Shown: piece after piece, positions 1 to 19,129 of the stretch | Numbering within the stretch: the stretch's first letter is position 1 | Layout of the letters: every line of letters starts with the position of its first letter | UHGV virus genome: UHGV-0124847 | DNA length: 19,129 nt | From: a virus | Reading direction: 5' to 3' (one strand) | Notes under the pieces: generated by a model | What the model was told of the DNA's origin: nothing | Databases searched by the model: none | Seen by the model: the letters and a program-made list of their open reading frames with translations, nothing else | Made by a program: the position numbers and the translations under genes

Positions 1-49
1 TACCAGATGTGTACCAAACCATTATTTTTGAGCGTACCAAATATTATTT

Positions 50-1228
50 ATGGCTATAAGCGACACAAAACTGCGTACTATTTATGGTAAACCATATTCG
101 GGCCCACAAGAAGTGGCTGATGCAGATGGCCTCAGCGTACGAATTTCACCGAAGGGGGTCATCCAGTTCCAGTACCGCTATCGCTGGCATGGCAAGCCTA
201 ATCGCCTTGGGCTTGGTCGATACCCATCCCTGTCTTTGAAGGATGCCAGACAGATCACTGCTGACTTGCGAAAGCTCTATTTCTCAGGAACGGATCCACG
301 CACCTATTTTGAAGAGAAGGTGGAGAACTCCATGACGGTCGCCCAGTGTCTCGACTACTGGTTCGACAACTACGTCTCTACAACTCTCAGAGAAAAGACC
401 CAGGCACTTTACCGATCAACGGTTATGAAGCGCATGCATGACGCCTTCCCTAATCGTCCGGCATCTTCTATCACGGTTAAGCAATGGGTTGACCTGCTTA
501 CCGAAGAAGAAAAAGATAATCCACGCCGAGCAAGGCAGGTGCTAAGTCAACTAAGATCAGCAATTAGTTGGTGCATGCGGCGTCAGTTGATAGATAGTTG
601 CGCAATTATGAGCATCCAGCCAAGGGACTTCGGCTCCCGCGCTGAGGTAGGGGATCGGGTACTGTCGTATCACGAACTGGCTAAGATTTGGATTGCTATT
701 GAAAGAAGCCGTGCGTCTACGTCAAATAAGCTCCTTCATCAGATGCTTATGCTGTGGGGGGCGAGGCTCTCAGAGCTTAGGCTGGCAACAAAGACAGAAT
801 TTGACCTGCTGGAAAACGTATGGACCGTACCGAAAGAGCATAGCAAGATGGGTAATGTTATCCGCCGTCCAATCTTCGAACAAATTAAGCCTTTCCTCGA
901 AAAGGCCATGACAACGTACAATGATGTTCTTTTCCCTGGAGAAGACATAAACAAACCGATCAGCATCGCTGCAGCCAACCGATTCGTAAATAGAATAAGG
1001 GGAGGGATGGATATAGGTTACTGGCGAACACATGATTTCAGAAGAACGCTTGTTACACGTCTGTCCGAGATGAATGTCGAGCCTCATGTTACTGAGCGAA
1101 TGCTCGGTCATGAACTTGGCGGGATAATGTCCGTATACAATAAACACGACTGGATAGAGGCTCAGCGCAAAGCGTATGAGCTTCACGCTGATAAATTGTT
1201 CTGGCACATCAGGAACATTTCTGGTTAA
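50..1228 (+). CDS. int: Tyrosine site-specific integrase, P4-like family (N-terminal arm-binding region plus C-terminal catalytic domain)
   Basis: 392-aa ORF. N-terminus (GLSVRISPKGVIQFQYRYRWHGK...LGRYPSLSLKDAR) is typical of P4-type integrases; C-terminus carries HDFRRT and the HELGG...VY region expected for the catalytic His/Arg/Tyr residues. Sits at the edge of the phage gene block. Confidence 0.85.
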   Translation: MAISDTKLRTIYGKPYSGPQEVADADGLSVRISPKGVIQFQYRYRWHGKPNRLGLGRYPSLSLKDARQITADLRKLYFSGTDPRTYFEEKVENSMTVAQCLDYWFDNYVSTTLREKTQALYRSTVMKRMHDAFPNRPASSITVKQWVDLLTEEEKDNPRRARQVLSQLRSAISWCMRRQLIDSCAIMSIQPRDFGSRAEVGDRVLSYHELAKIWIAIERSRASTSNKLLHQMLMLWGARLSELRLATKTEFDLLENVWTVPKEHSKMGNVIRRPIFEQIKPFLEKAMTTYNDVLFPGEDINKPISIAAANRFVNRIRGGMDIGYWRTHDFRRTLVTRLSEMNVEPHVTERMLGHELGGIMSVYNKHDWIEAQRKAYELHADKLFWHIRNISG

Positions 1229-1400
1229 CGCCACCGTTAAGAATCCACCCTTCAACAGCTTCACGAAGGTATGATTTGGGGTGGGTTCTGACTGGCTTCG
1301 GAAATCCGTGCCGTTTGGTATAGTTCCAGATTGTCTGACGTGATGAAACACCGAGCTTGTTCATCACTTCTTTCTCAGGAATCAGGCTGGTATCGGTCAT
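1209..1400 (-). CDS. xis: AlpA/Xis-like small winged-helix DNA-binding protein (putative excisionase or regulator)
   Basis: 63-aa ORF with an AlpA-like pattern (KEVMNKLGVSSRQTIWNYTKRHGFPKP...W). Convergent with int, with 20 nt of 3' overlap. The true start could be the internal Met 12 codons in. Confidence 0.6.
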   Translation of the reverse strand: MTDTSLIPEKEVMNKLGVSSRQTIWNYTKRHGFPKPVRTHPKSYLREAVEGWILNGGVNQKCS

Positions 1401-1410
1401 CTTAATTCTC

Positions 1411-1440
1411 CAGGCAAAAAGAAACCGCCATCAGGCGGCT
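1411..1440 (-). terminator. Intrinsic terminator-like hairpin on the minus strand
   Basis: Minus-strand read: CCGCC-UGAU-GGCGG stem-loop followed by UUUCUUUUU. Overlaps the stop codon of the 55-aa ORF and lies just upstream of xis. Confidence 0.4.
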
Positions 1441-1598
1441 TGGTGTTCTTTCATTTCTTCAATTCGAATATTGGTTACGTCTGCATGTGCTATCTGCGCC
1501 CATATCATCCAGTGGTCATAGCAGTCGTTGATGTTCTCGGCTTCGATAACTCTGTTGAATGGTTCTCCATTCCATTCACCTGTAACTCGGAAGTGCAT
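1431..1598 (-). CDS. Hypothetical small protein (55 aa, MHFRVTGEWNGEPF...)
   Basis: Hand-translated ORF below the 60-aa track cutoff. GGAGA Shine-Dalgarno 7 nt upstream of the ATG; first in-frame start after an upstream stop; ends inside the terminator hairpin. Confidence 0.45.
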   Translation of the reverse strand: MHFRVTGEWNGEPFNRVIEAENINDCYDHWMIWAQIAHADVTNIRIEEMKEHQAA

Positions 1599-1698
1599 TT
1601 ATCATCTCCATAAAACAAAACTCGCCGTAGCGAGTTCAGATAAAAGAAATCCCCTCGAGTGCGAGGATTGTTATTCACCTTTAACGGCAAGTTGCAGG

Positions 1699-1986
1699 TT
1701 AGCCACGACCTTCCTCCTTTGGCTTGTGAATTTGTATCGTCATGCCGCTTTGAGTGGTGACTACAATGACAGAACCAGGCTGAAGGCTGTTAAGATTGAA
1801 TGCTTCGTAAAACGAATCCAATGCCAGTGCTTTTTTATTCTTTCGGTTCCACCAACGCCATCCCTTGCTACAGGCTACACTGACAATCCACTGTCCACTC
1901 CTGTAAGCCATATAAAACCAGATGAGCAAAACCTGAAGGAATGCTATCCAGTCAATAATCGTATATTTCGCGAAGGAGTCCATCAC
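1699..1986 (-). CDS. Hypothetical protein with N-terminal hydrophobic segment (95 aa)
   Basis: ORF on the strand shared by the neighbouring genes; stop overlaps the start region of the upstream DUF551 gene (1983..1986). Hydrophobic stretch IIDWIAFLQVLLIWFYMAY. Confidence 0.45.
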   Translation of the reverse strand: MMDSFAKYTIIDWIAFLQVLLIWFYMAYRSGQWIVSVACSKGWRWWNRKNKKALALDSFYEAFNLNSLQPGSVIVVTTQSGMTIQIHKPKEEGRG

Positions 1987-2738
1987 TTCACCTCCTGCGG
2001 CGGCTCCGGTAGCAGCATCCAGTGGGTTACACCGCCAATTGGCTCATCGTCGTCGTACTCCAATGCGGCTATATAGAACCCGTCACGACGAGAATAAGAA
2101 ATCCCTGACATTACAATGCCATCCGAAACAACAATAATGTCACCCGTTTCTTCCGGCATTCGCTCACTACAGCTTATCCAACCATCCGGAGTTACCGGAG
2201 TTGGTCCATCGAATTCGGGCATGTCAGGACCTTTTCTGATAGCTTTAGCCAGCTCCAGCGGGTCATCGTAAAGCCAGTCGCCAGTTTGTGGGTGATTTGC
2301 TTCTGCAAGCTGCGCAGCCCATTCAAGACCATCTTTTTGACCTTGGAGATAATCAAGCGGCAACTCTTCATGATTACTTGCAGGTTCGGCACTATGAAGC
2401 ATGGCAGCGCGGCAGGCGTTCCAGCCTCTTACCTCTGCAATAGCGGCAACCGCATCAACCGCGTACATGCTAAGAGGATTAGGAATTGGTTTTTCTTCCG
2501 GTACTACTGGCGCTGGAGGGGTGGCGTAGAGTGGAACTCCTCCCCCTCCACCAGAAAATTCATTGCGAGCGTTATACTCACGACCATCTGCGTCATCACG
2601 CATCCACGCCACCGGCTCTGCTTCCAGCGATGCCAGTGCAATTTCATAAGCACGGCGCTCAATATTGTCTCGAACGTCCAGGCCGCCTATGCGCTCTTTG
2701 ATTTCTTTAATCAGTTCTTTGTCGGTTAAAGTGGTCAT
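1983..2738 (-). CDS. DUF551-domain phage protein (ea-region accessory protein)
   Basis: 251-aa ORF. C-terminal region (WISCSERMPEE...THWMLLPEPP) matches the DUF551 signature common in lambdoid prophage ea regions; Gly-rich linker GGGGG. Confidence 0.7.
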   Translation of the reverse strand: MTTLTDKELIKEIKERIGGLDVRDNIERRAYEIALASLEAEPVAWMRDDADGREYNARNEFSGGGGGVPLYATPPAPVVPEEKPIPNPLSMYAVDAVAAIAEVRGWNACRAAMLHSAEPASNHEELPLDYLQGQKDGLEWAAQLAEANHPQTGDWLYDDPLELAKAIRKGPDMPEFDGPTPVTPDGWISCSERMPEETGDIIVVSDGIVMSGISYSRRDGFYIAALEYDDDEPIGGVTHWMLLPEPPQEVK

Positions 2739-2741
2739 GTG

Positions 2742-2891
2742 TTAGTCCTCTGTAGCAGGTGATACGCCGTAGTTGCATTCTTCATAGAATATGTCTCTGC
2801 CTATTTCTTCGGCATCCTCTGGCGTGTCTGCTTCAAACTCAACAACCTTGCAATCATTAAATCCTTCGATAGTCACGATATACTTAGCCAT
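2742..2891 (-). CDS. Hypothetical small acidic protein (49 aa from Met MAKYIV)
   Basis: Track ORF 2742..2972 overlaps the upstream gene. Starting at the internal ATG ends the overlap and sits 1 nt after the upstream stop. Confidence 0.4.
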   Translation of the reverse strand: MAKYIVTIEGFNDCKVVEFEADTPEDAEEIGRDIFYEECNYGVSPATED

Positions 2892-2892
2892 A

Positions 2893-3591
2893 TCACTCTC
2901 CTTTGATGCGAATGCCAGCGGCGCGTGGCACATTAACTTCCACGATGCGCACAGTTGGTTTGTACATCTCAATCGCTGTCAGCCAGTCAGCGCCAGTCAT
3001 GCGCTTTTCTGCATCGCCATTAGTCCACTTAACCGGTACACCAATAGCCTTCATCGCGATTTCTATTTCCCCGGCAATGGCGCTTTTTCCGCAACCAGTA
3101 AAACCAGAAACAACGACAAGAACTTCACCTTTGGCTGGTTTTATTTCCCGTGCTTCCAGTTCAGCAATACGCTTACTCCCATCCGAGATAACACCTTCGT
3201 AATACTCGCGTTGCTCGTTGAGTTTTGATTTTGCTTCCTCAAGCTCAACACGCAGTTTCCCTACCGTTAGCGCAATATCCTCGTTCTCCTGGTCGCGGCG
3301 TTTGATGTATTGCTGGTTTCTTTCCCGTTCATCCAGCAGCGTCAGCACAGTAGCCGGACTGGCTGCGGCGATGAATTCAGCATTGGCCTGCTGTTCCATT
3401 TGGAAATCTTCATCGAAACCGCTTTCAGGATGCGCTCCTTCAATTCTGCAAATGGGAATATATCCAGCAGCCTCGCGATGAATTAGGGCATCATCACCAT
3501 CAAATCGGCTCTCTCCATATTCGAGCGACCACTCACCACACGTTGCTTTCTCTGCCTTGGCACGCAGTGCCTGATAGTCAATCTTGTTCAT
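2893..3591 (-). CDS. Ead/Ea22-like phage protein
   Basis: 232-aa ORF with a central coiled-coil (LTVGKLRVELEEAKSKLNEQREYYE) and a C-terminal P-loop-like GFTGCGKS. Position and architecture are typical of Ead/Ea22 family proteins of lambdoid phages. Confidence 0.6.
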   Translation of the reverse strand: MNKIDYQALRAKAEKATCGEWSLEYGESRFDGDDALIHREAAGYIPICRIEGAHPESGFDEDFQMEQQANAEFIAAASPATVLTLLDERERNQQYIKRRDQENEDIALTVGKLRVELEEAKSKLNEQREYYEGVISDGSKRIAELEAREIKPAKGEVLVVVSGFTGCGKSAIAGEIEIAMKAIGVPVKWTNGDAEKRMTGADWLTAIEMYKPTVRIVEVNVPRAAGIRIKGE

Positions 3592-3592
3592 G

Positions 3593-3892
3593 TCACATCA
3601 CCCTGAATCCGTTGCATTTACGTAAGAAATCGCAGATATAGCCCTTCATTTTTTCATGCCAATCTCGATCATTCCCATTGCACCAACCATCAGGTGGAGT
3701 CCAGTTTTCTATCAGAGCAGCCATTTTCTTTGCTTTCGCCGGAGTAGCTGTTGCGGTATCGCAGTAATGACGAGTGTTAACCAACGCATCCATACCATCG
3801 ATATCAAGTACGCAAAACCATGTGTGATTCGGCATTTCAACAGATGGTATTTGTTGCCCACGTCGACGTTTATCAATAAGACATACAGTCAT
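3593..3892 (-). CDS. Hypothetical phage protein (99 aa)
   Basis: ORF tightly packed with neighbours (2-nt gap downstream, 4-nt overlap upstream), same strand as the operon. Confidence 0.5.
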   Translation of the reverse strand: MTVCLIDKRRRGQQIPSVEMPNHTWFCVLDIDGMDALVNTRHYCDTATATPAKAKKMAALIENWTPPDGWCNGNDRDWHEKMKGYICDFLRKCNGFRVM

Positions 3893-4092
3893 GGTTCCAC
3901 CTTCTCTATTTGCTTAAGACCGTCTCTCACTGCATTAAGTACGCGTTCCAGATACTGGTATTTCGGGTTTGGTGCCGTTGGCCAGTCGGCATACCACGGA
4001 TCATCACCAAAGAGATTCAGCAGTTTGTTACCGACACCGAAACAACAGCAGCTTTCTTTTACGTCATCGGCGTTTTCCGCCTCGTCCCACAT
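3889..4092 (-). CDS. Hypothetical small protein (67 aa)
   Basis: ORF in operon orientation; start overlaps the 3' end of the upstream ORF. Confidence 0.45.
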   Translation of the reverse strand: MWDEAENADDVKESCCCFGVGNKLLNLFGDDPWYADWPTAPNPKYQYLERVLNAVRDGLKQIEKVEP

Positions 4093-4432
4093 TTCTCGAG
4101 CCTGTACCGCGTCGATTTCTCTCTCTTCGTAACTTTATGATTTCTGACTTCACGAAAAGCAGATTTGCATCGTTGTCATCGTCGACCGTGCTTCGCAGTT
4201 GAGGGTCGAAATAGCCGATTAGATACTCGTTGCTGACCCGCTTAATGAACGTCTGCACATCATCACCGCCCATAGCAAACCAAGCCGCAGTCCACGCTTT
4301 TCCGTAGCAGGTGATGGTGATTCTTCCCTTACCAGGTTCGTAGTTTTCAATCATCACTCGAACCGGATCTAGTCGCTCTGCACCGGTTATAACGAATGAC
4401 AACACATCAATCTTTTCAACCGTTACACTCAC
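4064..4432 (-). CDS. Hypothetical phage protein (122 aa; C-terminal 20 aa possibly out of frame)
   Basis: ORF in operon orientation with a 4-nt overlap to the upstream gene. The basic tail (RRERNRRGTGSRNVGRGGKRR) is unlike the rest and overlaps the next ORF. Confidence 0.45.
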   Translation of the reverse strand: MSVTVEKIDVLSFVITGAERLDPVRVMIENYEPGKGRITITCYGKAWTAAWFAMGGDDVQTFIKRVSNEYLIGYFDPQLRSTVDDDNDANLLFVKSEIIKLRRERNRRGTGSRNVGRGGKRR

Positions 4433-4917
4433 TGGTTGCCTCCTTTGCGAAGCTGGTCGGCGAACAAACGTACACCAGACGCTTCACTGCGTAGAAACTT
4501 AACGGCATCATCAAAACCACCTCGTTCTGCGTCGTCTGCTCCGTTGTCGAGGTTATCTGCGTACATCTCTACCCCCTGCGCCCGTACTTCAGCCAGGAAA
4601 GCATCAGTGGTTGGCGTTTCAGGTATCTGTCTCCTCATCCGTTCTATTGCATGATTGAACCCGAAGTCTTCCGCGAGAGATACGTCATCCATATTGTCAT
4701 TGTCATCCTCAATATCCCGTGATTCTGGAATTGCAGACTTTATTCCCGCATTCTCCGCTGCCAGCGCCGCGCACTTGGCCTCCGCTTCAGCAAATTTACG
4801 CACCAGATATTCAGCGTTTGTTTCGTTAACCTTTAAATCACTTGGGATGCATTTACCTTTCAGAAATCCATCCATCTCAATTAGTGTCATTTGTTTCATT
4901 TCTTCCCACTCCGCCAC
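4429..4917 (-). CDS. Hypothetical acidic phage protein (162 aa)
   Basis: ORF in operon orientation, strongly acidic (D/E-rich), in the ea region. Confidence 0.5.
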
Positions 4918-5093
4918 ATCGCATTCAGATATTTGTTTTGATTCACTGATGGAAAAGAATTTCTCTTAAGCAATTCCTCTCTCGATGGCATTGGCTTTAC
5001 GCGCTGGCGAATAATCATTTCTGCCGGAAGAATGCCGGGATTGTATGCAAGTCCTCTCATGGTAAATTCCTCAGTCATTACTGATAGCGCCAT
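4896..5093 (-). CDS. Hypothetical small protein (about 66 aa from the internal Met)
   Basis: Track ORF 4896..5210 overlaps ORF 5071..5385 in another frame. The internal Met ([10 protein letters not shown]) gives a short overlap consistent with operon packing. Confidence 0.3.
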
Positions 5094-5385
5094 AGCGTGA
5101 GCGGTAATTACGCAGGCGCGGGTCAATTTCAGGGAAGTGGGTATATGTGGCTTTGCGGAATGGTCGGATTGATGTCTGGTAAATTCGCTCGCGTTCTTCT
5201 TTCTCTGCAAGCCATATACAGTGGCGAAATTCCTTTTCCTTTTTCGTTTCCTGCGGTAGAGACATTATCCGATCGTAGTTTTTTCTGAATTTATCCAGCA
5301 CCTCCGATACGGAATTGCCGGAACAGCGGCGCGGGTCATCCGCACCATACAGAGGCGCTGGCATAATGGAATCCTTATTTTGCAA
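5071..5385 (-). CDS. Hypothetical phage protein (104 aa)
   Basis: ORF immediately downstream of the SSB-like gene (2-nt gap), same strand. Confidence 0.5.
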
Positions 5386-5387
5386 AT

Positions 5388-5771
5388 CTAGAAGGGAATT
5401 GAATCGTCGTATTCAGGATGATTTTGATGATTGCTACTTTGCTGCTGTTGGCTGTTTCCTGAAGTTGCAAATCCAATCTTTGCATTCAGTAATTCAAGAT
5501 TGATTGATTGACCATTTTGCCCCTGATAAACATCAACTCTGATGTTTTCTCCGGTAATTTCTACAATTCCACCTTCAACAAGAACACTACGGTAGTAATC
5601 CGCTTGCGCTCCCGGCTTGGCAAATACAACGGCGCTGTAGTTTGTCCATTCTTTCTTTTTTGTCTGGCGATCGTAATACTGAACGCCAGCACGGATGTTG
5701 AATCCGATATTTTCCCCGGCCTGAAACTCTCTTACGGGCTTGTTTAGTCTTACAGTAATCGAATGTGCCAT
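5388..5771 (-). CDS. SSB-like single-strand DNA-binding protein with acidic C-terminal tail
   Basis: 127-aa ORF directly downstream of erf. Gln/Ser-rich linker then a C-terminal ...PEYDDSIPF, resembling the DDDIPF tail of bacterial SSB. The N-terminal OB-fold assignment is inferred. Confidence 0.55.
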   Translation of the reverse strand: MAHSITVRLNKPVREFQAGENIGFNIRAGVQYYDRQTKKKEWTNYSAVVFAKPGAQADYYRSVLVEGGIVEITGENIRVDVYQGQNGQSINLELLNAKIGFATSGNSQQQQSSNHQNHPEYDDSIPF

Positions 5772-6376
5772 TAAGCAGCCGCTCCTTCTAATTCATTTCG
5801 TCTGATGTTGTAAACGTCCTGCGCTTTGTGCTGCTCCGGTGTGCCTTCGAGCATCTTCCACGCTTTGGCGAACGCCTGTTTAAGCTCTTCCACGTTGTTT
5901 TTCTGCATTGCTGCGTCAGTGAATGCTTTTAGAACCTGTTCAGGTGTAGGTGATGGTTTTGATTGCTTTGCTGCTGCGTTCTGCTGATGTTTATGCTCGT
6001 CTGTATCTGCATCTTTCGCATCATCAATGCCGAATAAACCATTGAGGCAATACTTGCGTGCATAAGAGCTTGTAGCTCCCGTAACTTGTGCAGAATCCAT
6101 TCCCTTCTTGCTTTCTTCCTCTCGTGCAAGAGCGGTTGCCGTATGACTGTTTTCGCCATCGGTAATAGTTGCCGTGGCTTTCACGTAATACCGATCACCA
6201 ATCAACACAACTTCATCGCTGATTGATAAAAACAGGCCATTCAGTAACGGCTTAACACCCTCAAGAATGTCTTCGCAGCTTCTGTATTTATATTTGCCGA
6301 ATGAGTTGTATTGATTCTTTGGCGCGTTCAGATTCTCCTGAATAGCTGCCAGTCTTGCGTAAAATTCTTTGCTCAT
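5771..6376 (-). CDS. erf: Erf-family single-strand annealing recombinase
   Basis: The N-terminal region (MSKEFYARLAAIQENLNAPKNQYNSFGKYKYRSCEDILEGVKP...) matches the P22 Erf family. The track ORF begins at an upstream TTG (6406); the ATG at 6376 is preferred because the upstream 56-aa ORF ends at 6387. Confidence 0.85.
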   Translation of the reverse strand: MSKEFYARLAAIQENLNAPKNQYNSFGKYKYRSCEDILEGVKPLLNGLFLSISDEVVLIGDRYYVKATATITDGENSHTATALAREEESKKGMDSAQVTGATSSYARKYCLNGLFGIDDAKDADTDEHKHQQNAAAKQSKPSPTPEQVLKAFTDAAMQKNNVEELKQAFAKAWKMLEGTPEQHKAQDVYNIRRNELEGAAA

Positions 6377-6386
6377 ATGATTGTTC

Positions 6387-6557
6387 TCAGAATGGACATG
6401 GCCCAAGGAAATAACGCTGATTTAATACTTCGACTCGGGACAAGTTAAGGCATACCCGCATTCCTTCGCGGTCGCCATTATGGCGATACCAGAGAGCTTT
6501 CTGCGTGTACATGCGTCTCTGTAACTTGCTCTCCTTCACTGTGGTTGCAAGTGACAT
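6387..6557 (-). CDS. Hypothetical small protein (56 aa, MSLATTVKESKLQRRMYTQKALWYRHNGDREGMRVCLNLSRVEVLNQRYFLGPCPF)
   Basis: Hand-translated. Strong AAGGAG Shine-Dalgarno 6 nt upstream; in-frame stop just upstream of the ATG; lies between the kil-like gene and erf. Confidence 0.45.
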   Translation of the reverse strand: MSLATTVKESKLQRRMYTQKALWYRHNGDREGMRVCLNLSRVEVLNQRYFLGPCPF

Positions 6558-6632
6558 GAATATCTCCTTCGTTACCGATTAAATCTTTCATCTGACGAAT
6601 GAATTCTTCGTCTGACCAGTTATCTGTAAAAC

Positions 6633-6785
6633 TCATTTCCTGCGATACCACGGAAGGTTGATAGCTGATTTCATCGCTTTATTTGCTTCAAGCCACATTT
6701 TTGAATCACCAATAAATCTGGCTATTACTGCTTTGTTCTGTGCAGCACGAAGCATCTGGTGATTGATGGCTATTTCATTGCGCAT
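6633..6785 (-). CDS. kil: Kil-like small protein (50 aa)
   Basis: Hand-translated ORF (MRNEIAINHQMLRAAQNKAVIARFIGDSKMWLEANKAMKSAINLPWYRRK) immediately downstream of cIII, as in lambda. The IAxFIGDxKM motif resembles my recollection of lambda Kil; not verified. Confidence 0.45.
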   Translation of the reverse strand: MRNEIAINHQMLRAAQNKAVIARFIGDSKMWLEANKAMKSAINLPWYRRK

Positions 6786-6901
6786 AATAAGACCTCAACT
6801 CTTTTCCATCCGTCACGTAATTTACGGGTGATTCGTTCAAGTAAAGATTCATTTAGTTGGAAGGCACCCATGCGAGCGCCTCCCGCGATTGCGTAAATCA
6901 T
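6770..6901 (-). CDS. cIII: CIII-like protein (protease-inhibitor regulator of CII stability)
   Basis: Hand-translated 43-aa ORF (MIYAIAGGARMGAFQLNESLLERITRKLRDGWKRVEVLLCAMK). The core ESLLERITRKLRDGWKR matches the conserved lambda CIII region ESLLDRITRKLRDGWKR. Confidence 0.8.
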   Translation of the reverse strand: MIYAIAGGARMGAFQLNESLLERITRKLRDGWKRVEVLLCAMK

Positions 6902-6925
6902 GGGTGGTTCCTTATGTTGGTTTTA

Positions 6926-7894
6926 TTAGTAGGTTATTTTTGTTGCGAATACTTCGCCTTTTACGATGGCTGTTATGATATTTTTAGCAACATCTTCTGA
7001 TGCACCAACCTTGATAAGGTCAGTAAGTATTTTGTTATTTACTTCTTTCCGGTGAGCTTTATCCTTTGCTCTACGCTCTTCTTCGTCCTTGATTCTTTTT
7101 TCTTCTGCTATTCTGGCTTGCTCTTTTGCTTCAGCCTCGCGACGGATTCGTTCAGCCTCCTCCTGTGCTTTTCTGCGTTCTGCTTCAATTGCCGCCTGCT
7201 TTTCTCTTTCAGCTCGTTCTGCTGCCTCTTTTGCTTCGCGCTGTGCTCGTTGCTCGGCTTCAATGCGTTCACGCTCTGCACGTTCCGCTGCGGCCTTAGC
7301 TTCTGCTTCTCGCCTTGCTGCTGCTTCAATTTCGGCTTTTGCCTTTGCTTCGGCTTCTGCTCTGGCTTTCTCTTCAGCTTCTCTTTTTAAGCGTTCTTCA
7401 TGCTCTCGCTTTTCCTGCTCCGCTTTGAGTCTTGCCTCTTCTCTTTGGCGGTCAAATTCGCGATCCATCAAAATCGCTATTTCATGGTCAGACTCAATTT
7501 GCTTTGCGAGAGCTTCAGCTGCTGCCTTAGCTTCTTCTTCGGCTTTAATCCGTGCCTGTTCCTCCTCATAATCAGTAAGAGGCTGGCGCGCCTTGGCTTT
7601 CAGTTCATCAAGGCGATCGCGCACTGTCTTGCGGTTGGCATCAATTAGCTTTGGAATTTCCTTCAGTTCAGCAACAAGGTCTTTGCCAAGACCATCGAGA
7701 TATGTTTTCGTCTGCGCAACTTTATACGCCAGAGAAGCGATCTCCTTTCTGCCCTTTGCCGTTGTGATATCAGGCACAAAGGACATAACTTCACGTTCAA
7801 CCTTTTGAAGGATTTCTTCAATCTGGTCGGCAGACTGAAATACAGTCATTGCATTTGCTTTTTCAATAACAACTAAATCTGTTACTTCACTCAT
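6926..7894 (-). CDS. Phage coiled-coil protein with a long E/A/K/R-rich low-complexity central region
   Basis: 322-aa ORF with a GGAGG Shine-Dalgarno upstream. Structured N- and C-terminal regions flank about 150 aa of near-periodic EAKAAAERAERE-type sequence, which is visibly periodic at nucleotide level. Confidence 0.7.
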   Translation of the reverse strand: MSEVTDLVVIEKANAMTVFQSADQIEEILQKVEREVMSFVPDITTAKGRKEIASLAYKVAQTKTYLDGLGKDLVAELKEIPKLIDANRKTVRDRLDELKAKARQPLTDYEEEQARIKAEEEAKAAAEALAKQIESDHEIAILMDREFDRQREEARLKAEQEKREHEERLKREAEEKARAEAEAKAKAEIEAAARREAEAKAAAERAERERIEAEQRAQREAKEAAERAEREKQAAIEAERRKAQEEAERIRREAEAKEQARIAEEKRIKDEEERRAKDKAHRKEVNNKILTDLIKVGASEDVAKNIITAIVKGEVFATKITY

Positions 7895-7906
7895 ATATCC
7901 TCCGTC

Positions 7907-7932
7907 AAAAAATTGCCCTCACACTGGAGGGC
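7907..7932 (-). terminator. Intrinsic terminator (minus strand), tL-like
   Basis: GCCCTC-cagtgt-GAGGGC hairpin followed on the minus strand by AATTTTTTG, 13 nt upstream of the coiled-coil gene start. Confidence 0.5.
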
Positions 7933-8025
7933 AAAGAAGATTTCCAATAATCAGAACAAGTCGGCTCCTGTTTAGTTACGAGCGACATTGCTCACATAGC
8001 AGACTCGCAAATCTGCTATAGGTGC

Positions 8026-8184
8026 TTATTCGCATCGCATGACAACATCAAATTTTTCGAGATTACTTTGTCGCAACAATCCCTCTTCTACGCGGTCAGC
8101 TTTTCTATAATTATCAAATTCGAAATGTTTAATTACTTCTTTCGTTTCTCGCTCTATAACTTCAACGATGTATTTCTTATTCAT
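8026..8184 (-). CDS. Hypothetical small protein (52 aa, MNKKYIVEVIERETKEVIKHFEFDNYRKADRVEEGLLRQSNLEKFDVVMRCE)
   Basis: Hand-translated. Its ATG overlaps the stop of the upstream ORF (TAATG); same strand. Confidence 0.4.
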   Translation of the reverse strand: MNKKYIVEVIERETKEVIKHFEFDNYRKADRVEEGLLRQSNLEKFDVVMRCE

Positions 8185-8453
8185 TACTCATCACCTATGG
8201 CTTTTTTGATAGCTTCGCGAGCCTTATTAACAGCTCCATACCATTCTGGATATGTTGTCGTTGTTCTATTTTCGGATTGCTTAAGTAATAACTGAAGTGC
8301 TTCAAGTAAATCCGGTGCAGCCATAGCTAATCTTCCATTTGCTACGGCCTCTTCTGTTTCTTTACCGGATAGGGCCATTCCCGGGTGTGAAAATAAAATT
8401 AAGCCTGCAAAATTGGCTTCTCGCCAATTTTTCCTAGTACCTTTAAATTCCAT
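8184..8453 (-). CDS. Hypothetical phage protein (89 aa)
   Basis: ORF in the early-left operon downstream of N, preceded by a terminator hairpin. Confidence 0.5.
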   Translation of the reverse strand: MEFKGTRKNWREANFAGLILFSHPGMALSGKETEEAVANGRLAMAAPDLLEALQLLLKQSENRTTTTYPEWYGAVNKAREAIKKAIGDE

Positions 8454-8472
8454 GTTAGCCTCTGTTGTTTAT

Positions 8473-8506
8473 GCCAAAAATAAAGGCCACCATCAGGCAG
8501 CCTTTT
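8473..8506 (-). terminator. Intrinsic terminator (minus strand)
   Basis: Minus-strand hairpin AAAGGCUGCC-UGAU-GGUGGCCUUU (two G.U wobbles) followed by AUUUUUGG; lies between two small ORFs. Confidence 0.5.
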
Positions 8507-8744
8507 TGTAAATGTTGCAGGTATCAAGTAAGTAATTAGATGGAGCGCCATAAATTATGAATTCATCGTTTGTCGGGTCCATCTCCATCTCTTGGCCTAT
8601 TGCCATTCTTGCGTCAGTGTCATCAGAGGCGAAGCATAAAACAGCCCACGCACCCATTGTTTTAAAAAGAACTGCAATTGGCTGTGGTTTTACTGAATTT
8701 GCGTTAGCGCGAAAATCATAAATCGCACTTTCATGAAATTCCAT
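8493..8744 (-). CDS. Hypothetical phage protein (83 aa)
   Basis: First ORF downstream of N on the same strand (8-nt gap). Confidence 0.5.
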   Translation of the reverse strand: MEFHESAIYDFRANANSVKPQPIAVLFKTMGAWAVLCFASDDTDARMAIGQEMEMDPTNDEFIIYGAPSNYLLDTCNIYKKAA

Positions 8745-8752
8745 ATATCACC

Positions 8753-9052
8753 TCAAATAAGTGGTTTGCTGCCTAATTTCATTTTCTGGCGACCAACACA
8801 AGTCACACCCATTTCACTGCGTGGCTTGCGGTAGTAAATACGATTCTGTTTACTCTCGACTTCTTCTGTCTTCTTGCAGCGAAGGCTTCCGAGTGATGCT
8901 GCTTTATCTGCTCTGACGCAACCAGAGAGCTTTAGCGCAATCTTTCGCGCCAGTCGCTGCTCTTGCATTGCCTGTTCACGTTGAGCCTGTCTGCGTGCTC
9001 TGCGGCGATTTCTGGCGTTATCGTCAGCCAGATATGTAATGACTACTGCCAT
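8753..9052 (-). CDS. N: N-type transcription antitermination protein
   Basis: 99-aa ORF with an N-terminal arginine-rich motif (NARNRRRARRQAQREQ). C-terminus (YYRKPRSEMGVTCVGRQKMKLGSKPLI) parallels the lambda N C-terminus (WYSKPGERGITCSGRQKIKGKSIPLI). GGAGG Shine-Dalgarno; nutL upstream. Confidence 0.85.
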   Translation of the reverse strand: MAVVITYLADDNARNRRRARRQAQREQAMQEQRLARKIALKLSGCVRADKAASLGSLRCKKTEEVESKQNRIYYRKPRSEMGVTCVGRQKMKLGSKPLI

Positions 9053-9159
9053 GTTGACCTCCGATGATTGACTTTGGCGGTGACGCGCCGGGTGCTTATC
9101 TTCCGGTTGCTGTCGTGCAGCTGCACTTCACGTCACCCCAAAGCCAACTACTCTTTGGT

Positions 9160-9200
9160 TCCCGCATTTCGGCGGGACAATCCCATCAATGTTAAAGAGC
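9160..9200 (-). promoter_or_regulatory. nutL (boxA GCTCTTTAAC plus boxB hairpin)
   Basis: Minus-strand read: GCTCTTTAACA, a 13-nt spacer, then the hairpin TCCCGC-CGAAAU-GCGGGA. The same boxA and boxB core recur on the plus strand after cro (nutR). Confidence 0.7.
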
Positions 9201-9246
9201 CTGCCAATCTGTTCCGTTTGGCTACCAGCGTCCTGCTGATGGCTAA

Positions 9247-9333
9247 AGAATACTGTAGGTATTTTATTGTGTAAATACCCAAGGTATTTATTTTTGGTGA
9301 AATAATGATAAGCAAATGAATACAAAGGATATT
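9247..9333 (-). promoter_or_regulatory. pL promoter with OL operator sites
   Basis: Minus strand: -35 TTTACA (plus coords 9270..9275), 17-bp spacer, -10 TATTCT (9247..9252). Operator-like dyads AATAC-N5-GTATT at 9249..9263 and 9274..9288, and a degenerate one at 9319..9333. Confidence 0.55.
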
Positions 9334-9419
9334 TATTTTTTCGGTGTCTGCTTGTTCAGTGCTTTTTATGCGGGATATGTGAAGTGGATCCCGATAGCTA
9401 TTGCTGCCGGGATTATGAG

Positions 9420-9809
9420 TTAGTCAGCGAAGGTTAAGACGAGAATTACCTTAATGATGTCTGCTACAACAGACACGGCCATAGATAAACCAAAGACGAT
9501 CCAAGCCATAGAGATGTCTTCACTACCATCGTATAGAGTTCCGTAATCACTGGTGTAAGGCGTAAATGTCGCGCCTTGATACAACAGGTATAAGCTTGAA
9601 CCATAGAGGATAAATGCAGATATCCCTTGTATTGCTATGATCACTAGAATCATGAAACGAGCTGATCTATGCGCCCAAGCCTGGCTTATTTTTTCTGATA
9701 GAGATTTCGCAATAAAAGCATGCGCTAAGCCGTAAATTGTCGAGATTGCCAACATCCCAAAAAAGCTTGCTATAGCGGTTCCAACCATAATCGCCCCTTG
9801 CGTGATCAA
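9420..9809 (-). CDS. Small integral membrane protein (129 aa, three predicted TM helices) co-transcribed with cI
   Basis: ORF start overlaps the cI stop (ATGA-type overlap). Three long hydrophobic segments. Occupies the position of rexA/rexB in lambda; no similarity to RexB in my reading. Confidence 0.65.
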   Translation of the reverse strand: MITQGAIMVGTAIASFFGMLAISTIYGLAHAFIAKSLSEKISQAWAHRSARFMILVIIAIQGISAFILYGSSLYLLYQGATFTPYTSDYGTLYDGSEDISMAWIVFGLSMAVSVVADIIKVILVLTFAD

Positions 9810-10522
9810 ACCAGCCTTAGTTTTGTCTCAATTGCAACGCCTATAATCTTGCAGTTTCCATTGATTGGCACGAGAGGCCATGCAGGATTAAGTCCCTTGA
9901 GGTATTTATTTCCGCCGTCGATTATCAGCTTCTTGAATGTTGCTTCGTTAGAGTCAGAAAGTTTTGCTATGACCAAGCTGCCGTTGATCGCCTCCCTTCC
10001 GGTATCGAAAAGAACGAATGTTCCCTCTGGAATGCTTAACCCAACCGGTGCCGTCATTGAATCACCTTCCACTTTAAGCCAAAACGCATTACCTTGAATA
10101 TGCGCGTCAGACTCAAGCCAAACATCTATGTCTTTAATGGTGTATGGTTCGCATGCTTCACACCACGAGCCAGCCTGGATACTGCTTAACACCGGATACC
10201 TCTTTCCTGCTCTGTATTCCCCTGCATACCTTACGTTGGCATCGCTCTTAAGGCTTTCTGCCTGTTCTGCAACCTTGGCAGCAATTGACTGGCTAAAATC
10301 AGCAATTGAGACTTGCAACAATCGTGCAAAACCAGATGCAACCTCAACGTTTAGCGCGTTTCTGCCATTAAGATAATGCCCTACCGCTCCTTGGGTGATA
10401 CCCAGTTCATCAGCGATTGAGTATTGGGTTATTCCCAATTCTTTCTTTTTTGACTCATACAAAGCCTTAAGCCGCTTAGCGTCTTCGAGCTGTTCTGTCG
10501 TCAGTGATTTTTTATTTTCCAT
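9806..10522 (-). CDS. cI: CI-type prophage repressor (HTH plus LexA-like S24 autocleavage domain)
   Basis: 238-aa ORF. N-terminal HTH (LGITQYSIADELGITQGAVGHYLNG) follows the lambda CI pattern; C-terminal S24 peptidase motifs (GDSM...FKKL). Divergent from cro across the operator region. Confidence 0.9.
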   Translation of the reverse strand: MENKKSLTTEQLEDAKRLKALYESKKKELGITQYSIADELGITQGAVGHYLNGRNALNVEVASGFARLLQVSIADFSQSIAAKVAEQAESLKSDANVRYAGEYRAGKRYPVLSSIQAGSWCEACEPYTIKDIDVWLESDAHIQGNAFWLKVEGDSMTAPVGLSIPEGTFVLFDTGREAINGSLVIAKLSDSNEATFKKLIIDGGNKYLKGLNPAWPLVPINGNCKIIGVAIETKLRLV

Positions 10523-10528
10523 AGCTTA

Positions 10529-10599
10529 ATTCTAATAGCTAAGGTACTTAAACTAAAAATACCCTGAGTATTGATTGTTTTGAATACCTGTAGTATTCT
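10529..10599. promoter_or_regulatory. OR operator region with divergent pRM and pR promoters
   Basis: Three 15-bp dyads AATAC-N5-GTATT at 10534..10548, 10558..10572 and 10583..10597 (24-25 bp centre spacing). pR: -35 TTGATT 10571..10576 and -10 TATTCT 10594..10599. pRM on minus: -10 TAGAAT (10529..10534) ending 6 nt before the cI ATG, which implies a leaderless cI mRNA. Confidence 0.6.
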
Positions 10600-10628
10600 T
10601 TATTCATGGTTAATAACGGAGAGTGCAT

Positions 10629-10823
10629 ATGATTCGAATGACACTTGCCGATTACGCCAAAATCCATGGACAGGCTAAAGCAGCCAGTGACTTTGGTGTA
10701 ATCCAGTGCGCTATCAGCAAGGCCATTCTGGCAGGCCGTAACATCATGGTTACGGTAAAGCCTGATGGCAGTGTGATTGGAGAGGAAGTTCGTCCTTTCC
10801 CAAGCAACAAGAAAAACAAATAG
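10629..10823 (+). CDS. cro: Cro repressor
   Basis: The protein parallels lambda Cro throughout ([29 protein letters not shown]...PDGSV..EEV.PFPSNKK). Start placed at the ATG 7 nt after GGAGAG; the track ORF begins two codons earlier at GTG. Confidence 0.85.
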
Positions 10824-10829
10824 TAACAC

Positions 10830-10875
10830 CGCTCTTTAACAGTCATGGTCCTCATTCCCGCCGAAATGCGGGAAT
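10830..10875 (+). promoter_or_regulatory. nutR (boxA CGCTCTTTAAC plus boxB hairpin)
   Basis: boxA directly after the cro stop; boxB is ATTCCCGC-CGAAAU-GCGGGAAT at 10854..10875. Core identical to nutL. Confidence 0.7.
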
Positions 10876-10931
10876 ACAACGCGCATAAGTTGATGCGCAT
10901 AACTTCTTATTAGTTAAGGAAATACTTACAT

Positions 10932-11210
10932 ATGCAACTTACAAGTACTCGCAAGAAAGCGAATGCAATTACAAGCAACATCATGAATCGAATTGCTGTA
11001 CGTGGTCAGCGAAAGGTTGCCGACGCGTTAGGGATTAATGAATCGCAAATTTCGCGATGGAAAGACAGCTTTATCCCAAAGATGGCCATGCTTCTGGCTG
11101 TTCTTGAATGGGGTGTTGAAGACGAGGAGTTGGCGGAACTGGCTAAGAAAGTAGCCAGAATGCTGACAAAAGAAAAAGCCCCGAAGAACGGCGAATTCTT
11201 CGAGGCCTGA
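10932..11210 (+). CDS. cII: CII transcriptional activator
   Basis: 92-aa ORF matching lambda CII across the HTH and tetramerisation region (KSQISRWK...IPK.SMLLAVLEWGV). Confidence 0.9.
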   Translation: MQLTSTRKKANAITSNIMNRIAVRGQRKVADALGINESQISRWKDSFIPKMAMLLAVLEWGVEDEELAELAKKVARMLTKEKAPKNGEFFEA

Positions 11211-11244
11211 TGTAGAAAGACTGGATCAATCCACAGGAGTAATT

Positions 11245-11406
11245 ATGACAAAACGTCGTAAGAAATACCAGGAAAAAGAAGAGATTCGACACCCTGATTC
11301 ACCTGAGGGATTAGTGGTAGCCGCAGCAAATAACAGGGCGTTCGCAGAGCGCCTTGTTGGTGTTTACAGACTAGCCAAAGCAGGAGTGAAACATGGGCGT
11401 CGTTAA
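11245..11406 (+). CDS. Hypothetical small basic protein (53 aa, [53 protein letters not shown])
   Basis: Hand-translated. AGGAG Shine-Dalgarno 5 nt upstream; its 3' end overlaps the start of the O-like gene. Confidence 0.4.
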   Translation: MTKRRKKYQEKEEIRHPDSPEGLVVAAANNRAFAERLVGVYRLAKAGVKHGRR

Positions 11407-12214
11407 GTTAGCTGATTACAGGCCTCAACTGGAGGTCGTGGAGCATCGCGTGGCAGATACCGAAGATGGTTTCATGCGCGTTGCTAACGAGATTACCGAC
11501 GGTCTGCTGATGGCTGATTTAACCGTCCGGCAGTTGAAGGTGATGCTCGCTATCATGCGCAAGACATACGGATTCAATAAGCCGATGGATCGACTCACAA
11601 ACACGCAGATAGCAGCCATGACAGGTATTCATCACACTCATGTTTGCGCTGCCAAGCGCCAGCTTATTGAGCGTAAATTCCTCATTGCTGATGGCGTGAA
11701 AATCGGAGTGAACAAGGTGGTTTCGCAGTGGATTAGCCAGGACAGCTTAACATTAGCTAAAACAGCTAATAAAACATTAGCCAAGTCGGCTAATGGGTAT
11801 AAGCCAAGTCAGCTAAACACAAAAGACAATATACAAAAGACAATAAATACAAATACCCCCTTACCCCCTAACGGGGGTGGCGATGGGCAGGTTAAACCTG
11901 AACGTCGCAAGGCGGAACGAATCGACTACGAATCCTTCCTGAACGCCTACAACACCGAAGTCGGTGACAGACTGCCACACGCTGTTGCGGTCAACGAGAA
12001 ACGCAAACGCCGCCTGAAGAAAATCATCCCGCAACTGAAAACGCCAAACGTGGACGGTTTCAGAGCGTATGTCAGGGCGTTTGTGCATCAGGCCAAGCCG
12101 TTTTACTTCGGAGACAACGACACGGGCTGGACGGCTGATTTTGATTACCTGCTGAGAGAAGACTCGTTAACGGGAGTTCGGGAAGGGAAGTTTGCAGACA
12201 GGGGGATTGCATGA
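11393..12214 (+). CDS. O: Replication initiator (phage O-like, replisome-organizer N-terminal domain)
   Basis: 273-aa ORF. N-terminal region ([55 protein letters not shown]) is typical of phage replication protein O N-terminal DNA-binding domains. The coding sequence contains an iteron array. Confidence 0.85.
11733..11880. other. Putative replication origin inside the initiator gene: dyad iterons, A-rich tract, GC palindrome
   Basis: Repeated about 17-bp dyads: TTAGCT-aaaac-AGCTAA (11753..11769), TTAGCC-aagtc-GGCTAA (11777..11793), taAGCC-aagtc-AGCTAA (11800..11816) at 23-24 bp spacing. Then an A-rich stretch (11817..11860) and CCCCCttaccccctaacGGGGG. Confidence 0.6.
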
Positions 12215-13587
12215 GACAGGATATCGAAGCGAGCGTTATCGGTGGCCTGCTGATTGGTGGATTAACTCCAACTGCCAGCGACGTTCTGGCAACGCTGGAG
12301 CCGGAAGCGTTTTCAATTCCGCTCTACAGGAAAGCCTTCGAGGTTATCCGCAAGCAGGCGAGAAACAGAAACCTAATCGATGCGCTGATGGTTGCCGAGG
12401 CGTGCGGAGAGGAGCATTTCACCTCAATCCTGATGACCAGCAAAAACTGCCCGAGTGCCGCAAACCTGAAGGGATATGCCGGAATGGTCGCGGATAACTA
12501 TCACCGCCGTCTGGTGCTGGAAATCATGGATGAAATGCGTGAACCAATTCAGAGCGGAACCATCGACGTATCGAGTCAGGCGATGGATGAACTTGTAAAG
12601 CGTCTTTCAGTCATCAGAAAGCCACGTGACGAGGTAAAACCTGTACGGTTAGGGGAAATCATCACCGACTACACTGACACGCTTGACAGGCGTCTGAGGA
12701 ACGGAGAAGAGTCAGATACCCTGAAGACCGGAATCGAAGAACTTGATGCCATCACCGGAGGGATGAACGCAGAAGACCTGGTGATTATCGCCGCTCGTCC
12801 TGGTATGGGGAAAACCGAACTGGCGCTGAAGATTGCCGAAGGTGTGGCAAGCCGCGTTATTCCTGGTTCTGACGTCCGGCGCGGGGTATTGATTTTCTCA
12901 ATGGAAATGAGCGCATTGCAGATTGCAGAGCGAAGCATTGCCAACGCCGGGAGGATGTCGGTTAGCGTACTGCGAAATCCTGCATCGATGGATGACGAGG
13001 GCTGGGCACGTGTTGCTAACGGCATGAGTCAGCTTGCAGATTTGGATGTATGGGTAGTCGATGCTTCGCGGTTATCGGTCGAAGAAATACGCTCAATCGC
13101 AGAACGGCATAAGCAGGAAAATCCAAACCTGTCACTCATCATGGCGGATTATCTTGGCCTGATTGAGAAGCCGAAAGCAGACCGCAACGACCTCGCAATT
13201 GCTCACATCTCCAGAAGCCTGAAGGCGATGGCGAAAGACCTGAAAACACCGGTTATCTCCCTGAGTCAGCTTTCGCGCGATGTTGAGAAGCGACCAAACA
13301 AACGCCCGACAAACGCAGATTTGCGTGATTCAGGAAGCATTGAACAGGACGCAGACTCAATCATCATGCTCTATCGGGAAGCGGTATATGATGAGAACAG
13401 TAGCGCCGCGCCATTTGCTGAAATCATCGTGACGAAAAACCGTTTTGGCTCGCTTGGTACAGTTTACCAGCGGTTCTGCAACGGACACTTTGTTGCATGT
13501 GACCAGGATGAAGCCAGACAGATTTGCACAGCATCAAATGCACCTGCTGCGCGTGGCAGACGATATGCACAAGGGGCTGACGTATGA
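12211..13587 (+). CDS. Replicative DNA helicase, DnaB family
   Basis: 458-aa ORF with Walker A ([15 protein letters not shown]), Walker B-like ([10 protein letters not shown]) and a DnaB C-terminal region ([17 protein letters not shown]...[20 protein letters not shown]). Start overlaps the O stop. Confidence 0.9.
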
Positions 13588-13664
13588 CCATCTACATCAC
13601 TGAGCTAATAACAGGCCTGCTGGTAATCGCAGGCCTTTTTATTTGGGGGAGAGGGAAGTCATGA
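13584..13664 (+). CDS. Possible 26-aa hydrophobic micropeptide ([26 protein letters not shown])
   Basis: ATG overlaps the helicase stop (GTATGA) and its stop overlaps the ninB ATG (TCATGA). Single hydrophobic helix. The same span forms a terminator hairpin, so coding status is uncertain. Confidence 0.3.
13613..13645 (+). terminator. Intrinsic terminator-like hairpin between the helicase and ninB
   Basis: AGGCCTGC-tggtaatc-GCAGGCCT perfect 8-bp stem followed by TTTTTATTT. Confidence 0.5.
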
Positions 13665-14101
13665 AAAAACTAACCTTTGAAATTCGATCTCCAGCACATC
13701 AGAAAAACGCTATTCACGCAGTACAGCAAATTCTTCCAGACCCAACCAAACCAATCGTAGTAACCATTCAGGAACGCAACCGCAGCTTAGACCAAAACCG
13801 AAAGCTTTGGGCTTGCCTTGGTGACGTCTCTCGTCAGGTTGAATGGCATGGTCGCTGGCTGGATGCAGAAAGCTGGAAGTGTGTGTTTACCGCAGCATTA
13901 AAGCAGCAGGACGTTGTTCCTAACCTTGCCGGGAATGGCTTTGTGGTAATAGGCCAGTCAACCAGCAGGATGCGTGTAAGCGAATTTGCGGAGCTATTAG
14001 AGCTTATACAGGCATTCGGTACAGAGCGTGGCGTTAAGTGGTCAGACGAAGCGCGACTGGCTCTGGAGTGGAAAGCGAGATGGGGAGACAGGGCTGCATG
14101 A
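13661..14101 (+). CDS. ninB: NinB (Orf-family recombination mediator)
   Basis: The protein from [68 protein letters not shown] matches lambda NinB as I recall it. The track ORF starts at an upstream TTG; the ATG at 13661 is preferred. Confidence 0.9.
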   Translation: MKKLTFEIRSPAHQKNAIHAVQQILPDPTKPIVVTIQERNRSLDQNRKLWACLGDVSRQVEWHGRWLDAESWKCVFTAALKQQDVVPNLAGNGFVVIGQSTSRMRVSEFAELLELIQAFGTERGVKWSDEARLALEWKARWGDRAA

Positions 14102-14970
14102 TAAATGTCGTTAGTTTCTCCGGTGGCAGGACGTCAGCATATTTGCTCTGGCTAATGGAGCAAAAGCGTCGGGCAGGTAAAGACGTGCATTACGTTTTCA
14201 TGGATACAGGTTGTGAACATCCAATGACATATCGGTTTGTCAGGGAAGTTGTGAAGTTCTGGGATATACCGCTCACCGTATTGCAGGTTGATATCAACCC
14301 GGAGCTTGGACAGCCAAATGGTTATACGGTATGGGAACCAAAGGATATTCAGACGCGAATGCCTGTTCTGAAGCCATTTATCGATATGGTAAAGAAATAT
14401 GGCACTCCATACGTCGGCGGCGCGTTCTGCACTGACAGATTAAAACTCGTTCCCTTCACCAAATACTGTAATGACCATTTCGGGCGAGGGAATTACACCA
14501 CGTGGATTGGCATCAGAGCTGATGAACCGAAGCGGCTAAAGCCAAAGCCTGGAATCAGATATCTTGCTGAACTGTCAGACTTTGAGAAGGAAGATATCCT
14601 CGCATGGTGGAAGCAACAACCATTCGATTTGCAAATACCGGAACATCTCGGTAACTGCATATTCTGCATTAAAAAATCAACGCAAAAAATCGGACTTGCC
14701 TGCAAAGATGAGGAGGGATTGCAGCGTGTTTTTAATGAGGTCATCACGGGATCCCATGTGCGTGACGGACATCGGGAAACGCCAAAGGAGATTATGTACC
14801 GAGGAAGAATGTCGCTGGACGGTATCGCGAAAATGTATTCAGAAAATGATTATCAAGCCCTGTATCAGGACATGGTACGAGCTAAAAGATTCGATACCGG
14901 CTCTTGTTCTGAGTCATGCGAAATATTTGGAGGGCAGCTTGATTTCGACTTCGGGAGGGAAGCTGCATGA
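14098..14970 (+). CDS. ninC: NinC-like protein, PAPS-reductase/PP-loop ATPase superfamily
   Basis: 290 aa from the ATG overlapping the ninB stop. N-terminal PP-loop motif ([12 protein letters not shown]) typical of PAPS reductase-like enzymes. Position after ninB and the 290-aa length match lambda ninC. Confidence 0.75.
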
Positions 14971-15218
14971 TGCGATGTTATCGGTGCGGTGAATGCAAAG
15001 AAGATAACCGCTTCCGACCAAATCAACCTTACTGGAATCGATGGTGTCTCCGGTGTGAAAGAACACCAACAGGGGTGTTACCACTACCGCAGGAAAAGGA
15101 GGACGTGTGGCGAGACAGCGACGAAGTTTCACCGACATCATCTGTGAAAACTGCAAATACCTTCCAACGAAACGCTCCAGAAATAAACGCAAGCCAATCC
15201 CAAAAGAATCTGACGTAA
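14967..15218 (+). CDS. NinD-like small Cys-rich protein (true 3' end uncertain)
   Basis: ORF starts on the ninC stop (ATGATG). CxxC pairs (CYRCGEC, CLRC) suggest a zinc ribbon. The last 113 nt overlap ninE in another frame, so the real protein may be shorter. Confidence 0.45.
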
Positions 15219-15283
15219 AAACCTTCAACTACACGGCTCACCTGTGGGATATCCGGTGGCTAAGACATCGTGCGAGGAAATGA
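15107..15283 (+). CDS. ninE: NinE-like protein
   Basis: Hand-translated 58-aa ORF from GTG after AAGGAGG ([58 protein letters not shown]); resembles lambda NinE as I recall it. Stop overlaps the next start (ATGA). Confidence 0.65.
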
Positions 15284-15627
15284 CAATGGATTATTCACAG
15301 TTAAGTGATTTTGAAATTAACAGAATGGTAGGAGACATAATTTTTAAAGGACTTTGGGCATGTAAACCGGAAACGTCAGGGAATAACACCAACAAATGGT
15401 ATTACGGAAATGCTGATACAACTTTTGAGCCATTAAATCATTTGCCTGACTACTGCAATGATCCGAGCGCTTCATGGCCGATTATTGAGAAATACAGGAT
15501 TTCTATCTTAGACCAGTTAACTGAATGGTGTGTGGATGCAAAAGGCGTAAGCCCAATATTTGATACCAGACCTCTCCGCGCCGCCATGATTGTCTTTCTC
15601 CTGATGCAGGAGGCCAATAATGCTTAG
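15280..15627 (+). CDS. Hypothetical nin-region protein (115 aa from MTMDYSQ)
   Basis: ORF with ATGA overlap to the ninE stop. The track ORF extends upstream to a GTG at 15244, but that start lies inside ninE. Confidence 0.55.
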
Positions 15628-15796
15628 CCCATCCCAATCCCTTCAATACCAGAAAGAAAGCGTCGAGCGGGCTTTAACGTGCGCTAACTGCGGTCAGAAG
15701 CTGCATGTGCTGGAAGTTCACATGTGTGAGCACTGCTGCGCAGAACTGATGAGCGATCCGAATAGCTCAATGCACGAGGAAGAAGACGATGAATGA
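15620..15796 (+). CDS. ninF: NinF-like small Cys-rich protein
   Basis: Hand-translated 58-aa ORF ([58 protein letters not shown]) with two CxxC motifs and an acidic tail; resembles lambda NinF as I recall it. Confidence 0.6.
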
Positions 15797-16511
15797 GTTA
15801 ATAAATGGCAATGCCATCAAAATGACAAGCATTGAAATCGCTGAGTTGGTTGGTAAGCGTCATGACAATGTGAAACGTACCATCGAAACGCTGGCTAAAA
15901 ATGGTGTTATCCGGCTTCCTCAAATTGAGGTTTCCGAAAGAATCAATAACTTAGGGTTCAATGTTCAGTACGAGCATTACGTTTTCGAAGGCGAACAAGG
16001 TAAGCGAGACAGTATTGTCGTTGTTGCCCAGTTGTCGCCGGAATTCACCGCTCGCCTTGTTGACCGCTGGCGAGAGCTTGAAGAAGCTGCGGTTAATATC
16101 CCCAAAACGCTACCAGAAGCGTTGCGCCTTGCTGCTGATCTTGCTGAGCAGAAAATGCAACTGGAAAACCAGCTCGCAATTGCCGCACCTAAAGTTGAGT
16201 TTGCCGATCGCGTTGGCGAGGCCAGCGGAATTTTGATTGGAAACTTTGCAAAGGTTGTCGGTATTGGTCCAAACAAACTGTTTGCGTGGATGCGCGATCA
16301 CAAAATCCTTATTGCTTCAGGTTCCCGGCGCAATGTGCCAATGCAGGAATATATGGATCGCGGCTATTTCACAGTGAAAGAAACAGCGGTCAACACAAAT
16401 CACGGAATACAGATATCGTTCACCACAAAAATCACCGGGCGTGGTCAACAGTGGCTGACCAGAAAGCTGCTCGATAACGGAATGCTGAAAGTAACAGGTG
16501 AGGCTGCTTAA
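15789..16511 (+). CDS. Phage antirepressor-like regulator (Rha-type N-terminal domain plus KilA-C/ANT-like C-terminal domain)
   Basis: 240-aa ORF. N-terminus (IKMTSIEIAELVGKRHDNVKRTIETL) fits Rha/ORF6N-type phage regulatory domains; the C-terminal half resembles KilA-C antirepressor domains. Inserted between ninF and the ybcO-like gene. Confidence 0.7.
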   Translation: MNELINGNAIKMTSIEIAELVGKRHDNVKRTIETLAKNGVIRLPQIEVSERINNLGFNVQYEHYVFEGEQGKRDSIVVVAQLSPEFTARLVDRWRELEEAAVNIPKTLPEALRLAADLAEQKMQLENQLAIAAPKVEFADRVGEASGILIGNFAKVVGIGPNKLFAWMRDHKILIASGSRRNVPMQEYMDRGYFTVKETAVNTNHGIQISFTTKITGRGQQWLTRKLLDNGMLKVTGEAA

Positions 16512-16801
16512 TGGCTAATCTACGCAAAGAAGCACGCGGCAGAGAATGCCAGGTACGTATTTACGGCGTATGCAATGGCAACCCTGAAACTACAGTTCTG
16601 GCACATTATCGGATGGCTGGAATTTGCGGAACGGGAATGAAGCCTGACGACCTGATCGGCGCATGGGCTTGTAGCGCGTGTCACGATGAAATCGACCGAC
16701 GCACCCATAATCTCGACAACAAAGACGCCAGACTTTACCACCTCGAAGGCGTGATCAGGACGCAGGCGATACTGCTGAAGGAGGGGAAGATTAAGTCATG
16801 A
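16511..16801 (+). CDS. YbcO-like (DUF1364) putative zinc-binding nuclease
   Basis: 96-aa ORF with Cys/His clusters (CQVRIYGVCNG, CSACHDEID), immediately upstream of rusA as in the DLP12 prophage arrangement. Confidence 0.7.
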   Translation: MANLRKEARGRECQVRIYGVCNGNPETTVLAHYRMAGICGTGMKPDDLIGAWACSACHDEIDRRTHNLDNKDARLYHLEGVIRTQAILLKEGKIKS

Positions 16802-17160
16802 ACGAATATCAGTTTGTGCTTCCATACCCGCCGTCGGTGAACACCTACTGGCGAAGACGGGGAAGCCAATACTACATCAGCGATAAAGGCCAGAAATACC
16901 GAAAAGACGTTCAGCAAATCATCCGCCAACTCAAGTTAGACATTTTCACCAAATCACGACTCCGCATCAAAGTCATCGCAGACGTTCCAGACTCCCGCCG
17001 CCGCGACCTCGACAACATCCTGAAAGGTTTACTCGATTCCCTTATCCACGCCGGATTTGCGGAAGACGACGAGCAATTCGATGACATTCGCGTAATTCGT
17101 GGTGTGAAAGTACCAGGCGGACGGCTTGGAATAAAAATCACCGAACTGGAGAACGCATGA
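16798..17160 (+). CDS. rusA: RusA Holliday-junction resolvase
   Basis: 120-aa ORF with the conserved RusA core (DVPDSRRRDLDNILKGLLDSLIHAGF...DD). Confidence 0.9.
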   Translation: MNEYQFVLPYPPSVNTYWRRRGSQYYISDKGQKYRKDVQQIIRQLKLDIFTKSRLRIKVIADVPDSRRRDLDNILKGLLDSLIHAGFAEDDEQFDDIRVIRGVKVPGGRLGIKITELENA

Positions 17161-17345
17161 ACGCCACAATTCAAACGATACCAGAGCTTCTTATCCAGAC
17201 ACGAGGCAATCAGACCGAAGTGGCAAGGATGCTTTCCTGCGCAAGAGGAACAGTGCTCAAGTACAACCGAGACAGCAAAGGCGAGCGTCACGCAATAGTT
17301 AACGGCGTCCTGATGGTCAAACAGGGCAAGAGGGGAAGACGATGA
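17157..17345 (+). CDS. ninH: NinH-like small HTH protein
   Basis: 62-aa ORF whose YGNQTEVARxLxCxRGTVxKY...HAIVNxVLMV region parallels lambda NinH. Confidence 0.75.
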   Translation: MNATIQTIPELLIQTRGNQTEVARMLSCARGTVLKYNRDSKGERHAIVNGVLMVKQGKRGRR

Positions 17346-17965
17346 GACTCGAAAGCGTAGCTAAATTTCATTCGCCAAAAAGCCCAATGATGAGCGACTC
17401 ACCACGGGCTACGGCTTCTGACTCTCTTTCCGGTACTGATGTGATGGCTGCTATGGGGATGGCGCAATCACAAGCCGGATTCGGTATGGCTGCATTCTGT
17501 GGTAAGCACGAACTCAGCCAGAACGACAAACAAAAGGCTATCAACTATCTGAAGCAATTTGCACACAAGGTATCGGGGAAATACCGTGGTGTGGCAAAGC
17601 TCGAAGGAAATACTAAGGCAAAGGTACTGCAAGTGCTCGCAACATTCGCTTATGCGGATTATTGCCGTAGTGCCGCTACGCCGGGCGCAAGATGCAGAGA
17701 TTGCCACGGTACAGGCCGTGCGGTTGATATAGCCAAAACAGAGCAGTGGGGGAGAGTTGTCGAGAAAGAGTGCGGAAGATGCAAAGGCGTCGGCTATTCA
17801 AGGATGCCAGCAAGCGCAGCATATCGCGCTGTGACGATGCTAATCCCAAACCTTACTCAACCCACCTGGTCACGCACTGTTAAGCCGCTGTATGACGCTC
17901 TGGTGGTGCAATGCCACAAAGAAGAGTCAATCGCAGACAGCATTTTGAATACGGTCACACGTTAG
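17342..17965 (+). CDS. Q: Q late-gene antiterminator (lambda type)
   Basis: 207-aa ORF essentially colinear with lambda Q as I recall it (MRLESVAKFHSPKSPMMSDSPRATASDSLSGTDV...), including the Cys-rich zinc region (CRDCHGTGR...CGRCKGVGY). Confidence 0.9.
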   Translation: MRLESVAKFHSPKSPMMSDSPRATASDSLSGTDVMAAMGMAQSQAGFGMAAFCGKHELSQNDKQKAINYLKQFAHKVSGKYRGVAKLEGNTKAKVLQVLATFAYADYCRSAATPGARCRDCHGTGRAVDIAKTEQWGRVVEKECGRCKGVGYSRMPASAAYRAVTMLIPNLTQPTWSRTVKPLYDALVVQCHKEESIADSILNTVTR

Positions 17966-18007
17966 CAGCATGATTGCCACGGATGGCAACATATTAACGG
18001 CATGATA

Positions 18008-18036
18008 TTGACTTATTGAATAAAGTTGGGTAAATT
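18008..18036 (+). promoter_or_regulatory. pR' late promoter with the overlapping Q-binding (qut) region
   Basis: -35 TTGACT (18008..18013), 17-bp spacer, -10 TAAATT (18031..18036). Promoter region matches lambda pR' as I recall it. Confidence 0.7.
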
Positions 18037-18071
18037 TGACTCAACGATGGATAAATGCACTCGTTAAATAA

Positions 18072-18107
18072 AGCCCTGAGTTAATAGCTCGGGGCTTTTT
18101 GCGTTTT
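18072..18107 (+). terminator. Intrinsic terminator close to pR' (tR'-like)
   Basis: AGCCCTGAG-ttaatag-CTCGGGGCT (9-bp stem, one G.U) followed by TTTTTGCGTTTT, about 30-60 nt after the predicted pR' start. Confidence 0.65.
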
Positions 18108-18400
18108 AAGCACGGCCTTTCTGAAAGCACATCAAACCAAATACCAGACAGACAAAAATAATCACCTTATCCGCTGTGGCTACGGTGCGGTGTGCTTTGC
18201 ATAAAAGAAAACCAGCGCAATGGCTGGCTTCGTGAAAGCGGGTGGCAGGAGGTTGCACTAACAACCTCATGCCGTTTTGCCCGTGCATATCGGTCACGAA
18301 CAAATCTGATTACTAAACACAGTAGCCTGGATTTGTTCTATCAGTAATCGACCTTATTCCTAATTAAATAGAGCAAATCCCCTCAATGAAGGGGTAGAGC

Positions 18401-18604
18401 ATGTACCGTATGGACAAAATCAGAGAATGGTTCAGTTACAGCTTCGGAGGACTGACTGCGATGGGTGGCATTCTCTCCCTGAATGACTGGGCTGTCATCA
18501 TTGGTATTCTTTGTACTGTCGGCACATTTGGCATCAACTGGTACTACAAGCGCAAAGAGCGCGAGGACAGATTGAATGGCAATGTCACCGGCACTACGAA
18601 ATAG
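18401..18604 (+). CDS. S: Class II holin (pinholin-like) with dual-start motif
   Basis: 67-aa ORF with two hydrophobic segments and a charged C-terminus. Starts M-Y-R-M (Met1 and Met4 separated by a basic residue), the classic holin/antiholin dual-start arrangement. Followed by a SAR endolysin. Confidence 0.75.
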
Positions 18605-19079
18605 CGTAATAGCGGCGATAAGTGGCGGGGCTATTGCTATAGCATCTGTGTTAATCACTGGGCCAAGTGGTAACGATGGTCTGGAAGGTGTCAGCTACAT
18701 ACCATACAAAGATATTGTTGGTGTATGGACTGTATGTCACGGACATACCGGAAAAGACATCGTGCTCGGTAAAACGTATACCGAAGAAGAATGCAAAGCC
18801 CTCCTGAATAAAGACCTTGCCACGGTCGCCAGACAAATTAACCCGTACATCAAAGTCGATATACCGGAAACAACGCGCGGCGCTCTTTATTCGTTCGTCT
18901 ATAACGTGGGCGCAGGCAATTTCAGAACATCGACGCTTCTTCGCAAAATAAACCAGGGCGATATCAAAGGCGCATGTGATCAGCTACGGCGCTGGACATA
19001 CGCTGGCGGTAAGCAATGGAAAGGGCTGATGACTCGCCGTGAGATTGAGCGTGAAGTCTGTTTGTGGGGTCAGCAATGA
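18576..19079 (+). CDS. R: SAR endolysin (T4-lysozyme-like muramidase with N-terminal signal-anchor-release domain)
   Basis: 167-aa ORF. Weakly hydrophobic Gly/Ala-rich N-terminal segment ([23 protein letters not shown]) then the lysozyme catalytic region ([25 protein letters not shown], Glu-Asp-Thr pattern). Confidence 0.85.
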
Positions 19080-19129
19080 ACAGAGTAACCGCGATTATCT
19101 CCGCTTTGGTTATCTGCATCATCGTCTGC
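19076..19129 (+). CDS. Rz: Rz i-spanin, 5' end only (truncated by window edge)
   Basis: ATG overlaps the endolysin stop (ATGA). The 18 codons [18 protein letters not shown] match the lambda Rz N-terminal signal-anchor. Confidence 0.7.

What the first reader, a model, noticed from the sequence alone, without database searches (positions are those of the whole stretch)
5388..6376. Erf plus SSB-like module replaces lambda Red; SSB-like protein ends in a host-SSB-type tail
The recombination module is Erf-type rather than exo/bet/gam, while the nin region and Q are lambda-like, so the early-left arm is mosaic. The adjacent 127-aa protein ends in ...PEYDDSIPF, closely resembling the DDDIPF tip of bacterial SSB that recruits many host replication and repair proteins. 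A phage protein carrying this tail could compete for or recruit host SSB-interaction partners.
Basis: partly seen in the sequence, partly recalled or inferred. Interest (0 to 1): 0.45.

Follow-up and report, generated by a model that had tools for sequence, protein, structure and literature searches.

The report
Phage Erf recombinase with divergent SSB

Summary
5771-6376(-) is an Erf annealase (Pfam ERF 1.9e-44; 75% identical to P22 Erf). 5388-5771(-) is a 127-aa protein ending YDDSIPF. Abc2 (5071-5364) follows directly, so the module is Abc2 + SSB + Erf with no exo/bet/gam.

The 127-aa protein has no Pfam hit. A confident AlphaFold model shows an OB fold, and its best PDB matches are bacterial SSBs, E. 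coli SSB first. A profile alignment to E. coli SSB places aromatic residues at W40, W54, F60 and W88. The tail consensus [FWY]-D-D-[DS]-I-P-F is kept in about 65% of a small family, while the Q-rich linker varies freely. An erf gene lies beside or near the gene in five of six distant contexts.

The DNA is 96-98% identical to HK97, Sf101 and HK106. HK97 gp40 was already named "SSB-1b" from its predicted fold (Genome Res 2025), and tail-dependent SSB-annealase coupling is published for HK620 and lambda Red-beta.

Most likely the protein coats ssDNA and uses its tail to recruit Erf and possibly host partners. That step is inferred, not shown. The finding is already known, low in interest, and mainly exposes an annotation gap ("hypothetical protein" in 579 of 5426 E. 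coli genomes).

The parts
5771..6376 (-). erf: 201-aa Erf-family single-strand annealing protein (stop at 5771-5773).
   Evidence: PF04404 1.9e-44. phrog_155 3.9e-57. 75% identical to P22 Erf. 96-98% nt identity to HK97, Sf101 and HK106.
5948..6376 (-). Erf N-terminal annealing domain (residues 1-143). Homologous to P22 erf at about 80% nt identity.
   Evidence: The Pfam ERF match covers residues 5-143. Sliding identity to P22 is 77-88% from 6371 to about 5982.
5774..5956 (-). Erf C-terminal domain (residues 141-201), a predicted three-helix bundle. It is a swapped variant, only about 35% identical to the P22 Erf CTD.
   Evidence: AF2 pLDDT 90, helices at 5-18, 22-36 and 41-59 of the fragment. 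Identity to the P22 CTD is 0.31-0.40 across homologs. DNA homology to P22 is lost from about 5930.
5388..5771 (-). 127-aa divergent SSB (HK97 gp40 type, 'SSB-1b'). The start codon overlaps the erf stop by 1 nt. Stop at 5388-5390.
5463..5771 (-). OB-fold core (residues 1-103), with aromatic residues Y32, W42, F50 and Y82 at the positions of EcSSB W40, W54, F60 and W88.
   Evidence: Block-mean pLDDT 80-95 over residues 1-100, topology b1-b3, helix 55-63, b4-b5. Alignment. Y32, W42 and F50 are invariant in 45 sequences.
5412..5462 (-). Short disordered Q/N/S-rich linker (residues 104-120).
   Evidence: pLDDT below 50 for residues 107-121. Linker length is 4-89 residues in the family (median 21), and 80% of its residues are Q/P/N/G/S/A.
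5391..5411 (-). C-terminal tip Y-D-D-S-I-P-F (residues 121-127). The E. coli SSB tip is F-D-D-D-I-P-F.
   Evidence: Family consensus [FWY]DD[DS]IPF, with P invariant, F in 145 of 148 and I in 116 of 148.
5071..5364 (-). abc2: 97-aa anti-RecBCD protein Abc2. This is the third gene of the module and was omitted by the finding.
   Evidence: PF11043 3.4e-63. phrog_656 4.8e-55. 93-100% nt identity to P22 abc2.
6387..6557 (-). 56-aa ORF immediately upstream of erf (HK97 gp42 type), at the position of P22 arf. Possible accessory gene, function unknown.
   Evidence: phrog_1723 9.4e-36. HK97 annotation.
6478..6636 (-). 52-aa ORF (HK97 gp42.1 / HK75 gp33 type) that overlaps the previous ORF in another frame.
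   Evidence: phrog_2123 1.4e-41. 90% identical to HK75 gp33.

Best explanation
This is the HK97-type recombination module of a lambdoid prophage. It is transcribed leftward in the early-left operon and consists of Erf (annealase), a very divergent bacterial-type SSB (HK97 gp40, 'SSB-1b') and Abc2 (RecBCD modifier). It has no nuclease of its own.

Shown here:
- The family assignments of Erf and Abc2.
- An OB fold closest to bacterial SSBs, with aromatic residues at the four ssDNA-stacking positions of E. coli SSB.
- A short disordered linker and a conserved [FWY]DD[DS]IPF tip.
- 1-nt start/stop coupling to erf.
- Erf-SSB synteny that persists down to about 50% identity.

Inferred from established knowledge:
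- Abc2 redirects RecBCD so that DNA ends are resected.
- The phage SSB, probably an oligomer, coats the ssDNA.
- Its C-terminal tip docks onto Erf, probably on Erf's three-helix C-terminal domain, so that Erf gains access to SSB-coated ssDNA and anneals complementary strands. This is what was shown for HK620 SSB with Sak4 and for E. coli SSB with the lambda Red-beta CTD.
- Because the tip is nearly identical to the host's, it may also engage host SSB clients and the phage NinB/Orf mediator encoded in the same window.
For: Identity:
- The DNA is 96-98% identical to Sf101, HK106 and HK97. The HK97 homolog is Gp40, lying between erf and abc2.
- PMC12315714 names HK97 gp40 'SSB-1b' from its AF3 fold and lists an HK75-type class (anti-RecBCD + SSB + SAP, no nuclease) with 27 phages.

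Fold and homology:
- AF2 pLDDT 82.7, with an OB core.
- Every one of the 50 listed Foldseek matches (46 at E<=1e-3) is an SSB, PriB or mitochondrial SSB, with E. coli SSB first at 2.4e-5.
- hhalign to EcSSB gives E 6.6e-6, with Y32/W42/F50/Y82 aligned to W40/W54/F60/W88.
- There are weak PF00436 hits in 7 of 45 members and a weak TIGR00621 hit.

Tail:
- It is conserved in 148 of 229 members, against a hypervariable linker.
- Canonical SSBs of Sf6 and ES18, and the unrelated HK620 SSB, sit in the same slot. They end NFDDSDIPF, NFDDEIPF and NDYPPF.

Synteny:
- ERF lies immediately upstream in L085, L086/L087, L089, L090 and L091, and within 1 kb in L088.

Precedent:
- The last 6 residues of HK620 SSB are needed for Sak4 binding and stimulation (PMC5928155).
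- The Red-beta CTD is a three-helix bundle that binds the SSB C-terminal peptide (PMC6393309).
- The Erf CTD here is predicted as a three-helix bundle, pLDDT 90.
Against: - There is no experimental ssDNA-binding, oligomerisation or interaction data for this family.
- The protein fails the curated sequence models. It has no PF00436 hit at E<=1 and scores 16 bits on TIGR00621 against a cut-off of 54.
- TM-scores to solved SSBs are modest, 0.35-0.54.
- About a third of family members lack the tip yet still sit next to erf (P0093, P0095, P0110). The tip is therefore not obligatory for pairing with Erf.
- P22 works with the same Erf N-terminal domain and no phage SSB at all.
Confidence: 0.75

Rival explanations
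1. Host-hub hijack or competition. On this view the main role of the tail is to recruit host SSB clients to phage ssDNA (RecJ, RecQ, ExoI, PriA, chi, RecO), or to titrate them away from host SSB. Recruiting Erf would be secondary.
For: The tip differs from the E. coli SSB tip at only 2 of its last 7 positions. The module lacks its own nuclease (PMC12315714), so borrowing a host exonuclease through the tail would make sense. The role of the SSB C-terminus as a hub is established (cited in PMC5928155).
Against: There is no direct evidence. The conserved synteny is with Erf specifically, while the other partners vary (Abc2, RdgC, exonuclease, HNH). This points to Erf as the constant client. This rival is not exclusive of the main explanation.
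Confidence: 0.25
2. The protein is primarily a replication SSB. It would serve the phage O / DnaB-like helicase replisome, or protect rolling-circle ssDNA, and would lie next to erf only for co-expression.
For: The window encodes its own O protein and a DnaB-like helicase. Bacterial-type SSBs are replisome components, which is general knowledge.
Against: The gene is in the early-left recombination block, is translationally coupled to erf, and follows erf in unrelated phage backgrounds. The replication genes lie in the other operon. Many lambdoid phages with the same replication genes lack any SSB; 177 of 246 Rec modules have none (PMC12315714).
Confidence: 0.12
3. The protein is not an ssDNA binder. 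It would be an OB-fold protein that acts like P22 Abc1, which occupies the same slot, as a RecBCD modulator, or as a decoy or trigger for defence systems.
For: It occupies exactly the position of P22 abc1, with the same 1-nt overlap with erf. Phage SSBs are known triggers of a retron system (noted in bioRxiv 10.64898/2026.07.10.737580).
Against: It shows no similarity to Abc1. Aromatic residues sit at all four EcSSB stacking positions. All significant fold matches are ssDNA-binding SSB or PriB proteins.
Confidence: 0.05

Closest known systems
HK97 gp40 ('SSB-1b' of Casjens/Smith, Genome Res 2025, PMC12315714), with its copies in HK633, mEp043, Sf101, HK106, CUS-3 and Stx1a phages
   Same: It is the same gene. 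The surrounding DNA is 96.2% identical in HK97 and up to 97.6% in Sf101, and the protein is 92.9-99.2% identical in the listed copies (HK633, mEp043, Sf101, mEp506, an Stx1a phage). The neighbours erf and abc2 are the same.
   Different: Nothing material. The main text of the 2025 paper assigns it from the predicted fold and does not discuss the C-terminal tip. RefSeq still calls it 'Gp40' or 'hypothetical protein'.
E. coli SSB (bacterial SSB family, PF00436 / TIGR00621)
   Same: OB fold, aromatic residues at the positions of W40, W54, F60 and W88, a disordered Q/G/P-type linker, and a tip of the type F-D-D-D-I-P-F.
   Different: At most 18% identity in structural alignments. It falls below every curated sequence threshold. 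The linker is about 17 residues instead of about 60, and the total length is 127 aa against 178 aa. Position -4 is S rather than D, and position -7 is Y rather than F. The oligomeric state is unknown.
HK620 SSB (HkaK, 'SSB-2') with Sak4 (Hutinet et al. 2018, PMC5928155)
   Same: The same slot between the annealase gene and abc2. It has a C-terminal NDYPPF tip, and there is experimental proof that the last six residues mediate annealase binding to SSB-coated ssDNA and stimulate annealing and recombineering.
   Different: It is unrelated in sequence (hhalign probability 0.3%). Its partner annealase is Sak4 (RecA-like), not Erf.
Canonical phage SSB-1 of Sf6, ES18, epsilon34 and HK75
   Same: It lies immediately downstream of erf in the same operon, and in Sf6 and ES18 it has an IPF tip.
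   Different: These are robust PF00436-type SSBs that are recognisably similar to E. coli SSB (note the MASRGVNKVI... start). They pair with the P22-type Erf CTD and often with an extra nuclease gene (PMC2629481).
P22 erf-abc1-abc2 module
   Same: The Erf N-terminal domain is about 90% identical in protein, Abc2 is 93-100% identical in DNA, and gene order and erf/downstream-gene overlap are the same.
   Different: P22 has Abc1 (94 aa, unrelated) instead of an SSB, and a different Erf CTD (about 35% identity). Erf domain swaps of this kind were described before (PMC2629481).
Lambda Red (exo/bet/gam) and the Red-beta CTD interaction with the SSB C-terminus (Caldwell et al. 2019, PMC6393309)
   Same: The same genomic position and role. 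The annealase has an N-terminal annealing domain and a small three-helix CTD, and in lambda the CTD binds the SSB C-terminal peptide.
   Different: No exo, bet or gam homologs are present here. Lambda uses host SSB only. A structural relationship between the Erf CTD and the Red-beta CTD could not be established.

Membership tests
Bacterial SSB family (PF00436 / TIGR00621) | Passes the curated sequence model | tested here: not met
   No Pfam family at E<=1 for the window protein. TIGR00621 gives 16.1 bits against a cut-off of 53.95. Only 7 of 45 relatives give weak PF00436 hits, best E 0.0038. A HMMER profile of the family finds only 212 representative clusters and does not reach canonical SSBs.
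Bacterial SSB family (PF00436 / TIGR00621) | SSB-type OB fold (b1-b2-b3-helix-b4-b5) | tested here: met
Bacterial SSB family (PF00436 / TIGR00621) | Aromatic ssDNA-stacking residues equivalent to EcSSB W40, W54, F60 and W88 | tested here: met
   hhalign (84.8% probability, E 6.6e-6) aligns Y32, W42, F50 and Y82 with these positions. Y32, W42 and F50 are invariant in 45 sequences.
Bacterial SSB family (PF00436 / TIGR00621) | Disordered low-complexity linker followed by an acidic tip ending I-P-F | tested here: met
   Residues 107-121 have pLDDT below 50. The tip is YDDSIPF. The tip is conserved in 148 of 229 members.
Bacterial SSB family (PF00436 / TIGR00621) | Homo-oligomer (tetramer or dimer) that binds ssDNA with high affinity | not testable with these tools
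   Only monomer prediction was available, and no biochemistry exists for this family.
Erf family of single-strand annealing proteins (PF04404) | Passes the curated model, and is orthologous to the genetically defined P22 Erf | tested here: met
   151.7 bits against a cut-off of 25. 75% identity to P22 Erf over the full length.
Erf family of single-strand annealing proteins (PF04404) | Two-domain organisation: an N-terminal ring-forming DNA-binding domain, a flexible linker and a C-terminal domain | tested here: met
   The Pfam match covers residues 5-143. The CTD fragment 141-201 folds as a confident three-helix bundle. The mosaic joint with P22 falls at the linker. Ring formation itself is not testable here.
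HK75/HK97-type lambdoid Rec module (anti-RecBCD + SSB + SAP, no nuclease; PMC12315714) | Contiguous abc2, ssb and SAP genes in the early-left operon, with no nuclease gene in the cluster | tested here: met
   Abc2 at 5071-5364, SSB at 5388-5771 and Erf at 5771-6376 are contiguous. They are flanked by kil and cIII upstream and by ea genes downstream. No nuclease family was found in the cluster.
Lambda Red system (exo/bet/gam) | Presence of Exo, Beta and Gam homologs | tested here: not met
   None of the early-left ORFs scanned matches these families. The annealase is Erf-type. The relationship is one of position and function only.
P22 Abc1 | Sequence similarity to P22 Abc1, which occupies the same slot | tested here: not met
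   BLASTP finds no alignment at E<=100.

The most novel reading that the evidence does not exclude
In nuclease-less Abc2 + SSB + Erf modules, the phage SSB may be a dedicated adaptor. Its host-type tip would dock Erf through Erf's three-helix CTD. It would also borrow host SSB clients, such as a 5'-3' exonuclease or helicase like RecJ or RecQ, or PriA. In that way it would replace the missing phage exonuclease and channel host enzymes onto phage ssDNA. The swappable unit 'Erf CTD + downstream gene' would then be a partner-matching cassette.
Probability: 0.2. Interest if true: 0.5.

Novelty: already known. Interest (0 to 1): 0.2.

Why it matters
The practical value is mainly in annotation and tool-building.

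- **Annotation gap:** the gene is present in 579 of 5426 complete E. coli genomes, labelled 'hypothetical protein'. No Pfam or NCBIfam model captures the family.
- **Untested pair:** an Erf plus cognate-SSB pair has not been tested biochemically. It could be used for recombineering, as other annealase-SSB pairs have been.
- **General pattern:** three SSB types occupy the same slot in lambdoid phages and all keep an IPF/PPF-type tip (canonical SSB-1, very divergent SSB-1b, and the sequence-unrelated SSB-2). This underlines that the tip, rather than the core sequence, is the selected interface. The point is consistent with existing literature and does not change it.

Tried and rejected
1. **Is the protein a diverged or truncated homolog of P22 Abc1, which sits in the same slot?** No similarity at all.
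2. **Is it related to the characterised HK620 SSB?** No; hhalign probability is 0.3%.
4. **Homolog search with the Erf CTD alone.** It returned only nine near-identical fragments.
5. **Related loci in viral contigs.** The best 80 were all 97-100% identical and gave no diversity. Context for distant relatives came instead.
6. **Does the Erf CTD type specify the downstream partner?** The window-type CTD always came with the 127-aa gene, even behind an N-terminal domain 99% identical to P22's. However, the P22-type CTD occurs both with Abc1 (P22) and with canonical SSBs (Sf6, ES18, epsilon34). Adjacency alone explains the linkage, so this is not evidence for a specific CTD-partner code.
7. **Direct sequence search of PDB.** The single-sequence search found nothing meaningful. 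The profile search gave only a marginal SSB hit, 4dam at E 0.37.

Full report
**What is there**

The finding's coordinates bracket two minus-strand genes exactly.
- The upstream gene (6376 to 5771, 201 aa) matches Pfam ERF at 1.9e-44 and PHROG 155 'Erf-like ssDNA annealing protein' at 3.9e-57. It is 75% identical to P22 Erf.
- The downstream gene (5771 to 5388, 127 aa) starts at an ATG that shares one base with the erf stop codon (TAATG). It ends ...NHPEYDDSIPF.
- Directly downstream, outside the finding, lies Abc2 (5071-5364; PF11043 3.4e-63, phrog_656 4.8e-55).
- Upstream lie two small overlapping ORFs, then kil, cIII, a 322-aa charged protein, an N-like antiterminator and the repressor.
- None of the early-left ORFs scanned matches exo, bet or gam.

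The window as a whole is a lambdoid prophage segment. It runs from an integrase through cI/cII, O, a DnaB-like helicase, NinB, Rha/Ant, RusA and a PF03589-type Q to a lysozyme.

**Is the 127-aa protein an SSB?**

By ordinary sequence tests it is not recognisable.
- It has no Pfam family at E<=1.
- It has no PDB sequence match.
- BLASTP against E. coli SSB aligns only the last roughly 30 residues.
- It scores 16 bits on TIGR00621 against a cut-off of 54.
- PHROG 44 ('single strand DNA binding protein') does match, at 1e-27.

Structure and profile methods give a clear answer.
- I collected 313 homologs, aligned 45 diverse ones (A1) and predicted the structure. Mean pLDDT is 82.7, block means over residues 1-100 are 80-95, and the topology is three strands, a helix at 55-63, then further strands. 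The segment 107-121 is disordered.
- Foldseek ranks E. coli SSB first (1qvc, E 2.4e-5, probability 1.00). All 46 matches at E<=1e-3 are SSB, PriB or mitochondrial SSB. TM-scores are only 0.35-0.54.
- A profile-sequence alignment of A1 to E. coli SSB gives 84.8% probability (E 6.6e-6). It places Y32, W42, F50 and Y82 on W40, W54, F60 and W88, the four aromatic residues that stack on ssDNA in E. coli SSB (the role of these residues is established knowledge). Y32, W42 and F50 are invariant in A1.
- Seven of 45 relatives give weak PF00436 hits.

I conclude that this is a highly divergent branch of the bacterial SSB superfamily. It works like an SSB by every computational criterion but fails the curated sequence-membership thresholds.

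**The tail**

- Among 229 family members of at least 115 aa, 148 end in [ILVMPA]-P-[FYW].
- Counting back from the C-terminus, the residues in those 148 are: F in 145, P in all 148, I in 116, then D/S, D, D and an aromatic residue. The pattern is therefore [FWY]-D-D-[DS]-I-P-F, against E. coli F-D-D-D-I-P-F.
- The preceding linker ranges from 4 to 89 residues and is 80% Q/P/N/G/S/A.
- In the window, this is the only one of 243 stop-to-stop segments with such an end.

So the tip is under selection. It is an ancestral feature of the family and not a recently acquired mimic.

The same slot is occupied in other lambdoid phages by other SSB types:
- Sf6 and ES18 carry canonical SSBs ending NFDDSDIPF and NFDDEIPF.
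- HK620 carries an unrelated SSB ending NDYPPF.

**Context and conservation of the pairing**

- The DNA of 5200-6600 is 96-98% identical to Sf101, HK106, HK97, CUS-3, HK544 and Stx1a phages. In HK97 the gene is Gp40, between erf and abc2.
- 579 of 5426 complete E. coli genomes carry it at 90% nt identity or more, annotated 'hypothetical protein'.
- In the phage collection it occurs in about 57 enterobacterial phage records. About 320 Vibrio phage records hold 28-50% identical relatives, some annotated as SSB or OB-fold proteins.
- The family is small: 212 representative clusters out of 1.84 billion.
- For six relatives at 52-64% identity, I looked up the genomic context. An ERF gene lies immediately upstream in four and within 1 kb in a fifth. 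The other neighbours differ from case to case: RdgC, a PolB-type exonuclease, HNH, or Arf.
- Erf is therefore the constant companion.

**Mosaic structure**

Against P22, DNA identity behaves as follows:
- 77-88% from the erf start to about position 5980;
- a decay to random levels from about 5930, across the last roughly 50 erf codons and the whole 127-aa gene;
- a jump to 93-100% at the abc2 start.

P22 has Abc1 in this slot, which is unrelated. The two Erf C-terminal domains are only about 35% identical. Salmonella prophages exist whose Erf N-terminal domain is 99% P22-like but whose C-terminal domain is window-type, followed by the 127-aa gene and Abc2.

Such Erf domain swaps are already in the literature (PMC2629481). 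The P22-type CTD also occurs with canonical SSBs. I therefore do not read the swap as proof of a CTD-partner code.

**How it most likely works**

Shown: the identities, the fold, the tip, the gene coupling and the synteny described above.

Inferred:
- Abc2 modifies RecBCD. This role is established for P22 Abc2, as summarised in PMC5928155.
- The phage SSB coats the resected ssDNA.
- Its tip recruits Erf onto SSB-coated ssDNA for annealing.

Three precedents support the last step.
- The last six residues of HK620 SSB are required for Sak4 binding to SSB-ssDNA and for stimulation of annealing and recombineering (PMC5928155).
- The Red-beta CTD, a three-helix bundle, binds the nine C-terminal residues of E. 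coli SSB (PMC6393309).
- Annealase activity in vivo depends on the SSB tail (PMC11611040; PMC12054835).

The Erf CTD here is predicted as a confident three-helix bundle (pLDDT 90). The fold search cannot discriminate among the thousands of such bundles.

Because the tip is almost the host's, host SSB clients and the phage NinB/Orf mediator (13643-14101) are plausible additional clients.

One caveat applies. About a third of family members lack the tip and still sit beside erf.

**Novelty**

HK97 gp40 was named 'SSB-1b' in 2025 on the basis of its AF3 fold, within a survey of 325 lambdoid phages. That survey defines an anti-RecBCD + SSB + SAP module class (PMC12315714). Its main text does not mention the tip, and nobody has studied the protein experimentally. 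Tail-bearing phage SSBs next to annealases are nevertheless a well-described theme.

The finding is therefore correct, already known in substance, and of low surprise. Its residual value is the annotation gap and an untested Erf-SSB pair.

Noticed in passing
L096:5910-6416 (HK75 gp31); L094:2649-3128 (Sf6 gene 26); proteins P0247, P0274, P0276: In the HK75 canonical SSB, the tip ...MDFDDDIPF is followed by a 15-residue extension, APVTLPFPRHAIHAI. Its last 13 residues match the C-terminus of the Sf6 endonuclease-like gene 26 exactly. Three SSB-1b-family representatives also continue after IPF, with AP[IV]GL... extensions. A capped tip should not present a free terminal Phe carboxylate, so these may be gene fusions or masked tails.
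   Followed up: partly
window 6478-6636 (-) and 6387-6557 (-): Two small ORFs overlap in different frames between kil and erf, at the position of P22 arf. PHROGs labels both 'recombinase' without an evident basis. The 52-aa ORF is 90% identical to HK75 gp33. A 2026 preprint reports that gp33 is sufficient to trigger toxicity of the P2 OLD defence protein (bioRxiv 10.64898/2026.07.10.737580). The 56-aa ORF ends ...GPCPF.
   Followed up: partly
window 6926-7894 (-): A 322-aa protein that is extremely rich in E, K, A and R, probably a coiled coil. It has no Pfam family and matches only PHROGs of unknown function. The HF4s record annotates its homolog as an 'antitoxin ... similar to phi80 Agt'.
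   Followed up: no
L002:2787-3071 (phage HF4s 'ssb protein'): The HF4s copy of the SSB-like gene matches only through residue 40 and then diverges. This is a frameshifted copy or a sequencing error. Several database relatives are likewise truncated or fused (P0026, P0046, P0054, P0058, P0062).
   Followed up: partly
L085:3021-3503, L086:2591-3070, L090:4001-4513: Relatives at about 53% identity lack the IPF tip. They end ...GGYNNNRG...NLPDDDWV and ...GNFNQPQR, yet they still lie immediately downstream of erf, with RdgC or a PolB-type exonuclease nearby. Their hosts are unknown.
   Followed up: partly
window 13643-14101 (+), 12211-13587 (+), 17342-17965 (+): The phage also encodes NinB/Orf, a recombination mediator that acts on SSB-coated ssDNA. 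It has a DnaB-like helicase instead of lambda P, and a PF03589-type Q rather than the lambda Q family. 'Lambda-like' therefore means lambdoid, closer to P22/HK022/HK97 types.
   Followed up: no
window 50-1228 (+): The integrase is on the strand opposite to the early-left operon. In HK97 and HK620, int lies on the same strand as that operon.
   Followed up: no

Follow-up and report, generated by a model that had tools for sequence, protein, structure and literature searches.

Anatomy of the promoter-proximal PL operon of a lambdoid prophage: a gene in the ral slot, a two-gene cassette and a PreS small RNA homologue

The DNA analysed here, a stretch of 19,129 nucleotides that we call the window, corresponds to the early region of a lambdoid prophage and extends from the integrase past a minus-strand PL operon, a cI-like repressor, cro/cII and O/P into the nin region. 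It is mosaic with HK544, CUS-3, mEp213 and Stx phages, and the best single phage record covers at most 56% of it. On the minus strand the order is PL, nutL, N, ORF1, terminator 1, ORF2-ORF3, a hairpin, PreS with tL2a, a coiled-coil gene, cIII and kil (Table 1). The three minus-strand ORFs of 83, 89 and 52 aa that the initial annotation reported downstream of N are present as described. We infer from its position that the sigma-70 promoter upstream of N is PL, and the nutL site is a putative one, assigned by its likeness to lambda nutL.

Table 1. Features of the PL operon in the window, with the hairpins that precede PreS in three other sequences
Feature	Position	Strand	Basis and remarks
PL-like sigma-70 promoter, TTTACA-17-TATTCT	9247..9275	-	consensus scan; between cI-side genes and N
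Putative nutL	9161..9200	-	boxA-like GCTCTTTAA (9200..9192) and boxB-like hairpin CCCGCCGAAATGCGGG (9176..9161), read from sequence
N antiterminator, 99 aa	8753..9052	-	phrog_271, E 2.6e-36; weak Pfam N_peptide match
ORF1, 83 aa, phrog_2471	8493..8744	-	ORF list and PHROG match; starts 8 nt past the N stop
Terminator 1	8473..8505	-	stem 8505..8482, 10 bp, then ATTTTT; first terminator of the PL transcript
ORF2, 89 aa, phrog_1273, PF27050 Phage_P22_Y8K6 ('XkdD/Y8K6')	8184..8453	-	PHROG match, homologues, RefSeq name
ORF3, 52 aa, phrog_6949	8026..8184	-	PHROG match; start overlaps ORF2 stop (TAATG)
Strong hairpin between ORF3 and the PreS 5' end	7995..8020	-	-12.4 kcal/mol, z -3.0
PreS/LPR1 sRNA homologue ending in tL2a	7907..7993	-	86/87 identity to lambda; stem 7934..7913, U-tract 7912..7907
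Coiled-coil 'TolA-like' protein, 322 aa, phrog_1376	6926..7894	-	ea10 position, next PL gene after PreS; then cIII, kil
Gene of 122-129 aa, phrog_6534	9420..9809	-	directly downstream of cI-like repressor, rexAB position
Hairpin 5' of PreS, lambda (L007)	1212-1245	-	
Hairpin 5' of PreS, Cronobacter prophage (L133)	2660-2700		
Hairpin 5' of PreS, ST104 (L005)	2905-2942		

Two genes flanking this part of the operon may be mentioned in passing. The product of the coiled-coil gene is rich in Glu, Lys and Ala and bears the RefSeq name 'TolA', yet its score against the TolA model of NCBIfam is far below the cutoff, and the name is probably a low-complexity artefact. The gene in the rexAB position appears by eye to encode a multi-pass membrane protein, which makes it a candidate for an exclusion or defence function in the lysogen.

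The far end of the interval, beyond ORF3, is formed by an 87-nt element which, judged by its sequence, is a homologue of the lambda small RNA PreS/LPR1, with a single base change just after the stem. Its predicted folding energy is -29.2 kcal/mol (z -3.5 against shuffled sequence), and it finishes in a GC-rich stem of 8 bp followed by TTTTTT. For the boundaries and seed of lpr1 we relied on the deletion primers and probes of a preprint (bioRxiv 10.1101/2024.10.31.621285), which locate the 5' end at GAGCAATG and, at TGTTCTGATTATTGGAA, the seed deleted in lpr1-delta-seed; both are identical in the window. According to the same preprint, lambda LPR1/PreS lies 'between ea10 and ral' and has tL2a as its 3' end; its length is about 88 nt, cut by processing to about 68 nt, and it is Hfq-dependent and specific to the lytic cycle; and it base-pairs with the host dnaN mRNA, activating dnaN translation and boosting phage replication (bioRxiv 10.1101/2024.10.31.621285). 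The structure first described as a tL-like terminator is thus a real terminator, but specifically tL2a, the 3' end of a PreS gene that had been overlooked. That this prophage would produce PreS and act on dnaN through it is an extrapolation from lambda. In mEp234 the order is N-ORF1-terminator-terminator, with neither ORF2 nor ORF3, followed by the coiled-coil gene; it follows that the second terminator is preceded by roughly 90 nt of conserved DNA that is non-coding, and that ORF2-ORF3 is an insertion.

The PreS element occurs in 41% of complete E. coli genomes (2233 of 5426), with up to 6 copies in a genome, and among the best-ranked of the matches listed it carries no annotated feature in RefSeq E. 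coli records. A search of the element against Rfam 15 gave no match above any family threshold, the best permissive hit being RyhB (E 1.6) on the terminator. We had also considered CGCTCGTAA, inside PreS, as a second boxA/nut site, and dropped it once the element proved to be a known sRNA. Directly 5' of PreS there is a strong hairpin in every lineage examined (Table 1), with unrelated arms and z scores from -3.0 to -6.4; the approximately 125 PreS loci fall into just two types, 114 having the lambda hairpin and 11 a hairpin linked to ORF3. This hairpin, which is not mentioned in the available sections of the PreS preprint (bioRxiv 10.1101/2024.10.31.621285), may be a processing signal that sets the 5' end of the sRNA, or a stabilising signal.

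More divergent PreS-like elements were seen in ST104 (L005, 2941-3045), where the element sits between a Y8K6-family gene and gene 17, and in a Cronobacter prophage (L133, ~2700-2805). These keep the core GCAAT..CGC.C.TAAC.AAAC...GAC..GTTCTG.TTA and differ in their terminator stems. The PreS family is therefore broader than the homologue search of the PreS paper, which used at least 92% identity (bioRxiv 10.1101/2024.10.31.621285). A separate observation concerns mEp213 (L004, 3303-3382), which has two N modules and two copies of PreS, the first copy being fused, within its terminator stem, to a boxB-like hairpin (…GCCCTCCGAAATGCGGGAA) that belongs to the second N module. PreS behaves as a discrete mosaic module.

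Turning to the ORFs themselves, we conclude that ORF1, ORF2 and ORF3 are genuine conserved genes. The exact proteins are already public, each in more than 100 contigs, and all three fall in catalogued families (phrog_2471; phrog_1273/PF27050; phrog_6949), so the earlier statement that they have no recognised signatures does not hold. Homologues of ORF1 at 71-98% identity keep both frame and length, and comparison with those at 73-76% protein identity (~73% DNA), which also directly follow N and end in a terminator with another stem, gives a dN/dS of 0.06-0.13. ORF3 keeps its frame in homologues at 75-98% identity, with a dN/dS of 0.08 against that of one other locus (L134).

These data bear on whether the ORFs are translated at all. 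Some or all of them might be structured leader or spacer, with the MEF start as a duplicated module; the ORFs are short, and the window's two copies of ATGGAATTT both lie at ORF starts. We regard this as extremely improbable. Untranslated or poorly conserved frames had been named beforehand as grounds for abandoning the reading as an accessory cassette, and what we find is frames and lengths kept at 71-98% identity with dN/dS far below 1; moreover ORF2 folds confidently, the ORF1 and ORF2 profiles are unrelated, and MEFKGT is found throughout the ORF2 family. The conservation data effectively refute the untranslated reading.

The shared start had itself attracted comment, as an identical MEF N-terminus preceded by the same context and suggestive of a duplicated or modular start. 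It is correct that ORF1 and ORF2 both begin with ATGGAATTT, of which these are the only copies in the window (0.36 expected; at least 2 copies in 8 of 200 shuffles), but the motif is the start codon region itself and not upstream context. We rejected a duplicated or modular N-terminus: profile comparison with hhalign gives a probability of 0.3% that ORF1 and ORF2 are related, MEFKGT is the conserved N-terminus across the ORF2 family, and the ATGGAA of ORF1 is part of a junction also used by lambda orf28 (MEEEF...). The shared MEF start is coincidence or at most microhomology.

ORF1 belongs, by PHROG profile match, to a family with no assigned function. About 7% of complete E. coli genomes (403 of 5426) carry it, as do 56 phage records, among them VT2-Sakai (H0090), phage 2851, HK106, HK633 and mEp234, where it is annotated in each case as 'hypothetical protein'. 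With 17 clusters in an index of 5.8 billion proteins the family is very small, and an exhaustive HMMER profile search covering 1.8 billion representatives returned 7 matches at E <= 0.001, of which 2 are spurious repeat proteins. By residue count from its translation the product is small and acidic, and its predicted structure model is weak. In the closest E. coli relative, L001 (ZF8-1), an extra 89-aa gene (6360-6629) stands between N and ORF1, with the ORF1 5' junction kept; insertions therefore occur upstream of ORF1 as well.

The initial annotation placed the stretch in the ral/sieB neighbourhood of the PL operon, and this is borne out. ORF1 occupies exactly the lambda orf28-ral slot, with both its 5' and its 3' junction in common. 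Upstream of the lambda orf28-ral block the sequence is ...CCACTATTTAAGGTGATATATGGAA, and upstream of ORF1 it is ...CCACTTATTTGAGGTGATATATGGAA. At the other end, Ral terminates in ...AAAGCTGCCTGA and ORF1 in ...AAGGCTGCCTGA, and in both a 'KAA-stop' lies inside a hairpin: the last two Ala codons and the stop are part of the terminator, with the stop codon of ORF1 falling in the loop of terminator 1. The stem at the lambda ral end differs in sequence from that in the window, and the same stop-in-hairpin ending is found in mEp213 orf184 (...DKAA) and in ORF1 homologues of other genera, again with different stems (GCCGC/GCGGC, GGCTGCC/GGCGGCC, AAGGCCG/CGGCCTT). BLASTP aligned ORF1 with Ral at no E value up to 100, the PHROG families of the two also differ, and ORF1 has no sequence similarity to mEp213 orf184. 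Given the common junctions, the stop-in-hairpin ends and the absence of mutual similarity, ORF1, Ral and orf184 are non-homologous alleles that can replace one another in a single slot, and the first PL terminator marks the 3' boundary of that slot.

Terminator 1 has a predicted folding energy of -15.2 kcal/mol (z -3.0 against shuffled sequence), and in mEp234 the terminator after ORF1 is annotated as rho-independent. Intrinsic terminators had been noted between ORF1 and ORF2 and after ORF3, and our scan finds both, each with its T-run. The further description of each gene as terminator-flanked fits the existence of the two hairpins and fails for the 5' side of ORF1, which begins 8 nt after the N stop with no terminator between. 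This matters for the proposal that expression of the three genes would depend on N. ORF1 is upstream of both terminators, and its transcription should therefore not need antitermination at these two hairpins; ORF2 and ORF3 are behind a good intrinsic terminator, and for them dependence on N is plausible, both this dependence and the efficiency of terminator 1 being predicted from sequence. There may also be a Rho-dependent site between N and ORF1.

Searching with an exact 48-nt PreS core gave 120 IMG/VR stretches and approximately 125 PreS-core loci in all, 98 of which have N upstream. Across these 98 N-to-PreS intervals Ral is encoded in 43 and ORF1 in 8, no interval having both; the ORF2 family is present in 16 and ORF3 in 9, a 156-aa phrog_1636 protein in 12, a membrane protein (phrog_3054) in 9 and an Nmad5-domain protein in 7. 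Further occupants include DUF7446, a Nun-like protein and others. The description of the region as one of accessory genes is thus well founded, the interval being a hypervariable accessory hotspot. What the sequences show directly is module order and anatomy, junctions and module boundaries, terminators, the identity of PreS, homology and purifying selection.

For ORF2, each of 80 homologues, including a 98%-identical cluster representative (P0017), has a precomputed match to PF27050, and the RefSeq name of the gene identical to ORF2 is 'XkdD/Y8K6 family phage-associated protein'; our own Pfam search of ORF2, run with a model set that does not contain PF27050, gave 0 families. The conserved motifs of the family are an N-terminal MEFKGTxGxW and an invariant AAAPDLLEAL, and its PL context holds in ST104, APC_JM3.2, mEp213 and two further loci (L129, L131). 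The AlphaFold2 model of ORF2 (pLDDT 87.7) has a three-stranded sheet and two long helices. As an aside, genes of this family are themselves mosaic, with AAAPDLLEAL as the joint between one of several unrelated beta-domains on the N-terminal side and one of several helix variants on the C-terminal side. The variant of ORF2 seen here, together with ORF3, is rare: 7 of 5426 E. coli genomes have both in full, and the ORF1-ORF2-ORF3 arrangement, covering at least 80% of the query, is in only 5 genomes. ORF3 is identical to APC_JM3.2 ATN92755.1. The genes that we can identify after ORF2-family members are ORF3 or the unrelated small ORFs c67 (phrog_10407) and c112.

Homology searches and structure prediction, which the initial annotation had proposed as the way forward, succeeded to the extent that all three proteins have catalogued families, and gave no informative fold match and no functional one. 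Against PDB sequences none of the three has a match, whether as single sequences or, for ORF2, as a profile. Fold searches, for ORF2 among others, returned no informative match, those in BFVD being only uncharacterised phage proteins. Pfam, NCBIfam and PADLOC gave nothing above noise for any of the three, with 0 PADLOC families each, and we found no functional study in the literature on these PHROG families, PF27050, XkdD/Y8K6 or P22 orf78.

One might argue that ORF2-ORF3 serves the lysogen and not the lytic cycle, as a prophage-expressed moron or as a toxin-antitoxin-like or exclusion module. The two genes have overlapping stop and start codons, are bracketed by terminator-type hairpins and are inserted as a unit, and the downstream partner of ORF2-family genes is swappable between ORF3, c67 and c112, all of which would suit such a module. 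However, the 28 nt that separate terminator 1 from ORF2 contain no sigma-70-like promoter, neither gene matches a toxin-antitoxin or defence family in Pfam, NCBIfam or PADLOC, and at every locus seen the cassette lies within the repressed PL operon and is oriented in the sense direction. We therefore think it quite improbable that the pair works for the lysogen.

A further possibility, raised in the initial annotation, is that the three ORFs are anti-restriction or anti-defence factors, with ORF1 as a functional replacement for Ral. ORF1 is exactly in the ral slot, with common junctions, and ral is in 0 of the 8 ORF1 loci as against 43 of the 90 others, an exclusion with a hypergeometric p of about 0.008 by our own arithmetic, the loci not being independent; its product, as noted, is small and acidic, and is expected to be immediate-early. 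The same accessory region also hosts Ral and orf184, the latter being the trigger of the gop-beta-cII abortive system (Silas et al., bioRxiv 10.1101/2023.04.06.535777). The study of Silas et al., which mined the ral-containing accessory region and expressed 200 accessory genes in ECOR strains, treats such regions as enriched for counter-defence genes (bioRxiv 10.1101/2023.04.06.535777; Nat Commun 2025, PMC12373910).

It is this same study that weakens the case. From its Supplementary File 3 we find that UDP0060 is mEp234 AFM76313.1, 96% identical to ORF1, and that UDP0149 is the APC_JM3.2 protein to which ORF3 is identical; UDP0047, the membrane protein of the slot, and orf184 were taken from this region as well, and ORF2 was not found in the 200-gene set. 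Ral scored in the screen, but neither UDP0060 nor UDP0149 is among the cell-death or counter-defence genes reported in the preprint or in the 2025 paper (PMC12373910). In addition, ORF1 is without similarity to Ral or orf184, and none of the three ORFs has a functional match in PADLOC, Pfam or PHROG. The label of anti-defence factors thus finds neither a defence-library nor a Ral match to stand on, and we treat it as speculation from position; as a reading of the three ORFs it is in our opinion rather unlikely. We are similarly doubtful of a narrower version, in which ORF1 is an immediate-early counter-defence or host-takeover protein that replaces Ral, acts on a new target, and was missed as that target was absent from the strains and phages of the screen. 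If Ral replacement were true, ORF1 would stand in for Ral in ~7% of E. coli genomes and in the Stx2 phage VT2-Sakai.

The explanation that we favour, to which we give a probability of about 75%, is that we are looking at the promoter-proximal accessory section of the PL operon of a lambdoid prophage, built of independently exchangeable modules. From this arrangement we infer the timing of expression, N dependence and protein function as follows. When PL fires on induction, an immediate-early N-ORF1 transcript would be made that stops at terminator 1, ORF1 being an alternative occupant of the orf28-ral slot that would be co-transcribed with N. ORF2-ORF3 is a two-gene cassette, with its overlapping stop and start, inserted between terminator 1 and PreS. 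N acting at nutL would then allow read-through of terminator 1 into ORF2-ORF3, PreS and the later genes, and only then would ORF2-ORF3 be expressed. PreS would arise by termination at tL2a, by processing or by both, and, following the lambda precedent, would act on dnaN via Hfq. The three proteins would be non-essential accessory factors that most likely modulate functions of the host or of competitors early in lytic growth.

Our view of the region as a whole is that it is an ordinary mosaic accessory stretch of a lambdoid PL operon, essentially already known and catalogued, and nothing here indicates a new kind of system. The main value of the analysis is a correction of annotation, in that the tL-like terminator is a PreS sRNA gene; if it is read as just tL, the region is misjudged. 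For phage biology, what is of use is that ORF1, Ral and orf184 are interchangeable alleles, and that in each of them the stop codon is embedded in the first PL terminator. Since Stx2 phages of O157:H7 carry ORF1, a defined function for it would have some interest for medical microbiology.

Comparison with known systems puts these modules in context. In the accessory regions studied by Silas et al., the scoring genes from this region are Ral and orf184 and not the window's genes. Members of PF27050 Phage_P22_Y8K6, such as P22 orf78 and ST104 ORF18, have motifs in common with ORF2 and, like it, map between N/ral and cIII/17 of the PL operon; ST104 ORF18, which lies between ral and gene 17, bears the annotation 'similar to P22 orf78'. 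ORF2 differs from these relatives as a short N-terminal variant, of 89 aa as against 95-98 aa. With lambda orf28-ral, ORF1 has in common the upstream junction …CCACT(T)ATTT(G/A)AGGTGATATATGGAA, and our survey shows ral and ORF1 to be mutually exclusive, while Ral is without sequence similarity to ORF1 and, in contrast to lambda, this prophage has no terminator between N and ORF1. The neighbours of PreS here are ORF3 and the coiled-coil gene, in place of the ral and ea10 of lambda, and the hairpin directly upstream is an unrelated sequence, of the ORF3-linked type. The position of PreS in the PL operon is nevertheless alike, after the ral slot and before the ea10 slot, and the whole of the seed, the stem and the U-tail are the same.

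Follow-up and report, generated by a model that had tools for sequence, protein, structure and literature searches.

Genes at the locus and their counterparts in HK620

Around positions 9160-10875 of the window, by which we mean the whole stretch of 19,129 nucleotides that was analysed, genes and control sites follow one another in the order N, nutL, OL/pL, hkaS, cI, OR, cro, nutR and cII, which is also their order in coliphage HK620. The following genes are considered here:

8753-9052, minus strand: N antiterminator gene, 99 amino acids (ORF; PHROG 271, "anti-termination protein N-like", E = 2.6e-36)
9420-9788, minus strand: hkaS-like small membrane protein (HK620 annotation; PHROG 6534, unknown function, E = 3.6e-79)
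9806-10522, minus strand: cI repressor, 238 amino acids (Pfam HTH_3, E = 8e-10; Peptidase_S24, E = 5e-24)
10629-10823, plus strand: cro, 64 amino acids, lambda Cro family (PF09048, E = 3.6e-26; HK620 annotation)

As expected for a lambda-type switch, a cI gene whose product has both an HTH and a LexA-like S24 autocleavage domain diverges from a gene for Cro, and the N-terminal domain of this cI aligns with that of lambda cI except at the recognition helix. The cII gene was recognised by Pfam PF05269. The hkaS-like protein, for which the search of Pfam gave no match, is encoded downstream of cI, at the place where rexAB lies in lambda.

At the nucleotide level the region is 98.9-99.2% identical to HK620, mEpX2, HF4s, HK630 and HK140 over 100% of its 1891 bp (98.9% to HK620 and 99.1% to mEpX2), and it was found at a coverage of at least 80% in 146 of 5426 complete E. 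coli genomes. We mapped the features of the HK620 record (AF335538), that is OL1-3, OR1-3, pL, pR, nutL and nutR, onto the window. OL1, OL2, OR1-3, pL, nutL, nutR, pRE and the cII site turned out to be base-for-base identical to those of HK620, the annotated OL3 was an exception to this identity, and pR has two base differences, both outside the hexamers. The functional assignments that an earlier note had made from the letters of this DNA coincide with the annotated OL1, OL2, OR1-3, pL, pR, nutL and nutR of HK620, and are supported. The genome of HK620 was reportedly described by Clark, Inwood, Cloutier and Dhillon in J Mol Biol in 2001. Because the control sites were already present in the 2001 GenBank record of this phage, where they carry the label putative, the finding is real but ordinary.

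As cI, cro and the operators are essentially identical to those of HK620, the immunity type, judged by its sequence, is that of HK620, which had been named and annotated from sequence before, and the control sites are not new. We consider it very probable that positions 9160-10875 are the early control region of a lambdoid prophage, in which an HK620-type immunity cassette is combined with an N-nut module of the HK620/CUS-3 type. In the account that follows, sequences, positions, statistics, homologies, conservation and co-occurrence were computed here, and binding events, transcript starts and antitermination follow the paradigms of lambda, phage 21 and P22. The literature that could be searched for the HK620/mEpX2 immunity or nut type consisted of genome-comparison papers, in which neither footprints nor mapped transcripts nor measurements of N-boxB binding were found. 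One of the close relatives, mEpX2, has been reported to belong to an immunity group separate from those of lambda, HK022 and phi80 (PMC3442831).

Operators and promoters of the immunity cassette

The promoters and the 17-bp operators lie as follows:

9247-9275, minus strand: pL, -35 TTTACA (9270-9275), 17-nt spacer, -10 TATTCT (9247-9252); 9/12 in the promoter scan and equal to HK620 pL
9248-9264: OL1, GAATACTGTAGGTATTT, overlapping the pL -10 hexamer and spacer
9273-9289: OL2, AAATACCCAAGGTATTT, abutting and overlapping the pL -35 hexamer
9318-9334: probable OL3, GAATACAAAGGATATTT, 9 of 10 dyad positions, its centre 45 bp from that of OL2
10529-10557, minus strand: pRM, -10 TAGAAT (10529-10534), 17-nt spacer, -35-like TTTAGT (10552-10557) abutting OR2
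10533-10549: OR3, degenerate, TAATAGCTAAGGTACTT, 8 of 10 dyad positions; sixth-ranking site of the window by position weight matrix (PWM; 9.4 bits)
10557-10573: OR2, AAATACCCTGAGTATTG, exact dyad (HK620 annotation; PWM)
10571-10599, plus strand: pR, -35 TTGATT (10571-10576), 17-nt spacer, -10 TATTCT (10594-10599); mapped from the HK620 annotation
10582-10598: OR1, GAATACCTGTAGTATTC, with perfect 6-bp arms, overlapping the pR -10 hexamer

The exact dyad AATAC-N5-GTATT (AATACNNNNNGTATT) is present at four sites of the 19,129-nt window (9249 and 9274 in OL, 10558 and 10583 in OR) against 0.01 expected, and none of 200 shuffles reached four. The earlier note had counted at least two copies in OL, which was right and both are exact, and three in OR, which was one too many: only two of these are exact, and the dyad of OR3 (AATAGCTAAGGTACT at 10534) matches at 8 of 10 positions. 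Matches of this quality are expected about 7.6 times in the window by chance, and what makes OR3 credible is solely where it lies, how it ranks in the PWM scan and that it is conserved in relatives. Two dyads with two mismatches inside hkaS (9578 and 9619) were considered as extra operators and rejected, 7.6 such sites being expected by chance and their PWM scores being 4.9 bits at most.

The operator consensus is AAATACC-N3-GGTATTT, which OR1 matches better than OR2 and OR2 better than OR3. Three dyads spaced by 24-25 bp over pR and pRM, between the divergent cI and cro, and a second set over pL make up the operator layout of a lambda-type switch. The proposed overlap with the promoters was also borne out: at pL and pR, the -10 hexamer TATTCT is overlapped by OL1 and OR1, respectively, and the -35 hexamer is touched by OL2 and OR2. 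In the Hafnia, Serratia and Erwinia phages Pocitis76, OS31 and EhrS_49, whose DNA is about 70% identical over OR and cro, the AATAC/GTATT arms are retained at the three OR positions and in OL, there is variation in the flanks and in the 5 bp at the centre, and the cI recognition helix is the same as here; furthermore, the 17-mer of OR1 occurs identically in Pocitis76. On the other hand, no match to the dyad with one mismatch or fewer was found in the locus of the lambda record, and the dyad is absent from the immunity region of CUS-3.

With regard to the promoters, the scan picked up only pL; pR and pRM, each with no more than 8/12 consensus matches (8/12 for pR), escaped it, so that their assignment depends on the HK620 annotation and on the lambda-like layout. 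The distance of about 6 nt that had been given between the pRM -10 and the cI start is accurate, since exactly 6 nt separate TAGAAT on the minus strand from the cI ATG downstream of it. The same layout was seen in six phages compared, including lambda, HK620, Pocitis76, EhrS_49 and OS31, and lambda pRM reads TAGATT / 6 nt / ATG. The 6 nt between the pRM -10 and the cI ATG contain no visible Shine-Dalgarno sequence. A leaderless cI mRNA from pRM is established for lambda, and the matching layout supports the prediction of a leaderless cI mRNA in this case. In the same region, the annotated tIMM (9308-9338) was rejected as an intrinsic terminator, as it forms no convincing hairpin (-0.6 kcal/mol).

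According to the lambda paradigm, cI and Cro would bind the 17-bp operators, three at OR and two or three at OL. Their presence at OR1/OR2 and OL1/OL2 would shut off pR and pL, because these sites overlie the -10 hexamers and reach the -35 hexamers, and cI on OR2 would adjoin the pRM -35 hexamer, as it does in lambda. The cI gene itself would be transcribed from pRM as a leaderless message, its 5' end being the A of the AUG.

The dyads could instead be bound by another factor, a host or phage regulator, or simply be AT-rich promoter repeats without an operator role. In fact, they are AT-rich and overlap the promoter hexamers (TATTCT includes part of an arm), so their recurrence may partly reflect the promoters, and OR3 taken by itself is at the level of chance. 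However, the excess of exact dyads over expectation, their lambda arrangement at regular spacing between divergent cI and cro, and their 17-bp length and central position, like those of lambda operators, next to cI and Cro proteins that are homologues of those of lambda, all argue against this explanation. Furthermore, the arms are kept while the centres vary in the phages of about 70% identity with the same recognition helices in cI and Cro, and the dyads are absent where the repressor differs even though the promoters are similar. We find it extremely unlikely that the dyads are anything other than operators of cI and Cro. The third operator of OL is a different matter. The site at 9318-9334 is the sole one-mismatch dyad of the window, has the top non-training PWM score of the whole window (12.0 bits) and is identical in HK620, whereas the GenBank position of OL3, 9295-9311, scores -26.7 bits and ranks 13027 in the window. 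With spacings of 25, 24 and 45 bp, almost the same fraction of a helical turn (0.3-0.4) is left over, which would place the sites on the same face. OL3 thus probably fits 9318-9334 better than the annotated position, although by sequence the third OL operator is ambiguous and a 45-bp spacing is unusual. It is rather doubtful, but by no means far-fetched, that OL has only two functional operators or that the third is at the GenBank position after all: in lambda and in the Erwinia phage EhrS_49, OL3 is 20-21 bp from OL2, where the HK620 annotators put theirs, the wider spacing is atypical, and a single one-mismatch dyad in 19 kb is unsurprising by itself (0.52 expected). Against this, the site that we favour has its high score within 50 bp of OL2.

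The nut sites and the N protein

Beyond the operators, on either side of the cassette, the following elements are found:

9160-9177, minus strand: nutL boxB hairpin UCCCGC-CGAAAU-GCGGGA (-10.5 kcal/mol, z = -2.95), inside HK620 nutL and identical to it
9191-9200, minus strand: nutL boxA GCTCTTTAAC, separated from boxB by a 13-nt spacer (9178-9190)
10831-10840, plus strand: nutR boxA GCTCTTTAAC, beginning 7 nt past the stop codon of cro and separated from boxB by a 15-nt spacer (10841-10855)
10856-10873, plus strand: nutR boxB UCCCGC-CGAAAU-GCGGGA (-12.5 kcal/mol, z = -3.65), its stem extendable to 8 bp

The pattern GCTCTTTAAC-N(8-20)-TCCCGCCGAAATGCGGGA has one match on the minus strand (9160-9200) and one on the plus strand (10831-10873), with 0.00 expected in the window. 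A boxA followed by a boxB hairpin is therefore present twice, between pL and N and again downstream of cro, as in lambdoid N/nut antitermination. Several details of these sites had been proposed beforehand. That nutL and nutR share boxA and the boxB core proved correct, both reading TCCCGC-CGAAAT-GCGGGA; the common 13-nt spacer applies to nutL only, nutR having 15 nt; and the 6-nt loop does differ from the 5-nt loop of lambda but is not unusual, as nutL and nutR of phage 21 also have 6-nt loops (CUAACC). The boxB RNA (UCCCGCCGAAAUGCGGGA) has at both nut sites a 6-bp stem (8 bp in nutR) and a 6-nt loop, which, to judge by the solved complex of phage 21, could be a GAAA tetraloop of the GNRA class closed by a non-canonical C.U pair. 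The boxA core is that of phage 21 and also that of the E. coli rrn leader, the latter confirmed by 7 copies per E. coli genome. The structure of the phage 21 N peptide with boxB is said to have been solved by NMR by Cilley and Williamson in 2003. An Rfam scan of the whole window gave no family at gathering thresholds. For the phage 21 boxB hexaloop (PDB 1NYB), a UMAC (UAAC) fold closed by C-C is described (PMC12550061).

The N protein is a mosaic, in which an HK620-type arginine-rich motif (ARM) at the N-terminus, DNARNRRRARRQAQREQ, is joined to a phage-21-type C-terminal part. Its residues 1-64 are 95% identical to HK620 N, its residues 37-99 are 93.7% identical to the N of lambda imm21, and over its full length (99 residues) it is 98% identical to CUS-3 N. 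The Pfam N_peptide model gave 19.5 bits, below its cut-off of 27.9, and the identification as an N protein comes from PHROG 271, from the identity to imm21 N and from the alignment of the ARM. The same ARM was found joined to three different N C-terminal modules. Among the 80 IMG/VR contigs that carry this ARM, 77 have a nutL as well as a nutR, each bearing the invariant boxB, and these contigs hold at least five different repressors between the nut sites, lambda cI being one of them. Thus, the matched boxB pair was present in 77 of the 77 ARM contigs whose flanks were available and intact, whatever the immunity cassette between them. The suggestion that boxB is suited to the divergent ARM of this N gains from this co-occurrence, and the two would form a matched pair. 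The boxB is identical in all 154 copies (77 contigs), which offer no compensatory base changes, and the support for its stem is conservation and thermodynamics only.

In the proposed mechanism, the pL and pR transcripts would each bear an rrn-like boxA, a site for NusB/NusE, with boxB 13 or 15 nt further on. The N-terminal ARM of N would bind the boxB hairpin and the phage-21-like C-terminal part would contact NusA and RNA polymerase, so that the polymerase would become resistant to termination.

GC-rich hairpins like these two might also be terminators or RNA-processing or stability elements and not N-binding boxB. Both are strong by their folding energies, tR1 is annotated directly after nutR in HK620, and the invariance of the hairpin sequence makes covariation unavailable as an argument. 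Nevertheless, there is no U-tract after either hairpin, for which reason the boxB of nutR is not an intrinsic terminator, and neither hairpin was called by the terminator scan. In addition, a boxA identical to that of phage 21 and rrn lies 13-15 nt ahead of each hairpin, as in the phage 21 nut, and the places of the two hairpins, a short way downstream of pL and shortly after cro, are the canonical ones for nut sites. Their constant company with this ARM, under any immunity cassette, also speaks against a role in termination or RNA stability. The case of mEp213 points in the same direction: in this phage a lambda-type N/nutL stands in front of the N gene that has the same ARM, and the boxB belonging to that gene is degraded. 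We consider this alternative very improbable and retain the reading of both hairpins as boxB elements of nut sites.

Significance and comparison with known systems

The region had been proposed to define the immunity and the antitermination specificity of the prophage. Both sets of sites are there, but they belong to two independently assorting modules and not to one package. To judge from its sequence, the immunity cassette would set which superinfecting phages the prophage excludes (HK620, mEpX2 and others of the HK620 immunity type), and the N-nut module would set which N proteins can act on the prophage transcripts. The region illustrates lambdoid mosaicism, with one N-ARM/nut pair accompanying at least five repressor cassettes and one ARM borne on three N C-termini, and its operator set provides a naturally occurring variant in the specificity of the lambda cI/Cro fold. 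There is perhaps an even chance that the HK620/CUS-3 ARM and boxB represent a fourth N-boxB pair next to those of lambda, P22 and phage 21 and orthogonal to them, with a C.U-closed GAAA tetraloop, no extruded base and a lambda-like ARM without the stacking tryptophan, that the combination of the half-site AAATACC with the Cro helix QCAISK adds a natural data point to the lambda-Cro recognition code, and that the GenBank OL3 is misplaced. If measurements of its specificity were available, the ARM-boxB pair could also become a further orthogonal tool for peptide-RNA tethering. As a discovery the region has little weight, and nothing in it will surprise a phage specialist.

Among the known systems, HK620 is the closest, and it differs from the region by a few substitutions outside the control sites, by the two in pR outside the hexamers, and by the C-terminal third of N, which is H-19B-type in HK620 and phage-21/CUS-3-type here. 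Outside this region, the 19-kb window is a mosaic other than that of HK620, and no phage record or complete E. coli genome covers 80% or more of it. In CUS-3 (CP000711), the nutL and nutR boxA, spacers and boxB are identical to those described here; however, this phage has a different repressor (216 amino acids), a different cro and no AATAC-N5-GTATT operators.

Phage 21 shares with the region the boxA (GCUCUUUAAC), related spacer starts (AUUGAUGG as compared to AUCGACGG, and AGUCAUGG as compared to AGUUCUGG) and a boxB with a 6-7 bp stem and a 6-nt loop that begins and ends with a pyrimidine. The architecture of boxA and hexaloop is thus common to both, whereas the phage 21 nut specificity, with its CUAACC loop and its own ARM, was not found: the loop is CGAAAU here, the stem sequences differ too, and the ARM is DNARNRRRARRQAQ and not GTAKSRYKARRAELIAE. 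With loop and ARM differing, cross-recognition between the two would not be expected.

Lambda has homologous cI and Cro (PF09048), divergent pRM and pR, and 17-bp dyad operators, three per control region at a spacing of 24-25 bp, as in this region, and its N ARM has in common with the present one A3 and the RRR-x-RR core, although no equivalent of Trp18 is found here. The GAAA of our 6-nt loop is contained as well in the 5-nt lambda boxB loops (GAAAA/GAAGA). In contrast, the operator half-site is AAATACC here and TATCACC in lambda, the recognition helix is QGAVGHYLNG as opposed to QSGVGALFNG in cI and QCAISKAI as opposed to QSAINKAI in Cro, boxA is the rrn-like UUUAAC and not CUCUUA, and hkaS stands in place of rexAB. 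Neither the lambda consensus operators (TATCACCGC) nor the lambda recognition helices are present, and the claim that the immunity of this prophage is not that of lambda agrees with these differences.

An immunity region of the HK620 type

Positions 9040-10930 of the window (1891 bp) present 98.9-99.2% identity, over the full length, to HK620, mEpX2, HF4s, HZ41, HK630, HK140 and others, and a search of 5426 complete E. coli genomes found it in 146 with coverage of at least 80%. The HK620 record (AF335538) was already annotated with nutL, pL, OL1-3, tIMM, OR1-3, pR, nutR, tR1, pRE and a cII binding site, and the functional sites named by the earlier note are exactly features of this annotation. 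When they were transferred to the window (offset +7539), every base was the same in OL1, OL2, OR1, OR2, OR3, pL, nutL, nutR, pRE and the cII site, and pR showed two base differences, both outside the hexamers. Both boxA sequences are annotated in the mEpX2 record too, and the mEpX2 immunity group has been reported to be distinct from those of lambda, HK022 and phi80 (PMC3442831). The finding is genuine and its reading was correct in substance, but it describes something already known, the immunity region of the HK620 type and nut sites of the HK620/CUS-3 type. Our additions are small: a better OL3 candidate, the conservation of the operators across genera, and a census of the N arginine-rich motif (ARM) against nut sites. 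No footprinting, transcript mapping or N-boxB binding experiments on the HK620 type were found in the searchable literature.

Taken as a whole, the window (1-19129) combines known lambdoid modules in a new mosaic. It comprises the integrase side, recombination genes, N, the HK620 immunity region, O/P-DnaB replication genes and nin genes, and is best covered at 65% by a complete E. coli genome and at 56% by a phage record. The genes around the switch are:

cI: HTH_3 and Peptidase_S24 domains
cro: lambda Cro family, PF09048
cII: match to PF05269
8753-9052, minus strand, N: match to PHROG 271
9420-9788, minus strand, hkaS-like hydrophobic protein of 122-129 aa, directly downstream of cI: PHROG 6534 (unknown function)

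The Pfam search gave no match for the hkaS-like protein. Its gene takes the position that rexAB occupies in lambda and could be an exclusion gene or a moron expressed in the lysogen. A 322-aa protein (6926-7894, minus strand) has a long, highly charged E/A/K/R-rich repeat region at its centre, and its counterparts in related prophages are annotated as 'cell envelope biogenesis protein TolA' or hypothetical. We also observed that 142 bp of Aeromonas phage AP1 (MT713136, 253518-253659), near the end of a 254-kb jumbo-phage record, are 100% identical to the 3' end of cro in this E. coli prophage region, which suggests that the AP1 record is contaminated or misassembled there.

Operators, promoters and the cI start

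The dyad AATAC-N5-GTATT occurs without mismatch four times in the window, at 9249, 9274, 10558 and 10583 (0.01 expected), and allowing one mismatch adds a fifth at 9319 (0.52 expected). The OR3 dyad at 10534 appears when two mismatches are allowed, a threshold at chance level (10 found vs 7.6 expected). Of the operators proposed previously, the count of at least two in OL holds (two exact plus one 9/10 candidate), but the three in OR are two exact copies and a degenerate one. A weight matrix trained on the four exact dyads and scanned over the whole window gave its top non-training scores at 9318-9334 (12.0 bits) and at OR3 (10533-10549, 9.4 bits), all others being 6.7 bits or lower. Because the GenBank OL3 position (9295-9311) scores -26.7 bits, OL3 is more likely to lie at 9318-9334, although its distance from OL2, 45 bp, would be unusual. 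This candidate is 23 bp further left than the HK620 OL3 feature, within the stretch annotated as tIMM, in which folding did not find a convincing hairpin.

The promoter elements are:

pL: TTTACA-17-TATTCT, from the promoter scan
pR: TTGATT-17-TATTCT, mapped from the HK620 annotation
10529-10534, pRM -10: TAGAAT, upstream of cI, followed by 6 nt (TAAGCT) and ATG
pRM -35-like: TTTAGT, 17 bp upstream of TAGAAT, abutting OR2

The operators overlap the promoter hexamers as had been described, with OL1 and OR1 covering the -10s and OL2 and OR2 touching the -35s. The spacing of about 6 nt between the pRM -10 and the cI start proved to be exactly 6 nt, a layout also present in lambda (TAGATT-TAACGT-ATG), HK620, Pocitis76, EhrS_49 and, provided that its cI starts at MESKK, OS31. 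In lambda, the cI mRNA from pRM begins at the AUG. As the layout is shared with lambda, a leaderless cI mRNA in this phage is a well-founded, if unproven, expectation. In the Serratia phage OS31 the annotated cI (L008, 1504-2262) has a start that adds 16 residues and crosses the three OR operators. This start is probably wrong, as the conserved TAGAAT, 6 nt and ATG point to the internal MESKK.

A distant-mode search with OR and cro as query retrieved three relatives with ~68-72% DNA identity, Hafnia phage Pocitis76, Serratia phage OS31 and Erwinia phage EhrS_49. All of them have the cI recognition segment ITQGAVGHYLNGRNALN (ISQ… in Pocitis76) and the same or a similar Cro helix (GVHQTAISKAV in EhrS_49). 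The three OR positions keep the AATAC/GTATT arms around a varying 5-bp centre and between varying flanks; in OL, EhrS_49 has three exact sites, OS31 has one exact site and one 1-mismatch site, and Pocitis76 has at least one site. No such operator sites were found in the lambda and CUS-3 loci. At the sequence level, the operator arms are a phylogenetic footprint tracking the recognition helices.

Nut sites and their pairing with N

The two sites, as boxA-spacer-boxB, are:

9160-9200, minus strand, nutL: GCTCTTTAAC-ATTGATGGGATTG-TCCCGCCGAAATGCGGGA
10831-10873, plus strand, nutR: GCTCTTTAAC-AGTCATGGTCCTCAT-TCCCGCCGAAATGCGGGA

The combined boxA and boxB pattern is found exactly twice in the window (0.00 expected from shuffles). 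The common boxA and boxB were thus correctly recognized, but the 13-nt spacer ascribed to both belongs to nutL, that of nutR being 15 nt. Both boxBs fold into a hairpin with the 6-nt loop CGAAAU (-10.5 and -12.5 kcal/mol; z = -2.95 and -3.65); neither is followed by a U-tract or called by the terminator scan. The earlier note contrasted this loop with the 5-nt loop of lambda. Its length stands, but a 6-nt loop is not peculiar to this phage, because the lambda imm21 sites, nutL (GCTCTTTAAC…TCTCAAC-CTAACC-GTTGAGA) and nutR (GCTCTTTAAC…TCACCT-CTAACC-GGGTGA), have the same boxA and also 6-nt loops. PMC12550061, citing PDB 1NYB, describes the phage 21 CUAACC loop in the solved complex as a GNRA-like UMAC fold with a non-canonical C-C closing pair, and by analogy the C-GAAA-U loop would most simply be a GAAA tetraloop in which C.U is the closing pair. 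The boxA core GCTCTTTAACA is that of the host rrn leader boxA (7 copies per E. coli genome), from which lambda boxA departs.

The N leader contains a long stable hairpin (9067-9148, minus strand; ~19-bp stem), located after the nutL boxB and ahead of the ribosome-binding site of N, a place reminiscent of the hairpin that RNase III processes in the lambda N leader. The 126-nt stretch containing it folds at -46.6 kcal/mol (z = -3.45), and mEp213 has this segment, 99% conserved, ahead of its second N gene.

N is a mosaic, recombinant protein that matches HK620 N over residues 1-64 and phage 21 N, at 93.7%, over residues 37-99; overall it is 98% identical to CUS-3 N. The ARM DNARNRRRARRQAQREQ is found on three C-termini, phage-21-type (window, CUS-3), H-19B-type (HK620, mEp213) and P22-type (mEpX2), with junctions near residues 30-64. 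Among the IMG/VR contigs encoding this ARM, 77 of 80 have both nutL and nutR with an invariant boxB; two of the exceptions have no flanking DNA and the third (L046), an HK620-type N without matching nut sites, resembles mEp213. Selection therefore maintains the match between the ARM and the two nut sites. In mEp213 there are two tandem N genes (L004, 2016-2348 and 3501-3773), the first lambda-type and behind a lambda-type nutL, the second HK620-type and with a broken nutL of its own, of which a boxB remnant, mutated in the stem (CCCTCCGAAATGCGGG), lies ~250 bp upstream of the point where homology resumes.

The earlier note took immunity and antitermination specificity as one package. They are instead separate modules, since the same matched nut pair encloses at least five different repressors, lambda cI among them, in the IMG/VR contigs. 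Two of these (L021 and L038) have a lambda-immunity cI between HK620-type nutL and nutR, joining lambda immunity to a non-lambda antitermination specificity, and CUS-3 shares identical nutL and nutR sites with the window despite having another cI and another cro.

Follow-up and report, generated by a model that had tools for sequence, protein, structure and literature searches.

What does a lambdoid prophage keep directly downstream of its repressor gene, and what is it for? The stretch between cI and N holds rexAB in lambda and bstA in BTP1, and the genes of this slot that have been studied are prophage weapons or regulators of induction. In the 19,129-nt viral sequence analyzed here (UHGV-0124847; hereafter, the window), an open reading frame (ORF) on the minus strand at 9420–9809 lies directly downstream of a gene for a cI-type repressor and upstream of OL/pL and N. 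A preliminary description of this DNA had placed the ORF just past cI, in the slot equivalent to that of rexAB, and had read it as a candidate for an uncharacterized exclusion or defense function. The placement is correct, the slot being the interval from cI to OL/pL. We therefore asked which gene this is, how it is expressed and maintained, and what its product might do.

The window covers the early region of a mosaic lambdoid prophage, running from integrase through the pL operon, the immunity region, O and a DnaB-type helicase in the direction of nin/Q. Positions 8700–10900 are 98.9–99.1% identical to the immunity regions of HK620, HK630, HF4s and HZ41, and the same immunity module, joined to another N region, occurs in HK140, mEpX2 and two Stx2c-converting phages. 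Features of the HK620 record were converted to window coordinates with an offset of 7360. The repressor gene cI (9806–10522, minus strand; 238 aa, with HTH_3 and Peptidase_S24 matches in Pfam and a match in PHROGs) is the first gene of its operon. Upstream of it lie OR3 (10533–10549), OR2 (10557–10573) and OR1 (10582–10598), which carry pRM and pR and were located by pattern search and HK620 annotation, and beyond these are cro (10629–10823) and cII (10932–11210), both on the plus strand.

On the far side of the slot, the pattern search located three OL operators on the minus strand (9248–9264, 9273–9289 and 9318–9334), all of them conserved across lineages; the first two agree with the HK620 record, and the third is a placement from our own analysis. 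The operator pattern, AAATACCnnnGGTATTT, gave 7 matches versus 0.82 expected by chance. Together with OL, the promoter pL (9240–9275 or, more narrowly, 9275–9247, minus strand; promoter scan and HK620 annotation) closes the slot on its downstream side. The pL operon opens with a gene for an N antiterminator of the phage 21/H-19B type (8753–9052, minus strand; PHROG 271, E = 2.6e-36, and HK620 annotation). The element called 'tIMM' in the HK620 record (window 9308–9338) coincides with the conserved third operator-like palindrome at 9318–9334.

The ORF is hkaS of coliphage HK620 (AAK28867.1), which belongs to PHROG 6534, a family listed as of unknown function. Residues 8–129 of the ORF align with positions 1–122 of the 122-position profile (E = 3.6e-79), and the protein shares 97.5–99% identity with HkaS as annotated in HK620, HK630, mEpX2 and further phages, with the same position and the same 122-aa length. 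The gene also occurs in HK140 and the Stx2c phages; its database labels are 'unknown' in the HK620 record and 'HkaS protein' or 'hypothetical protein' elsewhere. Searching the literature for hkaS, HK620p19, the accessions, the PHROG number and the carrier phages, we found no paper discussing the gene. Thus, what had been described as an unknown protein has carried the name hkaS since the genome of HK620 was recorded, and the description stands in the sense that the gene is functionally blank.

Both the length and the start first assigned to the protein needed revision. HkaS has 122 residues rather than 129, as the profile and the annotated homologs begin at residue 8, an ATG at 9788; the coding sequence, supported by PHROG 6534 and the HK620 annotation, accordingly spans 9420–9788 on the minus strand and ends with a TAA at 9420–9422. 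The start that had been thought to overlap the cI stop, and so to couple translation of the two genes, is a TTG (9809–9807) overlapping the cI TGA (9808–9806) on the minus strand. This TTG opens the ORF only in a mechanical sense and is not conserved. Between its position and the ATG there is an in-frame TAA in three homologs (L003, L005 and L006) and an in-frame TGA in two (L009 and L011); in the Salmonella lineage a TAA lies directly upstream of the ATG, and in the Hafnia lineage the upstream in-frame stop is the TGA of cI itself. Judged by these alignments, the TTG at 9807–9809 is probably unused.

The ATG, by comparison, is accompanied by an initiation signal. A Shine-Dalgarno motif, AAGGGG (9794–9799, minus strand), can be read 5 nt upstream of it, and the Salmonella, Hafnia and metagenome lineages have AAGGA or AAAGGA at 5–8 nt before the ATG. 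The cI stop and the hkaS ATG are 17 nt apart in the window and 17–20 nt apart across all lineages, and the homologs are 122 aa long (121 in one). With its true start at ATG 9788 and a Shine-Dalgarno of its own, HkaS should thus initiate independently, not through a stop/start overlap with cI.

It had also been suggested that the protein would be made whenever repressor is made. The anatomy of the locus supports co-transcription with cI, but not the coupling by overlap on which the suggestion was partly based. A promoter scan between cI and hkaS found no promoter-like site, and a hairpin (9388–9413, minus strand; −13.7 kcal/mol, z = −2.9) lies 9 nt past the hkaS stop. Three other lineages also have a hairpin here, of different sequence (−16 to −18.5 kcal/mol, z −2.0 to −5.5). 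No canonical T-run follows the hairpin at 9388–9413, which is likely the 3′ end or terminator of the cI-hkaS transcript and is a better terminator candidate than the HK620 'tIMM'. Given the lack of a promoter between cI and hkaS and the hairpin after the stop, HkaS should come from the pRM and pRE transcripts. In the arrangement that we propose, hkaS would be the second gene of the cI maintenance operon in a lambdoid prophage of HK620 immunity. In lysogens its promoter would be pRM, during establishment pRE, and the transcript would end at the hairpin before OL.

Some other features of the region were considered and set aside. A 35-aa hydrophobic ORF on the plus strand (9316–9423), a potential partner or small toxin, has no ribosome-binding site, overlaps the third operator and lies in a region that the Salmonella and metagenome lineages do not conserve; the HF4s record annotates it, but it is probably spurious. 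Rfam, run on 8600–11300, returned a chance match to a eukaryotic scaRNA alone (E = 0.56). The base composition of hkaS (42% GC, versus 45% for cI) is unremarkable as a signal of foreign DNA.

To what extent is hkaS maintained by selection? Its dN/dS is 0.13–0.25 in shallow and deep comparisons, indicating purifying selection; between the window and a Hafnia-type lineage, the values are 0.13 for hkaS and 0.03 for cI. Where cI is 86–89% identical, HkaS is 52–61% identical, with an amino-acid divergence about three to four times that of cI. The 63 close copies of hkaS in IMG/VR are all intact and encode 24 variants of the protein; of their segregating sites, 30 are nonsynonymous and 14 synonymous. 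In the same loci cI has 6 nonsynonymous and 29 synonymous sites, a figure deflated by the choice of these loci for their cI similarity. The comparisons indicate that hkaS is constrained yet comparatively fast-evolving. From the profile match, the annotated homologs, the purifying selection and the intact copies, we conclude that the ORF is a real gene and not a chance reading frame.

Disrupted or altered copies were also seen. In phage HF4s, a 1-nt deletion in an A6 run at codon 32 frameshifts hkaS; because HF4s is an isolated phage, hkaS must be dispensable for plaque formation. One metagenomic hkaS variant resembles a double slip between a T6 run and the A6 run.

We next consider relatives. 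Pfam, NCBIfam and PADLOC searches with the 122-aa protein gave nothing significant, the best match being TssN (E = 0.044, far below its cutoff), and no family among the PADLOC-DB v2 defense models matched even at E-values up to 10. An HMM profile search of 1.84 billion protein cluster representatives returned only the protein's own representative and a 44-aa fragment, and a word-seeded search of 5.8 billion proteins returned 12 clusters, all of the HkaS family. A sequence profile search of the PDB gave 0 matches, and Foldseek searches of BFVD and the PDB gave nothing better than E = 0.36. The preliminary description had seen no resemblance to RexB or SieB, and we found none in Pfam or PHROGs; the hhalign probabilities were 0.56% for RexB, 0.58% for SieA, 0.16% for the SieB-like HkaP, 0.17% for the S holin and 0.15% for 434 sHex. 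The profile and fold searches likewise gave nothing specific, in keeping with the earlier view of the protein as uncharacterized. As far as such comparisons reach, HkaS is a narrow orphan family that has no detectable relative among known exclusion or defense families.

The three hydrophobic helices noticed earlier are borne out by hydropathy and by AlphaFold2 modelling from the family alignment (mean pLDDT 89.6, pTM 0.76). The model has helices at 2–29, 41–73 and 89–121, a short helix at 31–38 and a beta-hairpin around 78–86. The loop at 28–44 has four basic residues and one acidic residue, plus His40, and the loop at 73–92 has four acidic residues; by the positive-inside rule, these charges orient the protein with its N-terminus out and its C-terminus in. 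HkaS is thus a predicted inner-membrane protein with nearly its whole chain in the membrane. Its N-terminus would lie at the periplasm and the C-terminal LTFAD at the cytoplasmic face, a 17-residue basic, amphipathic loop would be cytoplasmic, and a 20-residue acidic, aromatic beta-hairpin would be periplasmic. We considered a cleavable signal peptide at A22-H-A24 and rejected it, because the N-terminal region is not basic and the motif varies among lineages.

Across seven lineages, down to 49% identity, 34 residues of HkaS are invariant, and the start and Shine-Dalgarno are likewise kept. At 49–83% identity, the invariant residues include K33, Q36, W38, H40, A43, R44 and F45 in the cytoplasmic loop and Q54, S106, D110 and K113 within the helices, plus the C-terminal LTFAD tail, so that the conserved motifs of the cytoplasmic face can be written as K33-x2-Q-x-W-x-H-x2-A-R-F and D110-x2-K...LTFAD. 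The periplasmic loop is the least conserved part, with a mean pairwise identity of 0.45, versus 0.62 for the cytoplasmic loop and 1.0 for the tail.

Among 5426 complete E. coli genomes, 146 have an hkaS homolog, and its location is always chromosomal. The family is also present in 16 of 50,697 phage records and, out of ~185,000 species-representative genomes, in a single one, that of a Buttiauxella. Hosts recorded by name are Escherichia, Salmonella, Enterobacter and Hafnia. The exact protein of the window occurs on at least 1000 contigs, always labelled hypothetical. At 49–83% identity, every homolog directly follows a cI whose C-terminal domain is of the same HK620 type, and precedes OL/pL. 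The flanks of these loci are mosaic, differing in N type, recombination module and replication module. A partner encoded elsewhere had been thought possible; apart from cI and cro, no gene within ~4 kb is conserved, and the mosaic flanks thus argue against a conserved partner. In the Buttiauxella locus (L013), the DNA-binding N-terminal domain of cI and cro are of another type, and the C-terminal domain of cI and hkaS are kept. This swap ties hkaS to the 3′ half of cI rather than to the specificity of the operators. Phages of at least four virion types carry the gene, namely Lederbergvirus (HK620, HF4s), Lambdavirus (HK630), Hendrixvirinae (mEpX2) and Traversvirus (phi296), and hkaS is therefore independent of virion type.

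A survey of the slot had been proposed as a check on the exclusion idea, and the slot does vary: phages with 76–78% identical cI carry other content. We collected 80 IMG/VR loci with a related cI, one of which stops right after cI and is unscorable. hkaS is present in all 64 scorable loci with cI at least 87% identical, and in none of the 15 with cI 76–78% identical. Ten of the 15 loci without hkaS were checked for open reading frames. In four of them, a 141-aa protein precedes an MqsA-type antitoxin of 205 aa (Pfam E = 8e-19), the two resembling a toxin-antitoxin pair; one has an unrelated 131-aa protein, and the other five have no evident same-strand gene in the slot. The literature describes a similar picture: bstA lies downstream of cI, and the cI-N interval is a mosaic hotspot (PMC8585504); rexAB, 933W stk and 434 hex are co-transcribed from pRM and have exclusion phenotypes (PMC3564112). 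Every characterized gene of this slot that we checked in the literature (rexAB, stk, hex and bstA) has an exclusion phenotype.

What, then, might HkaS do? We suggest, with a probability of roughly 0.35, that it is a stand-alone superinfection-exclusion factor in the inner membrane of the lysogen. HkaS would block incoming phage genomes as they cross this membrane, either by disturbing the ejection or tape-measure proteins that form a channel or by tying up a host inner-membrane protein that these need. Infected cells would survive, following the logic of P22 SieA, T4 Imm and HK97 gp15 in an unrelated family. We rank this role first because HkaS has no sensing domain and no partner, because its expression in lysogens should be constitutive, because SieA offers a precedent, and because its periplasmic part is variable. 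With neither a soluble sensing domain nor a conserved partner, HkaS is better matched by self-sufficient action in the membrane than by a sensor-effector pair. Phage proteins known to be small, stand-alone and polytopic in the inner membrane, and made by lysogens or early in infection, are entry blockers, SieA being an example (PMC10883804). Constraint, fast divergence and a variable periplasmic loop would together form the pattern expected of a protein facing changing invaders. The content of the slot elsewhere, a toxin-antitoxin-like pair in sister phages and genes with exclusion phenotypes in the literature, also speaks for exclusion. That HkaS acts in defense at all is purely something we infer, and reasonably so.

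Several observations pull against exclusion. hkaS travels with the C-terminal half of cI, not with tail or ejection genes, across at least four virion types, which is not obviously the behavior of an entry blocker. The invariant residues appear to lie at the cytoplasmic face or in helix 3 (K33–F45, D110, K113 and LTFAD), not on the periplasmic side, which an incoming phage reaches first. The faster evolution of HkaS may reflect looser constraint on membrane helices, and no homology ties it to any exclusion protein (hhalign probabilities all <1%; nothing in PADLOC). The independence of virion type and the conserved cytoplasmic face thus keep alive both a role outside defense and abortive infection. 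A broader hypothesis, evenly poised in our judgment between being right and being wrong, is that HkaS founds a new, enterobacteria-restricted family of stand-alone, membrane-embedded anti-phage proteins, which would act through the conserved cytoplasmic-face motifs, by an entry block or by infection-triggered permeabilization, without a sensor.

A role outside defense is possible, though we lean against it. HkaS might affect the stability or induction of the lysogen, modulate a host inner-membrane protein or confer an envelope trait by lysogenic conversion; candidate targets are a transporter, a sensor kinase or FtsH/HflKC, the protease in control of cII. A precedent is 434 Hex, with its action on repressor cleavage (PMC3564112), but its active fragment, a soluble 61-aa peptide, has no similarity to HkaS, which is almost without soluble surface. 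HkaS stays with the C-terminal domain of cI, the domain of cleavage and oligomerization, even after exchange of the DNA-binding domain and cro (L013), a linkage most simply explained by adjacency. A conserved cytoplasmic face would suit a conserved host or phage partner better than a variable invader, and expression from pRE would coincide with the lysis-lysogeny decision. However, a regulator that binds a conserved host protein should evolve slowly, and HkaS is only 49–61% identical where cI is 86–89% identical.

Abortive infection in the style of RexB is an unlikely but coherent reading. Here HkaS would oligomerize into a pore or leak that is closed in the lysogen and opened on infection, depolarizing the cell and killing it before phage release; the trigger would be a phage product acting on the conserved cytoplasmic loop, or a sensor encoded elsewhere. 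hkaS has the same slot and operon position as rexAB (PMC8585504), but no rexA-like or other sensor gene adjoins it in any lineage. The invariant polar or charged residues Q54, S106, D110 and K113 lie within the membrane helices, and the strongly conserved amphipathic loop in the cytoplasm could gate or trigger such a pore, although a 17-residue loop offers very little surface for specific sensing. In size and in its N-out/C-in topology of three helices, HkaS resembles class I holins; a lone three-helix bundle, however, forms no pore without oligomerization, and HkaS is unrelated in sequence to the S holin (0.17%) or to RexB (0.56%), which has four helices rather than three. The independence of virion type suits a general defense of this kind better than it suits an entry block.

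It is far less probable that HkaS is an orphan immunity protein, protecting the lysogen from a membrane-targeting toxin of competitors, such as a pore-forming colicin or bacteriocin or a contact-dependent effector. Immunity proteins to E1-type pore-forming colicins have about 110–130 aa and three inner-membrane helices; HkaS resembles them in size and architecture, and constitutive, low-level expression from a repressor promoter would fit. Yet no colicin-immunity family in Pfam or NCBIfam matched HkaS, there is no toxin gene nearby in any locus, and we know of no precedent for a colicin-type immunity gene in the cI slot.

Lastly, the idea of a decaying or functionless ORF that survives merely by being wedged between cI and OL, for which one could cite the HF4s frameshift and the fairly high ratio of nonsynonymous to synonymous sites within the population (30 to 14), is contradicted by the selection data and largely refuted: dN/dS is 0.13–0.25, 63 of 63 IMG/VR copies are intact, the exact protein is on at least 1000 contigs, and length, start, Shine-Dalgarno and 34 residues are kept across seven lineages.

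The gene belongs to a widespread immunity module, which includes that of Stx2c-converting phages, and has been functionally blank since HK620 was annotated. A 122-residue protein with no soluble domain would be a compact system for studying how a membrane protein alone stops a phage or tunes lysogeny. Should HkaS prove to be an entry blocker, it would be a new family in a known class, and so no conceptual surprise, but one of use in predicting phage host range and in phage therapy against Shiga-toxin-producing E. coli.

How does HkaS compare with systems already known? Class I holins have about 105–120 aa, and the lambda S105 protein has three helices and an N-out/C-in topology. HkaS is similar to this type in size, helix number and predicted topology. 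Unlike a class I holin gene, however, hkaS is in the repressor operon, not in a late lysis cassette beside an endolysin gene, and HkaS has no holin match in Pfam. The SieB gene is located leftward of N, whereas hkaS is on the other side of N.

Like BstA of the Salmonella prophage BTP1, HkaS is the product of a single gene downstream of cI that shares the cI promoter. BstA is a single-gene prophage defense that localizes to sites of phage DNA replication and has a DNA element for self-immunity (PMC8585504). BstA is the larger protein, whereas HkaS is small, predicted to be membrane-bound and without a PADLOC match. 434 hex likewise directly follows a related cI on its pRM transcript, and its product, as expected for HkaS, is made in lysogens. 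Hex excludes the heterologous phage P22 and blocks RecA-mediated cleavage of the 434 and P22 repressors, stabilizing lysogens (PMC3564112). In contrast to Hex, which has a soluble, active 61-aa fragment and acts on repressor autocleavage, HkaS should be almost wholly embedded in the membrane; it has no similarity to 434 sHex, and merely a 17-residue cytoplasmic loop.

With lambda RexB, HkaS shares the cI-OL slot, co-transcription with the repressor and the character of a small polytopic inner-membrane protein. No rexA-like sensor gene stands beside hkaS in the window or in any of the homologous loci, hkaS being the sole gene between cI and OL. RexB has four transmembrane helices. Unlike RexB, which has 144 aa and is accompanied by RexA, HkaS has 122 aa and three predicted helices, and the two proteins are unrelated in sequence.

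P22 SieA, finally, is like HkaS in being small, stand-alone and polytopic in the inner membrane, as predicted for HkaS, and in being expressed from a prophage, as we infer for HkaS. T4 Imm and HK97 gp15 are, as SieA is, stand-alone inner-membrane blockers of phage DNA entry. P22 sieA has its own promoter and adjoins ejection-protein and immI genes, whereas hkaS is in the cI operon. SieA blocks DNA delivery, and mutations that escape it map to the ejection proteins (PMC10883804).

A palindrome resembling a third operator at OL lies outside the site annotated as OL3. The GenBank record of coliphage HK620, whose immunity region is ~99% identical to that of the window, places OL3 at the equivalent of window positions 9295-9311 and a terminator, 'tIMM', at the equivalent of 9308-9338. 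Within the latter lies an operator-like palindrome, GAATACAAAGGATATTT (9318-9334), with three mismatches relative to AAATACCnnnGGTATTT, and a comparison of lineages found it kept in all four. Because this conserved palindrome falls there, the annotated 'tIMM' is probably the true OL3.

The start of a 35-aa ORF (9316-9423, + strand), encoding the strongly hydrophobic peptide MNTKDIYFFGVCLFSAFYAGYVKWIPIAIAAGIMS, lies inside this third operator. The ORF is convergent with hkaS, the gene of a predicted three-helix inner-membrane protein that follows cI, overlapping it by 4 nt at the hkaS stop codon, and is annotated as a protein in the record of phage HF4s. The ORF lacks a ribosome-binding site, and its region is unconserved in the Salmonella and metagenome lineages; given also its start in an operator, we consider it probably spurious. 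Elsewhere, the pL operon encodes a 322-aa protein (6926-7894, - strand) with a long low-complexity coiled-coil stretch rich in Glu, Ala, Arg, and Lys, whose repetitive composition gives rise, on either strand, to numerous overlapping ORFs that are spurious.

Two homopolymer runs lie within hkaS: T6 (9759-9764) at codons 9-10 and A6 (9691-9696) at codons 32-34. In HF4s hkaS (L098, 637-1005), the A6 run is short by one A, causing a frameshift, and a metagenomic variant of the protein, P0007, is out of frame precisely from the T6 run to the A6 run. These frameshifts could be sequencing errors, could reflect dispensability of hkaS during lytic propagation, or could represent slippage-prone on/off switching of the gene.

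In a Buttiauxella sp. locus (L013, 2067-3369), the N-terminal HTH domain of cI, like cro, comes from a different immunity type. The C-terminal domain is of the HK620 type, and hkaS (55% identical) still follows. This mixture implies that cI was recombined internally, with the joint falling between the HTH and C-terminal domains. In four phages with a cI 76% identical to that of the window (L083, L088, L090, and L093), the slot after cI instead holds a two-gene cassette (about 3334-4386): an uncharacterised 141-aa protein, then a 205-aa protein matching the MqsA-type antitoxin family (Pfam PF15731, E 8e-19). The pair, for which PADLOC returned no match, is a candidate module for toxin-antitoxin activity or defence.

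On the cI strand (-), a TAGAAT hexamer (within 10520-10550) ends 6 nt upstream of the cI ATG, and OR2 adjoins the expected location of a -35 element, suggesting that cI mRNA from pRM is leaderless. In contrast, hkaS has a strong Shine-Dalgarno sequence, and so its translation from their shared transcript may be more efficient than that of cI. A leaderless cI mRNA here would resemble that of lambda, in which the pRM transcript of cI is also leaderless.

Follow-up and report, generated by a model that had tools for sequence, protein, structure and literature searches.

Among the closest described relatives of the locus analysed here are the replication origins of the lambdoid phages lambda and P22. 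The lambda origin (ori-lambda) lies within the initiator gene O and is activated by transcription from PR (PMC5043065; PMC7466680). O dimers bind inverted-repeat iterons and open an adjacent A+T region of 40 bp (PMC5043065). The lambda RefSeq record annotates ori iterons 1 to 4 within gene O at positions 39034, 39054, 39078, and 39101, with spacings of 20, 24, and 23 bp. These four iterons are dyads of about 18 bp and are located where the segments encoding the N-terminal and C-terminal domains of the O-type initiator meet. Gene 18 of P22 contains four repeats of about 20 bp that are unlike those of lambda, and the proteins of the O family bind different iterons within their own genes (PMC8022706). 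In the P22 record (BK000583), a rep_origin feature is placed at 32840–32984 in gene 18, which is the equivalent place, and is annotated only as "similar to phage lambda." Genetic exchange between P22 and phage L has shown that the replication region is exchangeable as a whole but that its single genes are not (PMC8022706), which supports co-specificity of the origin, the initiator, and the helicase.

Iteron origins of plasmids (pSC101, P1, F, RK2, R6K) likewise consist of replicon-specific initiator sites beside an A+T-rich opening region, and their iterons are direct repeats that are bound by initiator monomers and are located outside the rep gene (PMC5043065). Unlike these plasmid iterons, the repeats described below are inverted, would be expected to bind dimers as in lambda, and are embedded in coding sequence. 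A further related system is the Eru2A–Eru2B replication unit of Stx phages, which consists of proteins of 273 and 458 amino acids, the lengths also found here (Llarena et al., 2021; PMC8044961). In Stx phages, replication drives toxin production (PMC7466680).

The sequence under analysis (19,129 bp of virus genome UHGV-0124847; hereafter, the window) corresponds to the early region of a prophage or phage of the lambdoid type (Table 1). The window is a mosaic over its full length, and any single phage record covers at most 56% of it. The region with the OR-type operators is the zone of the rightward early promoter, from which the transcript reads through cro, cII, and the O-like gene. A scan of the window against Rfam matched no family.

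Table 1. Coordinates of the candidate origin, of the genes around it, and of other elements in the window.
Feature	Position	Strand or direction	Basis or remark
Second group of AATAC-N5-GTATT operators	9249–9333 (starts 9249, 9274, 9319)		Repeat search
cI-like repressor	9806–10522	Minus	Peptidase_S24 and HTH_3 (Pfam)
OR-type operators, AATAC-N5-GTATT, three copies between cI and cro	10534–10597 (starts 10534, 10558, 10583)		Repeat search
cro	10623–10823	Rightward	Pfam Cro
cII	10932–11210	Rightward gene order	
ORF of 53 aa between cII and the initiator gene	11245–11406	Rightward	
O-like replication initiator gene, 273 aa	11393–12214	+	Pfam Phage_rep_O, PHROG 345
Predicted helix-turn-helix of the winged-helix DNA-binding domain, aa 70–93	11600–11671	+	AlphaFold2; recognition-helix motif TGIHHTHVC
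Iteron 1, TTAGCCAGGACAGCTTA	11733–11749		Right half-site degenerate; codon phase 1
Iteron 2, TTAGCTAAAACAGCTAA	11753–11769		Perfect dyad; codon phase 0
Iteron 3, TTAGCCAAGTCGGCTAA	11777–11793		Perfect dyad; codon phase 0
Iteron 4, TAAGCCAAGTCAGCTAA	11800–11816		Left half-site degenerate; codon phase 2
A-rich, A+T-rich tract, 39 nt, presumed unwinding element	11817–11855		Composition; directly after iteron 4
Initiator linker and C-terminal domain, presumed helicase-recruiting module, P22 gp18 type	11819–12211	+	Identity to P22 gp18
C5-TTA-C5-TAAC-G5 element, right border of the origin	11856–11878		Sequence
DnaB-like replicative helicase gene, 458 aa	12211–13587	+	Pfam DnaB_C, E = 7.7e-79; DnaB N-terminal domain, E = 4.5e-13

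The initiator matches Pfam family Phage_rep_O at residues 19–113 (E = 1.2e-32), the family to which lambda O also belongs, and PHROG 345, "replication initiation O-like" (E = 2.8e-104). It is homologous to HK97 gp54, P22 gp18, and Eru2A, and the product of the following gene is homologous to HK97 gp55, P22 gp12, and Eru2B. An AlphaFold2 model of the initiator, made from an alignment of 25 sequences that are all at least 71% identical, is poor overall (mean pLDDT 52, pTM 0.32). In its N-terminal part, three helices (residues 45–58, 70–77, and 81–93) are followed by two strands (residues 97–100 and 103–106), which is the order of a winged helix, and pLDDT there is 62–73. A Foldseek search of the PDB with this model gave weak matches (E = 0.05–0.2) that are all MarR-type winged-helix dimers, which is a hint only, and comparison of the initiator sequence with all PDB chains gave no match at E ≤ 1. 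The winged-helix assignment therefore leans mainly on Pfam membership and on the order of secondary-structure elements, because the model is poor and the fold matches are weak.

A repeat search identifies a single family of four 18-nt copies in the initiator gene (11732–11749, 11752–11769, 11776–11793, and 11799–11816), which is the top-ranked family of local direct repeats in the whole window. When at most one mismatch is allowed, the 19,129 bp contain exactly these four matches to TTAGCYNNNNNRGCTAA, where 0.14 would be expected by chance, and none of 200 shuffled sequences reached four. Iterons 2 and 3 are perfect dyads, and in each of iterons 1 and 4 one of the two half-sites is degenerate. 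The array begins at codon 114, immediately after the end of the Phage_rep_O match at residue 113, and when the protein is aligned with lambda O and P22 gp18, the array falls in the same segment as theirs, between the N-terminal DNA-binding domain and the C-terminal domain. The repeat search detected no further iteron-like array in the window. The first-pass annotation of this DNA had proposed three to four inverted-repeat iterons of about 17 bp (TTAGCY-N5-RGCTAA) inside the initiator gene, spaced 23–24 bp apart. The repeats themselves are borne out by the excess of sites over expectation, and their number is corrected to four; the proposed spacing holds for the second and third intervals (24 and 23 bp) and fails for the first (20 bp).

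The start-to-start spacing of the array (20, 24, and 23 bp) is identical to that of the lambda iterons, and the P22 origin agrees with the window in both the number and the spacing of its iterons. In a three-way DNA alignment, the window, P22, and lambda are in register over all four iterons, the ACACAAAAGACA.TAT box is invariant, and an A-rich tract directly follows iteron 4. The iteron sequences differ: TTAGCC..GGCTAA in the window corresponds to TCCCTC..GAGGGA in lambda and to TTTACC..GGTAAA in P22, and no TTAGC dyad is present in P22 gene 18. The predicted recognition helices differ as well, with TGIHHTHVC in the window initiator against TKLPVKRC in lambda O, and the helix of P22 gp18 is again distinct. 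The window also departs from lambda in its right-hand palindrome (C5/G5 runs vs. a GAGAATTC-containing repeat in lambda), in the C-terminal domain of the initiator, which is unrelated to that of lambda O, and in the partner protein, which is a phage DnaB-like helicase instead of lambda P, the loader of host DnaB.

The locus thus contains, within a gene of the O family, four dyad iterons about two helical turns apart, an A+T region of about 40 bp, and an inverted repeat on the right. As judged from these sequence features, the segment 11733–11878 is very probably the theta-replication origin of a lambdoid prophage or phage, of the class that is located inside the initiator gene (ori-lambda, ori-P22). 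An architecture of the ori-lambda type, with different iteron sequences that would predict replication specificity and with an A-rich tract and a CCCCC...GGGGG palindrome that follow the iterons, had been suggested in the first-pass annotation, and the identity of spacing with lambda, the common register with lambda and P22, the P22 rep_origin feature, and the two elements to the right of iteron 4 (Table 1) all agree with that suggestion. The sole match to the DnaA-box consensus in the window, at 15291, is far from this segment and is no more than expected by chance; participation of DnaA in the function of the origin is therefore not suggested.

The four iterons are translated in three different codon phases as ISQDSL, LAKTAN, LAKSAN, and KPSQLN, so that a repeated peptide cannot explain them. 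The constraint acting on the repeats was assessed in related loci, which comprise 80 further loci on viral contigs that encode relatives of the initiator's N-terminal domain, together with six annotated phages. From these, 15 representatives with four-iteron geometry and less than 93% mutual identity were compared, in which the DNA encoding the N-terminal domain is 61–67% identical to that of the window. The mean major-allele frequency of the 48 half-site columns is 0.95, and at third codon positions among these columns it is 0.94, whereas it is 0.74 in the central N5 segments and 0.73 in the linkers between iterons. In the DNA-binding domain, the corresponding frequencies at codon positions 1, 2, and 3 are 0.86, 0.91, and 0.56. 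This conservation of the half-sites is not circular, because iteron content played no part in the selection of the loci, which relied on protein similarity and on the spacing of two anchors.

These data bear on the idea that the repeats are a by-product of a low-complexity peptide linker between the two domains (LAKTAN/LAKSAN) and have no function as DNA. The array does encode the inter-domain segment, iterons 2 and 3 give similar peptides, and the low confidence of the model at residues 108–175 (pLDDT < 50) fits a flexible linker; however, the peptides of iterons 1 and 4 are unrelated, third positions in the half-sites are far more conserved than those of the neighbouring domain, the N5 and linker columns, which encode peptide as well, are far less conserved than the half-sites, and the spacing is the same as that of lambda despite the different sequence. 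The reading as a peptide repeat is rejected on the basis of the codon phases and the third-position conservation, and we regard it as extremely improbable.

What is conserved is the sequence TTAGC-N7-GCTAA and not base pairing within it, because C·A, a non-complementary combination, predominates at the sixth pair of the dyad in all four iterons across the 15 lineages, and because single strands of iterons 1 and 4 fail to fold. As far as sequence can indicate, this is the pattern that would be expected of a protein-binding site. The dyads could instead have been selected as mRNA or ssDNA hairpins or as cruciforms, which would act as a pause site, a terminator, or a structure sensed by defence systems, and not as protein sites on dsDNA. 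As ssDNA, iterons 2 and 3 form stable hairpins (−4.6 kcal/mol, z = −4.2, and −7.6 kcal/mol, z = −7.1, respectively), the whole 150-nt region has z scores of −5.6/−6.3, and a consensus scan reports a terminator-like site on the minus strand at 11795–11775. In addition, a 2026 preprint argues that the lambda iterons adopt hairpins once the origin DNA has melted and that the OLD defence protein binds these hairpins, a proposal that would favour a role for hairpins here too. Iterons 1 and 4, however, have folding energies of only −0.4 and −0.7 kcal/mol, the same as shuffled sequences, yet their intact half-sites are equally conserved, and no compensatory changes in the dyads were seen across the 15 lineages. 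The terminator-like sites in the window number three, against 2.6 expected by chance, and an antisense terminator inside an essential gene has no evident role; the reading of iteron 3 as a terminator is rejected on this count. Selection for hairpins alone is likewise rejected, on account of the unfolded iterons 1 and 4 and the sixth pair, and is very unlikely. Hairpins could still arise after melting as a secondary consequence.

Among phage operators, too, 17-bp dyads at intervals of about two helical turns are typical, and the window does contain such arrays. The TTAGC repeats might thus be operators for the prophage repressor, Cro, or CII, or might serve autoregulation of the initiator, without being part of an origin. 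The operators of the repressor and Cro, however, are a different dyad, AATAC-N5-GTATT, at the expected places (Table 1), which excludes the TTAGC sites as immunity operators. The TTAGC dyads are found only inside the initiator gene when the whole window is searched, they track the N-terminal domain of the initiator across lineages that differ in their immunity regions and C-terminal partners, and neither the A-rich tract nor the register with ori-lambda has a counterpart in operators. An operator function in place of an origin is accordingly given almost no weight.

The N-terminal domain of the initiator aligns well across the family, and its helix-turn-helix segment sorts into classes. More than 70 loci combine the motif TGIHHTH(V/I)C with TTAGCC-N5-RGCTAA iterons in four to seven copies; they belong to phages of Escherichia, Salmonella, Klebsiella, Cronobacter, and Yersinia. 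The other classes are KHHTHCSTAK with TTAGCK-N5-TGCTAA (SEN34 and others), TGILPHKC with TTACCCGAATCAGGTAA (RCIP0034, 4A7), TGMAPTKC with the TTTACC..GGTAAA iterons of P22, and TKLPVKRC with the TCCCTC..GAGGGA iterons of lambda. Across these five classes, which are the only ones scored, iteron type co-varies with the predicted recognition helix. Like helices go with like half-sites: HHTH is found with TTAGC, and P(T/H)KC is found with TTACC. On the basis of these sequence patterns, we propose that the iterons and the recognition helix together set replication specificity, and the correspondence suggests that helix motifs may predict half-sites well enough for replicon-specificity typing of prophages from sequence alone.

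The same class of N-terminal domain and iterons is combined with various partners. A DnaB-like helicase is the partner in the window and in Yersinia phage 06.16-1, a lambda-P-like loader is the partner in phiES15, and a 362-aa form is present in RCIP0114. The occurrence of one N-terminal class on varied C-terminal domains and partners is the modular pattern to be expected if the N-terminal domain reads the iterons and the C-terminal domain contacts the helicase system.

The A-rich tract that follows iteron 4 opens with the ACACAAAAGACA box, which is also present in lambda and P22, and contains a 14-nt tandem repeat, ACAAAAGACAATAT/A. GC content falls to 0.275–0.325 in this tract and AT skew rises to +0.63/+0.66; in the 40 nt that follow the ACAAAAGA box, A+T amounts to 75% and A to 62%. 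Classical descriptions of lambdoid origins include a short inverted repeat on the right-hand side of the A+T-rich region. In the window, this position is occupied by two C5 runs (11856–11860 and 11864–11868) and one G5 run (11873–11877), in which ACCCCC (11863–11868) and GGGGGT (11873–11878) can form a stem of 6 bp with a loop of 4 nt. The predicted hairpin has an energy of −6.3 kcal/mol and a z score of −1.3, which is not significant on its own.

An arrangement of C-run, C-run, and G-run is present in 31 of 40 distinct variants of the O gene, about 35 nt past the ACAAAAGA box, and the variants that lack it have another short palindrome at the same place. Across the variants, the element is read in two codon phases and uses the rare codons CCC and GGG. 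The lengths of the runs vary jointly (4/4/4, 5/5/5, and 6/6/6), and one variant has a T within its C-run and the corresponding A within its G-run (CCTCCC..GGGAGG). When the variants are aligned, the loops are variable and the runs are almost invariant. Because short palindromes are common by chance, and given the low z score, the indication of DNA-level selection on this right-border dyad is only suggestive. That the C/G element has been selected in its own right as DNA in origins of this class, and is not just the codons of a Pro/Gly linker, is accordingly a tentative reading to which we give well under even odds. In that case, it might, for example, mark a boundary or a loading site for the helicase, or act as a structure-prone clamp that limits unwinding.

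Comparison with P22 divides the locus into two parts. DNA similarity to P22 in blastn begins at about 11809, and identity is 89–95% from there onward. The A-rich tract and the C5-TTA-C5-TAA-G5 palindrome of P22 are nearly identical to those of the window. At the protein level, identity to P22 gp18 is 38% for the N-terminal part of the initiator, taken up to where the iterons end, and 64% for the C-terminal part, and the helicase shares 87% identity with P22 gp12 over 301 amino acids. The window origin thus has the P22-type module of C-terminal domain and helicase and lacks the iterons and N-terminal domain of the P22 type. Because the P22 identities split at this point, the window can be described as a P22-type module (unwinding region, C-terminal domain, and helicase) joined to a different module (N-terminal domain and iterons). 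Since the iterons, the N-terminal part, and the recognition helix all differ from those of P22, an origin specificity that differs from that of P22 is predicted.

By analogy with lambda, a mechanism of the lambda type is most likely for the candidate origin. Initiator dimers would bind the four iterons (core TTAGC-N7-GCTAA, 11733–11816) via the N-terminal winged-helix domain, and the iteron-bound initiators would assemble a nucleoprotein complex resembling the O-some. Stress imposed by this complex on supercoiled DNA would melt the adjacent 39-nt A-rich tract, and rightward early transcription probably helps this melting. The P22-type C-terminal domain of the initiator would then bring the DnaB-like helicase that the phage encodes in the following gene to the melted tract, where it would stand in for the P–DnaB complex of lambda. 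A second, exchangeable module, which P22 has as well, would comprise the C-terminal domain and the helicase together with the A-rich tract and the C/G palindrome. From the behaviour of the related systems, we infer binding by the initiator, its dimer stoichiometry, melting, helicase loading, and dependence on transcription; for activation of the origin by the rightward early transcript, the model is lambda only.

The origin is already known both in kind and in sequence: its architecture is classical, its P22 counterpart is annotated, and its sequence is present in HK97. The O gene of the window is 98.8–99.4% identical at the DNA level to that of HK97 (gp54), mEp213, HK446, Nil2, phage 2851, and many Stx phages, and the 201 nt around the array are 99.5% identical to gene 18 of Salmonella phage ST104. 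HK97 gp54/gp55, ST104 18/12, Nil2 o/p, and "Eru2" are essentially the same sequence: identity in the O gene is 98.8–99.5%, and the palindrome, the A-rich tract, and the complete set of four iterons are present. The records of HK97, Nil2, and ST104 carry no origin annotation, and the report on the Eru2 unit describes the genes with no annotation or test of an origin (PMC8044961). Searches of the literature available to the analysis found no paper with the exact iteron strings and no experiments on an origin of the HK97 or Eru2 type. There is a small annotation gap, in that this class of iterons is unmarked in the database records examined.

The practical value of the analysis lies in annotating the origin of the HK97/ST104/"Eru2" replicon type. 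Given the iteron core TTAGC-N7-GCTAA and the recognition helix that goes with it, prophages could be grouped by replication specificity, cross-activation or titration of initiators between co-resident prophages could be predicted, and origin decoys could be designed. A catalogue of iteron classes may also help with the question of whether iteron hairpins act as defence triggers, as proposed in the 2026 preprint. An exact copy of the 161-nt origin is carried by 441 of 5,426 complete E. coli genomes (about 8%) and by many Stx-converting phages.

Among the dyad iterons within the initiator gene of the window, degeneracy is confined to one side of the two outer copies. The inner half-sites of iterons 1 and 4 are consistently degenerate in the window and in 14 other lineages (L005, L007, and L048–L079 among the compared loci, which encode relatives of the initiator N-terminal domain), reading AGCGAA/AGCTTA in the right half of iteron 1 and TAAGCC/TTCGCC in the left half of iteron 4, and the outermost half-sites of the array are kept perfectly in the same set. 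Because this pattern is conserved across lineages, the degeneracy is probably functional, for example in providing graded affinity within the initiator complex. Some relatives of the same iteron class (L006, from Cronobacter phiES15; L046, L047, and L088–L091) carry five to seven iterons rather than four. The extra copies are inserted iteron-plus-linker units that lengthen the initiator protein, in parallel with the initiator lengthening likewise reported for six-iteron lambda-type Stx phages.

Among 40 distinct variants of the O gene, 31 retain a C-run/C-run/G-run element on the 3′ side of the A-rich tract, and those without it have a different palindrome in the same position. The element occurs in two codon phases and uses the rare codons CCC and GGG; its run lengths co-vary (4/4/4, 5/5/5, or 6/6/6), and the L073 version reads CCTCCC..GGGAGG.

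A single N-domain/iteron class is joined to varied C-terminal domains (those of L006, L009, and L010 versus those of the window, L005, and L007), and the partner that follows also differs within this class: a lambda-P-like loader in some members, a DnaB-like helicase or a 362-aa form in others. The N-domain/iteron part meets the C-terminal part at the A-rich tract, so the origin also serves as a recombination joint between modules.

Upstream of the initiator, a minus-strand segment resembles an antisense RNA unit of the oop type. It agrees with the conserved lambdoid pO/oop 5′ box at 28 of 28 positions, and within the 3′ end of cII it has a T-run and a hairpin of terminator-like form. Rfam gave no family in this segment. 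The 53-aa ORF shares 14 nt with the start of the initiator gene, and many lambdoid phages keep such an ORF between oop and O; HK97 gp53 and P22 orf48 are its equivalents, whereas lambda lacks a counterpart.

A second dyad-repeat family, AATAC-N5-GTATT, is unrelated to the iterons; its two sets most probably represent the OL and OR operators of the window's immunity type.

Coordinates of features in the window and compared loci
Feature	Locus	Position	Details
AATAC-N5-GTATT dyads, left set	window	9249, 9274, 9319 (span 9249-9333)	3 copies left of repressor region
AATAC-N5-GTATT dyads, right set	window	10534, 10558, 10583 (span 10534-10597)	3 copies between cI and cro
Candidate oop-type antisense RNA unit	window	11176-11252	minus strand; pO/oop box and terminator-like hairpin
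Terminator-like hairpin	window	11208-11176	
pO/oop 5′ box	window	11220-11247	
53-aa ORF	window	11245-11406	matches PHROG 1331 (unknown function)
Iteron 1	window	11733-11749	
Iteron 4	window	11800-11816	
C-run/C-run/G-run element	window	11856-11878	
C-run/C-run/G-run element	L005	853-892	
C-run/C-run/G-run element	L006	851-890	
C-run/C-run/G-run element	L007	814-853	
C-run/C-run/G-run element	L073	2956-2995	
Iteron array	L006	702-822

Follow-up and report, generated by a model that had tools for sequence, protein, structure and literature searches.

The helicase-ninB junction of a lambdoid virus genome very probably carries the tR2 terminator inside the ninA reading frame

Genomic context of the helicase-ninB junction

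The window (the whole stretch of DNA that was analysed, 19,129 nt of virus genome UHGV-0124847) encodes N-like, cI-like, Cro, CII, O-like, DnaB-like, NinB, NinC-like PAPS reductase and Q-like products, in the order cro, cII, O-like, DnaB-like, the element studied here, NinB, NinC and, further on, Q-like. Upstream of the element lies the gene of a 458-aa DnaB-like replicative helicase of the P22 gene 12 type (12211-13587, plus strand; phrog_19, E 4e-136), whose homologues are annotated as such in JEP4, P22 and ST104. Downstream lies ninB, encoding the Orf recombination mediator (13661-14101, plus strand), which was assigned from phrog_72 (E 4e-58) and from the annotations of phage records. Both flanks thus confirm the helicase-ninB junction named in the original prediction.

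A gene for an N-like antitermination protein is found on the minus strand (8753-9052; phrog_271, E 2.6e-36), and a pattern match revealed a nutR-like site on the plus strand between cro and cII (10830-10874). The latter consists of a boxA-like sequence, CGCTCTTTAACA (10830-10841), followed 13 nt on by a 7-bp boxB-like hairpin, TTCCCGC-CGAAAT-GCGGGAA (10855-10874), and its position and resemblance suggest that it would be the nutR-like site matching the N-like gene. The window annotation further places a Q-like antiterminator gene at 17342-17965.

In lambda, tR2 keeps pR transcription from reaching the nin genes and Q as long as the polymerase has not been modified by N, and the nin5 deletion removes everything from ren-ninA through ninI. 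The element of the window occupies the same kind of position, following the replication genes and preceding both ninB and Q. Two other terminator-like hairpins were seen in the window. One, a strong hairpin on the minus strand (11176-11208), has 14 pairs and a T-run, lies at the 3' end of the cII-like gene and is placed like the lambda oop RNA terminator. The other, on the plus strand (18070-18098), is a strong 13-pair hairpin followed by TTGCGTTTT, about 100 nt 3' of the Q-like gene, a place that in lambdoid phages is taken by tR', the late-operon terminator under Q control.

Layout of the interval and identity with lambda tR2

The interval at 13584-13664 (plus strand) is a 26-codon mini-ORF that appears in the ORF list and corresponds to ninA. 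The full-length peptide aligns with phrog_5907 (E 1.6e-19) and covers residues 1-26 of a 27-position profile, and ninA is annotated at this place in the P22 records BK000583 and X78401. Its ATG (13584-13586, in GTATGA) shares bases with the helicase TGA (13585-13587) and its TGA (13662-13664, in TCATGA) shares bases with the ninB ATG (13661-13663), so that the reading frame and both of the overlaps that had been claimed for it are borne out. The helicase gene carries the SD-like motif AAGGGG (13571-13576) in its 3' end, seven nucleotides before the start codon of ninA; the anti-SD duplex of this motif has an energy of -6.8 kcal/mol, within the top 5% of background.

The helicase stop codon is separated from the hairpin by a spacer (13588-13612) that consists of ninA codons 2-10. 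The tR2 hairpin itself (13613-13636) was recognised by terminator scan, fold, identity with lambda and the X78401 annotation, and is composed of the 5' arm AGGCCTGC (13613-13620), the loop TGGTAATC (13621-13628) and the 3' arm GCAGGCCT (13629-13636). In the terminator scan it forms a perfect 8-bp stem with six G-C pairs and an 8-nt loop, followed by the U-tract TTTTATTT (13637-13644). The G-rich ribosome-binding region of ninB, GGGGGAGAGGGAAGTC (13645-13660), comes directly after the U-tract and doubles as ninA codons 21-26; a ribosome_binding_site is annotated at this region in phage MG40. The sequence of the junction in the window is GACGTATGACCATCTACATCACTGAGCTAATAACAGGCCTGCTGGTAATCGCAGGCCTTTTTATTTGGGGGAGAGGGAAGTCATGAAAAAA.

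The 41-nt core folds with -16.1 kcal/mol (z = -3.8), a stability reached by none of 200 shuffles, which together with the terminator scan substantiates the hairpin and T-run of the original prediction. In the fold of 96 nt, the start region of ninA paired over a long range with that of ninB; with z = -1.8 this was not taken as a feature. A scan of the whole window against Rfam at gathering thresholds returned no match and is uninformative, as intrinsic terminators are not Rfam families. Since the ORF list contains 74 ORFs of 20 aa or more within 4.5 kb, a 26-codon ORF is by itself within chance. The two other reading frames across the interval contain stops.

Over its 81 nt the interval has a single, silent difference from lambda NC_001416, while the hairpin and U-tract are identical. 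Positions 13610-13643 match, base for base, the TR2 / TR2-cut oligo aacaggcctgctggtaatcgcaggcctttttatt of Li et al. (2016, PMC4824070). When phage records were searched with the junction by megablast, 416 of them matched. A ninA CDS is annotated in P22 X78401 with 'terminator ... tR2' inside it and in P22 BK000583 with 'terminator L2; similar to phage lambda' inside it, and the record of phage MG40 carries both a terminator and the ninB RBS. The exact peptide has entries in NCBI and UniRef (K7PHM1) under the name 'NinA protein'. Of 5426 complete E. coli genomes, 2077 (about 38%) carry the element; in these, PGAP calls only the two flanking genes and not ninA.

Comparison with lambda tR2, which lies between ren and ninB and is removed by nin5, shows the same hairpin, loop, U-tract and ninB RBS base for base, the same place in a pR operon 5' of ninB, and an N-like antiterminator gene in the window. 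The upstream gene differs, being ren in lambda and a P22-type DnaB-like helicase here, and this indicates that the module has been joined to a different replication cassette. P22 (X78401, BK000583, M10074) has the complete arrangement: gene 12 helicase, ATGA, 26-codon ninA with tR2, ATGA and ninB, with 93.7% identity over 301 nt. The P22 ORF deviates from that of the window at six nucleotides, four of them synonymous and two conservative (I9V, S26T). The order in which a replication gene runs into ninA with start/stop overlaps is shared by P22, lambda, ST104 and others.

Taken together, 13584-13664 is very probably the intrinsic (Rho-independent) tR2 terminator of the lambdoid pR operon, located inside the ninA frame. 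The original prediction had left the choice between a terminator, a small ORF or both; the terminator is fully supported by identity with lambda tR2 and by its annotation as such in P22 records, and the ORF is annotated as NinA and its translation is probable. The tR2-in-ninA element is already known, as the mini-ORF has long been annotated and its interplay with the terminator has been dissected experimentally. In vivo, lambda tR2 reaches efficiencies of up to ~0.9 (Li et al. 2016, PMC4824070), and in vitro it releases transcripts at the U7 and U8 sites (bioRxiv 10.64898/2026.05.29.728758). By analogy with these mapped sites, release in the window is expected at about 13642-13643.

Conservation of the terminator and of the reading frame

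Related loci were gathered via NinB and the ninB start, which gave a comparative sample of about 170 unique haplotypes, compared with roughly 3100 copies in E. coli. The full element was contained in 157 unique extended haplotypes spanning six upstream gene contexts (ren, helicase, orf30 and others). A degenerate scan for the ninB start in metagenomes yielded mostly unrelated genes starting MKKLTFEI, and true ninB loci alone were kept. Variants seen in two or more haplotypes are referred to as established.

Across the 157 haplotypes, no established variant and five singletons were observed at the 16 stem and nine U-tract sites, with one singleton falling in the U-tract, and ten established variants were observed in the 26-nt 5' spacer. 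One stem singleton, a C-to-T change (L029), keeps its pair as G-U. In another haplotype (L039) a 1-nt deletion shifts the frame of the ORF tail and leaves the hairpin untouched, and an L-to-Q change within the hydrophobic stretch occurs in seven haplotypes. About 15% of ninB loci are without a hairpin directly upstream; the G-rich RBS region of ninB is retained in these as well. The invariant stems and U-tract, the different hairpin that HK97-type phages have at this place, and the retention of the hairpin where the ORF is shifted or split identify the terminator, and not the exact peptide with its tail above all, as the hard constraint on the element.

The left border of homology falls exactly at the ninA ATG (window 13584) in six contexts. 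Right borders in relatives were located at window positions 13653 to 13659. The 81-nt module is far more conserved than both of its flanks, joins at least six upstream and at least five downstream cassettes, and behaves as a conserved linker where lambdoid modules swap.

These patterns bear on the possibility that the element is a terminator only, with the ninA ORF an accident of the GC stem, the U-tract and the G-rich RBS that is either untranslated or has no selected role. Such a reading would account for the stems and U-tract being the invariant part and for the survival of the hairpin in frame-shifting or frame-splitting variants (L039, the HK97-type T6/T7 variants and the endonuclease insertion). 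It would also account for the hydrophobic core of the peptide, as G, L, V, I, A and F are the residues that U at second codon positions and the GC-rich stems specify. Open frames of 26 codons often arise by chance, although the other two frames have stops, and PGAP does not annotate ninA. Against it stand the SD-like motifs before the ATG in unrelated contexts, the left homology border exactly at the ATG, the overlap of the ORF stop with the next start in different downstream contexts, and the substitution pattern of codons 2-10, where synonymous changes are in excess and established second-position changes are absent. The lambda NinA start was also described as 'not weak' (Li et al. 2016, PMC4824070). 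An element that is nothing but a terminator is therefore possible but not the likely case. Frame-disrupting variation that keeps the hairpin, which the original prediction had named as the mark of a pure terminator, does occur among relatives; the substitution pattern of codons 2-10 is nevertheless coding-like.

Translation of ninA

The ninA ORF stands out from chance because it is conserved, is preceded by SD-like motifs and has overlaps at both ends across relatives. An SD-like motif was found 6-9 nt before the ninA ATG in seven of eight unrelated upstream gene ends, with anti-SD duplexes of -5.9 to -11.6 kcal/mol compared to a background median of -2.4 (Fisher combined p 3e-5). At the other end, the stop codon of the ORF coincides with the following start codon in five downstream contexts. 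The junction is ATGA both with ninB and in SE16 and GTGA in VT2-Sakai, while the overlap amounts to 8 nt in Stx2_4151 and to 14 nt in HK97.

Established variants in codons 2-10 are distributed over codon positions 1, 2 and 3 as 3/0/7, and seven of the ten are synonymous and three nonsynonymous (binomial p 0.002-0.006). When HK97-type copies are added, seven synonymous changes face five nonsynonymous ones, all conservative (p 0.01-0.02). For ninB, which served as a positive control, the corresponding numbers are 82 and 40. Considering C-to-T changes, the five synonymous ones are all established and the three nonsynonymous ones are all singletons (Fisher p 0.018). The substitution, SD and overlap tests for use of the ORF are post hoc, involve few events and are of modest weight; what they offer is suggestive.

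Ribosome profiling of lambda was reportedly carried out by Liu et al. in 2013. Li et al. (2016, PMC4824070) credit the start site of NinA to that work and to Kroger and Hobom (1982), and found the lambda NinA start (in plasmid W48) to be 'not weak'. In the same study, tR2 efficiency was 0.72 with an active NinA start and 0.86-0.87 when the RBS or the ATG was mutated. We conclude that the ninA ORF is probably translated.

The SD-like motifs in unrelated genes, the overlaps in mosaic contexts and the coding-like codons 2-10 are what would speak for NinA as a selected translated element, either a membrane peptide of 25-32 residues that lambdoid phages conserve or a relay that tunes the leakiness of tR2 and feeds the first nin gene, and we consider this unlikely. 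A narrower version, in which NinA is an independently acting small membrane peptide, with one TM helix and a basic C-terminal tail, whose DNA the terminator merely shares, appears distinctly unlikely. The peptide does have about 20 mostly hydrophobic residues followed by GRGKS, resembling a short TM segment with a positive tail, codons 2-10 show conservative or synonymous substitutions (I/V, L/I, I/M, T/A), the family is recognised as phrog_5907 and as NinA in UniRef, and HK97-type copies have a hydrophobic core of equal length despite a different hairpin. Yet the peptide tolerates L-to-Q, G-to-E and K-to-E changes and frame-shifted tails, one lineage has an insertion that splits the ORF, and it is the terminator sequence that dictates the hydrophobic core. 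In addition, the whole nin region is dispensable in lambda, as nin5 shows. As RNA terminated at tR2 does not extend to the stop codon of ninA, any peptide would have to come from read-through RNA only. A search for the cognate antisense RNA or dedicated promoter of a type I toxin gave no promoter-like site on either strand near 13500-13700 and no Rfam match in the window. An independent function for the 26-residue hydrophobic NinA peptide is possible.

Proposed role of the element

The effect of ribosomes on tR2 depends on distance (Li et al. 2016, PMC4824070). Termination efficiency rose with the length of the natural spacer, from 0.25 at 8 nt through 0.53 at 13 nt, 0.73 at 18 nt and 0.83 at 23 nt to 0.92 at 28 nt. 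A ribosome that stops near tR2 blocks the terminator (0.15-0.25 at 5-8 nt), and terminators that lie no more than 100 nt into an ORF are for the most part spared repression by ribosomes. In the window, the helicase stop is 25 nt from the 8-bp stem, or 26 nt by the definition of Li et al., and according to their spacer series this is the distance where ribosome repression of tR2 just fades. The ATGA junction sets the stop-to-stem distance in every upstream context.

Polymerase arriving from the replication genes would make the GC-rich hairpin and U-tract and release the RNA at the U7/U8 positions, a step that was shown for the identical lambda sequence and is carried over to the window. Early in infection or without N, little transcription would then reach ninB, the other nin genes and the gene of the Q-like activator, and once modified by N, polymerase would read through tR2; lambda, the N-like gene and the nutR-like site all point in this direction, and by analogy the N-like protein of the window is expected to permit such read-through. 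The ninA ORF would have a supporting part in this. Its first 9-10 codons (codons 2-10) probably act above all as an insulating spacer, whose fixed length of 25-26 nt just keeps the ribosome at the helicase stop off the folding hairpin. On read-through RNA, the ATGA overlaps at both ends could pass ribosomes from the helicase gene across the hairpin to the ninB start, and this passage across tR2 might keep the nin genes translationally linked on N-antiterminated transcripts.

The value of the result lies mainly in annotation, in that the prophage carries the canonical tR2 barrier, presumably suppressed by N, between its replication genes and its nin/Q region. In lambdoid phages, including Stx-converting relatives with the same element, the tR2 barrier times the activation of late genes. 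A NinA mini-ORF that is more than a translated spacer would be an incremental addition to well-known biology.

An alternative to a barrier lifted by N would be a leader-peptide attenuator, in which the progress of a ribosome on ninA gates the tR2 hairpin and thereby provides N-independent control of the nin genes and Q. As in the trpL, thrL and pyrBI leaders, a short ORF is coupled to an intrinsic terminator, here 30 nt from the AUG, and the position of ribosomes affects the hairpin, since those stopped nearby repress tR2 and an active NinA start lowers its efficiency from ~0.87 to 0.72 (PMC4824070). Unlike those leaders, the element lacks an antiterminator structure and regulatory codons: minimum-energy and centroid folds of 96 nt and 41 nt contained no antiterminator alternative and kept the terminator stem, and the 26-aa peptide has no single-amino-acid run or programmed stall site. 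Leader attenuators are overcome by ribosome stalling, whereas tR2 is overcome by the N protein. With no hairpin competing with the stem, no regulatory codon run, a terminator in the part of an ORF that largely escapes ribosome repression and a small effect of NinA translation, a classical attenuator is unlikely, and this form of control, which the original prediction had entertained, finds no support here and is highly improbable.

Variant elements and rearranged loci

In HK97 and its relatives, the first 32 nt of the element are kept and then lead into another hairpin, GGGGCTAT...ATAGCCC (-14.3 kcal/mol), which is followed by T6ATT and occupies the same 36-nt space. HK97 gp56, a 32-aa ORF after the helicase gene, shares with the ninA of the window these 32 nt, the N-terminus, the ATGA with the helicase stop, and a hairpin and U-tract of equal place and equal 36-nt length. 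It differs in the sequence and register of the stem (GGGGCTAT... as opposed to AGGCCTGC... here), in its longer tail and in a 14-nt overlap with gp60, with ninB lying one gene further downstream. Strict covariation between the tR2 and HK97-type hairpins was considered and rejected, as the stems are in different registers and therefore represent two alternative hairpins, not a single helix with compensatory changes. HK97-type loci were found at L355 701-799 (HK97 gp56) and in L043- and L064-type sequences, upstream of a gp60-like gene. The tail of the ORF is put into another frame by indels that change the U-tract between T6 and T7 (L064, L026), with the hairpin left intact, and the HK97-type ORF is 22, 32 or 35 aa long with this variation.

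A second variant is seen in L056, L239 and Stx2a_WGPS6 (L359), where a 203-aa endonuclease gene splits the 5' part of ninA from the hairpin. The hairpin is intact in these loci and directly adjoins the TAA stop of the inserted gene. The latter (L056 758-1500) encodes an HNH-type endonuclease and ends immediately 5' of the tR2 stem. By analogy with the published spacing data, ribosomes translating up to a stop that abuts the hairpin should suppress the terminator. A 34-aa 'type C' ORF in L056, which had been a candidate for an ORF without a hairpin, was rejected, as it is the 5' part of ninA reading into the inserted endonuclease gene.

Contig L131 has two ninB starts (3982 and 4210, minus strand), each with a partial copy of the element joined at ATCGCAGGCC in the 3' arm of the hairpin; one copy comes after a helicase fragment and the other after a ninB fragment, and the locus is either a rearranged defective prophage or a misassembly. 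Lambda-identical ninB/tR2 sequences were also present on low-coverage contigs of non-enteric assemblies (L007-L020 and others), among them Pseudomonas, Oceanobacillus, Bradyrhizobium, Shewanella and Nocardioides, and most likely represent contamination with lambda control DNA. Finally, many of the 32-aa HK97-type peptides are called 'histone H1' at NCBI, which is evidently a misannotation.

Follow-up and report, generated by a model that had tools for sequence, protein, structure and literature searches.

A covarying palindrome inside roi as a candidate operator of a Rha-type regulator in lambdoid phages

The open reading frame at 15789-16511 (+) of the window, by which we mean the whole 19,129-nucleotide stretch of the virus genome UHGV-0124847 analysed here, corresponds to roi, a lambdoid phage gene that has been described before and whose product is a DNA-binding regulator. 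Within its own coding sequence lies a perfect palindrome whose two arms covary among roi alleles and whose bases correspond to residues of the predicted recognition helix, and a match to the IHF core consensus stands beside it at a spacing shared with the HK022 and HK97 alleles. The explanation that we favour, and that we consider probable on the basis of sequence comparison, is that a Roi dimer would bind this intragenic dyad through its N-terminal domain, with the aid of IHF, and that the KilAC domain would serve as an effector module.

The ORF list and the Pfam assignments of the adjacent genes agree with the sequence-only reading in placing a 240-aa reading frame on the + strand between ninF and a ybcO-like gene and in overlapping it with both neighbours:

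15789..16511, + strand: roi coding sequence (ATG start, 240 aa plus stop; from the ORF list)
15620..15796, + strand: ninF, the upstream neighbour (Pfam NinF, E 1.1e-10)
16511..16801, + strand: YbcO/DUF1364 gene, the downstream neighbour (Pfam YbcO, E 1.8e-44), counterpart of HK97 gp66

At its 5' end, roi overlaps the ninF stop by 8 nt (ATGAATGA, 15789-15796, + strand), which suggests translational coupling in the PR operon, and at its 3' end the stop codon shares 1 nt with the start of the YbcO-family gene (TAATG, 16511). Phage N7 encodes an identical protein (100%), listed there as 'DNA-binding protein'. Compared with HK620 roi, the window gene is 98.5% identical in DNA and 99–100% identical in protein, and genes annotated as 'roi: DNA-binding protein Roi' in HK620, Stx2-converting phage 86, CUS-3, PA28, and others show 98.5–98.8% DNA identity. 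Roi of HK022, the phage from which the gene was originally defined, is 88% identical (241 vs 240 aa, E 4e-159). The gene is carried under the name roi, and in the same gene order, by HK022, HK97, HK620, and many Stx phages. Of 5426 complete E. coli genomes, 1110 (about a fifth) carry it, as do 220 phage records, and the Roi protein cluster at the 90% identity level has thousands of members. The finding as originally flagged is already known, since roi has been named since 1996 and an identical protein is present in public phage records; it is an unremarkable and widespread phage gene with an established name.

The window corresponds to the early region, from int to lysis, of an HK620/HK97-type prophage, and its CI repressor is 100% identical to that of HK620. 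According to Pfam, roi is flanked by NinD, NinE, NinX, and NinF upstream and by YbcO, RusA, NinH, and Q downstream, and the order ninF-roi-gp66(ybcO)-rusA-ninH-Q is common to the window, HK022, HK97, and HK620. Only three stretches aligned to lambda at the DNA level, namely 13584-15280 (ninB-ninE, 98.8%), 15654-15791 (the 3' part of ninF, 97.1%), and 17332-18065 (Q, 97.1%). These three stretches, together with the absence of both rusA and ybcO from lambda, indicate that roi opens a mosaic replacement block and is not a single-gene insertion. The block roi-ybcO-rusA-ninH (15792-17331, 1.5 kb), with roi first, stands in place of lambda ninG-ninH-ninI, and a separate insertion between ninE and ninF contributes ninX. 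The picture of a regulator simply inserted into an otherwise lambda-like nin region, as drawn by the sequence-only reading, was thus not retained, and its statement that the surrounding nin genes are close to lambda holds for ninB-ninE and the 3' part of ninF but not for rusA, which lambda lacks, or for ninH, which belongs to the replacement block.

No promoter-like site was found on the + strand between 13500 and 18000, and no LexA-box match was found within 13.5–18 kb. A tR2-like terminator lies upstream of roi at 13613-13636. Given this terminator and the lack of a promoter-like site of its own, expression of roi most likely relies on the PR transcript, following read-through mediated by N, a conclusion that draws on lambda biology and on the annotation of HK620. 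The gene would accordingly be expressed as a delayed-early gene in the PR/nin operon of an HK620/HK97/HK022-type lambdoid prophage.

The two-domain architecture proposed earlier, with a Rha-type N-terminus and a KilA-C-like C-terminus, was recovered by domain search, in which both domains passed their Pfam thresholds. The domains and two structural elements that matter for what follows are located as follows:

15822..16085, + strand: Rha-type winged-helix DNA-binding domain, N-terminal (residues 12-99)
16164..16472, + strand: ANT/KilAC domain, C-terminal (residues 126-228; Pfam PF03374)
15861..15899, + strand: predicted recognition helix (residues 25-37, HDNVKRTIETLAK; AF2 helix)
16110..16220, + strand: long interdomain helix (residues 108-144; AF2 secondary structure)

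The Phage_pRha match (PF09669) covered residues 12-99 with E 6.3e-9 and 36.7 bits (gathering threshold 29.9), and the ANT/KilAC match (PF03374) covered profile positions 1-106 of 108 with E 7.7e-33 and 113.5 bits (gathering threshold 25.3). Roi also matched PHROG 63, 'anti-repressor Ant', at E 1e-99. The cutoff of the narrower NCBIfam model TIGR02681 (phage_pRha) was not reached (17.9 vs 45.95 bits), and residues 12-36 alone were matched by it. An AlphaFold2 model built on 72 diverse homologues had a pLDDT of 91.6. Its N-terminal part consists of a strand (11-13), two helices (14-21 and 25-37), and a hairpin wing (45-52 and 58-67); in the model, these elements (11-67) form a winged helix with a predicted helix-turn-helix DNA-binding motif. 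After the wing, helices continue up to residue 101, followed by the long helix 108-144, which may be the dimerisation element of Roi. The KilAC part comprises helices 150-157, 161-170, and 186-190, a hairpin at 194-215, and a helix at 217-229.

Nearly all differences between the window roi and that of HK022/HK97 fall in one stretch of about 140 nt, with near-identical flanks. This stretch contains the recognition-helix codons, a palindrome, and an IHF core:

15846..15985, + strand: allele-specific cassette of about 140 nt (residues 22-65; from DNA alignment and allele comparison)
15918..15930, no strand assigned: perfect palindrome CCTCAA-A-TTGAGG, candidate Roi operator (centre 15924; covariation across 29 alleles)
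15912..15936, no strand assigned: extended dyad, in which outer symmetric positions ±10 to 12 (CGG...CCG) flank the core
15941..15953, + strand: IHF core consensus match AATCAATAACTTA, which fits WATCAANNNNTTR

The palindrome lies in codons 44-48, and its centre is the first base of codon I46. In HK022/HK97, a palindrome of different sequence, CTGCA-T-TGCAG, is found at the same centre nucleotide, with two positions changed on both arms. Across 29 distinct alleles, the centre nucleotide stays the same and the sequence of the palindrome changes.

Elsewhere in the window, the palindrome has matches with 1–2 mismatches only, for example in the O gene (11423-11435). One of them (16188-16200) lies in the conserved KilAC coding part, in a stretch that is also present in HK620, Stx2-86, and E. 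coli DP051. Such extra copies were rejected as Roi sites, because three matches were found against 0.82 expected and three were reached in 7 of 200 shuffles.

Alleles of the Roi N-terminal domain were taken from phage records and from a scan of one genome per bacterial species, and the genera sampled included Yersinia, Shimwellia, Pantoea, Serratia, Proteus, Providencia, Kluyvera, Acinetobacter, Parapusillimonas, and Zavarzinia. A scan of IMG/VR yielded solely 99–100% identical roi copies and thus no allele diversity. Among 30 distinct sequences, the mean perfect arm at the homologous centre was 4.93 nt, and arms of at least 5 nt were present in 21; at 120 neighbouring offsets used as a control, the mean arm was 0.33 nt (maximum 1.10) and at most one sequence reached 5 nt. 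The longest arms were 12 nt (Stx1_499) and 11 nt (a Kluyvera prophage). Arm complementarity was 90–93% at positions 1-5 and fell at positions 7-9, and positions 5 and 6 were almost invariant CC/GG. The outer helix of the dyad was 87.4% paired, with 90%, 93%, and 69% pairing at ±10, 11, and 12, respectively, and four pair types at each of these positions. When covariation was counted over 29 distinct 41-nt segments, 87.7% of the cells were paired, compared with 59.0 ± 2.1 in shuffles (0 of 500 reached the observed value) and 25–45% when the partner was slid; the corresponding covariation scores were 0.643, 0.153, and 0.07–0.16, respectively.

At the protein level, the dyad region is free to vary (PQIE, PALQ, PPMV, PPTE, PQTV, PPLG, APMA, and PPVA), so the constraint acts on the DNA and not on the peptide. 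The palindrome is degenerate in several alleles (phage 2851/WGPS9, L100, L101, L112, L113, and L117), and the dyad is absent from the more distant Rha-domain proteins L119, L120, L122, L123, and L127; it is therefore a feature of the MTSxEIAELV...RDSIxVVAQL subfamily rather than of all Rha proteins.

Compensatory changes that preserve arm complementarity are also what an RNA hairpin in the roi mRNA would leave behind, and an inner stem, an internal loop, and an outer stem would make a plausible RNA shape; such a hairpin could act in pausing, processing, or translation, and any correlation with the helix would then be linkage only. We regard this as extremely improbable, because the dyad has a single-nucleotide centre, its ±1 positions are 90% complementary with two pair types although a hairpin loop could not use them, positions 5 and 6 are nearly fixed, and residue 27 of the protein maps one-to-one to the base at ±4 according to classical side-chain preferences, as described below. 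G.U pairs, moreover, are nearly absent, filling 5 of 261 cells. Their scarcity and the complementary ±1 positions, which a one-base loop could not close, point to a symmetric DNA site.

The IHF core is positioned consistently with respect to this site. Its start is 17 nt from the palindrome centre, and the palindrome ends 10 nt upstream of it. In HK022/HK97, the sequence at the same place is AATCAATGATTTA, which also fits WATCAANNNNTTR and is kept inside the otherwise diverged cassette. The 19-kb window contains one exact match to WATCAANNNNTTR (15941-15953), which is the chance level (0.95 expected), so only its position and conservation are informative. A core at the same offset was present in 10 of the 30 alleles, and in WGPS6 it was found at +20. 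Since the core encodes the conserved peptide I-N-N-L, its conservation is possibly in part a protein-level effect. Palindrome arms of at least 7 nt were seen only among the 19 alleles without an IHF core, a number of alleles too small for a trend to be claimed.

The recognition helix (25-37) was compared with the half-site bases in 29 alleles, and three of its residues tracked the operator in an almost one-to-one manner. Residue 27 corresponds to the base at ±4, with N paired with T (15/15), S with A (5/5), D with G (4/4), and K with C (3/3). At residue 30, R, Q, or L goes with C at ±3 and I or V with G. Residue 34 corresponds to ±2, where R is found with C in 18 of 19 cases and T, A, or K with A in 9 of 9. 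In the window Roi, the tracking residues are N27, R30, and T34. Their spacing (i, i+3, i+7) places them on one helical face, and no base-tracking pattern was detected for residues 23, 24, 26, and 38 in the same 29 alleles. The classical side-chain-to-base preferences are Asn for A, Lys for G, and Asp for C, and the residue 27 mapping agrees with all three when read on the opposite strand.

A helix of sequence DNVKRTIETL is paired with CCTCAA-N-TTGAGG in E. coli, Yersinia, Klebsiella, Sodalis, and Parapusillimonas, and near-variant helices in Acinetobacter (RLIEKL) and Zavarzinia (RTIQTL) accompany the same dyad core. Helix and dyad are about 40–70 nt apart and travel together. Because the alleles share ancestry and the cassette is passed on in one piece, the association between helix and bases could be partly linkage. 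The recognition helix of HK022/HK97 Roi is RHSNVKVSIDRL, compared with RHDNVKRTIETL in the window, and because both the helix and the palindrome differ between these alleles, their DNA specificities are predicted to differ. A literature search that covered sources other than the primary 1996 Roi paper returned no description of the dyad covariation or the residue-to-base match, and both may be new.

To our knowledge, the only experimental work on Roi is that of Clerget and Boccard in 1996 (J Bacteriol 178:4077). That study reportedly assigned a helix-turn-helix motif to Roi and located a Roi site within roi itself, closely linked to an IHF site, and Roi binding is said to be stabilised by IHF. 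Mutants growing on IHF-deficient hosts were reportedly altered in DNA binding. The arrangement of the candidate palindrome and IHF core found here fits this account of Roi binding in its own gene beside an IHF site. Roi is implicated in HK022 lytic growth (PMC3430580), and its reported phenotype in HK022 is an inhibition of lytic growth in IHF-deficient hosts (PMC3430580, PMC4587872).

From these observations, we infer that Roi most likely uses its Rha-type winged-helix domain to bind, in dimeric form, the dyad of about 25 bp centred at 15924 inside roi, with residues 27, 30, and 34 reading half-site positions 4, 3, and 2, respectively. The Roi complex would be stabilised by host IHF sitting on the neighbouring core (15941-15953). 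This would probably feed back negatively on Roi synthesis, obstruct transcription between P and Q, or do both. A complex of Roi and IHF that limits Roi synthesis or action would be the most economical account of the published phenotype: with the loss of IHF, this control would fail and Roi would harm phage growth. The KilAC domain, near-invariant across heteroimmune phages, would then be the effector module of Roi.

A roadblock inside the PR operon would also lower Q expression.

The KilAC domain is common to Roi and P1 Ant1/KilA (Pfam name; PMC9043618), databases call the protein 'anti-repressor Ant', and P1 Ant is an antirepressor acting against C1 (work cited in PMC9043618). The sequence-only reading likewise saw in roi an antirepressor-like gene. 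If Roi were a true antirepressor, its KilAC domain would bind and inactivate CI, either that of the same prophage or that of a co-resident one, in the way that P1 Ant1 acts on C1. Our comparison gave no support for this role, which we consider very improbable. Roi residues 101-240 are 99–100% identical among the window, HK620, HK97, HK022, and Stx2-86, whereas the CI repressors of these five phages are 21–45% identical, except for the identical pair of the window and HK620 (100%), and the N-terminal allele of Roi does not follow CI type either. A KilAC domain that is near-invariant despite divergent CI speaks against an antirepressor dedicated to one repressor and in favour of a conserved target in the host or in a core phage function. 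Moreover, roi would be expressed from PR only once repression has been lifted, and neither a promoter-like site nor a LexA box was found nearby. In some Stx phages, roi is directly preceded by a distinct ant gene, and the published Roi phenotype is the inhibition of lytic growth, not induction (PMC4587872).

Two features of functional antirepressors of the P22 Ant, P1 Ant1, and Gifsy GfoA/GfhA type, namely variation with the targeted repressor and control of their own that permits expression in the repressed prophage (a LexA box, or a dedicated repressor or RNA), were checked in Roi, and neither was found; the roi start codon overlaps the ninF stop. By this analysis, 'antirepressor' appears to be a name carried over from P1 Ant1 via the KilAC domain, by homology only. 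The database label 'anti-repressor Ant' is unsupported, and the missing covariation with CI contradicts it; annotations, and inferences of prophage cross-induction, that build on it need caution.

A conserved target in the host is what near-invariance of the KilAC domain across heteroimmune phages would fit, and one candidate process is the SOS response. The KilAC domains of Listeria AriS and of two homologues inhibit SOS, and pRha+KilAC is listed among the natural KilAC architectures (PMC9043618). Roi could accordingly damp the host SOS response (RecA) through KilAC, as in AriS, and regulate phage genes through its N-terminal domain, acting as a dual-function coordinator of co-resident prophages. 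This seems quite unlikely, because the AriS effect was obtained on overexpression and in a Firmicute, deletion mutants at the native level were wild-type in SOS transcription (PMC9043618), and Roi is only about 30–39% similar to Firmicute KilAC domains.

The KilAC domain could also be a host-toxic, division-blocking module, as in P1 KilA, phi11 Gp07, and CreP, whose level is kept low by DNA binding together with IHF. CreP, a single-KilAC-domain protein, is a CRISPR-repressed toxin that is bacteriostatic and inhibits cell division, and P1 KilA and phi11 Gp07 are named as related KilAC-bearing proteins (bioRxiv 10.1101/2024.01.05.574328). Harm in the absence of IHF is the phenotype of both Roi and Rha (PMC4936722, PMC4587872), and toxicity would be compatible with the autoregulation model of Roi. 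However, CreP and P1 KilA share limited conserved residues only (bioRxiv 10.1101/2024.01.05.574328), roi sits in a repressed operon in the 1110 genomes that have it, and PADLOC found no defence-system match; we therefore judge a toxic module unlikely.

The dyad and the residue-to-base match provide a concrete and cheap handle on DNA recognition by Roi and by a large Rha-type subfamily. The dyad findings also open a way to a question that has stood for 30 years, namely the reason for which Roi renders phage growth IHF-dependent. A broader reading is possible, though we lean against it: helix and operator, joined by the IHF core in about a third of the alleles, would form an exchangeable specificity cassette of about 140 nt with a readable code, swapped like a miniature immunity region, and Roi would act before Q as an obstacle or feedback switch that is specific to the allele and assisted by IHF. 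If this were true, the binding sites of a widespread, poorly understood Rha subfamily would be predictable from sequence.

Among known systems, the closest is HK022 Roi, which is 100% identical to the window protein over residues 101-240, within one residue of it in length, and encoded by a gene with the IHF core at the same position; annotated Roi orthologues of the HK022 gene are found in HK97, HK620, CUS-3, and Stx phages. Rha, the namesake of the N-terminal family (phi80; P22 orf201), shares the Pfam Phage_pRha domain with Roi and likewise blocks phage growth in IHF-deficient hosts (PMC4936722; for Roi, PMC4587872). Unlike Rha, Roi has a KilAC C-terminus and sits in the nin region instead of the late operon. 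P1 KilA is 58% identical over Roi residues 73-234, with a strong match in the C-terminal domain, but its N-terminal domain is KilA-N, whereas that of Roi is Rha-type. AriS resembles Roi in combining a variable N-terminal DNA-binding or regulatory domain with a conserved KilAC C-terminus, and differs from it in its distant sequence, AntA/AntB N-terminal domain, and Firmicute host.

An alignment of roi alleles (A2) revealed a second mosaic segment at residues 99–135 of the encoded protein, in the inter-domain helix, with the variants EAAVNIPKTLPEALRLAADLAEQKMQLENQLAIAAPKVEF and GATAKIPQTFSEALRLAADLEDQKAELEKQLALAAPKVEF being paired with differing N-terminal cassettes across alleles. The Rha-type N-terminal domain of Roi was also found joined to a different, non-KilAC C-terminal domain in a single protein at four loci among the collected sequences of other roi and Rha-domain alleles, where the fusion genes occupy the following positions (in each locus's own coordinates):

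L090, 601–1308: Rha-type fusion gene
L091, 601–1308: Rha-type fusion gene
L092, 601–1308: Rha-type fusion gene
L093, 598–1305: Rha-type fusion gene

These fusion genes carry an intragenic dyad of their own, and their C-terminal domain (approximately 135 aa) gave no Pfam match. In Stx1_499, Stx2_14744, and PPyecE_EH1910, the fusion gene is located in the immunity region, downstream of cro, and not in the nin region; in Stx1_499, it adjoins a small ORF at the cro position. The remaining carrier is a Klebsiella phage.

In the Stx1a phage Stx1_131719 (L084, 601–735), a single nonsense change converts roi codon 45 from CAA to TAA in an otherwise intact frame. The resulting stop falls within the left arm of the palindrome; thus, a single mutation affects the protein and the putative operator together. 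For some O157 Stx2a phages, IS629 insertions in roi have been reported (PMC4587872). A copy of the roi dyad with one mismatch (CCTCAACTGGAGG) was located at 11423–11435 of the window, close to the beginning of O, the replication gene. This copy also occurs in E. coli DP051, whose O gene is the same; statistically, the match is near chance level. The roi gene of phage Gally (E. coli LF82) is 98.3% identical to that of the window, and macrophage-specific antisense transcripts of this phage have been reported to start at Q and reach up to roi (PMC9928086).

The CI repressor (9806–10522, minus strand) is 100% identical to that of phage HK620 over 238 aa, which indicates that the prophage has HK620 immunity. 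The window outside CI is mosaic, with best matches to HK544, HK140, CUS-3, and HK97. Terminator-like and promoter-like elements were located as follows:

13613–13636, plus strand: strong terminator-like hairpin immediately upstream of ninB, at the tR2 position
18008–18036: promoter-like site ahead of the next hairpin
18070–18098, plus strand: strong terminator-like hairpin downstream of Q, corresponding in position to the PR'/tR' short-transcript terminator

The nin region itself differs from that of lambda. In the ninD ORF (14967–15218), TCA replaces the TAA stop codon of lambda ninD, and the ORF is therefore extended to 83 aa (vs 57), overlapping most of ninE. A NinX-family gene (15244–15627; Pfam Phage_P22_NinX, E = 1.8e-16) lies between ninE and ninF, whereas lambda has nothing at this position.

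Follow-up and report, generated by a model that had tools for sequence, protein, structure and literature searches.

The control region between the antiterminator gene Q and the first lysis gene in this DNA is very probably a Q-dependent late-gene switch of the lambdoid phages, built in the P22/HK97/HK022 arrangement, in which an early terminator, tR', would be overridden by Q. By homology, the interval from Q to the holin start in the window (the whole 19,129-nt stretch of UHGV virus genome UHGV-0124847 that we analyzed) is a standard late control region of the P22/HK97/HK022 type, one that has already been described and annotated. This assignment draws on the identity of its elements to those of lambda and P22, on the thermodynamics and conservation of the terminator hairpin and on the distribution of the alleles among phages and bacterial genomes. 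A preliminary description had seen here a lambda-type Q and late promoter joined to a shortened leader with an early terminator; that observation is confirmed, with every element that it described lying where it was placed, and the interpretation put upon it is only partly supported.

The window belongs to a lambdoid prophage of E. coli. Its best matches form a mosaic (HK544, HK140, CUS-3, mEp213 and Stx phages), each covering at most 44–56% of its length, and the stretch 17966–18400 recurs with 100% identity in the chromosome of E. coli JBEHAAB-19-0176 (NZ_AP028869). Upstream of this stretch lies the gene for the late antiterminator Q of the lambda/P22 'type 1' (17342..17965, plus strand), an open reading frame that belongs to the lambda Q family by its match to Pfam PF03589 (Antiterm, E = 2.7e-57) and whose product is identical to lambda Q at 203 of 207 residues (98%) and to P22 gp23 at 199 of 207 (96%). 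Lambda Q and P22 gp23 are reported to be mutually substitutable (PMC8022706), and both the Q of the window and its binding site fall within this pair. On the downstream side, the late operon opens with a class II HP1-type holin gene (18401..18604, plus strand; Pfam PF16080, E = 4.4e-21), which possibly has a dual start at Met1 and Met4 (MYRMDK) and which RefSeq annotates from Met4 at an identical locus. An endolysin gene of the phage lysozyme family follows (18576..19079, plus strand; Pfam PF00959, E = 8.7e-46; lysozyme RrrD in RefSeq) and overlaps the holin gene by 29 nt.

We place the late promoter pR' at 18008..18036 on the plus strand, with a -35 hexamer TTGACT at 18008–18013, a 17-nt spacer and a -10 hexamer TAAATT at 18031–18036. 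Because a scan for promoter consensus by itself gave no more sites than chance would (2 found versus 2.9 expected), this call rests on the identity of both hexamers to lambda pR'; both are also identical to those of the promoter annotated as 'P late or P R'' in P22. The Q-binding element, or qut, spans 18014..18056 on the plus strand, its limits having been transferred by gap-free alignment from the annotations of HK140 (18014–18035) and P22 (18027–18056). As defined in HK140, the Q-binding site differs from that of lambda at a single base (A to G at 18025, where P22 also has G); at 18017, it has A as in lambda, where P22 has T. At the level of sequence, then, a Q-binding element lies between the two promoter hexamers as in the type 1 systems, and the -10-like element AACGAT that induces pausing in lambda is present in identical form at 18043..18048.

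The first A of AACGAT, 18043, is taken as +1 through a gap-free alignment with the P22 feature 'similar to phage lambda P late RNA 5' nt', an annotation that, as its wording tells, itself leans on lambda. A -10-like element at +1 to +6 is associated with a sigma70-dependent pause when the RNA is about 16 nt long (PMC4604602), and the pause at which Q loads would be expected here near 18058–18059. Positions +1 to +8 are identical to lambda. The initial transcribed region then differs from it at four bases between +9 and +20, including a change of GGG to GGA directly after the pause element; all four are identical to P22. Given these four differences, the strength of the pause could differ from that in lambda.

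A strong intrinsic terminator, tR', follows almost at once (18070..18107, plus strand, +28 to +65). Its stem (18070–18098) has 13 pairs, 6 of them G-C, and is followed by TTTTTGCGTTTT to 18107; the G/C core occupies 18073–18095 (+31 to +53) and the U-tract 18096–18107 (from +54). The predicted fold has an energy of -19.1 kcal/mol, compared with -7.9 ± 2.4 kcal/mol for shuffled sequences (z = -4.7), and none of 200 shuffles folded as well. The window therefore has an intrinsic terminator between its late promoter and its first late gene, as other type 1 systems do, and the assignment is supported by conservation of the helix and by the terminators annotated at homologous positions in P22 and Emek. 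Release of the transcript would be expected near +58 to +62; together with +1, this position predicts that a short RNA of about 60 nt is made constitutively when Q is lacking (18043..18102, plus strand).

One could instead read the hairpin at 18070–18098 as independent of Q, serving mainly to end the early right transcript that carries Q or acting on leftward transcription. The Q stop codon is 105 bp upstream of it, and an A-tract flanks its 5' arm, by which it could terminate transcription from either direction. We consider this very improbable as the main role, however, as the hairpin keeps a fixed distance downstream of pR' in 86 loci (see below), no second strong plus-strand terminator lies between pR' and the holin gene, and the curators of P22 assigned the hairpin as tR'. 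The Q-regulated role and the others are in any case compatible with one another.

Aligning window positions 17930–18420 with lambda 44474–45209 locates precisely where the two part and rejoin. The match extends from the end of Q to 18065 (+23). Beyond the Q stop codon it has five mismatches, namely the one in the Q-binding site and the four between +9 and +20. It resumes at 18228 and continues, near-identical, for 173 bp to the holin start. Between these sharp joints, at 18065/18066 and 18227/18228, 162 bp of the window (18066..18227, plus strand) face 405 bp of lambda (44610–45014) without alignment. A global MAFFT alignment scattered matches across this segment, which might have pointed to remote homology, but they vanished when local alignments were compared with shuffled sequences (score 16 versus 17.1 ± 2.1), and we rejected that idea. 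The leader is accordingly not of the lambda type, which has a 6S RNA and tR' at +193: it has no detectable homology to lambda 44610–45014, the tR' hairpin included.

Much of the preliminary description is borne out by this alignment. It had called Q lambda-like, in keeping with the 98% identity, and had said the same of the pR' hexamers and first transcribed bases, which are identical to lambda through +8, and of roughly 170 bp upstream of the holin gene, which correspond to the near-identical 173 bp. It was right that the central leader is unlike lambda, and the alignment to the lambda pR'-to-S region that it proposed for mapping breakpoints finds the interval not colinear throughout, with breaks at the two joints just given. 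The strong terminator that it saw about 30–60 nt after the promoter is the hairpin and U-tract at +28 to +65, and the short transcript that it expected to fall far below the length of lambda's is predicted, from +1 and the position of the terminator, at about 60 nt compared with about 193 nt.

The same central segment is far from peculiar to this prophage. Whereas they have no detectable similarity to lambda, the 162 bp are clearly homologous to P22 (local alignment score 120, compared with 15.5 ± 2.1 for shuffled sequences), and the segment as a whole is homologous to HK97 and HK022 as well. We found that a megablast search with 17966–18400 against a phage collection returned 179 records, with query coverage of 80% or more in 68; identities are 95–99% for HK544, HK140, HK106, mEp234, HK022, HK97, Sf101 and Emek and about 88% for P22-like Salmonella phages. 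Searched alone, the central segment returned 99 records, 89 of them covering at least 80% of it, and identity over the central 176 bp is 76% in P22 and 94–99% in the E. coli phages. The curated P22 record (BK000583) places 'P late or P R'', a site 'similar to phage lambda qut' and the late RNA 5' nucleotide at the homologous positions, and a terminator at 37917–37945 (+31 to +59) described as 't late or t R'; antiterminated by gene 23 protein action to allow full late transcription'. The same qut site is annotated in the Emek record, where the hairpin is marked as a rho-independent terminator, and the records of HK140, HK544 and the mEp phages mark pR' and qut. The window thus carries a P22-type leader, homologous from pR' to the holin gene and with its terminator at about +31 to +59.

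The lambda-type center is the less widely sampled of the two in the phage collection, where it occurs at full length in 24 records. Twenty of these are 100% identical to lambda, many of them being lambda itself or laboratory derivatives. The record MW057783.1 (Campylobacter phage CJLB-4, 48,361 bp) matches lambda at 100% across the leader segment specific to lambda and looks like lambda DNA filed under another name. Among 5,426 complete E. coli genomes, 261 have the short-type center (coverage of at least 80%) and 217 the lambda-type center. On these counts, the two centers are common alleles of about equal frequency in E. coli, and neither can be called derived.

These distributions bear directly on what the preliminary description had proposed, a recombinational replacement of the central leader. 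The part of this claim that stands is a mosaic difference from lambda with sharp joints; the part that does not is a 'shortened' derivative of lambda, as the whole interval is of the P22/HK97/HK022 type. A recent event in this prophage, in which the middle of a lambda-type leader was replaced to leave an unusual distance between Q site and terminator, would account for the joints at 18065/18066 and 18227/18228 and for the lack of similarity between them. It is nonetheless extremely doubtful: the same arrangement and spacing recur in 89 phage records, 86 viral contigs and 261 E. coli genomes, and the lambda-type center, in 217 genomes, is no commoner. Because a diverged form (76% identity) is present in P22 and its relatives, the allele appears to be old rather than recent.

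From the homology to lambda and P22, we infer the start site, the pause, the termination and the Q-dependent readthrough, which together suggest the following course of events for the preferred reading, a Q-dependent switch. The promoter pR' would fire constitutively, and RNA polymerase still holding sigma70 would pause at about +16, sigma70 recognizing the -10-like AACGAT at +1 to +6. Lacking Q, polymerase would leave the pause and terminate at tR' (+28 to +56, then the U-tract), releasing an RNA of about 60 nt, and the lysis and virion genes would stay unexpressed because of this termination. Once made from the early right operon, Q would bind DNA between the -35 and -10 hexamers, join the paused polymerase and make it resistant to terminators, so that transcription would read through into the structured non-coding leader (about 300 nt) and on into the lysis genes. 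PMC4914094 describes the same scheme: from its DNA site between the promoter hexamers, Q alters the paused polymerase, and terminators no longer stop it. Relative to lambda, the non-homologous allele is confined to the interval that begins at +24 and ends 173 bp upstream of the holin gene, and its terminator lies much nearer the promoter. The preliminary description had added that this distance affects antitermination efficiency and late-gene timing; our literature searches found no published support for such an effect, and the subject of PMC4914094 is where Q engages polymerase relative to RNA length and not the position of the terminator. Searches on the late promoter of HK022 and HK97 returned nothing useful, and one on tandem terminators of lambda's late operon gave no match.

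If the switch works in this way, lysogens carrying the allele should make the RNA of about 60 nt constitutively, and it might be more than a by-product. PMC7547250 cites work from the 1970s onward on short RNAs that are regulated by antitermination and start at the late promoters of phages lambda, 21, phi80, 82 and P22. The terminated pR' transcript of Stx phages is processed to a 74-nt Hfq-binding small RNA, StxS, and the same has been proposed for other lambdoid short RNAs (PMC7547250), a precedent by which the RNA here might act in trans as a regulator in the lysogen. The predicted RNA does end in a strong hairpin and U-tail after an A/U-rich stretch. This resembles the general form of many small regulatory RNAs. 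We would still call such a role quite improbable: the RNA matches no Rfam family, and its first 23 nt are already constrained by the functions of pausing and Q loading, so their conservation is uninformative about a second role. A search of the whole window against Rfam gave nothing at the gathering threshold, and the sole hit at E ≤ 1 in a permissive search of 17300–19129 was a chance snoRNA match. The short transcript also contains a 9-codon open reading frame, MHSLNKALS (18055–18084), that starts at +13. The same ATG opens a 69-aa frame through the terminator in P22-like phages, where it is annotated as gp63 in epsilon34; the frame is probably no gene, since it is not conserved.

To see how the module is put together, we scanned viral contigs with the 3' arm of tR' and the bases after it, which located at least 120 loci. 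Of 124 with enough upstream sequence, 86 have the lambda/P22 promoter and AACGAT at a fixed distance, the 3' arm starting at +49 or +50. Another 33 loci join the same 3' arm and downstream leader to four different promoter classes, those of ES18 and ST104 among them. At least five late-promoter classes, in other words, share the tR' 3' arm and the leader that follows it (18070–18113; loci L006, L008, L037, L075 and L121). The 5' arm of the hairpin differs between classes and is complementary all the same, as in ES18 (GCCCTGCA/TGCGGGGC) compared with the window (GCCCTGAG/CTCGGGGC); since a differing 5' arm remains complementary to the common 3' arm, the joint of exchange lies inside the hairpin. 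Across 17 distinct variants of the 8-pair tR' core, 98.5% of cells are paired and one pair has changed on both sides; as a test of covariation this is weak, the 3' arm having been fixed by the search pattern.

Downstream of tR', the space up to an A-tract (AAAAGAAAA) and hairpin (CCAGC/GCTGG) at 18203..18227 on the plus strand is a variable slot, 162 bp long both here and in P22; in lambda, the replacement takes in the terminator too. In HK633, pR' and tR' are the same, but the sequence after them is unrelated, about 690 bp longer and free of annotated genes (locus L009, 945–1640); its return to the common leader falls precisely on the A-tract and hairpin. The slot appears to be an insertion hotspot. 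Part of the HK633 slot sequence resembles the central segment of lambda (GGTAAGAGCATT...). The A-tract and hairpin lie at the right-hand joint of the mosaic with lambda, and in homologs the stem is kept as CCAGC/GCTGG, CCCAG/CTGGG or CCCGC/GCGGG. On the minus strand, 18231..18208 gives a terminator-like match with a fold z score of -3.5. The one candidate from a scan for a leftward promoter that would feed it is weak and lies within the holin gene (18498..18470, minus strand); we rejected it as an explanation, since this holin gene is not common to the P22-type phages that keep the hairpin.

Beyond tR', the leader at 18108–18400 behaves as a conserved, structured RNA that is apparently non-coding. 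The leader of the window folds with a z score of -4.2, and RNAalifold on 19 homologs predicts 56 pairs, 15 of which have compensatory changes. When the structure was instead specified from the inverted repeats of the window, 12 of 42 pairs changed on both sides among the 19 homologs, compared with 7.9 ± 1.1 in shuffled alignments, and none of 500 shuffles reached 12. Sliding the partners by one to three columns lowered pairing from 87% to 37–50%. The helices with the best support are three. A long-range helix (inverted repeat I2, 18124–18138/18184–18198) closes a domain at 18124..18198 and has compensatory changes at six pairs among the homologs. A hairpin at 18244..18273 (inverted repeat I4, plus strand like the others) has a 12-bp stem (18244–18255/18262–18273), an energy of -22.6 kcal/mol, a z score of -3.8 and five pairs with compensatory changes. 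The third, at 18379..18394, lies just upstream of the holin start codons, and its stem is CCCC/GGGG or CCTC/GAGG, with both sides changed in seven sequences. After the 12-bp hairpin (18244–18285), the window and lambda have GUUUUG and P22 has UGAUCUG; within the right-hand block of lambda type, this hairpin might serve as a second, weak terminator. No tRNA genes lie in the leader, unlike some late leaders of Stx phages.

That the central segment might instead encode a small protein is suggested by two open reading frames in the window, of 51 aa (18192–18347, plus strand) and 65 aa (18106–18303, minus strand), and by the hypothetical proteins annotated there in HK140, mEp234, ECP1 and Sf101 and the gp63 of epsilon34. 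Neither frame keeps its reading frame or length, however, and frames and stops differ in HK97, P22, ES18 and ST104. Substitutions preserve the RNA helices, and RefSeq annotates nothing at the identical E. coli locus. We found the idea most improbable and rejected a protein-coding leader, its frames being unconserved across homologs and without Pfam matches.

For the structured RNA, by contrast with a coding segment, the stretch nearest the holin gene offers two mutually exclusive helices on a near-invariant GGATTTGTTC (18298..18380, plus strand): I5 (18298–18306/18330–18338) and I3 (18329–18341/18368–18380). About 91% and 93% of their cells, respectively, are paired among the 19 homologs, whose sequences vary too little to discriminate between them; in I3, one pair changes on both sides, from U-A to A-U, in six sequences. 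The I3 helix abuts the hairpin over the holin ribosome-binding site. That hairpin, at 18379..18394, occupies what we take to be the place of the lambda sdi structure. In lambda, sdi determines which of the two start codons of S is used. Literature searches on sdi returned nothing useful. The hairpin is kept with compensatory changes even though the class II HP1-type holin is unrelated to lambda S. RNase III sites in the lambda late leader were reportedly described by Daniels et al. in 1988, and we know of no function assigned to the structured leader. It is conceivable that I5 and I3 act as an RNA switch controlling holin translation and hence the timing of lysis, or else that the RNA of about 60 nt is a trans-acting small RNA in lysogens; that one or the other of these holds we regard as unlikely.

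Set beside known systems, the early part of this switch has a parallel in the Stx phages, whose lysogens make a short RNA from a constitutive late promoter terminated immediately downstream (PMC7547250). StxS has a demonstrated regulatory function, unlike the RNA here, which has no curated RNA-family match. ES18, ST104 and other lambdoid phages share the terminator 3' arm GGGGCTTTTTGCGTTTTAAGCAC and the leader after it, whereas their promoter, initial transcribed region and hairpin 5' arm are unrelated to those of the window; in ES18 and ST104, the Q-like genes are also longer. With lambda, the window shares Q (98%), pR', the Q-binding site, the transcript to +23 and the last 173 bp of the leader, and the mechanism is presumably the same. 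The two differ in having 405 unrelated bp in lambda versus 162 here and in the point of release, which PMC4914094 gives as +193 for the lambda late transcript and which we place at about +60 in the window. P22, HK97, HK022, HK140, HK544, the mEp phages, Sf101 and Emek are homologous to the window over the whole interval from Q to the holin start, and the P22 group shares its promoter, pause element, terminator distance and structured leader, with a near-identical Q-binding site. The holin differs within this kinship: it is of the class II HP1 type here, as also in ST104 and Emek, whereas P22, HK97 and HK140 have one like lambda S. Placed in this company, a leader with an early terminator is no anomaly, and lambda is not the norm against which other phages should be read.

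Follow-up and report, generated by a model that had tools for sequence, protein, structure and literature searches.

A mosaic lysis cassette with an HP1-family dual-start holin and an R21-type SAR endolysin behind the lambdoid late leader of an Escherichia coli prophage

Introduction

Which holin and which endolysin stand behind the lambda-like late leader of this prophage, where do these genes join the surrounding lambda-type DNA, and what kind of hole would the holin make? The window, by which we mean the whole stretch of DNA analysed (19,129 nucleotides of the UHGV virus genome UHGV-0124847), ends in an interval, 18401-19129, that contains three overlapping + strand genes: a holin, an endolysin and the start of Rz. 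A preliminary description of this interval, made from the sequence alone, had proposed a pinholin and SAR endolysin on the phage 21 paradigm, joined to a lambda-like leader within a few bases of the holin start, with a lambda-like Rz resuming afterwards. Our analysis bears out this description, refines the assignment of the holin and adds further joints. As a whole, we find the region best explained, with a probability of roughly 0.78, as the promoter-proximal late operon of a lambdoid (P22/lambda-type) prophage carrying a three-step lysis cassette.

Results

Late-operon setting of the lysis genes

The window (1-19129) represents the early half of a lambdoid prophage, with genes for an integrase (50-1228), an Erf recombinase (5771-6406), a LexA-type repressor (9806-10522), an O-like protein (11393-12214), a DnaB-like helicase (12211-13587), a PAPS-reductase-domain protein (14038-14970) and a KilAC antirepressor (15789-16511); RusA, NinH and Q are also encoded. 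Among complete E. coli genomes none covers at least 80% of the window, which indicates that this mix of common modules is absent from that collection, and an Rfam search of the window gave no match. The last 1230 bases of the window, starting at 17900, match a prophage in E. coli JBEHAAB-19-0176 at 100%, and show 97-98% identity with Klebsiella phage phiKp_30 and Salmonella phage Emek.

The gene of the antiterminator that drives the late operon is of the lambda Q type (17342-17965, + strand; PF03589, E 3e-57), with a 3' end near-identical to that of lambda. It is followed on the same strand by a lambda-identical late promoter pR' (TTGACT-17-TAAATT, 18008-18036), located by a promoter scan and lambda alignment, by a qut site (18027-18056) transferred from the annotation of phage Emek (1099-1128 in locus L125, an offset of 16928 from the window), and by a strong Rho-independent terminator 3' of pR' (18070-18108), equivalent to tR', for which a scan found a 13-bp stem and a T run and which Emek also has annotated. 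In a sliding comparison, identity to lambda is at least 95% from 17900 to about 18055 and at background over 18056-18228, the segment within which the terminator lies. Here a short Emek/P22-type stretch takes the place of the longer 6S/tR'/orf-64 region of lambda, and a minus-strand terminator-like hairpin is found at 18231-18208, between pR'/qut and the leader. By homology with lambda, Q-modified RNA polymerase would start at pR', read through the 18070-18108 terminator and cross the leader into the lysis cassette.

A shared leader that ends just before the holin

The conserved lambdoid late leader occupies 18229-18383 (+ strand). It was identified by a search of phage records, and the annotation of CUS-3 labels it "bsq3; boundary sequence". 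Its 98% identity to lambda over 155 nt bears out the lambda-like leader proposed before. A search with the leader only returned 132 matching phage records, of which more than 100 contain the 155 nt with 95-99% identity. For lambda, HK022, HK97, Sf6 and related phages the match is confined to query positions 1-155 (window 18229-18383, 95-99% identity), and in the Salmonella phages that have this holin all 172 query bases match.

The joint between leader and holin lies between 18383 and 18384, where unbroken lambda-type identity stops, 17 nt before the first ATG, so that its placement next to the holin start was right. Past the joint the two versions are still alike (CAATGAAGGGGTAGAGCATG versus TATTGGGGGTAAGACATG), and the variant goes with the holin type. 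Seen along the DNA, lambda identity is at or close to 100% over 18229-18383, drops to background across the two lysis genes (18404-19075), and is high again from 19076. When the whole window was compared with complete E. coli genomes, related prophages were found to match up to 18383 or 18403 and to continue with lambda S and R. The presence of lambda S and R behind the same leader in related prophages is direct evidence that cassettes have been exchanged here. Conserved boundary sequences that guide module exchange are an established idea (PMC3233612), and lambdoid phages would swap lysis modules at the shared leader by homologous recombination; the cassette would thus be located here because the leader is a shared boundary sequence.

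Two other readings of this boundary were rejected. The prophages matching to 18403 could have held a third cassette behind the same hairpin, but the genes found in them are lambda S and R, together with the lambda hairpin. The hairpin variant could have been part of the leader, given a CUS-3 BLAST match that ran to query position 168, but direct alignment gave a lambda-type hairpin in CUS-3. The leader also has a hairpin of its own at 18243-18283 (GGCAGGAGGT…ACCTCATGCC followed by GTTTTG), which forms a perfect 10-bp stem in lambda and has one mismatch-creating substitution in the window. In a related E. coli prophage (L127, 678-680), the lambda-type holin has GTG, not ATG, as its first (S107) start.

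The holin belongs to the HP1 family

The holin gene (+ strand) has two ATG start codons, at 18401 and 18410, and its stop at 18602-18604. The long product, 67 aa from Met1 (MYRMDKIRE…; 18401-18604), is the predicted antiholin, and the short product, 64 aa from Met4 (18410-18604), is the predicted active holin; the short form is the RefSeq CDS in the identical E. coli locus, and its Met is conserved. Two uncharged runs, at residues 10-28 and 30-49, are followed by a charged C-terminus (KRKEREDR…), in agreement with the class II protein with two TMDs, 67 aa and an M-Y-R-M start that had been proposed.

With 75.1 bits against a cut-off of 28.8 (E 4.4e-21, profile 1-49 of 56), the holin is a member of Pfam PF16080 (Phage_holin_2_3, HP1 family): besides scoring above the gathering threshold it has the two hydrophobic segments and an adjoining endolysin gene that overlaps its 3' end, and its database homologues carry the name "HP1 family phage holin". 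The match to the S21 family PF04971 (Phage_holin_2_1) reached 19.5 bits, under the cut-off of 26 (E 0.001, residues 25-54 only). BLASTP against EssD, the S21-type holin of DLP12, was not significant (E 0.024 over 27 aa), and the holin matched no NCBIfam model and, in Pfam, not the lambda holin family. Holin and EssD both match phrog_20 over the same profile positions, and hhalign aligns them over their full length with E 9.2e-5 though with 59% probability only and 31% identity over 54 columns. They have in common an M-x-x-M-D-K N-terminus, a W-A-x-I-G motif at the start of TMD2 and an N-x-Y-[YF]-K-x-K-E motif at its end, and their weakly hydrophobic TMD1, whose composition would suit a SAR-like segment able to leave the membrane, has a mean Kyte-Doolittle value of 0.78 with 47% G/A/S/T in the holin versus 0.70 with 55% in EssD. 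On these comparisons we place the holin in the HP1 family; it is no orthologue of S21 and would be at most a remote relative of it.

We also came across a sub-family of HP1-type holins of about 89-92 aa, with an insert of about 25 residues between the TMDs and an M-T-R-M dual start (HK225, L133 1154-1432; L015-L036). One member of this insert-bearing sub-family, P0042, has precomputed Pfam matches to both PF16080 and PF04971.

An R21-type SAR endolysin and a lambda-like Rz

The next gene (18576-19079, + strand) overlaps the holin 3' end by 29 nt and encodes a SAR endolysin of 167 aa, a GH24 lysozyme of the R21/RrrD type. It matches Pfam PF00959 (E 8.7e-46) and resembles the solved structures 3HDE and 4ZPU (E about 1e-105), a score that, like that of the holin against Pfam, chance does not explain; it differs from RrrD (PDB 4ZPU) at 9 of 165 positions (about 95% identity) and from R21 (PDB 3HDE/3HDF) at 11 of 165 (about 93%). 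Six of its differences fall in the N-terminal SAR segment, which is still uncharged and Gly/Ala-rich. By hydropathy, composition and alignment to the R21 N-terminus, the SAR domain comprises residues 9-33 (18600-18674, + strand), a 25-residue uncharged run with 56% G/A/S/T that is preceded by R8. Residues 29-62 (counted from MAM…) are identical to those of R21 and RrrD and include the catalytic residues. The catalytic triad of R21 is E35, D44 and T50 (R21 numbering), and 3HDE and 3HDF are its tethered and released forms. The earlier reading of a T4-lysozyme-type enzyme with a Gly/Ala-rich SAR domain is thus well founded. From its about 93% identity to R21, the endolysin would be exported by Sec, tethered in the membrane and released upon depolarisation.

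That holin and endolysin are not lambda S and R had also been correctly seen. BLASTP of the endolysin against lambda R gave no match, and with no Pfam match of the holin to the lambda holin family and only background DNA identity across 18404-19075, we rejected lambda S/R homology of both proteins.

For the phage 21 side of the comparisons we used essD-rrrD-rzpD of DLP12 and the R21 sequences in PDB. DNA identity with DLP12 is about 95% from about 18622, just 3' of the holin stop, through the endolysin into Rz, which puts a joint between holin and endolysin, relative to DLP12, at about 18585-18621. Because the identity begins only there, the cassette is not that of phage 21: it combines an HP1-type holin with an R21-type endolysin and is itself mosaic relative to phage 21/DLP12. 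The breakpoints against lambda and the phage 21 type are thus at 18383/18384 and about 18585-18621, with lambda-like Rz from 19076; the joint at about 18585-18621 and the replacement of 18056-18228 relative to lambda come in addition to those of the preliminary description.

In-frame ATGs of the endolysin stand at both 18576 and 18582, of which RefSeq annotates 18582. A GAGGA at 18563-18567 is correctly spaced for the ATG at 18576 (MAMSP…), and this, not 18582, is probably the start. The first nine or so endolysin codons (MAMSP..RN), which lie within the holin 3' end, are kept where the remainder of the endolysin is only about 33% identical (18576-18621; L015, L017, L022-L024, L026, L029). Their retention indicates that the overlap travels with the holin, and that a joint just 3' of the holin stop is recurrent.

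Rz (i-spanin) is represented by its first 18 codons (19076-19129, + strand), cut by the window end. Aligned to lambda Rz, this start matches at 51 of 54 nt and 17 of 18 residues, as expected from the lambda-like N-terminus noted earlier, and its ATG at 19076 overlaps the endolysin stop (ATGA). In the identical E. coli locus (L001) Rz has 155 aa, shows 61% identity with its lambda counterpart and contains a lipoprotein ORF. There Rz (4177-4784) is lambda-like for the first 240 nt or so only and then divergent; RefSeq leaves out the embedded Rz1-like lipoprotein ORF (MRKLKMMLFGAILIMVAGC…) and lists, at 4632-4784, a hypothetical protein of 50 aa instead.

What kind of hole the holin would make

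As the holin is not an S21 orthologue, the term pinholin has to be justified from family and context rather than from near-identity, and on these grounds we regard the window holin as probably a pinholin. HP1 Hol, the namesake of the family and characterised by experiment as a pinholin, is reported to kill cells without lysis and without leakage of beta-galactosidase, and its partner is a SAR endolysin (PMC7312051). The small holes (about 2 nm) of S21-68 are heptameric and depolarise the membrane without releasing soluble endolysin (review, PMC9636201), and such holes have been suggested for HP1 Hol. The likeness to EssD in PHROG and in the hhalign comparison, although of low probability in the latter, agrees with this reading. 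As for context, we collected 40 loci from different species, 37 of them with a readable downstream gene, and in all 37 of these diverged loci the holin is followed by a GH24 lysozyme whose N-terminus has 18-25 uncharged, hydrophobic residues in a row; this pairing persists down to 28-35% identity between the lysozyme and the window endolysin. A secreted-type endolysin was also found in four of six distant phages (Bcep176, mEp010, HK225 and Pun_Y3), one record being ambiguous and one having a soluble lysozyme. The last case is APSE-7 (L130, 1310-2241), in which an HP1-type holin without dual start is followed by a lambda-family holin and by a soluble lysozyme without hydrophobic N-terminus. The extra lambda-type holin fits an HP1-type holin that is unable to release a soluble enzyme.

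The holin could instead be a canonical large-hole class II holin that is incidentally paired with a SAR endolysin needing only depolarisation. SAR endolysins are also known to work with canonical large-hole, non-pinholin holins, such as that serving Lyz of P1, so that the pairing alone is no proof of a pinholin. The S21 TMD2 carries a G-xxx-S-xxx-G zipper, which is not cleanly aligned with the holin, as hhalign places a gap in that stretch, and the S21-family match stays below threshold. Moreover, the HP1 prototype lacks a dual start and is reported to have a different activated topology (N-in/C-out), so the transfer of its mechanism is imperfect. We nevertheless consider a large-hole holin unlikely, given the killing by HP1 Hol without lysis or enzyme leakage (PMC7312051), a SAR-type lysozyme in 37/37 loci, and the fact that the one phage with a soluble lysozyme, APSE-7, has a lambda-type holin as well. 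The pinholin of the preliminary description is thus favoured by the HP1 family and the SAR-lysozyme context.

A conserved dual start behind a hairpin that pairs the Shine-Dalgarno region

The N-terminus of the window holin, M1-Y-R3-M4, has two Met starts with a basic residue between them. Among homologues the dual start takes the forms M-x-R-M, M-R-M, M-T-[RK]-M and M-K-M, and it is kept in Citrobacter, Raoultella, Yersinia, Photorhabdus, Serratia, Pectobacterium, Erwinia, Izhakiella, Kluyvera and others. The residue after Met1 varies (Y, Q, H, T, A, K or I) and the basic residue is written with different codons (CGT, CGC, CGA and AGA, or AAA for Lys). A basic residue that stays constant under differing codons points to selection on the translated residue before the second Met.

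Upstream of the starts, the transcript can fold into a hairpin resembling the lambda sdi element (CCCCT-CAATGA-AGGGG, 18379-18394, + strand; RNAfold -8.7 kcal/mol, z -1.95), whose 3' arm lies in the Shine-Dalgarno region, its AGGGG sitting 6 nt before the ATG at 18401. We folded each sequence separately against dinucleotide shuffles, with other gene starts as control set. All 34 unique upstream regions fold into a hairpin whose 3' arm contains the Shine-Dalgarno purines, although stem sequences differ by lineage; the mean z is -2.0, and 28 of the 34 lie below -1, compared with a mean of -0.13 and 16% below -1 at the starts of 80 other genes from these loci. From 13 upstream regions, MAFFT and RNAalifold derived no common structure, since the sequences of the hairpins do not align. 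The lambda sdi element and the S21 start region follow the same logic as the window hairpin, and DLP12 also has a hairpin. A four-codon mini-ORF (ATG AAG GGG TAG, 18386-18397) in the loop and 3' arm is probably incidental.

The Met1 form (67 aa) adds Met-Tyr-Arg and hence an extra positive charge; on the model of S21-71 and lambda S107, it is predicted to serve as an antiholin and so delay triggering. The predicted active holin is the Met4 form (64 aa), and the hairpin, by pairing part of the Shine-Dalgarno region, would set the ratio of the two starts. It is rather unlikely, in our judgement, that Met4 is the sole start and ATG-TAC-CGT an untranslated leader with an incidental likeness to a dual start. 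Such a reading would agree with RefSeq/PGAP, which calls the 64-aa product only, with some database homologues called from the second Met, and with the HP1 Hol, mEp010 and APSE-7 homologues, which have no dual start; yet both Mets and the basic residue are kept across genera while the neighbouring residue and the Arg codon vary, AGGGG stands 6 nt before the ATG at 18401, and the conserved Shine-Dalgarno hairpin mirrors lambda sdi.

The joint falls between the 5' arm of the hairpin (CCCCT) and its loop. We tentatively hypothesise that the joint lies inside a regulatory hairpin to which the leader gives CCCCT (18379-18383) and the holin module gives the loop, the 3' arm with the Shine-Dalgarno sequence and both starts. 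An element controlling the holin:antiholin ratio would then be rebuilt at each cassette swap, which could limit the lysis modules that can be exchanged, and the enterobacterial HP1-family holins may form a second group of dual-start pinholins that evolves independently, the HP1 prototype being reportedly without dual start.

Distribution of the cassette

The arrangement is already known: it is widespread, has been sequenced and annotated before, and cannot be called unusual or recent. The Salmonella phages PS119, ST104 and SPN9CC, as well as Oslo and others, have a gp13 that is 100% identical to the holin protein, and in PS34 the identity is 98.5%. A holin at least 99% identical is found in 31 phage records, and the gene in 84 of 5426 complete E. 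coli genomes; a scan of viral contigs gave 361 confirmed stretches encoding holin relatives, of which the 80 loci kept are 97-100% identical. The record of phage phiE125 already cites gp13 of PS119/PS34 as a "class II holin". The lambda-like flanks around an R21-like endolysin might suggest a recent and unusual lambda x phage 21 recombination in this prophage, but this is very improbable and is refuted by the distribution data: the same arrangement occurs in PS34, PS119, ST104, SE1, SPN9CC, Emek, a Klebsiella phage and the 84 E. coli genomes, the holin is not S21, and the region upstream of the DLP12 genes is unrelated to the lambda-type leader.

Discussion

Lysis in this prophage would proceed in three steps. 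After export, the SAR endolysin would be held tethered and inactive in the inner membrane; the holin would most likely form small holes and collapse the proton-motive force, upon which the endolysin would be released and activated; and Rz, with an Rz1 encoded beyond the window, would disrupt the outer membrane. Small holes, the antiholin and SAR release are ascribed to these proteins on the strength of their homologues.

The region is a textbook case of lambdoid modular exchange, in which one leader precedes non-homologous pairs of holin and endolysin and the joints fall at gene boundaries. Since it illustrates known module swapping, its importance beyond annotation is small. In annotation, the holin is best described as a class II holin of the HP1 family, probably a pinholin, that has two starts, and not as an S21 orthologue. 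Only mildly new is the comparative evidence for a conserved dual start and a hairpin pairing the Shine-Dalgarno sequence in the enterobacterial branch of the HP1 family, with the mosaic joint inside the hairpin; these dual starts and hairpins offer a ready comparative set for studies of lysis timing.

Comparison with known systems

The nearest relatives are the P22-like Salmonella phages PS119, PS34, ST104, SE1, SPN9CC and Emek (lysis genes 13-19-15), which share the leader, the hairpin variant, the 29-nt overlap and a SAR-type GH24 endolysin, with 91-98% DNA identity across the region. The window differs from them in being an E. coli prophage; in these phages the Q/pR'/terminator segment before 18229 varies, with many matches beginning at 18090 or 18228, and Emek, unlike the window, has a small ORF between endolysin and Rz. 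Diversity of lysis genes in this group has been described before, as the genome paper of ε34 noted that the holins of six P22-like Salmonella phages fall into three non-homologous types and their lysins also into three types (PMC2629481).

Phage 21 and DLP12 (S21-R21-Rz; EssD-RrrD-RzpD) share the endolysin, about 93-95% identical in protein to that of the window, and a holin of the same layout: about 70 aa long, it opens with an M-x-x-M-D-K dual start that includes a basic residue, has two TMDs, the first of them rich in Gly/Ala/Ser/Thr, and ends in a charged C-terminus. They differ in that this holin is only remotely similar, in the first nine or so endolysin codons and, for DLP12, in lacking a lambda-type leader. 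The hol-lys genes of Haemophilus phage HP1 likewise comprise a PF16080 holin gene that overlaps a SAR-endolysin gene, but HP1 Hol has 78 aa, no dual start, no known antiholin and, when activated, reportedly an N-in/C-out topology, and HP1 is a P2-like myovirus and not a lambdoid phage. Lambda, finally, has in common with the window the leader to 18383, a Shine-Dalgarno-pairing hairpin before the starts, two Mets parted by a basic residue and the Rz N-terminus, whereas its S is a three-TMD class I holin that makes micron-scale holes and its R a soluble transglycosylase, neither of them homologous to the window proteins.
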